Part shown: piece after piece, positions 1 to 64,000 of the stretch | Position numbering within the stretch: the stretch's first letter is position 1 | Layout: the number at the start of each line of letters is the position of its first letter | NCBI GenBank assembly: GCA_964035545.1 | Contig: OZ037765.1 | Span: 26,907,504 to 26,971,503, forward strand | Reading direction: 5' to 3' | DNA from: Bugula neritina | Lineage: Eukaryota > Animalia > Bryozoa | DNA length: 64,000 nucleotides | The notes under the pieces: generated by a model | Seen by the model: the letters and a program-made list of their open reading frames with translations, nothing else | Told to the model about the DNA's origin: nothing | Databases searched by the model: none | Translations under genes and position numbers: made by a program

Positions 1-3000
1 GTACAATCACGGTATGAAGGATACAGGACCATCTCCCAGAAATAACCACACAGCTACTCTACACAACAACTCCATGATCGTCATTGGTGGAATAAATAAC
101 TTAAATCCAGTTACAGACATGTGGTCATGGAGCTTCAGTTAGTATTTTCTATTTCCTTAAAAATATTTTATCCAAACTGTTTATATACTCAATTTTGCTT
201 GGCTTTTAGTTTTAGTCTTTTAAATTTGAAATAAATTATTTTGATTTGCATACCATTATTTTTGAGGTTTCGAGTTTTTATAAAATGAAAATCTAAATTC
301 AGAAACTTTGAAGCTGATTTGTCGTAATTCTTAAATTAGGCAAACTAAAGTCAGGACATGGCAGTGAAAGGTGAACAAAATAAAGTCAAGCTGGGAGTCT
401 CTTAATAGAAAATTTGCATTACTAACTTTGTTGCCTCCTGATTAAGTTATCTATGTTTTACATTTGCTAATATACATAAACTAGCTTATAATTATATACA
501 TCTATGATTCTATTTGTTGTAAAAACTTATTAAGATTGTAGCTGAAACACCAACCACCCTTTGGAAATTGTTGGAATTGTTTTTTCATCTGTAGGGATAT
601 ATATGGAAAACATCTATCAATCACAATGAAATAATTGAAATGTAGCATCAGTGTAACTGTTATACATTATAGTTTATTCTGGTATATACTTTAGCTAGTA
701 GTTTTGTTACAGGGACACAGTATTGGACAAAGATAAAACCTGCGTCTGCTAGCCCTCCAATTGTATATAATCACGCAGCTGTTAAAGTTTCAAATTCAAT
801 ATACGTATATGGCGGAGAGAACGAGACAGGGTTATTAAAGTCAATCTGGGAGTACAAAATTGGTATGGCTACAACTATATTACTGTAAAAATACATTGGT
901 AATATAATTTAGTACGTATATTCTAAACAAAGGTAGTTTTTGTGTAGAAGTTTTCAATAGTTTTACATGATAACTTTTTATGTTTTCTGAATTTTTATTA
1001 TTTAGTTTCATCATGCTATGCACAGCTATTTTAGAATTTAGATGAAGATTTTTTTTATTTTGAACTTATATACTGTACAAGTTAGACTTTAGAGGGAAGA
1101 CAACCCTAAACAAACAAGCTCAAAGCAGTTTATTCTGTCAGAACATGGCTACCCTGTAAATATATTAAGAACTGTACAACTAAATTAAAAAATATTTTCA
1201 TTAAATGGCTATTTTTGTCTAAAATTCTGATTGGTTAAACAAGCAGTTAGTGCACACGCAGCTTTTTGATCTATCACCAGATTCAGCCGTGTGGAAGTGT
1301 AAAGAGTTAGATGGATTAACAATACCTTCATCCTTGAAGCACCATATTGGATTGCTAGTATCACCCTCAGTGTACAGAGAGAGTTGTAATGAAACGAGAC
1401 GTATCCATTCCGTCCCAGCCATGAGAGAGATATCTACAGATAAGCTGAGTCGCCCTAGAACTTCACATTCAAACTATTCAGTTTTCAGCAGGTTAGAGGG
1501 CGTAAATAATACTAGATCTAGTATTCTAACATCTTTATATTCACAGTTCAGTGGTTTGCTTATGCTACAGATGCTATGTTGAGTATTACAAGTACAAAAT
1601 ATATTCAATTAATTCGTGTGGTGTGTTTCTGGATATTCTATTCACTAAACGTTATGAGTTGTGTTAATTTTGTAGCAACAAAGTCCACCCATGGAGTTCT
1701 GATTATTTGTTTTCTTCAACAAACAAGAAAAAGAATAGTTTAATTGTTTCAACCATATCAACTGAGTCAAATAACGAGAGTTCTTCTGTCCATTTCAATA
1801 ACAATAACTCTGCATTTACATTGGATGGCTACAGCAAAGAGACGTGTATGAAACAGAGTAAGAGCGACTACACTGTAGTCTCATATTTTCGTTCAGATAG
1901 TCAAGATAAGTTACTTAAAAGACAATCTAGCACTTTTTCAGACAGTTCATTCATATTTGACAACCCAGCCTATGTAAATAGTCATGAAATGCTAACTGGT
2001 CAGGTGGATGTTACTGCCGCAGCTATGCCTTACAGTTATAACAGAACTGGATATTATGGTAGACTAAGTAGGTCATTAGACAGCATCAGGGATGTCGTCC
2101 ATGATAGTAATCCTCTATACGGAGCTATTCCTGGCTCTGTGGTGTCTCAGAGTGAGGAGAGTGTTCGTGGAACATGCACAGTTCGTAATATTGTATTGGA
2201 TGAATGTAGTCAAGCCTGGGATGAGTCATGGCTAGAAGATGACACAATAACCACACAAGATGACTCACCTACCACACACTACCACCAAGCTTCGGTAAGT
2301 AGTGTGTACTTGTAACTTTGCATGTTGGTATTTTTAGTGTAACTAGTTAATAAAGTGCAGTTATAATTTAACAATTTAAAAACCAAACAGTTTGCAAGTT
2401 GTTCTGCTGGACCTCACTTTGGGCGCACAGAAAAGTCTACATGGCAAATGGTAAAGCTGGCAAATCACTTGTTCATTGGCTAAATTTATCACAGGTTGTT
2501 ATATTCTATCTTTAAGTTCATACTAGGCCTGTGCTTTAGGTCTAAGGTTTCTGGTGGCAGTTTTAACTATTCTTCGGAATAATAATTTACAACTTATTGC
2601 ATTTTTGTATGGAATATTTTAGTGAAGTATTTTGATTTAAGACTTGGCACTAAGATCTACTAGTATACTACAGTGTTGTCTATGGTAGAAAAATATATGA
2701 ATTGGATTTGTTACTTTCACCACTTGATGGCATTTTTATTATCTGACGTTTGTAATATCTTTATTAGCATGCATTTAGTATTGTAATCTCGCTATCCGAA
2801 CAGGACAAAGCGGAGATAGATGAAAAAAATTTAGTATTGTAATACCTTCTGCTTGTAGAATTTTCCGAAGCAATATCGATTGTATATCATTGGGGGCCAA
2901 AAGATTTCCACCAAGTCTTCTGTTACTGAAGATCACCTCGTGATGTGGAAAGCTGATATATATAGCAAATGTGAGGTTATAAATTGAACTAATTGGCTAA

Positions 3001-3234
3001 CAGCTTATTTGCCAAGTTAGGTGTTTAACACTGCAGTACAATTTAATGGTTTGATTTTGATCAAAATCCAATATTTTGATTAAGATGTATAAAGTAAAGT
3101 TTCAAGAACTTTGTAAAAAATATTAATTGAACATTTATTATGGAGGGTTCACAATTGTTCATTTAGAATTCAATCTGTTGGTGTTTTTAGCATCAAAGAA
3201 TGAGGAGACGCAAAAGGAGTGTACATTGTCCTGA
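1..3234 (+). CDS. Kelch-repeat (beta-propeller) protein, 3' part; C-terminal CaaX motif (CTLS)
   Basis: Spliced exons 1-137 (GPSPRNNHTATLHNNSMIVIGG..DMWSW), 713-862 (PPIVYNHAAVKVSNSIYVYGGE..SIWEY), 1281-1491, 1676-2294 (Ser-rich), 2859-2970 (YRLYIIGGQK..VMWK) and 3191-3234 (..KECTLS*). All boundaries are GT-AG with consistent phases. The H...GG...W pattern is typical of Kelch blades. Confidence 0.85.
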
Positions 3235-4069
3235 CAAAGTATTCCCTTTCAATTGGTGACTGCTTCAGTTTTATATTGTCAACCCAATGTTTAAATCTAG
3301 TCCCAGGCTGTGCTGTCTCAAGTAGATAACATATTCAACTCAGGAACATAAATCATTTCATGTATACATTACTTTCTACTTCATCTTACACAACGCAATG
3401 CTCAGATTCTTGTGATAATGTTTTATTTTTCTAACAGCTGTTTATAACTTTGTATACATTTAATATATTATACATTTTTTTATTAGGGAATAATAGCTGT
3501 GGTATATGATTATTTATTTTTACATAATTTTACATGAGCTATTTGTAAATTTGTTGTTTTTATTGTTTGATTGATCACAGTGTTTTTGAGTTAAAAACCC
3601 AACCCATTTTACTACCAGTATTCATGCATATGCATCTCTACAAAGCCACAGTATTTCTGTTTATCATTATGCATCATATAATCATGCTTCCTTTGTAAAG
3701 TTATACAAACATGTAGAAGAAAGTGGTGCATTAAACCATAGGTGTTCAAAGATATACAAGCTTTTTAAAAATACATTTTAGTCACTACTCAAATTTTAAG
3801 TTAAAATAGTGATATGTGAAATTGTTTTTCATGCACTAAATTCAAAGCCATCACTCATTATAGTTACCTATTGTAAAACTAAGATTTACTGAATGATATT
3901 GTCTGGTTGAGTTCACAAAATAAATTCTATATGCATATCATGAATTATTATTGCCATCTGTAAATAACATGAACAATAACAATGAAATGAAGTTAGAGAC
4001 AGTATTACCCCAAAGAAGACAAGTTGTAGGGGGAAGGCAATGGCTACAACTTCAAATTATAAATGTCAA

Positions 4070-4232
4070 TTTGCATTGCCCGATGATTAGTGGCGCGTAA
4101 AGTATGACCAGGCCAATAGCATCGCTCCGTCTGAACATTAGCCTCCGCGCAATAAAGACGTACGTAGTTTTGCGTTTTCACTTGTATTCTTCAAGAGACG
4201 GCGCAGTGTATGACTTCTTTGCATTTACAGAT
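4070..4232 (+). promoter_or_regulatory. NIPBL promoter and non-coding exon 1
   Basis: Local CpG-rich patch (GGCGCG, CCAAT, GACGGCGC) in an AT-rich background, ending at a donor AT|GTAAGC (4232/4233) upstream of the NIPBL start exon. Confidence 0.6.
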
Positions 4233-4514
4233 GTAAGCTACATCCGTATGCATTGTATTTACTATAATTTTGACAGTCGTTACACCAAATTTCAGATTGA
4301 GAATGGAATTTGCCTTGAGATAAGAAAAATACTCAATAGATTTTCATCTTCTAACTTTAAAGCGTTTCAATTTAACATGTTATATTTTAAATTAAATATT
4401 GGGTCGCAAGAAGCATTCAACTGAGCTTAAACTAACATTAAATTTAAAATCTCATTTTCTGTGATTTTTCATGTCGATTTTCATTTTGATTTACTCATTT
4501 AGTCATTTACAATT

Positions 4515-5080
4515 AGTATAAGTATTATTGAATTAGTATTACTCTATTAGTAATCATTACAAGTATTACTATAAGTATAACTATAATCTGAAAATCCAAC
4601 AGTTGCACTATAAGTATAAGTATGACTGTATGAGTAAAACTATAATTATAACATTAAGTTTAACAATAACTTTAATTTATTTATATTAGATTAGTTTAAT
4701 TTGTAAAACTAAACAGTAATACCAAAAGTAAAAGTAAATACTATTGCATTTACTAATACTAATACTATAGTAATACTAATAGTAATAATAAATTATTACT
4801 CATCACTGATCACTGTTGCAGATCATTACTAATACTGTAATAGTAATACTAATAGTAATACCAATGGGCATGGCAATAGTATTACTATTACTAATGTCTA
4901 ATAATAATACTATATACTAATACTATTACTGATTGATAGTAATACTTATACTAAGTCTAATAGTAATACTAATAGTAATACTATTTGTATTACACTAATA
5001 CTAATAGTAATACCAACTCTAAGAGCAAGTACTCATACTCATACTATTACTATTAGTATTAGTAATCATAATCATAATGA
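4515..5080. repeat. Hexamer-periodic low-complexity tract (ACTAAT/AGTAAT)n in NIPBL intron 1
   Basis: Runs such as agtaatactaatagtaat are visible throughout. Confidence 0.85.
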
Positions 5081-5578
5081 TCTGTAACAATTTAAGGACA
5101 TGGGTTTTAGTACTAGTTGTATAACATGTCTTATCATCTTTTATCTCAAGCTGATTTTCAGTCAAACATTGCTGTTCATTTTCACTTGAAGTTGAGGGTA
5201 AAATATGAGTAATTTCAATTTATCAATGTGTTGATTATATACTAAATTTTGTAAATATAATTCTAAACAAGGTTATAACAATTGTACTTGTAGGTAATTC
5301 ATAGGATTAATTGATAGAATCAAATAATTCCTCCTAAGATGAGCACTTCATCAGCATTATTTTCAAGATTTAAGATTAAATTTATAAATTTTAGTTGAAA
5401 TTTATTAAATGATGCAAGCATGTTGAAGGTTTTAAAATTCATTTTTATGACCATAGTATCTAGTTGAAGTTGAGATATGTGGTTTGCTTTATTACTGTAA
5501 TTATATGCCCAGTATATTTCAAGTCATTTTTTTGCAGATGCTGATTGTCTTAATCAAGTGTTCGCTCTAGACCTCAAA

Positions 5579-8500
5579 ATGAATGGGGAAGTGCAGCCAC
5601 CAGTCACTGTACCCATTGTGACTTTGGCTGGCCTTTCTAATTTAACTAATTGTAAGTAGAAATAACATAAAAAATAGCATTTTTCAATGCTAATCATTTT
5701 TGACTCATTAATTTTTATTAGGTTGTTTATTTGAAGCTGTTTAAAGTTATATACAAAAATAGTTTTTGAAGCAATTTAGCTTTGTTAATTTCAGATCTCA
5801 AGTTAAGAATGTGTTAGTGTGATGCTATAAATGCAAATGTTTGCAGAAAGCAACTTTGTTAGTGTTGGTATATTTTTTCCTTTTAATTGGTAGTTTATGA
5901 TATATCACTGTAACAGCTGAGTTGAGCTGAATTCAAATTTTCAGTACTTCGAAACATTGATATCAAAATTTGATGCAGTTCACTAAAAGTTAAATTGTAC
6001 AACTATGCCAGGCAAAAAGAATTGTAGAACAAAAGCTTGCAGTGGATTAGTAATTAATATAGAGGTTGTGAGGCTGCATAGGTATGTATTTTTGAGGCAA
6101 TATGATCGAGCTCGCAATTTATAGCTCACAGTTAAAATGTTGTAAGATTATTATTTAGGTATTATTTAATTTTATATTTTCAAATGTAATAAATTTTCTA
6201 TAGTGTAGAAACTTTCAAAAGTCTATGAAAGGTTACAATTATTTTATTTATAATCTCAAAAATATTTTTTGCTTTTATAGAAAAGCAAAATATTAGGAAA
6301 TTTGGTGTGTACTAATTTAAATGAAGTACTGAATTTATGGATGTACTTGATCATTAATTTGCAATTCAGAAACTCTTTCTTTTAAGCTACAAGCTAAATA
6401 GCTTACCAAATCCTTTTTAAATTACACTAATGAATCACTACTTTATATATGAATTGGTCTCCATGTTAATAATTGCTTTTACTTTTTGTTAGTACTAACT
6501 GAGCTACCACTACCTACTCCAATAGAGCCCACAGGTAAAAAGAAGAGTTTATTATTTAATCCTCGGGTAGCAGATGAAGCCAGAAGAGTGCTAGCTACTG
6601 CAGATCCAAACATTGTGTCTCAGATGGCCCATGTCCTTCAACAAACTTCTGTTGAACATATGTAAGCTGTGTGTTTGCTTGTTCTTTAATGTTCAATTGC
6701 TGCATGTAAGCATCTAAACAGCGCATCAAATATCATAAAATATCTAAAATTATAAATGATTTATAGAATATATTAGTATGTGGCATCATGCAGTTGTTAC
6801 AGTATACTTTGTTGACTGCCAGGTAATATAGTAATAGTTATTCAATGTTTTTTTTTCAAGTTTTTTCTTGTCATTAGCTTTAATGCTGTGCAAGTTGTAG
6901 CGGTCCCCTTATAAACATGTGATAGAATATTATACTTGTGAAATTTGAAATGCTAAAATACTGAACTAACTCCTTGATGTGTTATAGTCAATTCAAAGAT
7001 GGAACTCATAATGAGGCTATCCCTTCTGATGTGCCTGAGTTGGTGAGAGTTCTGCTAACTCAGTTCCCTGATGCTTTAGCTACTGGAAGAAGACAGCGTA
7101 AGTAATATGTATCAACAATTTAGCTTACTGCTTTTTATAAAATGTTATGTCTATTTATTTTATGAATATTTAATGCTCTGGCATTTGTCAAACTGTCAAC
7201 AAGCATAGTTTTTGTTATTTAGGTTTTGAACAGTCCAACTATGATCAAAGACACTCCTCTCATTCTACTGTTCAGTGAGTATATAATACATTGTATATAA
7301 TTATTATGAGCAAAGGCAGCTTTTAAATGTAAAAATTTTAAATGACGTAGTTTTTCTGGGTGACTGTGTTATCTTTGTTCCCAACTTCTTGCCTTTTTCT
7401 GGTCTACTTTATACTTTTAAAGTTCCAAAATCTCCTATTTATGGCTATACACTTGGTATTGATCTTCCAGGGTGCAGTCTGAGAACCTGTACAGAGCAGC
7501 TGACGAGTCTATGTCTGCGTACCCTCAAGGTGCTGCCCCTCAAGGTGCTGCCGCCAATGCTCAAGGGGATTACAATCGGTTACAGCAGCAGCAAAGCAGT
7601 GGATCATACAGTCAACCCAGCACTTCCCAGAATACCTCATACAATAGTAATGCAAACTATTATAACAATCAACATCCGTCTTCTGGTATGAATGGATCCA
7701 CACAAGGGACCTCTACTCCTCAAGCATCTGTCAGAGGTATGCTACTCAGTTTAATATGCAATAATGTATGTGAGGATAAGATTTTCAAAACTATTTAAGT
7801 TTGAGGAAATGTAAAAGCATAACCTGTTGAATGTTATAATTTGTTTCTAACAGTATCTTGTGTGTGGTGTGTGGTCTGCATGTTGGTGAAGGATTTTAGA
7901 TGTGGCCTGTTTAGCCAATTGGAGTGAATAAAAAATTTTTGGAGTTGAAATTTACACCCAAGAACTTCTCTGGCATAATTCAGGCTAAAATTGAAACAAA
8001 AAGGCCAAGTTTTTATAATAATTAAAGAAATAATGCTAAGCTGGGAAGTTTAAAAAAACCTGTGTGTTGGTGTTGTTAGTGTTTGGAACTGGTGCTGTCT
8101 TCCCACTTGCCTAGGTCCTTCTCCAATGTAGAATTTATTTCTTTGTAAAATTTGCTCAATTATATTAAATATCATAATTGTTATCATTGAAAGGTGTTTG
8201 TTGATAGCAGGTTTAGTTTTCTGTTCTTTTTACCACAGGACAGTGTTGGGCAGACACATTTACCTGAGAAATATAGCATGTCAATGGGCCACCATAACAA
8301 GCCAGATAAACTCTTGCTAAGCTGTTGCATGTGTTGGGCTCTAGATAATAGTTATTTATTTGTTTGTCAATCCTTTTCTATTGTATTATAGAACCTGCAG
8401 CTACCTCCCACAATAAAAGGTTAGAGTCTCAATCCCCTGTACCAAATGCTCCACAGTAAGTGTGTTTACTTTTTGATAGAGTTACACTAATTCAATTCAT

Positions 8501-11500
8501 TTTGTTAGAACTTCTATTTGTACTTCCACTTTCTCCTGCTGTTTGCACTTTCATATACTGGAGGACATTGGGCCATTTAAATTATGCCTTGTTTTACTTC
8601 TAGCTGGAATATGAAGTATTTATCACTTAGTCTAATAGCATGCTTTGTAATCTAAGTAATGTGTTGTCATACTAATGTAGTGGTGTATGATAGTAATCAT
8701 GACATCTTCCTTATTATTGTAATTGTAATATTGTAGTTCTCAGCAATGGAAGGCTCATGCAACCTCAGCTCACTCTATTCCCACTCACACTGCCATATCT
8801 TCACAATCTAAGCACATGCAGCAATCTGGCCAGTCTGGTTCCAATGCTAGATCTGCCGTTGTTCAATTACAACATCTCTCTCCCACAGTAGGTTCTTAAT
8901 TACTGTCTTTGTGGTGGAAGTGTAATATTGTCGTAGGTGTGTAGATAAATTAATATGTGGGTGTACTTGGTTATGTTAATAGTGTGTAAGCACCTTCAAC
9001 ATTCTCTTAATACTGTCTACTTGGTAATTTCATGATAATAATGGTGATGGGTTCTGCTTTTAGTAACTTGTAAGGAAATGTTAGGATTTAAGATTTTTTG
9101 TAATGTTATCAGGATTTAGAGAAATACAAGAAAGTATCCACTACTCCAAGTGGAAGACCTTTATCTAACCAATCATATAAATTACCTTCTAAAGCAGAGG
9201 TAAGAACTAATAGTATAATATTATTGTATTATTGTATTACTGAATCCACTATTCAGTTTAATAACAATAGTAAACTTAGCAGGTGTTATTGATTACGTAA
9301 CGGGCTATTTCGTACCTAATAGTATGGCTACTTAGTAACCCTCTATTATGTTGATTAATTTGAGCTATTAAGGTATTTTTGGCCTGAGGCTTTGGACAGG
9401 TTGAAATTTGAATAAATTACTCTAAGTTGATAATTAGACCTAATCTTGTTGCCCTTTTAATGAGTTATTTTTGTAGAAGTTAGTCGAGAGCTTTTCACCT
9501 TTCCCGGTCTCCCCTTTCATTCTATTTTAAACAGAGAAGTTTGATTGGTTTTTCAAAGTTACTGCCTTTATAGTCCCAACTAAGTATTGAAATTTTTAAA
9601 ACTCAAAGTTGTGGAGTCAAAATAGAGCAGGTTTAGCAAATCTTGTTTCTGAGTTTTCACATGTAATTAACAGTCTATCTAACACCCAAATTTCTGACTT
9701 GCTTACTTGAACTTAACCTGAAGTTGTGCTATATTTTTAAAAAGAAAAATAAAGCTTACAGTTGTTTGCTTGAAGGTTGAAGACATATAGTACAGGTTTT
9801 GATATTCTAGTTTTCTCACAAATACAACATTCACTGCATGCTCAATTCATATCAATAAATAATGGGAAATGAAACAAATCTTTTTTGCATTTTAGACGCC
9901 TAAAGAAAGCCAGCCCACTATAAAATGTAAGTGCACATACCACATTGCATCTGTAGCTTCACTAAATGTTGCATGTTGCTAATTTACTTTTAATTTTCAA
10001 GCCTTGTTCATCTTGTTATATGGAACAGTTCATATCACAAGTTCTTATCATGCTACTTTTTAATTTTTGTTTGTTTATAGTTGACTTGATAAAATAGACA
10101 CAAATTTCTTTGGAGTTTTCTTCACTATCTCTGTGTTCCTTTGTTGCTTTTGTTTGAATTCTACTATCACCATTTCTACCTTTTCCTAGTGACCAAATTG
10201 GAGTTAGGTTCACAATATCAGGTTGCTTCAGCCTCCGAAGGTCTAAAGATAAAGATAAAAAAAGCAGATGGTATTGTCTCCTTACTTCTTTATTTTATAT
10301 AGAGCAGTTGATGATGTTTTGCAGCTCATTCTTGTTAAATGTTTGTATCAATATCATAGCTATATAATCAAGTGAAATAACACAGTTTCAAGTTGCTTAG
10401 TGATGAGTTATCACAATTTGCTTGAATAAAATTTTGTTAAAGACGTATCCAGTAATTATCTTTTATCACAATCCTACATAAATATGTCATACTATTAATT
10501 TAGTAACACTGCCATTGTAATTTGTAGGCTCACTAAAAAAAGATAAAAGACACAGAAGCAGTGGTGATGAGCGTAAGTAGACTATTTGCATGGTAGCCGT
10601 CTTACTAATATTTTCTTCTCCTCATGTAATATAACTGATAATAGTTTGTATTGTGACAGAGGAGGAGTATCATAAAAAGAAAAAGAAAAAACATAAGCAT
10701 AAGGAGCACAAGTCGTTGCGTAAAGATCCAAAGTTCATGAGACAAGATTCGGAGACATCTAGCAATGTTCTTCTGCATACAGTAATAGATGGCATATTAG
10801 ATAGGTTAGTAGGCCTTAATATAGTTACTATTTAATTCAGTAGGTGTAGATGAAAGTTATTTGTTTGTCAGAAATTCTTAATAAATTACTTCGCTGTAGT
10901 AGATTGGGTAAGTTATGTTGTAGGTTGATAGAAAGTAGGGCAAAATTTTTCCACATTATATATGGCGGGCTTTGCCGTGAGTAAGTTCTGCATGATGAAA
11001 AAGTGCTTTCTACATTTAGCCTAAGTTTATAATTATTTATTTGTAGTTTAGGTTTCTAGATACAGCTGTTAAAATTCTATGACTAATGATTTCTTATGCT
11101 AAAGTTTAATTAATAAAGCAGTTTTTGTGCTCCTGTTTTGATTTTAATTGGTATGGATGGGTTTTGAGTGGCTTTGAAGTGGCCATCACTCCACTACAGA
11201 CATAATGGTTTTATCTTGACTCCTCATAAAATCTGTTTTCTTGTCTAAAATAGAAACTGTTTTACTAAGCAGGTATTTAGTTGAGGTTTTATTTTTGCTT
11301 TCAGCTAAGCTAATATTTATTACTACATTGAGCAACTCCATTTTGTTGTTTGCAGCTGTAACCTGGAAGATTTGCCCACCACTACTTCATTGTCAGTGAA
11401 TGATATGGAGTTTTCAGTATCAAACGAGTTACTAATATCTCGGCCTTTACTCACGGATCTCATAAACGAAACAGCTAAGTTGAAGGGATCTTTGGTCACC

Positions 11501-14500
11501 AAAGACTTGCCATCAGATAAATTGAACAAACTAATGAATGTTCTGCACTGGAATGTTAGAGATGGCTCCAGGCTAATTCCTATGATGGATCAGGTGAACT
11601 TTCTGCTGTTCTATGTGTATCGGTGCAGCAATGTGATATATATACAAATCCTAAAATTCTAAGCTAGAAATTGAAATTAATAGAAATTAGATTAATATAT
11701 ATTATTTCTAAAATGTTGAATTAGAAAGTTAAGTGTTTTAGAAGATGTACAGTAAAGTTGTCACAATCAGCAGCTGCAGAACAAGTTTATTTAAAACATT
11801 ACTATCTTAATAAAGTTTCTGCATGTACCTGTAGTGTACCTACACTACTCTAGTTAGTAGTGCACCTACACCACTCTAGTTAGTAGTGTACCTACACCAC
11901 TCTAGTTAGTAGTGTACCTACACCACTCTAGTTAGTAGTGTACCTACACCACTCTAGTTAGTAGTGCAAATCACATGTTTGTATCTTTTCATACAGTCGG
12001 ACACCGCTGACTCGGAGATGCTTAGAAATCTGATGATGCAAAGAGTAAAAAGATCTTTAGATGCTGCTTTGGCAGCTCTTCACATCATGACGTCTGAAGA
12101 AATGCCTAAAGTAAGTGCATTGTCTCAGACTCCTCCAGGATTATGTGTCTCACACACCTGTAAATACCAGCACAGATGTGTCCTGTGGAAACTCTAATGG
12201 CTGGCATAACATATGCATCCTGTGTATAGAAGCAACCTGTAATTTTCATTACTTATTTAAGGTTGTGTATCTGGAAGATCTCATTGAGCTGATAGCGGAG
12301 ATGGTGAAGTTCCAGCTGAGTAATAGCATATATCCAGAGTACGACCCCGTGTACGACACCAAGAAAGACAAGGACTATTCTTCAAATAAGCAGAAAAGAA
12401 ACCGAGCTGGTGGCAGCAAGCACAAGTCAACTATGCTCATGTACAACAAGCTGTGTGAGATAATACAGACTCTCACTGAGCTTATAGTTACCGAACCTCT
12501 CACAGATACTATAATATTGAAAGTAAGGCATCGTAGATGTGCAGTTCCTTGTAATGTAGTTGATCATTTCATTGGTCAATTTTTAGCAGGCATAATTTTG
12601 TTGTCCGAACTTTATTCAACCCTTTATAGTTTGTTCTACTACGTTCCTGCATATAATATAATATGTTTACATACTGTATGGCTATGCCAATTCAAATTTA
12701 CCAAACTGGCAATTTTTTCAGTCACTACTGTCTTTTGGTAGTAGCTATCAATCTAAATTGCTGTAGTAAAACTTCTGGCCATTGCAATGTTTAGTGATTA
12801 TTTCACAGGTTTCCTCTCTAGCAGTGCAGCCATTCTTCGTGGAGAATATCAGTGAGCTGCAGTTGGCGGCCATACAACTCGTCACTGAAGTGTTCTCTCG
12901 TTATGAGAAACACCGACAGCTGATTCTGGATGACATGTTCTTGTCACTTGCTAGACTGCCTACCACAAAGCGCAATCTCAGAACCTACAGGTTCGCTGGG
13001 CACATTTATTGCTATTGTATATTCTGTTGGTTTATTGAAGCTGAGGAGTTCTGCTAATTTATTTTATAGTATGAAGAGATGTGAGCTGGAAATGTTAAGT
13101 TTTGTTGCCTCTAGATATGTTATGAGCTTCAGCAAAGCTTGGCTCATACTAAGCAGAGAATTTTTAACTTCTGCAGATTGAACCAAGATGAGAATGTACA
13201 GATGGTAACAGCCCTGGTTCTCCAGCTCATACAGTGCATCATTAGGATGGGTGAGGCTGGAGATACAGAAGAAGACAAATCTCAATATTATGTAGTCATC
13301 GCTTCTTCCTATGAACAAGCGATGAAGACTGCCCATCACTTTCTGTCAGTCTTTCTCAAAAAGTAAGCAATATTTTAAATAATCTGCACGTACCCCCCAA
13401 ATCTCTTTGTTTATTTATTTTTACTTGGTTGTGTATATATTCATAATGTTTTGATAATTTAACAAATGTGCATTAGGCTCTCTAACAGTTTATTACTGAT
13501 ATATAATATTCATAAGTTGTCTGCTGTTTGTACTGTAACATGACATTCTGTAATATGCGATCTCCTATTGGCAGGTGTGCTTTGAGAGGGGAAGAAGACT
13601 ACCGGCCCCTATTTGATAACTTTGTGAATGACCTGCTGGTGACGGCCAATAAACCTGAGTGGCCGGCAGCTGAACTCATGCTGTCGTTGTTGGGCAGACT
13701 GCTAGTTCAACAGTTCAGCAACAAATCAGTAAGGCGCAACTTCCTTCATTTTTTTTTATCTTTTCTTATACAATATTTAGCTTTCTTGTATTATATATCT
13801 TTTGGTTTGATCTCCACCCACTATAATGGCGATGAAAGTTTTCTATGTGTAGGAAGGAGCAACTTTTAACTGTAATTTGATAACTAAAAGCTGTTATTTG
13901 TGTGCAGGTAGAGATGTCACTACGTCTGGCCTCACTGGAATATCTCGGTACAGTGGCTGCCACACTGAGACGGGATGCAGTGTGTACACAACAAGCTGAA
14001 ATTAATGATATTCTTGAATCTGTGAGTTGGCATCTAGATCAGACACAATTTGATCTTCAGTATTGTTTATCTTGTGCTACAACTGTTGGCAATTTGTGCT
14101 GTGAGTGTAATTGCCACAGTTATCTAACCAGCTGACTGAACATGATGTCTTTATGCTTTACTCTTCCACATGATATGCGTATGAAGTTGGGCAGCTGTAA
14201 TACTAAGTTATGGTGTTTAGATGATGGGCAACTCAGAGTCATCAGATGGAGAGCAGGCTGCTGCCGCCAGCAATCTGGGAGAGGCTGATGCTGTGCAGAA
14301 GTTTCAGTTGGCTTTGCTGGACTACTTGTTGGTGAATGGGCAGAAGGACCCATCTCTGCTGGTGAGTGTCTCTACCCAATGCTGTAGTGAATGCAGAAAT
14401 AGTTTCTTATTTGGAGCAAAGTTTTTCACATGGCGCTACTTTCTTGCTTAGAAAGAGACAAATTCCCAAACAGTTACTGCTTGCAAATTGTTTAATTATT

Positions 14501-17500
14501 ATTATGTTTATATCTAATAATACATATATCTAATAATACATATAATTATACTTACATTCAATGCGTTTGAATTGCCCGCCTGGCTGTAACTGTGACCTAT
14601 GTTTTCACAGTAAGTTACTTGTTTTAGAATGCCAGAAGTTTTTACATAGCTCAGTGGCACAGAGATCTGGCAGTGCAGTGTGAGAGATATGTCTCTAAAC
14701 AGTCGGCTCTAGATCCCTCTGAAGTGGATGAGATTGATAGATACACCGAGTTACAGAGAATGGCGGAGCTACAGAAGGGCAAACTACTGGTTAGTTTTTT
14801 AAAGTGTTGGTTATTTGATAGTAAGGGACCTTCTTGTTGTTTTATTTCTGAGAATTAGTATCAAATTTTATTTTTCTTACGCAGGAGCAATCTCTGGTCA
14901 AATGGAATACCTTTAAGACAAGCTCAAAGCTATCCTATTCAGTGGCCAGTGATGTCACCAAGTTTCTCACTTCACAAAGACCTTTTGCTCAAAGTTTTGA
15001 TCTTTATTTATCTCAGGTACGTGTCCATTTCTACTCATAATGTTAATTCTTCAAGATGGCATTATCTTGTAGTACTTCTTACCAGCCCCACATATCCATA
15101 AACATCATGGCTGGCTGAGTGATCTTTTAGTTTTGTAACACTGTTGTATATTTGCAGATACTGAAAGTGCTATCGGAGACTGTTGTAGCTGTGAGAACCA
15201 AGGCTATACGGTGTCTTACTCAAGTGATAGAGGCAGATCCCGGGGTGTTGGCTAGAATCAGCCTACGCAATGCTGTACATGCTAGATTGCTGGACCAATC
15301 AACTGCCGTGAGAGAGGCTTGCGTAGAGCTCATTGGGAAGTTTATTCTGAGCCGACCCGAGTTGATATCTCAGTACTACGATATGCTCTCAGCTCGCATC
15401 TTGGTCAGTACAAAAGTCTTTTGATGCGTGATATGTTTAAATAATTTGTTTTCATTGGTTTGTGATCACCAGTAGTATTAGACCTTGTGCAATTCTTTAG
15501 TGTTGCATGTGCTTCAGCTACCAAGAGTCATTTTAAAGTGATTTTCTTTATTATATGTGTAGTTACTTTATAGGCTCTTTGTTGCTCTGTTCAAACTGTG
15601 CTATTTACTCTTGTTTTTCTTTGATATCGCAGACACTAATGTTTATTTTTAAAAAGTACATGCTTGCATTACAATTGGAAGAAATCACTTTGTGGTATGT
15701 ATTTGTTTTCCCTTTTAGGATACTGGTATTAGCGTACGTAAGAGAGTGATAAAAATATTCAGAGATGTGTGCATTGAGATGCCCAACTTTGAGAAAATTC
15801 CAGACATGTGTGTGAAGATGATCCGCAGAGTCAATGACGAAGATGGAATTAAGGTGAGAGACTATTAGGCTTTTCAGTAACTAGTATGTAAATATCCGGT
15901 AGTTCTGGGGGAATGTTAGTCTATACTAGTTATGCAAAGTATAAACTCTTTTTGTTACACTATAATTTTATGACTCCCATTAAAAATATATAATTGTTAA
16001 ATAATTAACCATCTTGTTGGAGAACGGAATCATTTAAACTTTTATTGAAAATTTTGTGCTAAAAAATGAAAGTGTGTAGTATAGCTACATGTATGTGAGT
16101 GTACATATAATTTATTTTTCCTACTAGGAATTTACTTTCTAATTTAATCATTAATATGTTCATATTGTAGAAGCTAGTTAGTGAAGTTTTCCAGTCGATG
16201 TGGTTCACTCCGGTCAGAGATAAAGACAGCGAGAAACTGAGGAGAAAGGTTTTAAATATAACAGCTGTTATATCTGCCATACAGGATGCCAACTATGAGT
16301 TTATGGAGCAACTAATGAAACACGTAATTCTTCAAATATGATTATAAATTTACTTAACATAATGTTAAAATGTTTCCGCTTTACACCTTAATATCAAGAC
16401 CTCACATAACGCATTTCATTTTGTGCTTTGCAATATCTCACTGTAGCCATGCTGTAATCATGAAGAGTTATTTTTTTTGCCTCATTATAACCGTATCAGG
16501 ACGGTCCATTGCATTCATACCGTAATTATGGGGAGTTATCTCTCTTCAATGTCTCAGTTTTATTTATTTATAAAAATTGTATTAAATAATAAGATACCAA
16601 GGCATAGCTATCTTTAAACTTTGCAATATGTGGACTACTTTGTTACATTCAGTCACCTGTCATAATAATTTCTTGTTTTATCCTGCAACACACTCCATGA
16701 ATGCCATGTGTGATCTGTTGCAGCTTTTGCACAAGGAATCTGAATCCAGCAGTAAACCAATGGAGACTTCCTGTAAACAGATTGTTGATTGTCTAGTCAC
16801 GAATATAATAAAGTTAGAGAGGAGAGCCGTGGAGTTGTCTGAAGGGCAGGTGAGACCAGTGTTTGCGTGGCTCATGAATTCATATCTGTTTGTGAAATGC
16901 ACATGAAACTGACACCTCCAAAAGTCTGCATTATTCAAACTCTATTCCATCCATTCTTTGACTGGATATGGAGAAGTGCCCAACAGTTTTGAAAAGCTTT
17001 TTTATGATTGTTTGTTGAAACTAGCTAAATAGGTTTTAATGTTAATAGAATGCTAAAGTGTGTTGCATTGTAAATATGTGCTGCTGTAGATGGCAACATC
17101 ACGAGACCTGCTCGCTAGTCTCTCAACTCTTCATCTGTTCAGCAAGATTCGCCCCGACCTCATGGTCCCTCACGCCGAAACACTTCAGCCATACCTGGAA
17201 GTCAAAGCCAGTGTAAGTCTTCATTCATGCTTATTTTCTACGTGAATTTCACTTCTTACTTTGTATGTCAACTGAAATGTTCATACAGTTAGAATACTGT
17301 GTTATATAATGCACAGTAAGTTGTATCTTAATAAATGCACATTCTATTTTGCTGTGTAGAACTCAGCTGACATCATGGTGTTGCATCACGTGGCTAGAAT
17401 CCTTGAACTTGTCATTCCTCTGATAGGAAACCCCAGAGAATCCTTCCTATCCCAGGTTAGTGGCTTATAATCTCCAAGCTAAGTATTTAATAATATCAGT

Positions 17501-20500
17501 ATTTGCTAAGATGTGTTGCTATTAGGAAACTTCATTACATTGACTTTGTAGGTTGAAGATGACTTAATGTCCCTGATACTATCACAAGGCATGACTGTGC
17601 TACAAAGTGCCATCAGCTGCCTCGGTGCTGTGGTTAATAAAGTCACCAAAAATTTTGATCTTGTCAAAGACTGCTTCAAGAAATTGCAGAGTAAGTACCA
17701 GTCACTTCATAGTTTTACTAACAGAAAATGTTGAAATGTCATTTCTTTTCTGAACCTGAAAGTCCAGATAATTTATTTTGCTTGCGTAGTTTAGAAATTT
17801 TGTCCTTCCGTGTTTTAGAGACTAAATTCTATTACATGTAGAGTTGTGTGCCCCTGTACTATAATAACTGCTGTGTTGCAGATATACTGTTCAATTGTCA
17901 CAAGCAGCACAAAGTTAACCCCACAAACCCGGCACTGGTGAGCCGTAAAGGTGCCCTTCGCAGATCTCTCTTTACTGTTGGTGTGCTCTGCCGACACTTT
18001 GACTTTGATAGCCCTGAAATGAACATGAATATACAGAACGCAAGCTCCGTTGAGGACTTTGTGTTTGAGCAGCTAATGTATTTCCTGTGGCATGAAGATG
18101 AGACCATCAGACAGCAAGCGCTTACTGCCATTGGTAAGATTTCTCAGTATTCAGTTCAGATTTCAACTATTCCTGCCTTAAATAACTCTACTAACCTATG
18201 CAGGTTTCTGGCGCCAAACTTGTTGCCCTAAAGCAACTGATGTGTAGATTTTTTACTAGAACTTTTGTTGAAAAAAACTCACCCAGTTTTATAGCGTGTA
18301 GTCTAAATGCTGGCAATGTAAGGTCCCATCGTATCGTTTAGATAAATTTAATATGCCTTGAATATATTATATGGGCAGATAATACTGACTGTAGTATTGA
18401 GTAGTTGTGTTCTCTCTTCAAAAGAGAAATCTATTCATACAAGTTGCCTTTTCATTAGCATAAATATGCATGCGTTTTTTTTCTGCTTATTTTTTGTGAA
18501 TGTTTCAACATTCTGTTTTTCAATCTCCACTGTCGCTTGTATTTATTGCTGCTTTAATGTCTACCTCCAAATTAAACTGTTACTGGCACTCTAACTTTAT
18601 TGAGACTTTTGGTCTAGCCTCCTATCTTATTAATACACATCTCACACTAACTGCATCTTTTAGTCGAATTAAGTCATCACTATCTCTATTAAAATAATTG
18701 GTGAACTGCAGTTTTAGTTTTGTATATTACTTTTTCAATCAAAGAGATTATCACTTTTAACTGAGAATCTGGCAATATTGGATATCATGTCTGAGATGTC
18801 ATTTTTCTTAAAACATTTTAGAATTCTTTGATTTATTGTAGCCTGTCATATGAGCAATTTATATGAATAACTTGTAACTTTTTATAATTTGACATTGTGT
18901 GTATCAGAATAAGTTTACTGTATGCTTTGTTAACTGACCAGTAAGCACCATGCCATTTCTGTTTGCCAGGATTCTTCTGTATCCGTTACTATGAGAAGAT
19001 GATGAGCAACAGGGTGAAGGACTTGTATCACCGTCTGCTTATTGGTAAAGATGTGGCGGCAGAAATGAGGGTGCAAGTTCTGAATAATCTCGGGAAATAC
19101 CTCCAGGAAGAGGAAGAAACTTGTGTCAAAGCTGAAGAGGAGTGGAAAAAGCAGGCTGAGGGGGAAGACTTGAAGGAGATGGGAGATGTACAATCTGGGT
19201 GTGTATCAATGCTTCGCTTGTAACGAGTTTGCAATCTGAGAAATTGTAGTTATTTTAATAGACAGTTTTGTGATATGTGATAAGGCAAGTGGGATGTGCA
19301 AAGCTTGTTAATGAGTTGGGGGGGGGCAAAAAGTAAGTTTGTATTTTTTATAATTGGAACTGAAATTCTAATTTTATTGTTATATTTGAGGCTAACAGTA
19401 CAGATCAGTTGCACATTTGGTAATTATGTGCTAGAAATATGTGTACATATCGTAAGTTAGCATATACCAAATTAGGTCCAGAGTCTTGTGTTTTTTCCAC
19501 ATTTATCGGCATAAGCTGTAGCGAATATTCATAGTACGAGAAGTTGTGTGTTCATTCATCAAAGTAAGTTTGTGCCTAACCTGAATGCTAAACCAAATTT
19601 GTGAAAATCTAGTTAGCAGTAAAACTTATGCCAATACATATGTTACCTCCAGAATGGCCAGTACAATAGTTCAAGTATTCCTAAAGCAAGTGCTAGAGTC
19701 GTACTTCAACAGCCAGACTCCTGTTAGAGTGGCAGCAGTAAGCGTGTTGCATCTCATTCTGAAACAGGGACTTGTTCACCCAGTACAGGTAGGCACTCTC
19801 TTTAGCACATATCACTTTCTATAGTTTAGAGCAGATGACTTTGCTATTCCTGTATGAAAGTAAGTATATTTACAGAAATGGTGTATTTGTTGAATTTTAA
19901 TGAACGATAAAATGTTGTGTACATAATCTGACTGCTAACATTTTAATGATTACTAATTTCAGTGCGTGCCGTACCTGATAGCCATGAGCACGGATTGTGA
20001 GAGTCAGATAACAATAAAAGCCGACCAACATTTGGTAGAAATTGACAAAAAATATGCCGGCTTTATTCACGTGAGTTTCCTTAGTAAACTATTTCTGTGT
20101 GAAAGCACCACACTGCATTGTATAACATAATCTCCATATCACATGGTTTATACTGCATAGCAGTAGAGTTTCTTCGCTCTTTCCTATTAGATATCATCAG
20201 CTAAAACTATGTACACACTTTAGCTTAAGTATTGTCTGTGTGTTAATTAGATGAAAGCGATGGCTGGTATGAAGATGTCCTACAGATTACACAGGCTAAT
20301 ACAGCAGGACATGTATCAGCCACTCAGAGGTATTCGTAATGATGACAACCCTCAGGCCCTGAACCATCACCTCTATTCCATCATCAGAACTCACCGGCCC
20401 CACAGACGCGCTCTAATCACCAACCTACTCAACTTGTTTGACGACACTGCAGTAAGTGTGTCTTGAACTGCAATTCTATATTATGGTTACTAAATATTCA

Positions 20501-23350
20501 TGTTTTTTTGTAAAGCGTTGACCATTACATAAAGTTTCGTGTTTAATATTAATATTTAAATATGAGCCTCAGCTGTGGACTTGATGTCGGTTTGATGGAA
20601 CTGAATTTCACTTCCTCTTGTTATGCCAACTATTCAACTTACCTGTCCATTGTTGTAGAAGACCCTGTTAGGAGAACTTGTGTATATGGCTGACAACATA
20701 GCCTTTTTCCCTTACTCTACAGCTGATGAGTCTCTCTATATCGTACATAATATTGATATAATCGTATCTGTTGCTGGTTCCAACATACTCCAATCATTCA
20801 GAGAGGTGAGGCATCTAACTATCTATTTAACGTATTCATTTCATAAACAGACCAGTAAGCTCTCGGAAAAAAACACCACAATCGTATTGCTGACTTAGAA
20901 AATTTGAAATTGTAACAAAGTTTTTGGTCAATTAGTAAAGTAATTTTTTTGCAACATCGCCTGTTTTTTGCCAACAATTTATCTTAGAAAAATACCTTAC
21001 TTAATGTTGAGGCAGTTGTAGCTTCTGGAAATTTTTGAAAATCTGCGAGACTTTTAACATTATAAACTAGTTTCTATTGCAAGATGCCTAAATTAAAATT
21101 TAGTTGAAAATTTGAAGTTTATCTGGTTTTTTAAGTTACTCTTCCCAATTAAAAAGTCCAACATCTTAATTTGTTGTTGTAACTCACCCTTCTCAGTGCC
21201 CTTGATTTTGTGGAAGTGCATGTTGGTGGATTCTCTGTTTTAAGGGTATTCTAACCAAAGATGGTGTGCCGTTTGAACCACCACAAGAAGTAGAGACCAC
21301 GTATACAGACCCAGAAACTGGAGAGGTTAAAGTCACCAAGACAATGACTGGCGGTACAGCGTAAGTTATAATCATAGCTGTTTGGATCTTTAGATATTTA
21401 AATTTAGCAGGACTAATTCACAGATATTTTCACCTTATACAATAATAAGAGCAAATCATTTTTTCTGATAGTTACTCTAGTGGTGTTATGTGTGAAGGAA
21501 AAGTTTCGTGTTTATACTACAGGCTGGATGAAGATGACGACGATGATATTGAATCACTAATTGCCAGATTACCTGATGATTGTTCTCATCTCCAGGACCT
21601 CATTGTCACTTCACAGGGTTGCACTCTCCTACTCCAAGTAAAGCAGCATCTCAAGGAGATGTATAATATTAATGACAGGTAAACAAAAATAACTCCAGGC
21701 TGTTTATTTAGGTTTTCACACTTGTAATTATTTTAAAAAATAATATGTTCAAATACAAAAAATATGGATTTTTTTTATTGGTGCTGTATTTTTATCAAAT
21801 TTATTTATAATACTTTGCAGTCGAGCTAAATTTATATGTTAATTAGTAAAGGCAAAGCTGTCTAGTTGTATTCATGCAGTATTAAAATAACAAGGAAAAT
21901 CTCAATTCAATATAGTTTTAAGGTTGTGCCTAAGCAACTTGGTTTTATGACGATATTTGGTCATGGTCTTGTAAATACTTTCTGCAAAGATTAAAGGCAC
22001 CTTTTTGGGGGGTTTTGTATTTTTCTAGAATATATTTCCCAGGTTACATCACGCTACTTGGGCTAGAATAAATAAGCCTCAATTTTTCTAATGATCACAG
22101 TTGATTGAAGGCTATTAAATGTTTGCTTCTTATTTCTTTCAGTAAACTGCAAAAATACTCTCCCAATGAAGCACAGAAAGTGTGGGAAAGACCGGTTAGT
22201 CGTAAAGTTACCAACAAGTTCAATCCTAATCAAGCATTAGAACTTCTCAAACTTGGTTCACCCACTCTAGACACTATCGACTCTGAGGGGAAGCAGAAGC
22301 TGATAGAAGATTATCTTGAGGTACTTTATTATGTGGCAGGCTTTAGCAGCTGTTAGAAAAAGTCTGATGGCGGTTAGGATTAGTTTGTAGCCAAACAATA
22401 ACATTTGTGAACTATTAAAATCAAAGTGAACTCAATAATAGTAGGAAAGCATATGAGTCAGTTTACTTCATTTAGTACACACCAGCAACTTATGACCTAA
22501 CATTAAAGTTTGCTCAAAATCAATTGAAATTTACTATACATGGTATTTTTATGTGCTGGTTTTAACTACGCATAACAGAAAAGGCTGGGAGGGGATTCCC
22601 CAACATTAAAGCACAGGTCATTGTCATATGCACTTAATATTTTATGTGCGGCCTTTACGTTTTTTTTCGTAACGGTCCGTAACTAAAACTAGCTGAATAA
22701 TTAGGGAAAAACATGGGGAATGAAGCAAAATTAAAAAGGACTTTGATTGTTTAGGTGTATTTATTGGTGTTTTACTAGTTTTGGCCAAAAGACCATGTTC
22801 ATTACCAGCTAAATTGTAAAAAATAGCCAAAAACTGAAGATATCCAGTGTGTACTAAATTAAGTAAAGTGACCCATATACAGATCAGTTAGGATGCAGCT
22901 TGTTGTTGTGACTGGTCAAGCTTGAAGGGACACACTGTGACAACTAGCTGCTCCATGGCAATGAACTTTTTATAGACCAGAGATTTTAAAAAGCAGTTGA
23001 TGGCATACATGTGTATTTACCAATTGTAGTTTAAACACTTGATGATGTCGGTTGACCCCAACGACGACGATGAAGATGAGAAAGAGCGAAAGGGAGCAGC
23101 TACACCTCCAGCTGGTGCTGAAGACTTTAATGATCCTGAGCACCCAGGCTATGCTGATCCTCAGCTAGAAATTACTTCTTTTGGTGTTGACGAGGCAGAT
23201 GCTTTAGCAGCTACTATGCAGCCTACGGTAATTTTGTCTTGTTGTGTTTAATGTTGTTTTATCTTTTCGCACAAATGTGAAACCTTGGTATGCTTTAATA
23301 ATTTGTATTTTCTATAGACTAGAAGAAGATCTTTAAGAAAAAGAAAATAA
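5579..23350 (+). CDS. NIPBL: Nipped-B-like protein (cohesin loader, Scc2), multi-exon, full length
   Basis: Start exon MNGEVQPPVTVPIVTLAGLSNLT and next exon LLTELPLPTP..SLLFNPRVADEA match the NIPBL N-terminus. HEAT-region exons include VYLEDLIE, LAVQPFFVENISELQL, DYRPLFDNFVNDLL..PEWPAAE, VRTKAIRCL, QGLVHPVQCVPYLIA and YMADNIAFFPY. Terminal exon 23318-23350 (TRRRSLRKRK*) has AATAAA; an alternative terminal exon lies at 23679-23828. Confidence 0.97.
11831..11966. repeat. Intronic minisatellite, 26-bp unit GTAGTGTACCTACACCACTCTAGTTA x about 5.2
   Basis: Five near-identical tandem copies with no spacers, ending about 30 bp before a NIPBL acceptor. Confidence 0.95.
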
Positions 23351-25747
23351 AATTCATAATGTAAAATATTTACAGTTACATGTTCAATATTTGACTGTTC
23401 AACTTATTGTTTTCTGTGTTGTCATACAGTTGTATGCAAGCCTTTGCATGTTATTCAAGTGTTTGTGTAGCTTTATTTAATAAGTAGGCTGAAGTTCTTT
23501 GTTATAAGGAAAAAGGTTTTATTTTCTGAACATCAACTTCATGGTCTAAATTTGGCTGTATTTTGTTTGAATATGTCTGCATAGTTTGAATTTGTATTTG
23601 GGTAACCTAGTATAGTTCTAAAATAAGCTTCAAACTGCTTAGTCCACTTGATGTTTACTTTCTGGTATTGCTTTGTAGATATCACTGATGCCAATTGGGG
23701 AAATTCCCCCAGAATACTTAGACCAGCTGTATGCTCCCTCAACTAGTGGGGCTCAGATGGGAAACCCAATGGCTACAGTAGAATCTGCACCCAGGAATAC
23801 TTGGGATGATGATACGGATGAAGATTAAAGGGATTCAATTTACTGTGGTTATTGAATTTTATGTGTATATTTTGCCCACTGTAATTATTGTAATTACCAT
23901 TTCAGATTAAAACTGTAACACTGTACATTTTATGTACATAGATTCATTACGTCATGTTGCTTATTATGTTTATTATATTAATTATCAATATTTGTTTACT
24001 TTGAAGGTGACACATTCAACTGGTGACATTCATAGAAAGCTATGAAAGCATATTTTTTCATTATTGAAGTCAAGACTTTTTATCATATCAATGTAACAAT
24101 AAATACATGTTTATTCAGTAATATATCAAAATCTACTGTTTAAATTTGACTACAATAATACCAAAAGTTCAGTGAAAAATGTAATAAATAGACCAATCAA
24201 TCTAGACAATCCCTCCCCCAAGAAGTTGAAGCAATGTTTAAGACATAGCTTTTTTGGTTTTCATTCTATATACAGGTGAGTAGTAATATTAAAAATTTGA
24301 CTTCATCAAGCTGCACAGTAGTTATAAATACTGCTATAATATTATAGTCTTATAACTCCTCCCTTTAAATTTAATTAACTGCAGTTTCTAAAGTTTTACA
24401 ATATTTTTTAAAAATGGCAGTTGCAGAAATTAAGGTTGCTCTAATACTGTTCATTGCCAAACACTCACAAAAAGTTTGTCCGTGTTGACCAAATGTGAAG
24501 ACAGTAGAATGTTTATACTTGATTTTGATTTGAGTTGTTAAAAAAATGGAGCTCAAGTTCTTACTGCATCTACCCTAGGGTATAGATAATGGTTAATGTG
24601 AGCAAGTGACCTAGTAGGTATTCTAAAATCTAGATTATGCTACCTGCCAAAATTGAACACAAGATATAGCTGGAGATGAAAACCTTTCATTAAATTGTAA
24701 AATAAAATATGCATTTCAACAAGTTCCGCTTGATGTTTAAACATTTGTAACGTTTAAGGCTAGACTAAATGTCAATTGCGGCTATAAATCCTTTTGAAAA
24801 CGCAGCTTGAATTCTATAACCAGCACAGTTAGTATATCTAGCATATATGCTTATTTAACAGAGTATGGTACATAACTATTTCTATATGTTTTAAAATCAT
24901 AATTTAACTTGATTCAAATTTTACTTGGCAAGTTTCTTATGAAAATAATCGCTTTTTAAAACCATTGCGCCCTGAAAATAAATTAGATGCAGTAATAAAC
25001 TGCTATAGCCTAGGTTTTGGGGTGCAGGTTATAAACGTCGCAAATATATAACTTTTGCTATCCTTTTCGTCTAAAACATAAGCATTTCCAAGTTTCTTCC
25101 ATTACTGGACCTACTTCATAGTTCATAAAAGCTTCGATTTCCCTAGCTCGTTTTCACATTATTGTTTACGAATGTATGTTGATTTTTTGGTAACCATCAA
25201 TAAAGACTGTGTTTGATAAGAAAGTACTACAAAAGTATGATAAACTCATAAAAATAAGATCACTTTAAATTTTATTCTAACAAAATATTTCAAAGCTCCA
25301 GCATAAAAACCCAAACAATATTTTTCCAATATGCTAGCTAAAATATGAAAGCAATATATATTCATAATAAATATAACAAATCAAGTCCAAAATAAAAATG
25401 TGATAGATAGTACTTTATAGAAGACATACCATTGCAAATGAATTTATGCTTTTGCAGTCAAAAGTGTAGGAACAGCAAGTTTAAACTAGTCTTGTCTTTG
25501 TAAAGTGAACAATTGTAGGACTTGGTATGTTAAGCAATTGAATTTAAGGCACATATCAAGTTCCATTGAAAGTATAATGTAGAACAGTTGCACCAACAAT
25601 TTGGATCAGTGACTTGCACAGTATTGAAAAAATAAAATGTTTGATACTTTCCATATGACAAAGTATATAATATGAATAAAATTATACAGCTCTATACCAA
25701 ACCCCAGATCGTTTGAGCAGCATAGTATTTCATATGACTGTTGATGG

Positions 25748-28700
25748 TTAAATAAATTTTGCAGGATCAAAGGGAGACAAATCAATAGTTGAGTTTCCAT
25801 GAACAATGAGCTCCGCAAGACTTTTGCCAGTAGCAGGGGCGTTGAGGATGCCCCGGCTAGAATGTCCAGCAGCAATATACAGCTTCCCATGGTGGTTGGG
25901 TATCAGGCCAATAGCAGGCACATTGCTTTCTGGAAGAGGAAGGTAACAAGCGTGTCCTGTTTCTAGTTTACTACCTACAATGAGAGAGCACAACTTTACA
26001 TAACGAGATGCTGGTGAATCAGCAAACATATTATGTTTGCTGGTTCACTATATTTAGTATATCATGGCTAAAACTTGGTATTGTAATTTTTTGGTGGTCA
26101 GATTTAGTCTTCTATCTATTATTTGTAATGACGCACATTACCATAATGTGTTGATGTGCATCATTACAAATAATAAATAGAAGACCAAAGTCTGATAGCA
26201 AGAATTACAACGCCAAATTTTAGCAATGACTAACTACAAATGGTAAATCAGACGAAAATACTATTTATTGTGGCCAGTACATTAATAAACAGTTTAAAAA
26301 ATTAACAAGAAAACTTGTTCTTGCATGAAATGCAAATCATAATATTCATGAATCAAACTGTTCCATGACAAGTATATCAACAGAAAAGGCTGTGTATTAA
26401 GGGTAGCTTATATAAGATTGCGTTTAAGCAATAGTAACATATTCTTCTAAATCATCCAAACTAAATCTGCTACCACCACATATCTCCACGGTGACTACCT
26501 TCCAATGTTGAGCTGATGTTAGCTCCAACTTTATGAAGAAAATTCAATGACTCTGAACTGGGTTCAACGAGACCGGCATGTTCAGGCAATGGTTCATAAT
26601 CCGTACGACCACAGATATACACAGTGCCATCAGGTCTTGGATAAACTTCAGGGTTATCATTCCCTACATAGCCATTTAATTATTTATTTTTCATCCTATA
26701 TAACTGTGCAAAACAAATTTTCAGCATGATTAAAAGTAGTAATTTAGTTATGCTAAATGTTAATTTTTGTTATTTATGCTTTTAGTCTTGGAAAAAAAGA
26801 ACTGGCAAAGCATTTTACCAAATTTCCAAAACTCATTTTATGAAAATTGCCTATTGGCAATTTTTGAAGCATAAATAACCTTATTCCGTATGTTTGTGTT
26901 AGTTTTCACATGTCATTCACAAAAATTGATATCTAGTATAAACAATTGGACAATGTATGCTGCTTACCATCTTTACTTCTGTAGTTGACAAAGAGAGCGT
27001 GAGCGGATACAGGTTCACTAGGGGTTATGACAATATGGTGCGCCCTGCACGCCCCAATAGTAGGCAGCTTATGACCGAACCATTGGTTGGCTACATTAGT
27101 CCACGGACCCATAGCTAGAACCAGCTTATCACAAGGTAATGTTCCTTTATTCTAAATATCAACAGACAACAATATATTTAATCAATAGATGGCTGAGTTT
27201 ACACATCTCTTGTCATCTAACTTTTAATATCATTAGAGAGTTATGGATTTAATGAGCATATCTAACATAGGGATATGTAGTAAAATAAATGTTATGATAG
27301 AGAAAGGTCTTGTGCAGGGTTATACAGTACGTAAATAAGACCTATTCTGGGTGTGGAATATATTTTTAAGGTATACAAAGCTGATTAGAATCATATGGTT
27401 TTCTAATGATACAAAAAAGTTCTGAAGGCAAAAAACCTTTAAAATGACATAAATACTTATACTTGATAAAATTAATGCTGAATCAAAAATTGAGTATCTC
27501 GAGAGAAACATTTTCTTAAGAACTAACTGTGTGTCTGGTGTTACAAAATTATTGCCAACACAAGTGATATAAATAGAATAAGTCAACATATTAAAGCTCG
27601 GACCTTTCATAAAACACGAGTAGTTAGCCATGTGGGGATAATTCCAACAGTTTAATCAAAACTTCTAGTTTCATCTGAGCAAATACCTGAAGGTTGACAG
27701 CTTTGATAAAGGTCTTGTCTTCATTAGAAAACTCCACACCAACAACTTGGTCTATTATCACTTCACATCCTTTCTTCTGCGCTGCTTCAATAAAGCATTT
27801 AGATAACTTTTTCGGGTGAACCTAGAAAACGCATTTCACAAAGATGTGCATGCCATGTAGAGATGGAAACACTCTTATTGGCTACAAGCAGCAGACAGGA
27901 AGTGATGTACCTGAGCAGTGTTTGTCAAGTCACCAAGAACATCCGTGTGACCAATAGCTGACCCATCCACCCAATCTGGAACACTTGGTGAGCTCTTTGT
28001 TTTTTTGCTGTCTTCCTTTACCATTACCTGAAAAATTTCCAAATTATCATCTAGCTTGTGGCATTACTAATTTTTATTGCACTCAACTGCATTTATTCCT
28101 TCTAAAAACTATTTGATATAATTATTTGACAAAAATAATGCCAAACAATAAATTGTTACAACTTTCCAATTTTTCTCTGGAAAAGCAATACCTCAAGTGT
28201 ATCAACTGCTCTATAATCGCTGTCAAACATGGCCCCATATTTTTTATGCAGATCAAAACTCTCTCTACTAAGAGGTCCAGTGGGGCTATGATCAGACCAG
28301 TTTCTGAAAATTATGTCACCGTACGTTAGCTATGAGCCCTAATTGAATCAATTAGATTCAAAATGATGGTACATTTTATTATTATGTGCTACCTGCGAAA
28401 TTTTCATATAATAATACATCTTATAATACTTATGTGAATATGGCTAAGCAATTGAACAGATTTTTCATATTTTTAAAACATAATGGTAAAAAATTTTGTT
28501 AGAAACTCCTCTAATTTTATACAATAGACCCTTTTCAAATGTCCCTCTAGGGGCTTTTATAATTTGAAGTTGTCTCCTCCCACCCGGTATATGGGGGAGT
28601 CTATATGATATATAGAAAGTCATAAAATCAGGAGAAATTTAAGGTTTGTGTGAGGACTATTGCTAGCATGAGTTTTTTTTTTCTGAGATAAATATTTTGG

Positions 28701-31700
28701 CCTAAGCATACATAATAGCAGTTCCAGAAAATTTTTAAAAATTTTCTTTCTTGACAAATCTTGAGAAAAATAAACTTCAAAGCATGTTTGTGGTTTTGGT
28801 TACTGAGCTAGTTGAAATGGTAACTATGATACAAGTCTCATTAATTATTTGTTATACTGGCTGTCATGTTCAATTCATAGCTGTTGACCTTTCAACTTTT
28901 TGGTCAGAATCTGCTGTTAGCACAGTCTTAGAGCTCTGCTAGTGAATGAGACAGCAGATTAGCTGTTAGCATTTTCAATTAATTATATACTTATGCACTT
29001 ATGTTATAAAAATAGCTAAACTACCTACCTCAATACCCATCATTTTCAAGAAGCATTCTCACAAAACTATAGATAAACGATATATTATTAAATAGACTGG
29101 TTAAATTTGTATCATCAAACGAATATGAAATGTGGATTAATACATGTCGTTTAATTTTCTAGCAGGTTAAATGCATCTATTGCACTTGCAACAATTGTGC
29201 TCAAATAAATATATCTAGATAAACCCCCGATAGCCTTTTAGCTGTTGGCATTCAGGTTTTTGTGTTACAGTTTTGTTATTTCTTAATATTATGCCTGTGG
29301 CTTGTAGTATAGGAACAGTAGTGAAGAAATTGAGATAGCCTAAGTTTTTTGAATTTCTTTATAAATTTTGGTGTTGCACATAACATAACTTCTTTTGCTA
29401 CATTTCTAATCTAGAACAAAGGCTTTTCTCAATTTCTCCATTACTGCACCTACCCGTGTGTAGTAGTCATCTCTGTCAGCTGCAGTAGACTCAAGGTCCT
29501 AGTTAATGTAGGTGGTAGGTTAAAACATAGTTATATAATGAAATAGGTAAAAGGCCAACCTAAGCCAGCCATTACTGAACCTGAAAACCCAAGTTTTTTA
29601 ACTCATCAAATTGCAACATAGGTAAACTGAATTATCTGAAAACCGCTTCTGAAAGAATTTCTGGTTGAAAAGTATGAAGCAAATTCTGATAAAGGAAGCA
29701 GTGAAAGTATGTTGAAAATATTGAGTTATTAACTTTTTGCTTGGGTTTTCAGTGAAACCATTTAATGTTATAGCTTCTCAACTTCTCATGCTCTAAATAT
29801 CTACATCAGCTAGTCTTATTGAAACTTAGCTGTAGTTTTACAGCTGGCTTGGCTGATCCTGGGTCACAAAATGTTATGCATAATCGAGGATAAGTTCACC
29901 CCAAGTATAACATATCGATCAATTAGAACTTTCAAATAAAACTATTAGACCTGTTGTAAAACATGCAATAAAGATATAGGGCAGACAAAATATTTCAAGA
30001 TGATATTGAATTAAAAGATGTCTGCCTCTTGTAAATACTTTAAATGAGCTTCTATTTTAAATATTCCTACAGAGTTTTGACTTTTTTTTCATTCATTTTT
30101 GTTCATGCCTACTTATATTATAGCCAGTATTTACACTGAATTTCGCAACATGTTGTCCGGTTTTTGTAAACTGCGTAAACGGAAAAGCGGAAATTTCTGC
30201 AAAAACGGCGGAAAAGTACTTAACCGAGCAATTTTTTTAGTAATCGCTGCGTAATACTTTTGTGTATGCACGAAGCATAGGTTTTAGTTGAAAAATGACA
30301 CAACTCTATTATTAAAATAATCTTGCATTAAGAAAACCTCGGCAACGTGTTAAGTACTTAGTCTATTTCATCCCTCACAACCAACGTGATATCTTCAACT
30401 CTACAAGTACACCCCTTCAACTGAACAGCTTTATATCTTTTTGCTTGAACCTAAAATTTTCACTTCGACTTTCCAATATAACAAATAAAGCTAGAGATGG
30501 GTAAGCTCAATCTGCTTATAAATTATTAATAACATTTTTAAACTAAATAATTGTCGATTAAAATAATAATCTAAATCATATTAACGATTAAATTTAATAA
30601 ATAATGATATTCATATTAATATTAATAGAAATATTAATAATACTAATAGTAATACTAATAGTAATACTAATAGTAATAGTAATACTCAATAGTAATAGTA
30701 ATGCTGTAATACTAATAGTAATAGTATCACTTTTACTAATACTAATACTAATAGTAATACTAATAGCGTTTAATTAATAATATAAATAATAATTATAAAT
30801 TAATATACTTATACTTATAGTGATAATTATATATTAACTTATACTTATAGATTACGATATCATTTTAACTTTAGGTATTGAATTACATTTATTATAATTA
30901 TAATTGTATTACTAATATTAATATTAATACTAATAGTAATAGTAAATGTAATACTATTAGTATAACTATTAAACTTAGTGCTACTAGTTCTATTACTATT
31001 GTCTATTAGTATTACTATTACTATTAAACTTAGTATAACTCTCCATCAGATACTGAACTATGTCGATAAACATAAGGCTGTTCACGCAGCAGTCCTAGAT
31101 TTTACAAAAGCATTTGACCGGGTCCCCCATGCCCTTCTAATGGAGAAACTACGAACAATTGCACCAATGGAAGACTATCTGCTCGGATGGGTACACAACT
31201 TCCTCCTAAACCGATCTCAGAGGGTCGTACTCGATGGCAAAAAGTCAGAACCACTGCCAGTGACATCTGGGGTACCTCAGGGCTCTGTGCTCGGCCCCAT
31301 ACTGTTTCTCGTGTTCATAAATGATCTCCCTGACTGTGTTGATTGTGAAGTTGGTCTCTTTGCAGATGACACCCTCCTCTACCAGCCTGTCTCAGATGAC
31401 CAAGACAGACTAAGGTTTCAAAGGAACATAGATGCAGCAGGAAGTTGGGCTTCAAAGTGGGGTATGGAGTTCAATGTTAAAAAGAGCAAAATTATGGCAT
31501 TCAAAGAGCAAGATATACCAGCACACTACACGTTAAATGGCACAGTTCTAGAACAGGTGGACAAATCAACATACCTCGGAGTGACTCTACAGGCCAACCT
31601 GAAGTTTGATAATCATATTCAGAGCAAAATATTGCTAGCAAACAAACAACTGGGGATGATCAAAAGGGCTTTGCACTGGGCACCCGAAAAAGTGAGACTC

Positions 31701-34700
31701 ATGGCTTACAAATCCCTATGCCTTCCTCACCTAGACTATGCTTCTGCTGTTTGGGACCCCTATACTACAAAAGAAATAAATTCCATCAAAGAGGTACAAA
31801 CACGGGCAGTAAGAGCCATAGCTAACATCAAGGGTAGAAGAGGAGTGCGAGAAGCAAAAGAAAGACTGGAGCTGGCCGCCCTCGATGAAAGAAGAAGAAC
31901 TCAACGGCTAAGACTCCTTATGAGGATACTCCAAAAGGAAGAATATCACCCAGCACTCTCTACAGCGTATGAAGAACTAATAAACACCCCGGAAAGTTTT
32001 ATCCAAACTAGGGCCCAAACACTAGGACAGCCAAGATCAGTCAGCACCAATAATAACTGCTATTATAACAGCTTCTTGCCACGAACAATCCGTGACCTTA
32101 AAGGGAACAATCCTTGCAAGACTAATTTACACACAGAATAATCTAAACATTGACAGGTTAACTTACCTGTACTAATAAACAATATTGCAACACACACTGC
32201 AACCAATTTATGGACTATTGTATGCATTTTACTTTCTGACCAACCATAAACATATGAGGCATGCCGCTTCTGCTACCTAGTGGTCTAGCATGATCGTAAT
32301 CTGGAGGTAACTGGAGGTATAACTATAAGTATTAGTATTATGTTAATTAATAATATTTTAGTATTAAATTAATTATTAATATTAATAATAATAATATAAT
32401 CATAATGATAATCATTGTCATTATATAAAGTGTAGTACTATTATTATTATTTTAATATAATTTTGTATTATTAATAATAATAATTCATAATTGTATTGGT
32501 ATTCTTATTCTAATACTGTAGTAGTAATTCACATCTGCTTATCTTATGTTTATTTTAATTCATTTAATTATATATGTAATTCACTAACCAGTAATTGTTA
32601 ATTGGTATTGTGATATTAATATAAGTTTATAACTATACTTATGGTATATTGATTAATAATTAGTAAGTCTAAGACAAGATGGATAGTAATACTTATACTA
32701 CTTGAGTGTTTTATTCAAATCGTTGAGAAAAAGTGCACCAAACTTTCACATTGATGCAGTTGAACTTAAACATATATGTGTTTAATGAATTGGCTATAAC
32801 ACTCAGTCACATGTTATCTTAAAACCCATTTTATACCCTGTTAAGACTCATTTTGGTCTTGTGGTGCAGATATAGTGTATTTGACATTTGTCTTGTGAGA
32901 GTAACAGTCTTTCATATTAAATAAGCCAAGAAGTCTAGGTTTTTTTAAGCCAGATTGTTGTTCTGATTATATAATTTGAAGTCAAGAATATTCATTGTTT
33001 AGCATTCATTGTAATGGTCCTGTTGTTTTGATAACTTTTACAGATTATAGAGGTATAATTAATTTTGGAAATACATGCTTTTTAAATGCATGTATTCAAA
33101 CTATAAGCCGCACACCACCGCTACAAGTAAATTGTGAGTACATAAATTTTAATTTATCTTTTTCTTAGGGGATTAATATGACTTTAAACCTAGATTTAAA
33201 GTAACTTGTTATATTTATATAGGAAATAAATGGTCATGTTTTTTCATACTGTAATCGAGAAGTAGATCACTGTTTTGGTCTTTTGGTCTCACTTTAGTGT
33301 TTTTTTTTTGTTATATATGCTTCATTTGTTACTGTGCCAGTAGCAATTCCACAGATCAAGGGTTGAATTTCATGGCTAACGATAAATTTCAAATCCCTTA
33401 TCAAAAACCAAATGTATAATTGACATTTTAATCAAGAATAGCCACCAATTAAGGCTTCTTTTACATACATATTTTGTTTTTAGAGGTTTTACCTGATTTC
33501 ATGAATAATGAGCAGCATGATGTTGCAGAGGTATTAATGGAAGTTTATAACATGCGATGCAATAGGTTGGGTAACATTAACATTGCTTGAACACATTTGT
33601 TGCTTATGTATAGTTTATAATTTCTAAAGTGACAGTTAGTAGGTACACTAAACACTAATGCTCTTTTCTTCAATGGGACAAAATTGTTCTGGTCAGAAGT
33701 TGAATAGTTGACTAAATGTCATTTCTACAATGCTGAAACAGCATTTGCTCAGTCAATGAATTTATTACCAGTTCCTCTATTAGAGGTGATTTGGCAACAA
33801 ATAGAACATTCATTTTATTGGCACTATAGCATCACGTTTTTGTATTGGCTATTTTATCTGTTACAGAGTGAGGTCACACTGCAGGGCATCAATCCAGTTC
33901 CAAGAAACTAGATGGATATGTTTTCCAAGGGTACTTTGTGCATTTTATGTTTACATAATATTTTGGACCATATTCTTGAGAATTTCTGACTACTGAATAA
34001 ATACTCATGTTACTATTTTCCAGCTCTAGTAGTCTAGATATAACTGTACAACTGTCTCAGTTTACAAAGCCTCCAAAAGTCTTGGCTATCACTTTGAAAA
34101 GATTTGATGAACCAGGAGTCAAGTTAACTAAAAACTTGGAAGTACTGGATTTGCTTTATATAACAGATAAGAGTGGGGCGAGAAGTATTTAACAAATACT
34201 TGTATACAAAGAGGCACAATACAAGAGCAGTTTATTGCTGTTGCAGGAACAAATATTTAATTAGCTCCAAGAATAAATGCAATAGGTATTACGGACATTC
34301 TGGTTCTAATAGCTGTGATAAAGGTACAGCTGTATAATCATCTATATTGTTTATCTTTGGCTGTGTGTTTTGTCATTAGCTTTGCACTTGTGAAGAAAAT
34401 TGTAATTTGTTGATTGTTTGTTTTGACAGCTTTGTTTGTGTTCAAGAAGAGAATCCTTGGAATATTTCCCTGCGCTACTCACTGTTACAAATTCATAGGA
34501 CTTGCTTGCTAGCATGTGCAAGTCCTTTGAAGTTGACTGCTGAGTTGACAGAACAGTAAACCACCAGCTTCGTCACAAGACTCCAATGTAATCAAGTTGC
34601 TTTTTACAAATTGGTTTGGTTTCAATGTAGCTGTTACACCACTGTGGTTACAATTGTCACTTTCAAAGTAAAGAGTGACAGCTGATTGTTCCATTATTAT

Positions 34701-36692
34701 TTACATATTTCCTCCAGATAGTATTGTAGCATCAAAGAAGACCTACTGAAAATATATTGATTTATTTAGCGGTATTTTAACTGTTAGCAAGACTTTGCAA
34801 AATGTATACATTCATATTAGGTGTTTAGGGCATTAAAGCTTTGATAACCGTTGCATATTTGCAATTATATGCAAGGCGTTATAAGCCATGACGAAGTTTC
34901 AGTTGTTCAGCATTTTGGTGACATTTCGTCAGCAAATATGTTTTTGTAATTTTTATTTGCTGTGCCTTGAACACATCTTTATACAAAACTAAAAAAAAAA
35001 TTTTTTTTTTCTCTCACTTTTACTTATATTATTGCATCATATTTTATGTTTTATTGTATAAATATCAAATAGTTCTTCAAGTTATTGTGTTCTTTGATTA
35101 CATCATGCTGTACAGTAATACATACAAGTTACCAGTATGTACAATTTCACTCACATCTTTACAATATTATTTTAAAGAACAAAAATTTAAAACAACTTTG
35201 CTGCCATGGCTATTCATTTACTTCTAGTGAGTTATCGATCAGTTTTGAGCACAAGGCCTAAGTTTGAGGTAGTGAAAGTAAATTATTTATTTGATGAAAT
35301 TATACTAATTGAGTCACACTATTTGAAATAGCATTGTACTATAAATACTAACGATAGTTCTACGTTTTATAGTTGAAGTTTGAAAATACTCATGAGCATG
35401 ATAACAATAATAAGCATTTTTTATTATAACAATTACATGCAACGATAAATATTAATTTATTTTCACTGTAGTTTTTAATGAGATATTTTAATGGGAATTT
35501 CGATAAAAAAAAATATTATGCTGGCTAGATAACTTAAGTCGTACGAATGTTAGCTGAATAACTAAAATTTAGTTAATAGTAAAACATCGAAGGTTTTGGT
35601 ATCTATGCAACTACGAGAATCACAATTATTGGGCTCGGTTTTGTAGTTTATAAGTTAATTATTAGCAGGTAAAAATGTATCTGTCAATACCATAATAAAA
35701 ACTAGTTGTGTAACTAAACTCTTTGTGCGCCGACGGCTTGGATGTTTCCTGATTTTATGGCCACGCTCACGCAACCGGATTTTATGTTTAAAAGTGGTCG
35801 TTAGAGGTTTTTCTGAGTTGTTTTCTCCTGTTTACGTTTACGCCACTTTTTTCCGCCTTTACGTTTACGCAGTTTACAAAAACCGCATGTTGTCATGTCT
35901 GTGATATGCAATAAATCAATCAACTATATAAAATATGTTAAATAAATTTTTGCCTAAACTGAGCTTTGCTTCTCTTAGTAATATTTTTCTTTTAAAAAAG
36001 TTTTGGCTATAACATGAAACTATGTAAAGCATTGACGGTCCTTTGAACATAATGTAGTACAAACTCTTCAAAGTATAATTATGTGTACATGCTAAAACAC
36101 AGCTAAGCAGGCATGTGAGTAATTACATGTAACTAGCAGTGAAACTGGGCCACTGCAGAGTTGAAAGGTCAATTCAGCTATAAATTGCATGGCCATAACA
36201 GACAGGACAACAAATGATAATTGAGACTTAATCATAGTTGCTATTTCTGCATTGCCCAGCAACGGAAACCACAAAAATGCGTTCAAGCATATTTTAGGCA
36301 ACATTTTTGCATGTTGGGAGGACACAACTCTTAATTTTAGCGGGACATTGGAGACCACTGAAAAGGGTCTTTTGAAACTTTTGAAAGAAAATTTTCAATT
36401 AGTTAGCAGAACATAACATATGCAAACAACCTTATTTATATGATCAATGTAGTTGGAGTTCATTGATAATAACTTTGCATATCACTGTAAAAAAGCACTT
36501 GTTTTTCTTAGTCAACAATAACAGCAAGCAATACCTGGCAAGGAAACCACCAGCATGTCCTGATGCTGCACACGCAATAGAAACACGCTCAACCAACGTA
36601 CATGGAATGCCCATTTCTGTGAGATGATAAGCTATAGAACAGCCAATAATACCACCTCCAACAATAACAACTTTCTCTATTTCATTTGCCAT
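25748..36692 (-). CDS. FAD-dependent oxidoreductase, DAO family, TDA3-like (7 exons)
   Basis: Exons 36692-36535 (VVIVGGGIIG..ACAASGHAGGFLA), 28303-28192 (NWSD..LSRESFDLH), 28027-27911, 27821-27687 (VHPKKL), 27151-26968 (VLAMGPWT), 26663-26499 (PEVYPRPDGTVYICG) and 25974-25748 (ACYLP..AGHSSRGILNAPATG). Phases are consistent. Confidence 0.88.
30497..34322 (+). pseudogene. Decayed multi-exon ubiquitin-specific protease (peptidase C19) gene inside the TIR element
   Basis: ATGG|GTAAG at 30497-30500 splices in frame to exon 33044-33133, giving MDYRGIINFGNTCFLNACIQTI (Cys box). About 33486-33565 reads NEQHDVAEVL (QxD box). About 33680-33785 reads LFWSEVE*LTKCHF..LLPVPL. 33867-33930 is frameshifted. 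34024-34190 reads PPKVLAITLKRF. About 34250-34322 is a His-box-like YLISS..HSGS. Stop and frameshift present. Confidence 0.8.
31041..32316 (+). mobile_element. 5'-truncated non-LTR retrotransposon (CR1/L2-group LINE) with intact RT C-terminal ORF (31041-32141)
   Basis: RT motifs LDFTKAFDRVPH, SGVPQGSVLGP, FADD and YLGV. The 3' tail is a tandem (A)CTGGAGGTA repeat. TSD GTATAACT at 31033-31040 and 32317-32324. Confidence 0.93.
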
Positions 36693-37163
36693 GACTGGTA
36701 AATAACAGTTGAATCTAAAATTAAATTTGTTTCTTTTTTAAAATAGTATAAGGTGACAAAAATAAACCTGTAACAGAGAAGAATAAACAAAGCATTTCCT
36801 CAACTCTTTAAGGTAGCAAGTTTCAAATTGTAGTCAGTCTGTTAGAAAAAACATGGAAAATCTGGTTAATGTCAAAGAACTAAATGTGCCCTAGCAGTGC
36901 TACCTGCCTGTCATGGTTGAAAGATTGCAAATTTATATGAATGTGCAAAGGAATGTAGTAAGTAAGCAAATCTTACCAACATATTATATACAATAAAATA
37001 AATGTACTTTTATACAACTTTAAAGCCGACTGGAAATATAACATTACATAATTTCAGAAATAAGATCGCTTGTTGAGATACCTTTTTAGTTTATTAGAAT
37101 GAGAAAATGGAATAAATTAAAACAAATGAGTTTGCATAACACATTGGATAGAATGCTTTTGGC

Positions 37164-37882
37164 TTATAACACTAAACAATCAAACAATTCTATTGTTTGT
37201 GTAACTTTACAGTTTAATGATGACTCAAAAGAAAAAATCCATTTCTTTAAAGCGTGATGAAGTTCTGTAGAAAGTAAACATTGAGGTACACTAAAGGAAC
37301 ATACACAAAATTTATTACCACAAAACATAGTTTCACATCTAGTGATTAATAACGGAGTATGGCTTAAACAATTTGTTTCTGTTGTTACAAAATAGACTGT
37401 AGGAAATCCTAACAACAGCCCAATAACAGTAGGGCCAGAAATAAAGACAGCACTGTGAAGCTCATACACATCATTTAGCATATCTGAGTGAAGGTTTTGC
37501 CAAGATTGCAATAGACCAACAAGTTCATCAATATAACTTGAACAATCTATAAACTGTGGGCTACTTAGTCCCACATCAATAAACCTAACCCTTGACTGTT
37601 GCAGATGTGTTAAAAGTGTTGAAATTTTTGCAAATATGATGTCCTGTGAGAATTCAATAATAAAAATATCTTTTAAAGCAGCCACACTTTTTGATAAATC
37701 TTGTCCTATTTTCAATGACAATGATGGTGAAATGCAGCTATGGTCATAGAGGAAAGCTGGACGAGCTTTAGTTACAAGGCACATGAAGTTTGAAGTAAGA
37801 TTTAGTAAAATTCTAGTTCTCCCACCCATCCCAGTTTTTAAGTGGCATAAATACATCTTTCTGTGGTAGACATGTAATCCAT
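37164..37882 (-). pseudogene. C1orf74: C1orf74/UPF0739 homologue, copy A, frameshifted
   Basis: Same acceptor and ATG (37882) as copy B, but the 13 nt AGATAACACTTCA (+ strand) is missing at about 37847, shifting the frame after codon 11. The ORF-track call starts at an intronic GTG. Confidence 0.72.
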
Positions 37883-38379
37883 AATCTAAAATAGGCAGAT
37901 GGGTGTTAATAAGATATTCATATTGCCTCACTATTTCATTATAATCATTATCAAAACTTCACTAAACTTGCTTCAAGTGTCAGTAGTCGTAGAAAAAGTG
38001 CATCCCTGGCCCTTCCACTCACTCTTAGGTAAATATTATTTGCAGAAGTAGTATAACTATAAGACAATAATTTAAATTTTCATCATGTTTCTGATTGTTT
38101 TTGGAATTACTAATGTCAATGACTGATGTAAAACTAAATGAGTAATTAAATAATTAACATTTGTTCTATTCCTCATTCAGTCATTACTTATAGTTTAAGT
38201 TATTACTATTAGTATTAGTATTACCATAATGATGACAATTATGATTATCAATATTGATATATCATTATGAGTAATCATTATCATCATGATACTCAATTTC
38301 ATATTGATATTGCTAGTTACTGTTAGGATGCCTAAATTGCAGTGGTTAAAAATGTAATACTAACTACCAACTAGTAGCT

Positions 38380-38713
38380 TTGGCGTGCTTTTGCGGATAG
38401 ACGAACGATGCAAACTTGAGCAGTTAGAACAGTGCACTTTATTAATACTATCATAGTTGATGTTATTATCAGTTTTACATATAATTATGACGAGTCGAGC
38501 GCGGCAAAGGCCACGTGCTTCATCAACATAAACTTACCTTGCGCCTCGCGAGTCGCCAACACTATCACTACGAGTATCAGACATTACCTCTTGGACGGTT
38601 TTTTAATTGTGGATTCTGTTCAATCGCTGAGTCATCAACTCATTGTGCTGTAAAAGCATTGGGCTTTTTGTTGTTTTGCTTCAAATTATAAACTCTGAGT
38701 TGTTAATTTAATG
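38380..38713. promoter_or_regulatory. Bidirectional promoter with head-to-head non-coding first exons (copy A)
   Basis: CpG-rich patch (CACGTG, CTCGCGAG). Minus-strand donor AAG|GTAAGT at 38538 and plus-strand donor ATG|GTGAGT at 38713. Flanked on both sides by periodic tracts (about 38180-38330 and 38765-38900). Confidence 0.7.
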
Positions 38714-39392
38714 GTGAGTCACATTCAAATTGAAATGTTATTGTTTATACATTTAGATTTACAATCACTGAATCAGTATCACTATGACTATGAGTATCAC
38801 TATCAGTATGACTGTCAGTATCACTATGAGTATGACTATCACTATCAATATGAGTATGAGACTGACTGTACCACTATTAGTGTATGAGTAACTTAGTATG
38901 GGTATCACAATCTGAATGAACATCAATATGTTGGCACAATGTATATTAAAATAAAAATTGATATTTTATTTAAACTTCTACTGGCAACTTTTTCTGTTAT
39001 ATACTTAAATAATACAGTTTAACTGCAAGTTTTGTTTTATAAAAAGGAATGCTTATGCTCGTGCTGGTATCATCTTTTGAAAATTGCATGTTGGTATTGG
39101 TAGTGGTAGGTCAATTGTCTTGTGTTCCATTTGATTTTTGCATAAGTCTAAAGCAATAACCAGATTAGTCATTAATTAATTAATTAAAGAGTTAGTAGCA
39201 TGCAAAAGGCAGTTAAATATTCTCAGTGTTTGTGAAATTTCCTAATCATCTAATGGCAATGCCTTGTAAATATACAAACACATATGGAGTGATAATTAAT
39301 CACAACCAAAAGGCATGTGAAACTGAAAGTACAATTGATAACAATATAGTATTTTGATATTTACTACTTTATTGGCTACTGTAAAATAATTT

Positions 39393-39463
39393 TGCCCCAC
39401 TGGGAAACGGACCCGAGACCTCCGGCTTGCAAGCAAGTGTGCTAACCATTACACCACCAGACC
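39393..39463 (-). mobile_element. tRNA-derived SINE head or tRNA pseudogene
   Basis: The minus strand reads TGGTGTAATGGTTAGCAC (A box) ... GGTCCGTTTCC (B-box-like). Acceptor and anticodon stems do not pair. Confidence 0.7.
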
Positions 39464-39701
39464 ACTGGGTAAACTCAACACTACAGCTACAACTTCTAGA
39501 TTATTTGAAGAATAAATTCTAAAAATAGCTTTTTATCCGGGCAACATTTTCTGATTCTTCTATGTAATTTCAGAATGTATAAAAGTTTTAAGTTTTTACA
39601 TATTTCACAATAGATAACAAAACAATAAAAATTACAATATTGTGCAATGATATTAGGCATTTTCAAAGCTCTGTAAGTGAATAACTTTGATTTGTAGGAT
39701 T

Positions 39702-41190
39702 ATGCCTCGTCAGAAAAAGTTGAAAGATCCAAGTCTTGACCGTCCTCAATTACAAAACAAAAAGCGAAACAAAAAGCGAAACAAAAAGCGTAAAATTGAG
39801 CAAAATATTGCTGACATCGAATCAGTGTCCAACCAAAAGAAAATGAAACTCAGTGCTGTATTGAAAGCTCCGGTGGCTAAAGGCACTATGTTTGTCGGTG
39901 CTCATATCTCAGCTGCTGGTACAGAATTTAATTCATTGCTGGTAGCTCAAGATTTTAGCATCAAGTCTAGTGAAATATATAATTTCAAGCCTTTTCAAAT
40001 CAGATATATTGCTTAATAGAATTCACTGTAAAACTGGGTTTAAACCTTAATGAGTTGGCATTGGTAATTATTTATGTCTAAGTCATCACTGGTAATATCT
40101 TTGTGCAGATTTTGTAAATATATTATACGAGTAGAAAATTTTACTTCTATAAATTATCTTGCGTTACTTTTGAGCAACTTTGAAAATCTGCTTGCCTATT
40201 TTCACCAGGTGGAGTTCATAATGCGGTGACCAACGCTGTGAATATTGGGTGTAAATCTTTTGCACTGTTTTTAAAATCTCAGAGGCAGTGGAATGCCAAA
40301 CCATTGGACCCAGTCGTCATTGAAAAGTTTAAGACTCTTCTTAAAGTGAGTTATGTTATTTGTTAAATCATTGCATACTCAGCTATCTCACTATTTTTTA
40401 GTAATTAAAAAACAGTTTGATTAGTTTATCTGTTTTAGGCTGTTTGAATTTTTGTAGGAAAACAATTTTGAGCCACATTTAATAGTGCCTCATGGCTCGT
40501 ATCTCATCAACTGCGGCTCCCCTAGCCCAGAGACTTTAACCAAAAGCAGAGAAGCACTAGTTGCAGAGCTGCAGCGATGTGAGCAGCTGGGACTCGCTAG
40601 ATACAACTTCCACGCTGGCTCCACGTGTGGCAAGCAGTCTATTGAGCAGAGTATACAGCAGATAGCTAGCTGCATTAATGAAGCTCATTCTAAGACAAAG
40701 TTCGTCACTGCAGGTTTGCCTTTTTTTATAAATCCAGCCTTTTAAATGACACTCTGTCCTTCTATGTTATAACAGCATATAATAAGTAATTTTGGAGTTT
40801 TCTTCACAGTTTTTCATTAGATGAAATTTGATAAAACAAAGAATTAGCTATTTAATGCTAGTGCCCAAATATCTAGTAGTAGTATGAAGAAAGGTTTAGA
40901 TGTAGAAGAATATATAATAACACATCATATACTGGACAATTTTTGTGAGTGTTTATTAGCTTCTTATAATCTGGAATTGTTGGCAAAACATGAAGAAAGT
41001 CTGAGTTTTGCAAACTAATGCCCCAGTAACATCTGCGTAGTCAAATTGTTTATTTCAGTCATAGAAATTATGAGTTGTCAAGGCAACACAATTGGAGGTG
41101 AATTTGAAGAGTTGGCAGCCATTATAGATCTGGTTAAGAATAAGTCCAGGATTGGTGTGTGTCTGGACACTTGCCATGCTTTTGCTGCTG
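39702..41190 (+). pseudogene. Endonuclease IV (APN1/Nfo family), copy A, 3'-truncated by the duplication junction
   Basis: Exons 39702-39918, 40209-40345, 40458-40713 and 41059-41190 ([29 protein letters not shown]). The last two exons are missing. FHPG is changed to FHAG and IENM to IEIM relative to copy B. Confidence 0.85.
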
Positions 41191-41592
41191 GTGAGACAAT
41201 AAGTTGTAATTATAACATTGGTTAAAAATAGGTATTTTATTTTAGAATAATTAATATAATTTTATTGCCTGCAATTCCAAGCAAAGATACTATTTGGGCA
41301 AGATTTTTTATACATACTTGTGTGTTAGAGTGTAGCTGTAATTTGAGGGTGATTTTAATAAATTACTTCAGGCTGTAAACAAAGCTATGATTTGTTCTTC
41401 AGAGTTATCTCCTCAGCTTGTGTACACTATTGCTAGTTTAAAGCTAAACACATAAAGCACGAATTTAACCCAACAGTAAACCTTGGCCTAACTGCATTTA
41501 TTTCTCCCTGTAAAATGCACCAATGCGGGTCCAGTACTGTCCAAACTAGTGGGTTTCAGTCAGGTGATCACCGAATTATTTATTGGTCAGAT

Positions 41593-44500
41593 TTGAAGAT
41601 GACTTAATGTCCCTGATACTATCACAAGGCATGACTGTGCTACAAAGTGCCATCAGCTGCCTCGGTGCTGTGGTTAATAAAGTCACCAAAAATTTTGATC
41701 TTGTCAAAGACTGCTTCAAGAAATTACAGAGTAAGTACCAGTCACTTCATAGTTTTACTAACAGAAAATGTTGAAATGTCATTTTTTTTCTGATCCTGAA
41801 AGTCCAGATAATTTACTTTGCTTGCGTAGTTTAAAAATTTTGTCCTTCCGTGTTTTAGAGACTAAATTCTATTACATATAGAGTTATGTGCCCTTGTATT
41901 ATAATAACTGCTGTGTTGCAGATATACTGTTCAATTGTCACAAGCAGCACAAAGTTAACCCCACAAATCCGGCATTGGTGAGCCGTAAAGGTGCCCTTCG
42001 CAGATCTCTCTTTACTGTTGGTGTGCTCTGCCGACACTTTGACTTTGATAGCCCTGAAATGAACATGAATATACAGAACGCAAGCTCCGTTGAGGACTTT
42101 GTGTTTGAGCAGCTCATGTATTTCCTGTGGCATGAAGATGAGACTATCAGACAGCAAGCGTTTACTGCCATTGGTAAGATTTCTCGGTATTCAGTTCAGA
42201 TTGCAACTATTCCTGCCTTAAATAACTCAACTAACCTATGCGGGTTTCTGGCACCAAACTTGCTGCCCTAAAGCAACTGATGTGTAGATTTTTTAATAGA
42301 ACTTTTGTTGAAAAAACTCACCCAGTTTTATAGCGTGTAGTCTAAATGCTGGCAATGTAAGGTCCCATCGTATCGTTTAGATAAATTTAATATGCCTTGA
42401 ATATATTATATGGGCAGATAATACTGACTGTAGTATTGAGTAGTTGTGTTCTCTCTTCAAAAGAGAAATCAATTCATACAAGTTGCCTTTTCATATGCAT
42501 AAATATGCATGCGTTTTTGTTCTGCTTATTTCTTTTTAATGTTTCAAGATTCTGTTTTTCAATCTTCACTATCACTTCTATTTATTGCTGCTTTTATGTC
42601 TACTTCCAAATTAAATTGTTACTGGCACTCTAATTTTAGTGAGACTTTTGGTCTGGTCTCCTCTCTGATTAATACACATCTTACACTAACTGCATCTTTT
42701 AGTTGAATTAAGTCATCACTGTCTCTATTAAAATAACTAGTGAACTGCAGTTTAGTTTTGTATATTACTTTTTCAATCAAAGAGATTATCACTTTTAACT
42801 GAGAATCTGGCAAGATTTGATATCATGTCTGTCAGTTTTTTTAAAAATATTTTATAATTTTTTAATTTGTTGTAGCATGTCATCTGAGCAATTTATATGA
42901 ATAACTTGTAACTTTTTATAATTTGACATTGTGTGTATCAGAATAAGTTTACTGTTGGCTTTGTTAACTGACCAGTAAGCACCATGCCATTTCTGTTTGC
43001 CAGGATTCTTCTGTATCCGTTACTATGAGAAGATGATGAGCAACAGGGTGAAGGACTTGTATCACCGTCTGCTTATTGGTAAAGATGTGGCGGCAGAGAT
43101 GAGGGTGCAAGTCCTGAATAATCTGGGGAAATACCTCCAGGAAGAGGAAGAAACTTGTGTCAAAGCTGAAGAGGAGTGGAAAAAGCAAGCTGAGGGGGAA
43201 GACTTGAAGGAGATGGGAGATGTACAATCTGGGTGTGTATCAATGCTTCGCTTGTGACGAGTTTGCAATCTCAGAAGTTGTAGTTATTTTAATAGACAGT
43301 TTTGTGATATGTGATAAGGCAAGTTGGATGTGCAAAGCTTGTTAACTGAGTTGGGGAGACAAAAAGTAAGTTTGTTTTTTTTATAACTGAAACTGAAATT
43401 TTAAGTTTATTATTATATTTGAGATCTAGTTAACTGTAAAATTTATTTCAATGCATCTGTTACCTCTAGAATGGCCAGTACAATAGTTCAAGTATTCCTA
43501 AAGCAAGTGCTAGAGTCGTACTTCAACAGTCAGACTCCTGTTAGAGTGGCAGCAGTAAGCGTGTTGCATCTCATTCTGAAGCAGGGACTTGTTCACCCAG
43601 TACAGGTAGGCACTCTCTTTAGCACGTATTACTTTCTATAGTTTGGGGCAGATGAATTTGCTATTCCTGTACGAAAGTAAGAATATTCACAGAAAATAGT
43701 GTTTATGTTGAATTTTAATGAACGATAAAATGTTGTGTACATAATCTCACTGCTAACATTTTTATGATTACTAATTTCAGTGCGTGCCGTACCTGATAGC
43801 CATGAGCACGGATTGTGAGAGTCAGATAACAATAAAAGCCGACCAACATTTGGTAGAAATTGACAAAAAATATGCCGGCTTTATTCACGTGAGTTTCCTT
43901 AGTAAACTATTTCTGAGTTGACGTGAAAGCACCACACTGCATTGTATAACGTAATCTTCATATCACATGGTTTATACTCCATAGCAGTAGAGTTTCTTCG
44001 CTCTTTCCTATTAGATATCATCAGCTAAAACTATGTACACACTTTAGCTTAAGTATTGTCTGTGTGTTAATTAGATGAAAGCGATGGCTGGTATGAAGAT
44101 GTCCTACAGATTACACAGGCTAATACAGCAGGACATGTATCAGCCACTCAGAGGTATTCGTAATGATGACAACCCTCAGGCCCTGAACCATCACCTCTAT
44201 TCCATCATCAGAACTCACCGGCCCCACAGACGCGCTCTAATCACCAACCTACTCAACTTGTTTGACGACACTGCAGTAAGTGTGTCTCGAACTGCAATTC
44301 TATATTATGGTTACTAAATATTCATGTTTTTTTGTAAAGCGTTGACCATTACATAAAGTTTCGTGTTTAATATTAATATTTAAATATGAGCCTCAGCTGT
44401 GGACTTGATGTCGGTTTGATGGAACTGAATTTTACTTCCTGTTGTTATGCCAACTATTCAACTTACCTGTCCATTGTTGTAGAAGACCCTGCTAGGAGAA

Positions 44501-45496
44501 CTTGTGTATATGGCTGACAACATAGCCTTCTTCCCTTACTCTACAGCTGATGAGTCCCTGTATATCGTACATAATATTGATATAATTGTATCTGTTGCTG
44601 GTTCCAACATACTCCAGTCATTCAGAGAGGCGAGGCATCTAACTATTTAACGTATTCATTTCATAAACAGACCAGTAAGCTCTCGGAAAAAACACCACAA
44701 TCGTATTGCTGACTTATAAATTTGAAATTGTAACAAAGTTTTTGGTCAATTAGTAAAGTAATTTTTTTGCAACATCGCCTGTTTTTTGCCAACAATTTAT
44801 CTTAGAAAAATACCTTACTTAATGTTGAGGCAGTTGTAGCTTCTGGAAATTTTTGAAAATCTGCGGGACTTTTAACATTATAAACTAGTTTCTATTGCAA
44901 GATGCCTGAATTAAAATTTAGTTGAAAATTTGAAGTTTATCTGGTTTTTTAAGTTACTCTTCCCAATTAAAAAGTCCAACATCTTAATTTGTTGTTGTAA
45001 CTCACCCTTCTCAGTGCCCTTGATTTTGTGGAAGTGCATGTTGGTGGATTCTCTGTTTTAAGGGTATTCTAACCAAAGATGGTGTGCCGTTTGAACCACC
45101 ACAAGAAGTAGAGACCACGTATACAGACCCAGAAACTGGAGAGGTTAAAGTCACCAAGACAATGACTGGCGGTACAGCGTAAGTTATAATCATAGCTGTT
45201 TGGATCTTTAGATATTTAAATTTAGCAGGACTAATTCACAGATATTTTCACCTTATACAATAATAAGAGCAAATCATTTTTTCTGATAGTTACTCTAGTG
45301 GTGTTATGTGTGAAGGAAAAGTTTCGTGTTTATACTACAGGCTGGATGAAGATGACGACGATGATATTGAATCACTAATTGCCAGATTACCTGATGATTG
45401 TTCTCATCTCCAGGACCTCATTGTCACTTCACAGGGTTGCACTCTCCTACTCCAAGTAAAGCAGCATCTCAAGGAGATGTATAATATTAATGACAG
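41593..45496 (+). pseudogene. NIPBL: Duplicated NIPBL C-terminal fragment (9 exons, first one 5'-clipped)
   Basis: Exons match 17553-21678 with open frames. One donor is GT>GC (44630). There are no 5' exons and no final exons. Confidence 0.85.
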
Positions 45497-45922
45497 GTAA
45501 ACAAAAATAACTCCAGGCTGTTTATTTAGGTAGAGAAAGGTCTTGTGCAGGGTTATACAGTACGTAAATAAGACCTATTCTGGGTACTGTGGAATACATT
45601 TTTAAGGTATACAAAACTGATTAGAATCATATGATTTTCTAATGATACAAAAAAGGTCTGAAGGCAAAAAACCTTCAAAATGACATAAATACTTATACTT
45701 GATAAAATTAAGGCTGAATCAAAAATTGAGCATCTCAAAAGAAACATTTTCTTAAGAACTAACTGTGTGTCTGGTGTTACAAAATTATTGCCAACACAAG
45801 TTATATAAATAGAATAAGTCAACATATTAAAGCTCGGACCTTTCATAAAACACGAGTAGTTAGCCATGTGGGGATAATTCCAACAGTTTAATCAAAACTT
45901 CTAGTTTCATCTGAGCAAATAC

Positions 45923-48900
45923 CTGAAGGTTGACAGCTTTGATAAAGGTCTTGTCTTCATTAGAAAACTCCACACCAACAACTTGGTCTATTATCACTTC
46001 ACATCCTTTTTTCTGCGCTGCTTCAATAAAGCATTTAGATAACTTTTTCGGGTGAACCTAGAAAACGCATTTCACAAAGATGTGCATGCCATGTAGAGAT
46101 GGAAACACTCTTATTGGCTACAAGCAGCAGACAGAAAGTGATGTACCTGAGCAGTGTTTGTCAAGTCACCAAGAACATCCGTGTGACCAATAGCTGACCC
46201 ATCCACCCAATCAGGAACACTTGGTGAGCTCTCTGTTTTTTTGCTGTCTTCCTTTACCATTACCTGCAAAATTTCCAAATTATCATCTAGCTTGTGGCAT
46301 TACTAATTTTTATTGCACTCAACTGCATTTATTCCTTCTAAAAACTATTTGATATAATTATTTGACAAAAATAATGCCAAACAATAAATTGTTACAACTT
46401 TCCAATTTTTCTCTGGAAAAGCAATACCTCAAGTGTATCAACTGCTCTATAATCGCTGTCAAACATGGCTCCATATTTTTTATGCAGATCAAAACTCTCT
46501 CTACTAAGAGGTCCAGTGGGGCTATGATCAGACCAGTTTCTGAAAATTATGTCACCGTACGTTAGCTATGAGCCCTAATTGAATCAATTAGATTCAAAAT
46601 GATGGTACATTTTATTATTATGTGCTACCTGCGAAATTTTCATATAATAATACATCTTATAATACTTATGTGAATATGGCTAAGCAATTGAACAGATTTT
46701 TCATATTTTTAAAACATAATGGTAAAAAATTTTGTTAGAAACTTCTCTAATTTTATACAATAGACCCTTTTCAAATGTCCCTCTAGGGGCTTTTATAATT
46801 TGAAGTTGTCTCCTCCCACCCGGTATATGGGGGAGTCTATATGATATATAGAAAGTCATAAAATCAGGAGAAATTTAAGGTTTGTGTGAGGACTATTGCT
46901 AGCATGAGTTTTTTTTTTCTGAGATAAATATTTTGGCCTAAGCATACATAATAGCAGTTCCAGAAAATTTTTAAAAATTTTCTTTCTTGACAAATCTTGA
47001 GAAAAATAAACTTCAAAGCATGTTTGTGGTTTTGGTTACTGAGCTAGTTAAAATGGTAACTATGATACAAGTCTCATTAATTATTTGTTATACTGGCTGT
47101 CATGTTCAATTCATAGCTGTTGACCTTTCAACTTTTTGGTCAGAATCTGCTGTTAGCACAGTCTTAGAGCTCTGCTAGTGAATGAGACAGCAGATTAGCT
47201 GTTAGCATTTTCAATTAATTATATACTTATGCACTTATGTTATAAAAATAGCTAAACTACCTACCTCAATACCCATCATTTTCAAGAAGCATTCTCACAA
47301 AACTATAGATAAACGATATATTATTAAATAGACTGGTTAAATTTGTATCATCAAACGAATATGAAATGTGGATTAATACATGTCGTTTAATTTTCTAGCA
47401 GGTTAAATGCATCTATTGCACTTGCAACAATTGTGCTCAAATAAATATATCTAGATAAACCCCCGATAGCCTTTTAGCTGTTGGCATTCAGGTTTTTGTG
47501 TTACAGTTTTGTTATTTCTTAATATTATGCCTGTGGCTTGTAGTATAGGAACAGTAGTGAAGAAATTGAGATAGCCTAAGTTTTTTGAATTTCTTTATAA
47601 ATTTTGGTGTTGCACATAACATAACTTCTTTTGCTACATTTCTAATCTAGAACAAAGGCTTTTCTCAATTTCTCCATTACTGCACCTACCCGTGTGTAGT
47701 AGTCATCTCTGTCAGCTGCAGTAGACTCAAGGTCCTAGTTAATGTAGGTGGTAGGTTAAAACATAGTTATATAATGAAATAGGTAAAAGGCCAACCTAAG
47801 CCAGCCATTACTGAAAACCCAAGTTTCTCAACTCATCAAATTGCAACATAGGTAAACTGAATTATCTGAAAACCGCTTCTGAAAGAATTTCTGGTTGAAA
47901 AGTATGAAGCAAATTCTGATAAAGGAAGCAGTGAAAGTATGTTGAAAATATTGAGTTATTAACTTTTTGCTTGGGTTTTCAGTGAAACCATTTAATGTTA
48001 TAGCTTCTCAACTTCTCATGCTCTAAATATCTACATCAGCTAGTCTTATTGAAACTTAGCTGTAGTTTTACAGCTGGCTTGGCTGATTCTGGGTCACAAA
48101 ATGTTATGCATAATCGAGGATAAGTTCACCCCAAGTATAACATATCGATCAATTAGAACTTTCAAATAAAACTATTAGACCTGTAAAACATGCAATAAAG
48201 ATATAGGGCAGACAAAATATTTCAAGATGATATTGAATTAAAAGATGTCTGCCTCTTGTAAATACTTTAAATGAGCTTCTATTTTAAATATTCCTACAGA
48301 GTTTTGACTTTTTTTTCATTCATTTTTGTTCATGCCTACTTATATTATAGCCAGTATTTACACTGAATTTCGCAACATGTTGTCATGTCTGTGATATGCA
48401 ATAAATCAATCAACTATATAAAATATGTTAAATAAATTTTTGCCTAAACTGAGCTTTGCTTTTCTTAGTAATATTTTTCTTTTAAAAAAGTTTTGGCTAT
48501 AACATGAAACTATGTAAAGCATTGACGGTCCTTTGAACATAATGTAGTACAAACTCTTCAAAGTATAATTATGTGTACATGCTATAACATAGCTAAGCAG
48601 GCATGTGAGTAATTATATGTAACTAGCAGTGAAACTGGACCACTGCAGAGTTGAAAGGTCAATTCAGCTATAAATTGCATGGCCATAACAGACAGGACAA
48701 CAAATGATAATTGAGACTTAATTATAGTTGCTATTTCTGCATTGCCCAGCAACGGAAACCACAAAAATGCGGTTCAAGCATATTTTAGGCAACATTTTTG
48801 CATGTTGGGAGGACACAACTCTTAATTTTAGCGGGACATTGGAGACCACTGAAAAGGGTCTTTTGAAACTTTTGAAAGAAAATTTTCAATTAGTTAGCAG

Positions 48901-49183
48901 AACACAACATATGCAGACAACCTTATTTATATGATCAATGTAGTTGGAGTTCATTGATAATAACTTTGCATATCACTGTAAAAAAGCACTTGTTTTTCTT
49001 AGTCAACAATAACAGCAAGCAATACCTGGCAAGGAAACCACCAGCATGTCCTGATGCTGCACACGCAATAGAAACACGCTCAACCAACGTACATGAAATG
49101 CCCATTTCTGTGAGATGATAAGCTATAGAACAGCCAATAATACCACCTCCAACAATAACACCTTTCTCTATTTCATTTGCCAT
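45923..49183 (-). pseudogene. TDA3-like oxidoreductase copy B, exons 1-4 only
   Basis: Exons 5-7 were removed by the deletion at 45531. V>G substitution in the first Rossmann strand (EKGVIVGGG). Confidence 0.85.
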
Positions 49184-49654
49184 GACTGGTAAATAACAGT
49201 TGAATCTAAAATTAAATTTGTTTCTTTTTTAAAATAGTATAAGGTGACAAAAATAAACCTGTAACAGAGAAGAATAAACAAAGCATTTCCTCAACTCTTT
49301 AAAGTAGCAAGTTTCAAATTGTAGTCAGTCTGTTAGAAAAAATATGGAAAATCTGGTTAATGTCAAAGAACTAAATGTGCCCTAGCAGTGCTACCTGCCT
49401 GTCATGGTTGAAAGATTGCAAATTTATATGAATGTGCAAAGGAATGTAGTAAGTAAGCAAATCTTACCAACATATTATATACAATAAAATAAATGTACTT
49501 TTATACAACTTTAAAGCCGACTGGAAATATAACATTACATAATTTCAGAAATAAGATCGCTTGTTGAGATACCTTTTTAGTTTATTAGAATGAGAAAATG
49601 GAATAAATTAAAACAAATGAGTTTGCATAACACATTGGATAGAATGCTTTTGGC

Positions 49655-50386
49655 TTATAACACTAAACAATCAAACAATTCTATTGTTTGTGTAACTTTA
49701 CAGTTTAATGATGACTCAAAAGAAAAAATCCATTTCTTTAAAGCGTGATGAAGTTCTGTAGAAAGTAAACATTGAGGTACACTAAAGGAACATGCACAAA
49801 ATTTATTACCACAAAACATAGTTTCACATCTAGTGATTAATAACGGAGTATGGCTTAAACAATTTGTTTCTGTTGTTACAAAATAGACTATAGGAAATCC
49901 TAACAACAGCCCAATGACAGTAGGACCAGAAATAAAGACAGCACTGTGAAGCTCATACACATCATTTAGCATATCTGAGTGACGGTTTTGCCAAGATTGC
50001 AATAGACCAACAAGTTCATCAACATAACTTGAACAATCTATAAACTGTGGGCTACTTAGTCCCACATCAATAAACCTAACCCTTGAGTGTTGCAGATGTG
50101 TTAAAAGTGTTGACATTTTTGCAAATATGATGTCCTGCGAGTATTCAATAATAAAAATATCTTTTAAAGCAGCCACACTTTTTGATAAATTTTGTCCTAT
50201 TTTCAATGACAATGATGGTGAAATGCAGCTATGGTCATAGAGGAAAGCTGGACGAGCTTTAGTTACAAGGCACATGAAGTTTGAAGTAAGATTTAGTAAA
50301 ATTCTAGTTCTCCCACCCATCCCAGTTTTTAAGTGGCAAGATAACACTTCATAAATACATCTTTCTGTGGTAGACATGTAATCCAT
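49655..50386 (-). CDS. C1orf74: UPF0739 protein C1orf74 homologue (DUF4504), intact copy, single coding exon
   Basis: 243-aa ORF with RPAFLYD, FIDV, TVIGLLLGFPIVY, NCLSHTPL and SFSVP motifs recognisable from human C1orf74. Acceptor TTTTAG lies 3 nt before the ATG. Confidence 0.85.
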   Translation of the reverse strand: MDYMSTTERCIYEVLSCHLKTGMGGRTRILLNLTSNFMCLVTKARPAFLYDHSCISPSLSLKIGQNLSKSVAALKDIFIIEYSQDIIFAKMSTLLTHLQHSRVRFIDVGLSSPQFIDCSSYVDELVGLLQSWQNRHSDMLNDVYELHSAVFISGPTVIGLLLGFPIVYFVTTETNCLSHTPLLITRCETMFCGNKFCACSFSVPQCLLSTELHHALKKWIFSFESSLNCKVTQTIELFDCLVL

Positions 50387-50894
50387 GATCTAAAATAGGC
50401 AGATGGGTGTTAATAAGATATTCATATTGCCTCACTATTTCATTATAATTATTATCAAAACTTCACTAAACTTGCTTCAAGTGTCAGTAGTCGTAGAAAA
50501 AGTGCATCCCTGGCCCTTCCACTCACTCTTAGGTAAATATTATTTGCAGAAGTAGTATAACTATAAGACAATAATTTAAATTTTCATTATGTTTCTGATT
50601 GTTTTTGGAATTACTAATGTCAATGACTGATGTAAAACTAAATGAGTAATTAAATAATTAACATTTGTTCTATTCCTCATTCAGTCATTACTTATACTAT
50701 AAGTTATAGTTTAAGTTATTACTATTAGTATTAGTATTAGTATTACCATAATGATGACAATTATGATTATCAATATTGATATATCATTATGAGTAATCAT
50801 TATCATCATGATATTCAATTTCATATTGATATTGCTAGTTAGGATGCCTAAATTGCAGTGGTTAAAAATGTAATACTAACTACCAACTAGTAGC

Positions 50895-51229
50895 TTTGGC
50901 GTGCTTTTGCGGATAGACGAACGATGCAAACTTGAGCAGTTAGAACAGTGCACTTTATTAATATTATTATAGTTGATGTTATTATCAGTTTTACATATAA
51001 TTATGACGAATCGAGCGCGGCAAAGGCCACGTGCTTCATCAACATAAACTCACCTTGCGCCTCGCGAGTCGCCAACACTATCACTACGAGTATCAGACAT
51101 TACCTCTTGGACGGTTTTTTAATTGTGGATTCTGTTCAATCGCTGAGTCATCAACTCATTGTGCTGTAAAAGCATTGGGCTTTTTGTTGTTTTGCTTCAA
51201 ATTATAAACTCTGAGTTGTTAATTTAATG
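50895..51229. promoter_or_regulatory. Bidirectional promoter, copy B
   Basis: Duplicate of 38380-38713. The minus-strand donor here is GTGAGT. Confidence 0.68.
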
Positions 51230-51907
51230 GTGAGTCACATTCAAATTGAAATGTTATTGTTTATACATTTAGATTTACAATCACTGAATCAGTATCACTA
51301 TGACTATGAGTATCACTATCAGTATGACTGTCAGTATCACTATGAGTATGACTATCACTATCAATATGAGTATGAGACTGACTGTACCACTATTAGTGTA
51401 TGAGTAACTTAGTATGGGTATCACAATCTGAATGAACATCAATATGTTGGCACAATGTATATTAAAATAAAAATTGATATTTTATTTAAACTTCTACTGG
51501 CAACTTTTTCTGTTATATACTTAAATAATACAGTTTAACTGCAAGTTTTGTTTTATAAAAAGGAATGCTTATGCTCGTGCTGGTATCATCTTTTGAAAAT
51601 TGCATGTTGGTATTGGTAGTGGTAGGTCAATTGCCTTGTGTTCCATTTAGTTTTGCATAAGTCTAAAGCAATAACCAGATTAGTCACTAATTAATTAATT
51701 GAAGAGTTAGTAGCATGCAAAAGGCAGTTAAATGTTCTCAGTGTTTGTGAAATTTCCTAATCATCTAATGGCAATGTCTTGTAAATATACAAACACACAT
51801 GGAGTGATAATTAATCACAACCAAAAGGCATGTGAAACTGAAAGTGCAATTGATAACAATATAGTATTTTAATATTTACTACTTTATTGGCTACTGTAAA
51901 ATTATTT

Positions 51908-51979
51908 TGCCCCACTGGGAAACGAACCCGAGACCTCCGGCTTGCAAGCAAGTATGCTAACCATTACACCACGGGGACC
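51908..51979 (-). mobile_element. tRNA-derived SINE head, copy B
   Basis: Duplicate of 39393-39463 with B box GGTTCGTTTCC. Confidence 0.7.
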
Positions 51980-52217
51980 ACTGGGTAAACTCAACACTAC
52001 AGCTACAACTTCTAGATTATTTGAAGAATAACTTCTAAAAATAGCTTTTTATCCAGGCAACATTTTCTGATTCTCTTATGTAATTACAAAATGTATAAAA
52101 GTTTTAACTTGTTACATATTTCACAATATATAACAAAACAATAAAAATTACAATATTGTGCAATGATATTAGGCATTTCCAAAGCTCTGTAAGTGAATAA
52201 CTTTGATTTGTAGGATT

Positions 52218-55200
52218 ATGCCTCGTCAGAAAAAGTTGAAAGATCCAAGTCTTAACCGTCCTCAATTACAAAACAAAAAGCGAAACAAAAAGCGTAAAAT
52301 TGAGCAAAATATTGCTGACATCGAATCAGTGTCCAACCAAAAGAAAATGAAACTCAGTGCTGTATTGAAAGCTCCGGTGGCTAAAGGCACTATGTTTGTC
52401 GGTGCTCATATCTCAGCTGCTGGTACAGAATTTAATTAATTACTGGTAGCTCAAGATTTTGGCATCAAGTTTAGTGAAATATATAATTTCAAGCCTTTTC
52501 AAATCAGATATATATTGTTTAATAGAATTCACTGTAAAACTGGATTTAAACCTTAATGAGTTGGCATTGGTAATTATTTATGTCTAAGTCATCACTGGTA
52601 ATATCTTTGTGCAGATTTTGTAAATATATTATACGAGTAGAAAATTTTACTTCTATAAATTATCTTGCGTTACTTTTGAGCAACTTTGAAAATCTGCTTG
52701 CCTATTTTCACCAGGTGGAGTTCATAATGCGGTGACCAACGCTGTGAATATTGGGTGTAAATCTTTTGCACTGTTTTTAAAATCTCAGAGGCAGTGGAAT
52801 GCCAAACCATTGGACCCAGTCGTCATTGAAAAGTTTAAGACTCTTCTTAAAGTGAGTTATGTTATTTGTTAAATCATTGCATACTCAGCTATCTCACTAT
52901 TTTTTAGCAATTAAAAAACAGTTTGATTAGTTTATCTGTTTTAGGCTGTTTGAATTTTTGTAGGAAAACAATTTTGAGCCACATTTAATAGTGCCTCATG
53001 GCTCGTATCTCATCAACTGCGGCTCCCCTAATCCAGAGACTTTGACCAAAAGCAGAGAAGCACTAGTTGCAGAGCTGCAGCGGTGTGAGCAGCTGGGACT
53101 CACTAGGTACAACTTCCACCCTGGCTCCACGTGTGGCAAGCAGTCTATTGAGCAGAGTATACAGCAGACAGCTAGTTGCATTAATGAAGCTCATTCTAAG
53201 ACAAAGTTCGTCACTGCAGGTTTGCCTTTTTTATAAATCCAGCCTTTTAAATGACACTCTGTCCTTCTATGTTATTACAGCATATAATGAAGTAAATTTG
53301 GAGTTTTCTTCACAATTTTTCATTAGATGAAATTTGATAAAACAAAGAATTAGCTATTTAATGCTAGTGCCCAAATATCAAATAGTAGTATGAAGAAAGG
53401 TTTAGATGTAGAAGAATATATAATAACACATCATATACTGAACAATTTTTGTGAGTGTTTATTTATTAGCTTCTTATAATCTAAAATTGTTGGCAAAGCA
53501 TAAAGAAAATCTGAGTGTTGTAACTGCCCCAGTAACATCTGTGTAGTCAAATTGTTTATTTCAGTCATAGAAAACATGAGCTGTCAAGGCAACACAATTG
53601 GAGGTAAATTTGAAGAGTTGGCAGCCATTATAGATCTGGTTAAGAATAAGTCCAGGATTGGTGTGTGTCTGGACACTTGCCATGCTTTTGCTGCTGGTGA
53701 GACAATAAGTTGTAATTATAACATAAGTTAATCACAAAATCATAAGTATTTTATTGTAGAATAATTAAGATAATTTTACTGCCTGCAATTCTGAGCAAAG
53801 ATAATCTTTGGGCAAGCTTTTTCATACATACTTGTGTGTTAGAGTGTAGCTGTGATTTGAGGGTGATTTTAATAAATTACTTTAGGCTGTAAACAAAACT
53901 ATGATTTGTTCTTCAGAGTTATCTCCTCAGCTTGTGTACACTATTGCTAGTTTAACACTCAACACATAAAGCACGAATTTAACCCAACAGTAAACCTTGG
54001 CCCAACTGCATTTATTTCTCCCTGTCCAAACTGGTGGGTTTCAGTCAGATGATCACTGACTTACTTATTGGTCAGATTTGAATCCAGTTTGCTTTGACTT
54101 TTAGGTGTGATAATGAAATGTATCATCATTCACGACACATAGTACAATAAATTGTTACATCATATGCTAAACTTTTAAAATTTTTGTTATCAAGTTTATT
54201 ATCAGTGTGATGCTTGATTGTTTGCTACTAAGAAGTTAGTCTGGGTGTCCACATAATTCATTTAAATTTAACTAATTCATATTTTATTTCTGAAGATTTT
54301 TTTCAACTGGAATCTATACAACTGTTGATCCTGAAATCTTGTTGTCTAAATGTAATAAAAGTTTTGCAGGCCTATAGTTATTCTTACAAAACTAACTCCT
54401 TGGGAATTTACTTGTTGGGCTAATTAAGAAATGCATGTATAACTCATAGGATTTGTTGTGTTTTCACTTAACTAGTCCCAATTCTCTAGTTTACAATTTC
54501 TAATGCCCAGCTTAGTAAGTGATAATTTGTTAATCTTTCTCTTTAGCATCTACCTATCTCTCCACTTATCAACTTAATCCATGGTAACTCGCTCTTGTCA
54601 GCATTGAAGATTTGGCCACTAAGTTGATCATGCATGTTGTTCATGTTTATTTCTTATTTTGCAGGATTTGACCTCAGAACTGAAGAAGGATATTATGACA
54701 TGATGACCAAATTTGATAAGATTATCGGTTTCAAATATCTTAAGGCTTTGCACATCAATGACTCTAAAGGTGATACCAGCCACTAAACAGCTTGGGCAAT
54801 CACTTTAGCACCTCAGTTTTTGTTAGGTTTAATAGAAGTAGGGTTTCTTTACAAACAGCTGATTCTTGGCAGTTGCCTTAATCTAGAAGTCTGTGGCTTA
54901 ATTAAAGTAGAATATAAATAAGTGTTGGCTAAATTATATAGCAATTTCTGCCACCCTTCCTTATTATTAGCTAATTATATTCACTTATGTTCTATATAGT
55001 ATTATTCACTTGTCATAAACCACCTCATACAATATAATTGATCTTTTCCGTATTAACCAACGCCTTTGTACATATCCATATATATCTGAAATAGCTGTAC
55101 ACATTCTTTGAGTGGGGTTGATAGGGCATCAACCTACCAATGAAAGACATTTAAACTGACTGTTTCCATGCACCTTACTGTTCTTAAATCTACTAGAAAT

Positions 55201-55565
55201 CATGTTTTTCATACCTGCCAGCTCCTAAGACCTAAAACCTTATCGCAAGGCAATTGGGAAACTGTCCTTATTATGGTGTTGCTTGTAAGCATTTGACACT
55301 TGACATGAGCTTATTTCTACCTGACATGCACATATAAATTTATTTCTTTGTCAGGAATTCAGCTGCATTCTGTGTCATTTTAGGAGATTTGGGGTGTCAC
55401 TTAGATCGGCACGAGCAGATTGGCAAAGGGAAGATTGGAATGAAAGCCTTTTCACTGATCATGAATGACAGCAGGCTAGGAAACATTCCATTGATTTTAG
55501 AGACACCAGATGAACACCGCTGGGAACAAGAAATTAAGACGCTGTATAGCTTAATAAAAACTTGA
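52218..55565 (+). CDS. APN1: Endonuclease IV / APN1-type AP endonuclease, complete (6 coding exons)
   Basis: Exons 52218-52422, 52715-52851, 52964-53219, 53565-53696, 54665-54769 and 55384-55565. Zn-ligand motifs PHGSY, FHPG, IENM, DTCH, HINDS, DRHE and ILETP. Basic NLS-like N-terminus. Confidence 0.95.
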
Positions 55566-56489
55566 TTTCCTACTCGAACTTCTTTTCCACTGAAAGATGT
55601 AGCTCTATTTTCATACTTTCATACTGCATAAACTAGTTGGAGTTCTTCTACTCGTTTTATTATGTTTTCTTTAGTATTGAGGTGTATATTTTAAAGTTAT
55701 TCATTAACTGTGTACAAATTATGAATACTAATAAAGTTCTCTCGTTTCACTTGAGTGAAATATGTACATATAATATTTTTGGCATTGAATTGGCAAAATA
55801 TCATGTGTGGGGGTTACAAAGTCTTTTTCCTCTATGTTGATTGATTCACACTTGATGGCACCAGAAGTCACTGTATCATTCTCCATTCTAATTACAAATT
55901 TAAATGTAGGGTTTAAAGTTAAAAATTTCATGTGGGTTTTTATACCATTCAGTGTAGATCCATAACCTCTGTGATAAATCCCCTTGTGCTGCCTGAAAGT
56001 TTTACATCTACTTTTGATTAGATACTTCAAGCACAGTTATTAGCTAGTCTTTGAATAATATAAGTTTGGACATCAAAAATGGATATCATTTTTGCATGCT
56101 CACCACTTTAAAAAAAGAATATAGTTGACAGATAGAATTGAATAACATCAGGCTTCAACAGTAACAGAATAGCTTTGCAGTGCGTCTCATTAGCATACTA
56201 CCATACTAATACATGCTGTTAAGAAGAACTCATCAATCTGCCATCCAACTCTCTAAACGGATGCTAATTAACAATTTGCATTTATACAGGGCAGAGGTAA
56301 AGTCAGGTATAATTGTGTTAGAAGGTATGAGCCATACGCGGTGCACTGGAAGCTCGCGGCTTGTCAAGCATGACCAGATGTCGGAAAGATAATAACCTGC
56401 CGAGTTAGTAATACAGCATTATTCATATAGTGTATTGGAAGGGAAGCAGTAACACATGTGTCTTTGTGTGGTGTAACTGATTCAATAAC

Positions 56490-58613
56490 ATGGCTGCTGA
56501 TACTATGCCCGCTATTCACTGGGATAGCTCAAACAGGGTAAGAAATTAAGATTTTTATATATCATGTATAACGTTTTTTTTGTTATTTGTTTTATGTATG
56601 CCAAATGCTACATTATTATACAAGATCACATGGAATTGACCATTATTGATGGTAGGTGCCGCATCATATGCAGATATTATTCTTAGATAAATCGGCCTCA
56701 AAATTAATGAACGAAAAAGTGAAGCTGTAATGAATTGTAGATCAATGTAGCAAGTATATTATTTACAGGGCAATTGTATAAATTATTGTTATCTGGTGAG
56801 GCATGTGGCTAATTGCCAATTGCAAGATAAAAATTTTAATTTGTATTATTTTTGGAGCCAAGCATTAAATTTATCTTTTTTACAAAGAAACAAACAATCA
56901 ATGATACCATAAAGATGTCAATTATATTGACTGAGTGCTGGCAAATAAAGGATAGATAAAAAAGAGTGACATGCACTGTTTATGTCTTTACAGCAAATCT
57001 ATTTGAAGAAGTATAAAGAATTGGGATCAAATCCAAACATTGTTCGAGTGGTGGACGCTCCTAACAACTCCCATCTACCAGCAAAGTTAGTTGACGAAGC
57101 ACTGCTGCTACACTCCATAGTTCCCCACCGCAAGATTATTTGCCAGTGCGTGGACTTTGTCAGTAAAGATGGCCAACTTTACTTTTCAAACCAGAAGTTT
57201 TCTATACCCGTAGGTTACAATGGTTGGCTTGAGATTTTGTCTGAGGATGGAAAAGCTGTGAGCCCTAGTAGGACTATTGAACATATTGCATCAAAACTTG
57301 TGGAGAGATTTTTGGTGAGAAGTCGAACAAAAGCTTATTTAGGAAATGCCAACAGTGGACCTGACTATGATAGTCCAATCTTCATAGAAAAAGGAGTAGT
57401 AGTGAAAGTAGTAAGTCAACTAAGTGTAGTTCATGGATGGCGAAGACAAAAAAAGCATGTTTTACATTGCAATGATACGAATGGCTGCAGTATCTATTTT
57501 GATTTCAAGACAACAGGCCAATTCAGTCCTATAGCAGGACCTACCAATATACCAGGAGTACACTCTATTGAGAGCCTCATCAGCCAGTTTCGTCTTCCTC
57601 TCACTGTTCGAATCGTATCAGGTAAAATACCTAGAATTGCCAGTGATAATGACCGTCCAGGTGTATTCCGTCTCATTGAATCTCAGAAAGATAATACTGC
57701 CTTATTCCTTCCCACTAGAAGTCACCAAAAGCTTATTCCAGTTTCAATTCGAACCAATATTCAGCTAATTCAAGCAGCCAATATGATTGATATTAGCCAA
57801 CATGAATACTACAGGAGACTACTTAGTCTGTGTAATAAAAAGGTAGACAAGTATTTCCGCACCATACAAGTATTGGTTAGTGCCAGGCAACAGCCTAAGA
57901 TATACTCCTCCTGTACTCTACCAGTCCGGAAAAAGTCTAGTGAAAGTAGCATACAGGTTATAAAATCTCCATCTATGAATACAGAAGAGGATATCCTGTT
58001 TGCTGAAGTAGATGATCTGTATGCATATGTTAGGAGAGGTGGTGTGCCTCCCAAATCAAGACCTCGCTCTTGGGCTACTAATACCGACGGCTCTGCAATA
58101 TTGATGTCAGCTGAAGGTAAAAGCAGTTCACAGCCAATGTTAGCCATGGGAAATGGCAAGCCTAGAGGTCTACTTGCTACGCTGACTGCTGGAAAGTTTC
58201 CTTCGAAATCTAGCACACTGGTTCGTCAGTATAAAGTCTCACAGACACCAACAACTCCAGATCAGACTCCATTGAAGACACTTGTGTTAGAAGCAGGCAC
58301 TTTACCTGTTACAAAGAGAACCGACAAAACACGATCTTATATTGAAAAGTACCATGGGTCAATGGAGTCCCTCCAAACTGAAGTTGACCCTTATGTTGAT
58401 GAATGGCAATACAAAGATTCTAATGAGAGTTTGAATTTTACAAGAAGAATTCCTCATCAGCAAAGCCAGAAAGGCCCGAAGTGGCAACGAATATTGAAAC
58501 CAAGACCTTTCTCCACATCATTTGAGATTATTCAGACTAAGGCCGGTCATTCTCCTAATAAGGCAGACAACTCTCACTTACTCAGAAATGCTAATACTCG
58601 ATTATTACTCTAA
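56490..58613 (+). CDS. CABIT-domain protein (Serrano/GAREM/Themis-related)
   Basis: Exon 56490-56537 (MAADTMPAIHWDSSNR) is spliced in frame to 56994-58613. Motifs FSIPVGYNGWLEILSEDG, GQFSPI and FRLPLTVRIVSG. The tail is low complexity with DDLYAYVR and a PPKSRP proline motif. Confidence 0.75.
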
Positions 58614-59195
58614 CATATTTATTTAAAAAACAATCCAAAATGTCCATAATTTAAAAAATACTGTAATACTCTTTTATACAGACAAATGTTGTTATGTATA
58701 CGTATTTATTTTCATAGTTGGTGTACATAGCTTTTTATACATTTAGGTTTAAAACCTCATTTTCTTTGCATACAGTTCTATAAGATTACTTCGAGACGAC
58801 AAGCTAACTAAATTGAGCCAACTGTAGTGCAAACTATTCATTCCCTATTAGCAATGTCTATTAAAACACTGAACAATTGCCATGGTTACTAATGTTAACA
58901 TTTATATTATTGCTAGCTCACATGATTAAAAAATGATGTTAGAAGCAGTTAAGATAACCGTCTCTGTTTGATGAAAATCAAAATACTTTCAAATCTCTGT
59001 CCAAACAACATATTTTAAAATATACTTTTTGTGTGATATAAAAATTCTTACATTGCTGCTAATACAGCATAGCACAATAATTAGGTTTTAGATAAACTTT
59101 TAGCGCATGTATAAATACATTAATAAGTCTCGGATTTAATAAATCTATAAATCAAGAGGATAATTATATAAATGACACTAAAATTACTGGAGAAA

Positions 59196-62100
59196 TTATT
59201 GATGGTGTAAAAAGTTATTAAAGCTAGCATAGGCTGAGTCTAAGTCATGGAGAAGCTGTCTAATCTGCCCGTCATCCAGTTCATCTGAGGCTTGCATATT
59301 TCCCAAAGTTTGTAACCTAGTGCATACAGATTACAATATAACCCAGACAATAGTACTTGATTAACAACATAATACTGGCATGGGTTTAAGAAAAGCAAAG
59401 ACAAAGAGCACTATCTAGCATTTCCAACATGTTTAATTATAACTACATAGGAAGCATTTGTAAAACTGTGATATTAATTTTACTAATATAGCACATAGAA
59501 TATATACTCTAATTTAAATGTAAAACCGGAGGCTCTGTTAATTAAATAAGTGCTTGATTTGCTTCCAAAACTTAAAAACAACTAGAGAATCACTCATTTC
59601 CCAACTAAATGAAATTTCAGAGAATTTATGAAACTTCTGGGTTAGTAGTCTTATAGCATTTAGTAAGGCAACATGAGAACATAATACCCTGAATAGAGTT
59701 AGCAATAAAATTCTGAATCACTGAGAATGACGTATCCAGGCATTGGTAACAGTAGGTTGCCATAATAAATATAATAGAATAGATTAATGATAGGAATCAG
59801 CTGATATATGACATATAAACCGCAAACACATGACTGTGAGTCTAGCTAAACATAATCAATATGTTGCACAGTAAACAGAACTGGTTTCCCATCTCAGTTC
59901 CACTGCAGCCAGTTCAAGACATGGAAATGAGTCAACATTTAATTTCAGCTGCCCTGAGTCACTCCATCTGTTCAACTCAAACTCGGTTTGCTCTCATATC
60001 GATTTGCGCTGAGCAGCTCACACCACAAAGAGGTAGAGAAATTAGGCTGCCAGTAAAAACTTACACTGCAAATTACTAAATGACAATACAACATGTTGCT
60101 ACTTACTCTTAAAAAAATTTCCCCTAATCCAAGTAGTATTTTCATTAAATAACCAAAATTATCATTCTCAAACCTTTGCAGAATAAAATGATGTGTTCAC
60201 GTACATGTACACGTACATGGTTGACAGTTGAAGCAAACATAGTTATACTTATAGTGAGTAGTTGATGTAATAAAAACTTATTTTCACCCAAAATTAACCT
60301 TGACCATTATAGACAGATGACCTAAATGTACATAGCCAAGTTTCCTAACATGTCAGACTCACATCAAGAGAGGCAGCTACAACAGACCGTACTGACAAAG
60401 TAATGAAGTAGAAGTCGTACTGAACATGACTCCCTGACTGAACTGGCTGCTGGTGGGAAATCAGACTAACAACCAAGATACTTGCCAAGTGTTTATCTTC
60501 ACTTTTCCTTCAAAGTCAGCTGGTAGTGTACTTAGTCTGTTCATCGTGTCATACAGCTCCCTCAAATATGGCTGCACCTGTATAGTCAGACATTGCAGCT
60601 GTATAAACTCTTGTAGCATATAAACAAATTAGGTTTTATATAACATTGCTGGTCATGGCCATAGCTTAGCAACTAGCTGCGTTAGTGGCAGGAAATTTTA
60701 TGTTATTATTTATTGCATAATGCATAATCAGAATGCATCTTTCCAAACAATCCAATCATACAAATTAGTAACTATATAGGAATATATCATGATGAATGGC
60801 CTTATGCCAGACATAGCACCTACGCTCATCACTGCCAGTGACTGGGGAATTGTATAGACATAAATCTATGTGATTTCTGTGATGCACTTGAGCACCCCTG
60901 AGTGACAGATCACTGCAGGTAGCCGCAGGTATAGAAAGTGTGCTGGCAAATGTCAAAGAAATTCTCATCTTTGAATAAAGAGGAAAACCAGAAATATAAT
61001 AGAAAAAAACGTAATTTCCTTGAAGTTCTTTGTACATAAGAGTCAGGAATCCTGTGTGAGAAAAATGCTAAGCTAAACCTCGCTCTAGACTCGCTGCCCT
61101 CCCTCTAGACACAGGAACTCGCTCTAAACCCAGTCTATATTAATCCCAGGGCACTTCAAATAGTTATTAAATAAAGTCCTGTCAAAAAGTGGAAAGAAAT
61201 TTCAATGTACTGATTTCCCCACTCGTCTAAACCCCTTAATACATAATTCCTGTTAATTAAATTTTTCCCTTTTCCAATTCATACAGAACGGTTGGCTAAG
61301 AAATGCCTCAGTCTGGCAAGACAGACAAATATTAATAGTCTTACCTCATCCACCGACTTTTGATCTAGCTTAAGAGCGTCCATTGTGGTGATAAATCCCT
61401 ACAACGGTAACAACCAGACATGATTTAATGCGAGAAGATAGAAACCAGCCGCAAGGAGAGCAAAGTGCCAACTCTGATTGGTCCAACAGCTGCAGTCTAC
61501 TGAAGCAGATTACAAAGAAATATTAACATTATGCAAGCAAATCGGCCCAAATATAAAGTAAATATTCAATACACTATGTGTCCATCACACAGGAAGTATG
61601 GGTACCAAAGCAAGACAGGAACAAATGGTTTTATTCTATCACCTACTTGATATCCTGCATTTCTTGCAGCATTAGCTGTAATAATTTAAAGTTATTTGAC
61701 CAATTCAGTCTAGTCATGGTGATCCAATATCAGTTGAACTGATGCAATATCTTGCAAGATTTAGATATATCACTGTGTGACAAAAATCTCGTAATATAAT
61801 TGGAGAAAATAACTGCAAGTCAAAACTGGTCAGAAATTTCCAACACAACAATCAGTAAAAATACAGTCATTATTTATAATGGCAAAAATAACTTGACCGG
61901 TTTTTGTTCTAATATAGCAAAGTGGTAATGATTAGACTAAAATAGTTCGAGCTTCTGAAAATTGTGTACTGTTTTTTTTTCAGCTATCAACCATCTTAGT
62001 ATACTTTTCGTGTGTTTCATATAGTGATATGTTAATAGACCATCCAAGTTATTAATATGGCCTGAAATGACCTCCCCCAACTAACTTTAGACATTGTTAC

Positions 62101-64000
62101 AAGACTTTACCTCAAAAATTGAGGCACTTAATTTTTTTAAATCAAGTAAATGGCTAAAAATAATTTAATCAGTAGTTTAGGTTTACGTTATAAACACGAA
62201 TTTGATTTCCTACGCAGAAATTAATGTCTATCAAAGATACCAGCAAATAATAGTATAATTAATCATCAGCACTTTCCTAGTCCCATGCCAACACAACCCT
62301 GCTGTGTGCACACCTAGCACATTGTGTGCGCACAAAAAATTAAAAAAAGATGACGACTAGCCAACTGTTGTTTATTTGTCATCAAAGTGCTAAGCTGGTG
62401 ATCAATAATTGATGGAAGAGATGGTTAGGTGTATAATGCAGACTGGAAGATATGGCTAGGTGTATACTGACTCGACTATAAAATAAATATCTATCTATCC
62501 AAGACCTGCAGCACTGGAATCAGTAGAAAGTTTTAGCTATGTAAATTATTAGAGTTTACACACAGCTATTGGACTTGAACAGTTCCTGAATTCAAAAAAT
62601 ATTTAAATAAAAGCTGAAGGCAAAGGCTAATATGAGCCTCCATTACACTTACAGACACGATGTCAGCAACACATTTTGTGGTATTTCCAGCGTCATCTTT
62701 CACAGTGAGGGGCCGACCTTCCCTGATACGTTCCAACGCAGCGGAACAGTCCATCTAATACATAAACAAAGCACAGTGTTGGTAGACAGAATTTCTATTT
62801 ATATATACAAATCAATAATTAATATTCCTTCAGTGGGTTTAACTCATGTCACACCTAATTATAAAATATCTACTGAACTTGATAAGTGCTCGACTCCTTT
62901 GCTTTTAATTGTACTGCCAGGTTACACCTTTGTATAGTTCAAGGTTGAACTATAGTCTATTCTATAAATAATGTTAAAATATACAGCCTCAGCCCCTGAA
63001 ATGACTTGCATAGAAAATTGATAAAAATTATTGGGCAAGTCATATCGACTGATTCAAGTCCGAAATAATTAAAAAGAGTTAAACAATATTTGATAGAGTC
63101 CAAAATGGCTAAATTCAAAAGTAGTTTTAAAAAAGGCTTCATACTACATATATTTAGAGCCTACAATGCAGGTTGAAAAATGAAGCAAATAGTTAATCGG
63201 TCATTAGTAAACAAAATGTGCTGCAAAAGTGAAGGTTTCACGATGGCATAATGCTGAATAACAAGCATGCAGCAAATACCTAATACATAGTACATCAAAC
63301 ACAACTTTGGCTGCAACGGGTCTTCACATTTGATGGTGTTAAATTGACAGATTAAGATTATTTGGTCAAAACTTGTAGTCACTTGATGTGGGAATAACTC
63401 CCAAACTTTAAATTCAGAATCCAAATGACAAATAGACCAGCAACATAAATTGAACATTTTCCCTTTTCACTACCAAACCGAATCTAATGGTGTAGCTAAC
63501 AGAGTGACTTTATACAATGCTACATCATTTCGTATCACCATCAAATAGAAAAAAAAATGCGTAGGAAGAAATAATAAGGAATAATAATAAGGATGTAATA
63601 AGGAAGAAATTTCCTTAACTGCTTTACTGCAGTTTATATATAACTAATACTAAACACACTGCATGGGTATGAGAATCATACTTATGCCAACCTGACAGAA
63701 GAAAAACAACGTGAGTAAACTATCTTCTACATTGGAACAATATTTTGCCAAGATAAAATCAGCTACTTCAGTTGTATGGCAAAAATATTTTACTCAATTT
63801 CCTTGTTATTTTTAGAAATTGTATTTATACGTTAATATTCAGTTATTTAGGATGACACTAATTGCATACATCTAACAATTATGCTGAGGGAAAAGTGAAT
63901 ACCTTTAATGAGATAAACTTAACTGAAAATGTATACTTGTGTAAAAAGAGGACAACTCAAGTATATGCACACCGTACCTTGTAGGCTTTCATGAAGTCTT
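59196..64000 (-). CDS. VPS28: Vacuolar protein sorting 28 (ESCRT-I), 3' part
   Basis: Exons ..DFMKAYK (to about 63978), 62754-62653 (MDCSAALERIREGRPLTVKDD..CVADIVS), 61398-61345 (FITTMDALKL), 60577-60486 (QPYLRELYDTMNRL..DFEGK) and 59316-59196 (WLQTL..ASDELDDGQIRQLLHDLDSAY). Confidence 0.95.

Follow-up and report, generated by a model that had tools for sequence, protein, structure and literature searches.

The 64,000-nucleotide stretch of the Bugula neritina genome analysed here (contig OZ037765.1; henceforth the window) contains an insertion bounded by terminal inverted repeats (TIRs), whose interior displays the motifs of a ubiquitin-specific protease (USP, peptidase family C19). This locus raises the question of whether the deubiquitinase sequence is a fragment of a host gene picked up by a transposon or the residue of a gene that properly belongs to the transposon, and to which superfamily such an element might be assigned.

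Boundaries, target site and copy number

The perfect 24-bp TIRs, the perfect 9-bp target-site duplication (TSD) and the empty site in a neighbouring duplicate, all reported in a first-pass annotation of the locus, are borne out by our analysis (Table 1). In a self-alignment of the window the segment 27298-30157 corresponds to 45531-48384 (98.8%) and 35886-41511 to 48376-54025 (96.8%), and the overlap of the two blocks is exactly the 9 bp of the TSD. The element was inserted after a local segmental duplication, creating the 9-bp TSD.

A search of the 216-Mb genome with the TIR 24-mer, allowing up to two mismatches, recovered 39 occurrences as against 0 for the reversed control, and the collection of further copies that had been suggested earlier yielded at least 17 TIR-bounded members of the family. 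Besides the window copy, 15 copies are bordered by TSDs of 9 bp, of which 14 are perfect while that of L010 has one mismatch. A solo TIR is present at C8:8896837. Divergence is 0-0.1% within each of two groups of copies and the window copy differs from all others by 2.2-2.6%; the near-identity within the two groups indicates that the family was mobile very recently, in agreement with the recent mobilisation that had been proposed.

Within the 5.7 kb of the window element, 1.28 kb is contributed by a nested fragment of a non-LTR retrotransposon (LINE), which is flanked by a 7-bp TSD (GTATAAC at 31033-31039 and 32317-32323) and is missing in the other copies of the family. This fragment had been overlooked previously.

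Table 1. Features of the element and of its target site in the window
Feature	Position	Strand	Remarks
5' TSD copy, 9 bp	30149-30157	.	CATGTTGTC; occurs once at the empty paralogous site
5' TIR, 24 bp, perfect	30158-30181	+	CGGTTTTTGTAAACTGCGTAAACG; 36 nt at 94% when extended to 30193
5' subterminal region	30182-31039	+	matches L031 500-1381 at 83%
AT-rich tract of TAATAG/TAATAC-type repeats	from about 30570, within 30182-31039	+	present in all copies
5'-truncated non-LTR retrotransposon fragment	31040-32316	+	C-terminal part of reverse transcriptase and 3' tail; RVT_1 E 1.8e-25
USP exon A remnant, Cys box	32983-33133	+	NFGNTCFLNACIQ; PF00443 match; 32983 does not fix the 5' limit; donor position transferred from the L031 RNA joint
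USP exon B remnant	33318-33380	+	
USP exon C remnant, QQD-type box	33486-33563	+	EQHDVAEV
USP exon D remnant, first zinc-ribbon pair	33678-33785	+	in-frame stop 33705-33707; second Cys of the pair replaced by Tyr
USP exon E remnant, second zinc-ribbon pair	33867-33922	+	short deletion causing a frameshift; Cys>Phe
USP exon F remnant	34037-34177	+	PKVLAITLKRF
Deletion junction 1	34219-34221	+	2.66 kb of L031 (3369-6023) gone: His-box exon G, exons H and I
Transposase C-terminal remnant, 77 codons	34699-34928	+	L031 ORF residues 656-732; 59-67% identity; two stops
Deletion junction 2	34716-34717	+	1.94 kb of L031 (6544-8484) gone: transposase core with DDE residues
3' TIR, 24 bp, perfect	35862-35885	-	inverted partner of 30158-30181
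3' TSD copy, 9 bp	35886-35894	.	CATGTTGTC
Empty (uninserted) site in paralogous segment	48376-48384	.	single TSD copy

The USP remnant of the window copy

On the forward strand the Cys box, the QHDVAE box, the finger exons and the PKVLAITLKRF exon follow one another in the order originally described. The profile comparison that had been suggested for the reconstructed peptide was run exon by exon, and window exon A (32983-33132) scored 26.8 bits against the Pfam UCH profile PF00443, above the cut-off of 23.9. The decay noted earlier is equally apparent in the in-frame stop, the frameshift in the second finger exon and the Cys>Tyr, Cys>Phe and Cys>Ser changes. The claim of an internal USP gene stands as far as the multi-exon USP motifs are concerned, but the cargo of the window copy is only a truncated pseudogene without a His box, as the exons bearing the His box (GHY) and the catalytic Asp have been deleted; this remnant is presumably functionless. 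The stop, the frameshift and the Cys losses are common to all short copies, which indicates that the USP was already dead when the short subfamily amplified. Nor is the window copy autonomous, its own transposase being reduced to a C-terminal remnant by deletion of the DDE core.

A Pack-MULE-type capture, in which a non-autonomous Mutator element took up a host USP fragment once and retained it as cargo with no role in transposition, would account for the window and all short copies holding nothing other than broken, truncated USPs, and the acquisition of host gene fragments by MULEs is well documented (PMC6446971). The copies described next make this origin highly improbable.

A long copy with a whole USP and a transposase

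The window copy aligns, with two internal deletions, to a 9.3-kb (9.27 kb) copy, L031, which has the same perfect 24-bp TIRs, a TSD of sequence CAATAAGGC and only 78-88% identity with the short copies. The DDE transposase and intact USP that longer copies had been expected to reveal are both found here: L031 encodes a compact USP of about nine short exons, comprising the catalytic domain only, and a 732-aa transposase, whose ORF is intact in this one copy of the assembly alone. Its USP exons are open in frame and supply the Cys box, the QQD box, both CxxC zinc-ribbon pairs, and the His and Asp boxes; matched to PF00443 exon by exon they score 19.8 (exon A), 20.5 and 32.8 (exon G) bits, and a genome scan gave 39.5 bits. 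Restriction of the USP to a single TIR-bounded copy had been named in the first-pass annotation as the mark of a one-off capture; instead, L031 contains the whole USP and the short copies a broken one.

Two contigs from another sample, X1 and X2, which are presumed to derive from RNA-seq libraries (their RNA status being a guess) and are 95-99% identical to L031, contain the GT..AG joints 2251>2442, 2919>3005, 3324>3698, 3823>3960 and 4016>4948 in L031 coordinates, and these five joints are missing from the DNA run X4. As judged from these presumed RNA contigs, the USP exons are transcribed and spliced. The contigs cover neither L031 1700-2099 nor the body of the transposase, and neither an ATG in frame nor a first exon further upstream could be supported on inspection of the L031 USP.

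The transposase and its superfamily

The L031 transposase matches the MULE profile PF10551 over positions 2-99 of 99 (E 7.8e-4, 20.3 bits, below the curated threshold of 27.6). The same profile is matched by six of the nine aligned relatives, in each case across its whole length and at best with E 5.1e-6, and the transposase of the metagenomic lineage L049 discussed below matches it with E 6.6e-4. In an alignment of these proteins (A1) the invariant positions are D314 (GIDMTYN), D383 (G[ST]DR), C404xxH407 and E501 (YNNxNES). A PDB sequence search with the transposase returned no match. A distant transposase relic was also seen at C7:8997272.

The first-pass annotation had named Mutator/MULE, Merlin and AcademH as bearers of 9-bp TSDs. 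Such TSDs are not exclusive to Mutator, the TIRs (24-36 bp) are short compared with those of plant MULEs and the Pfam score of L031 lies under the cut-off, all of which would be compatible with another superfamily producing 8-10-bp TSDs (Merlin, AcademH, hAT or a Transib-like group). Against this, MULE is the sole transposase family matched, the spacing of the DDE residues with a CxxH behind the second Asp is the Mutator signature, nine of the ten best Atlas neighbours of the transposase are MULE/SWIM clusters, and the element contains no helicase or IS1016-like domain; further, the lengths on record for MULEs are 14-500 bp for TIRs and 8-11 bp for TSDs (PMC6446971). A superfamily other than Mutator is hence very hard to credit. 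Mutator, of the three names first considered, is the one that fits, the element combining a MULE domain, a DDE triad with C/DxxH after the second Asp, a 9-bp TSD within the 8-11-bp range, and TIRs.

The USP-transposase pairing in distant lineages

In three distant metagenome lineages (L044, L047 and L049), whose transposases are 37-41% identical, the USP is kept upstream of the transposase. In L044 and L047 the USP exons, including the His-box and Asp exons, lie 5' of the transposase on the same strand; L049 is an intronless, mRNA-like contig with a 269-aa USP ORF and a transposase ORF together. The comparison of intron positions proposed at the outset proved informative: F|G, G|H and H|I are shared, and the gaps in the alignment of L049 with L044 fall at intron sites. 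In a further relative, L043, no convincing USP was detected in the 5.8 kb upstream of the transposase. No TIRs were found on the 11.3-kb metagenome contig of L047, so the element is not delimited outside the present genome.

Because the USPs of L031 and the window were searched exon by exon, full-length analyses used the natural uninterrupted ORF of L049. This ORF matches PF00443 with 71.7 bits over positions 2-253 of 254, and its AF2 model (pLDDT 85.9, pTM 0.84) retrieves USP46 (E 1.8e-21, TMq 0.82) and USP36 (E about 2e-21) with Foldseek; by profile, model and fold comparison alike it is predicted to form a complete USP-fold catalytic domain. In the corresponding alignment (A2) C11 is nearly invariant, and H216 and D232 are invariant.

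A search of 1.84 billion representative proteins showed that the identity of the element USP to full-domain relatives does not exceed about 32%, the only closer hits being short fragments from the L049 lineage. The top scorers were mostly multi-domain cellular USPs, since the scores of tandem domains add up, and none had a MULE domain. Queried by word matching, the 269-aa USP gave a single fragment as homologue, an uninformative outcome given that gene calling on metagenome contigs misses genes with several exons. Exon-level BLAST against the hits of the exhaustive search did not separate transposon from cellular USPs, the exons being too short. Within this genome the L049 USP is matched best by L031 and not by a host USP.

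These observations bear directly on the capture question. A whole USP with all its catalytic motifs adjoins the transposase in L031, no similar host USP was seen in this genome, and the cargo recurs in autonomous-type elements of four lineages, in the same place and with the same intron positions. The alternative of an animal Pack-MULE, which the first-pass annotation had left standing, is disfavoured by this recurrence. Its other proposal, a deletion derivative of an autonomous family with a deubiquitinase accessory gene, is corroborated by L031, by the two deletions and by the three distant lineages. Retention of the linkage and of intron positions across distant lineages supports the view that the USP is a conserved accessory gene of the transposon.

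One protein or two

Conceivably, rather than forming an accessory protein of its own, the USP could constitute the N-terminal domain of a long, multi-exon fusion of USP, linker and transposase. In favor of this, the mRNA-like contig of L049 carries both the USP exons and the transposase ORF, the L031 transcript extends beyond the His box to include exons H and I, and RNA contigs are located between the USP and the transposase. Yet in the spliced forms observed the USP frame of L031 stops 15 codons into exon I (joint 4016>4948), and that of L049 stops 15 codons past the equivalent ..YEK. Relative to the USP ORF, with which it overlaps, the frame on the transposase side is shifted by +1, and consequently no single continuous ORF exists in either lineage. 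A fusion protein is accordingly unlikely.

Proposed evolution and role

Taken together, the window element (30158-35885) very probably represents an internally deleted and non-autonomous derivative within a Mutator-like (MULE) family of cut-and-paste DNA transposons, whose full-length form combines a USP accessory gene with a transposase. Weighing against this reading are the single intact transposase ORF, in a copy rather diverged from the short ones, its sub-threshold MULE score, the gaps in RNA coverage, the result for L043 and a TGA as the third codon of the L031 frame that runs from the USP end into the transposase-side exon. Two deletions in the long form, removing the His-box exons and the transposase core, gave rise to the short copies, which are likely to have been moved in trans by an L031-type transposase that binds the TIRs and subterminal repeats common to both. 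The transposase of autonomous elements and, as an accessory enzyme, the USP would be products of one transcription unit. The USP might most plausibly deubiquitinate the transposase itself, or else chromatin or repair factors at the element, which could stabilise the transposition machinery or counter ubiquitin-dependent host restriction or silencing.

More tentatively, we suggest that these elements form a previously undescribed Mutator-like lineage, present in this invertebrate and several uncultured eukaryotes, in which a minimal USP is old, conserved and co-transcribed with the transposase, whose frame would begin in +1 inside the last USP codons. Efficient transposition may depend on the USP, which could, for instance, shield the transposase against ubiquitin-dependent degradation or remove ubiquitin marks involved in transposon control.

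Ulp1, OTU and VTD proteases are known transposon cargo, with a role that is mostly unproven. If the above proposal is true, USPs, the largest class of cellular deubiquitinases, would join this list, bringing to four the classes of deubiquitinase or ubiquitin-like protease that transposons carry. Enzymes of the ubiquitin system in transposons offer hints of the ways in which mobile DNA deals with control by the host. The family would also be a tractable system, with an enzyme of ~250 residues, near-identical recent copies, one apparently intact autonomous copy and natural deletion derivatives lacking the enzyme, permitting a direct test of whether deubiquitination aids cut-and-paste movement or escape from silencing. 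For annotation, it matters that the short copies are otherwise liable to be called fragmentary host USP pseudogenes.

Comparison with known systems

A literature search for a USP-carrying MULE or other DNA transposon found nothing relevant. Like MuDR and other MULEs, the present family has a DDE transposase with a MULE domain and CxxH, TIRs, a 9-bp TSD, many internally deleted non-autonomous derivatives and a second gene. In known MULEs this second gene is sometimes mudrB or a zinc-finger ORF, whereas here it is a USP/C19 deubiquitinase, and the TIRs are short (24-36 bp). Plant MULEs with Ulp1 (C48) are represented by KI-MULE/Kaonashi. Animal MULE clades include Phantom, Ghost, Spectre and Rehavkus, and the 2019 survey of MULEs describes no protease or ubiquitin-related accessory gene, the words 'ubiquitin' and 'protease' having 0 occurrences in its text (PMC6446971). 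DNA transposons with Ulp1 or OTU include Ginger (PMC2836005). The Ulp1-MULEs and Ginger share with our family the cut-and-paste mode and a papain-fold cysteine isopeptidase for ubiquitin-like modifiers as accessory, but the cargo here is USP/C19 (PF00443, USP fold): Pfam comparisons of the element cargo matched only UCH and UCH_1, with no Ulp1 (C48) or OTU.

The deubiquitinases of Helitrons and Helentrons are OTU and VTD domains inside the RepHel polyprotein of rolling-circle elements; they have been proposed to guard transposition proteins from proteasomal degradation, and the activity of VTD is biochemically demonstrated (PMC9741609). We favor the same kind of role for the transposon-borne USP, which differs in being a separate multi-exon gene of a DDE cut-and-paste element and in having a predicted activity. 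In the model the USP shares with the catalytic cores of USP46/USP12, USP36, USP2 and SAGA Ubp8 the predicted fold, the Cys-His-Asp triad and the four-Cys zinc ribbon in the fingers; unlike these cellular cores, to which it is 16-21% identical in structural alignment, it has about 250 residues, no accessory domains and a location inside a transposon. Finally, the short copies resemble Pack-MULEs in being non-autonomous MULEs with an interior of gene-like exons and introns, but differ from them in that this gene-like content was in all probability inherited from an autonomous parent rather than captured from the host.

Insertion site and family of copies

The ends of the Mutator-like element in the window (30158-35885) are exactly where the first-pass annotation had placed them, at perfect 24-bp terminal inverted repeats (TIRs) flanked by a 9-bp target site duplication (TSD), with an empty site in a neighboring duplicate. 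To the left of the insertion 27298-30157 aligns with 45531-48384 at 98.8% identity, and to the right 35886-41511 aligns with 48376-54025 at 96.8% identity. On the paralogue, the two blocks have exactly the 9 bp of the TSD in common, indicating that the paralogue is the empty site and hence that the element inserted after the segmental duplication. Within the window this duplication extends over more than 12 kb at 95-99% identity, its parts being collinear but interrupted.

In the 216-Mb assembly the TIR 24-mer, with up to two mismatches allowed, occurs 39 times as against 0 for the reversed control, and a whole-genome DNA search combined with a TIR pattern search recovered at least 17 TIR-bounded family members. 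Ten canonical copies (L002-L011), 4.48-4.52 kb in length, have perfect TIRs and each its own 9-bp TSD, perfect in nine and with a single mismatch in one; perfect TSDs also flank five more copies, four of them longer and one a miniature derivative, L035. The canonical copies form two groups, with 0-0.1% divergence within groups and 1.3% between them, and the near-zero divergence within groups shows that the family has moved very recently. The window copy diverges by 2.2-2.6% from every other copy compared and is a member of a slightly older line. Canonical copies with nested foreign insertions of 4.4-4.8 kb were also observed (L033, C1:23110315-23119636; L034, C1:34256575-34265454), the insertions sitting near element position 1130-1150.

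Compared with the canonical copies, the window copy contains an extra 1,277 bp overlooked by the first-pass annotation. This is a fragment of a LINE, with CTGGAGGTAA-like repeats as its 3' tail, whose relatives include more than 15 other genomic copies at 94-99% identity, suggesting that the LINE family is young as well.

Coordinates of features of the element, its surroundings and related copies (window positions unless a contig or copy is named)
Feature	Position	Remarks
TIR pair	30158-30181 / 35862-35885	Inverted; perfect over 24 bp; 94% over 36 nt
TSD, 9-bp direct repeat	30149-30157 / 35886-35894	CATGTTGTC; flanks both TIRs
Duplicated block, third pair	17553-21713 / 41593-45531	Part of the same >12-kb duplication
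5'-truncated non-LTR retrotransposon fragment	31040-32316	ORF matches RVT_1 at E 1.8e-25; 7-bp TSD GTATAAC
In-frame stop of USP remnant	33705-33707	
L031, long copy	Contig C1, 703709-712977	9.27 kb; same perfect 24-bp TIRs; TSD CAATAAGGC
732-aa ORF of L031	L031 6502-8700	
L035, miniature derivative	G000:C1:29584507-29585689	1.18 kb; both ends only, perfect TIRs; TSD TAAACCCCA

The long copy and its transposase

The first-pass annotation had considered the window copy a deletion derivative of an autonomous family, and our search of the longer copies recovered one, L031, with both a Mutator-type DDE transposase and USP exons A-H (lettered 5' to 3'), each open in its own frame. Over the alignable parts L031 shares 78-88% identity with the short copies, in which two stretches have been deleted, namely 3369-6023 of L031, with the USP His-box exon, and 6544-8484, the core of a 732-aa ORF. 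This ORF covers the full profile of the Pfam MULE domain with a weak score (E 7.8e-4; 20.3 bits, where the cut-off is 27.6), and its closest ESM Atlas clusters are SWIM/MULE families. We found eight relatives of it in public assemblies, with 29-41% identity in the alignment, and the MULE domain is matched by six of the nine aligned proteins (best E 5.1e-6). Invariant in this alignment are D314, D383 and E501 along with C404xxH407, the DDE signature of Mutator transposases. The transposase evidence, taken together with the 9-bp TSDs, which the first-pass annotation had noted in Mutator, Merlin and AcademH elements, places the element in the Mutator superfamily, whose diagnostic features it displays, and rules out membership in Merlin or AcademH.

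The transposase ORF of L031 is the sole intact one of its kind in the assembly, a second, on contig C6, being riddled with stops. In the DNA run X4 we observed a form of the long element without 3.9 kb (joint L031 3255>7196, with one extra C), at about the depth of the full form; it represents either another copy of the element, with a deletion, or an allele missing from the assembly.

Structure, splicing and decay of the USP gene

Splicing of the L031 USP is seen in contigs X1 and X2, from runs of another sample taken as RNA-seq libraries and 95-99% identical to L031, which display GT..AG joints at 2251>2442, 2919>3005, 3324>3698, 3823>3960 and 4016>4948 (L031 coordinates, after correction of a cut shift); none of these joints is present in the DNA run X4. 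Three more introns were deduced by frame arithmetic, in combination with strong splice sites (2517-2618 and 3079-3170) or with a spliced loose end (2701-2810). An X1 isoform skips the second finger exon (L031 2919-3171) and thereby runs out of frame to an early stop. The exons present, in order, the Cys box, QQD box, CNFC and CEGC (the two zinc-ribbon pairs), KILAITLKRF, the SGHY His box with FDDNK, and the ..LICYEM end, the frame terminating 15 codons into exon I. No first USP exon with an ATG was found in L031, in which 1700-2099 is without RNA coverage. Scored exon by exon, the Pfam UCH matches reach 19.8, 20.5 and 32.8 bits, and the His-box region scores 39.5 bits in a genome-wide UCH scan.

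Full-length UCH-domain matches were also observed outside the window on small contigs (C34, C83, C63, C14, C43, C117 and others), with many in-frame TAA/TAG and few or no TGA codons. This is the pattern of a ciliate genetic code, so that the assembly apparently includes some DNA from ciliates.

In the window copy the USP motifs lie on the plus strand in six exon-like blocks and in the order read in the first-pass annotation, and the Cys-box block alone exceeds the Pfam UCH cut-off (26.8 versus 23.9 bits). The decay described there is likewise present in full: besides the in-frame stop, the second finger exon is frameshifted, and there are Cys>Phe and Cys>Ser changes as well as an additional Cys>Tyr private to this copy. 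All these defects save Cys>Tyr are common to L002, L006 and L011 (the canonical copies compared, one per subgroup), which indicates that the short subfamily descends from a progenitor whose USP was no longer functional. The family copy L032 has the same stop and Cys>Phe without the frameshift. Of the transposase, the window copy retains just 77 C-terminal codons, which contain two stops; this copy is not an autonomous element, nor does it hold a complete USP.

Conserved linkage and origin of the USP

When metagenome contigs were searched with the transposase alignment, 21 loci were recovered, three of which show the same USP-transposase linkage as L031. In the contigs L047 and L044 (the latter identical to L048), the transposase is preceded on its own strand by the KRF and His-box exons, and in L049 the Cys box, KRF block and His box are contiguous and followed by the transposase. 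Aligned with the genomic contig L044, L049 matches it in blocks of 76-80% nucleotide identity, which in L044 are separated at the exon borders by gaps of ~750 bp and ~780 bp; L049 thus has the appearance of a transcript, already spliced, from a related element. These lineages agree in their intron positions: the F/G intron precedes EV..YR, and the G/H intron, missing in L047, follows DD.K with the same AAG/gtaact donor. Where seen, the H/I intron follows ..YE[KM], directly in L031 and, in L047, by virtue of a GT donor that follows ..CFEM; in L044 it is implied by a break in the tblastn alignment to the L049 USP. The Logan contig L043 holds a 38% identical relative of the transposase (5811-7934), and in the 5.8 kb upstream of it no USP exons were recognizable; the linkage is thus absent from some lineages, unless the USP of this one sits beyond those 5.8 kb.

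The uninterrupted 269-aa USP ORF of L049 matches PF00443 with a score of 71.7 bits, covering positions 2-253 of the 254 in the profile, and in an alignment with 39 USPs it retains the three catalytic residues (Cys, His and Asp) as well as the four zinc ligands. Its predicted fold (pLDDT 85.9) matches USP46, USP36, USP35, USP12 and Ubp8 (E ~1e-21 to 1e-19, TMq up to 0.83). Among 1.84 billion representative proteins its full-domain relatives are at most ~32% identical, the only closer matches being short fragments of the L049 lineage itself, and in the window's own genome its best match is L031 and not a host USP. The first-pass annotation had offered capture by an animal Pack-MULE as an alternative, but a one-off event of this kind does not fit linkage and intron positions shared with other lineages and the want of a close host USP. 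The conservation pattern agrees with a long joint inheritance of USP and transposase.

Functional implications and known protease-carrying transposons

We propose that an L031-type transposase moves the short copies in trans, via the common TIRs. The USP of autonomous elements would be an accessory deubiquitinase, which might either stabilize the transposition machinery or counter ubiquitin-dependent host control. A plain USP-transposase fusion protein is ruled out as a product of the spliced forms read, because in both readable forms the USP frame runs no further than 15 codons beyond ..YE[KM], and the frame on the transposase side, at a +1 offset, overlaps the USP ORF and begins inside the last USP codons. 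The arrangement is common to L049 and L044, an ATG lying within the Y-E codons (L049:732-850; L044 around 2300), and in L031 (4009-4016 with 4948) the third codon of the +1 frame is a TGA spanning the exon H/I joint. Frameshifting or an unseen isoform may join the two frames.

Ulp1/C48 proteases are carried by plant MULEs and other transposons. Ginger transposons carry OTU and Ulp1 domains (PMC2836005), Helitrons carry OTU and VTD domains (PMC9741609), and no accessory gene related to ubiquitin is listed in a survey of MULE diversity from 2019 (PMC6446971). Full-text literature searches, to which the comparison with described transposons is confined, revealed no transposon with a USP. The accessory gene of the present element is a USP, unlike the Ulp1/C48, OTU and VTD of known protease-carrying transposons, and its putative role would resemble what has been suggested for Helitron OTU and VTD domains (PMC9741609).
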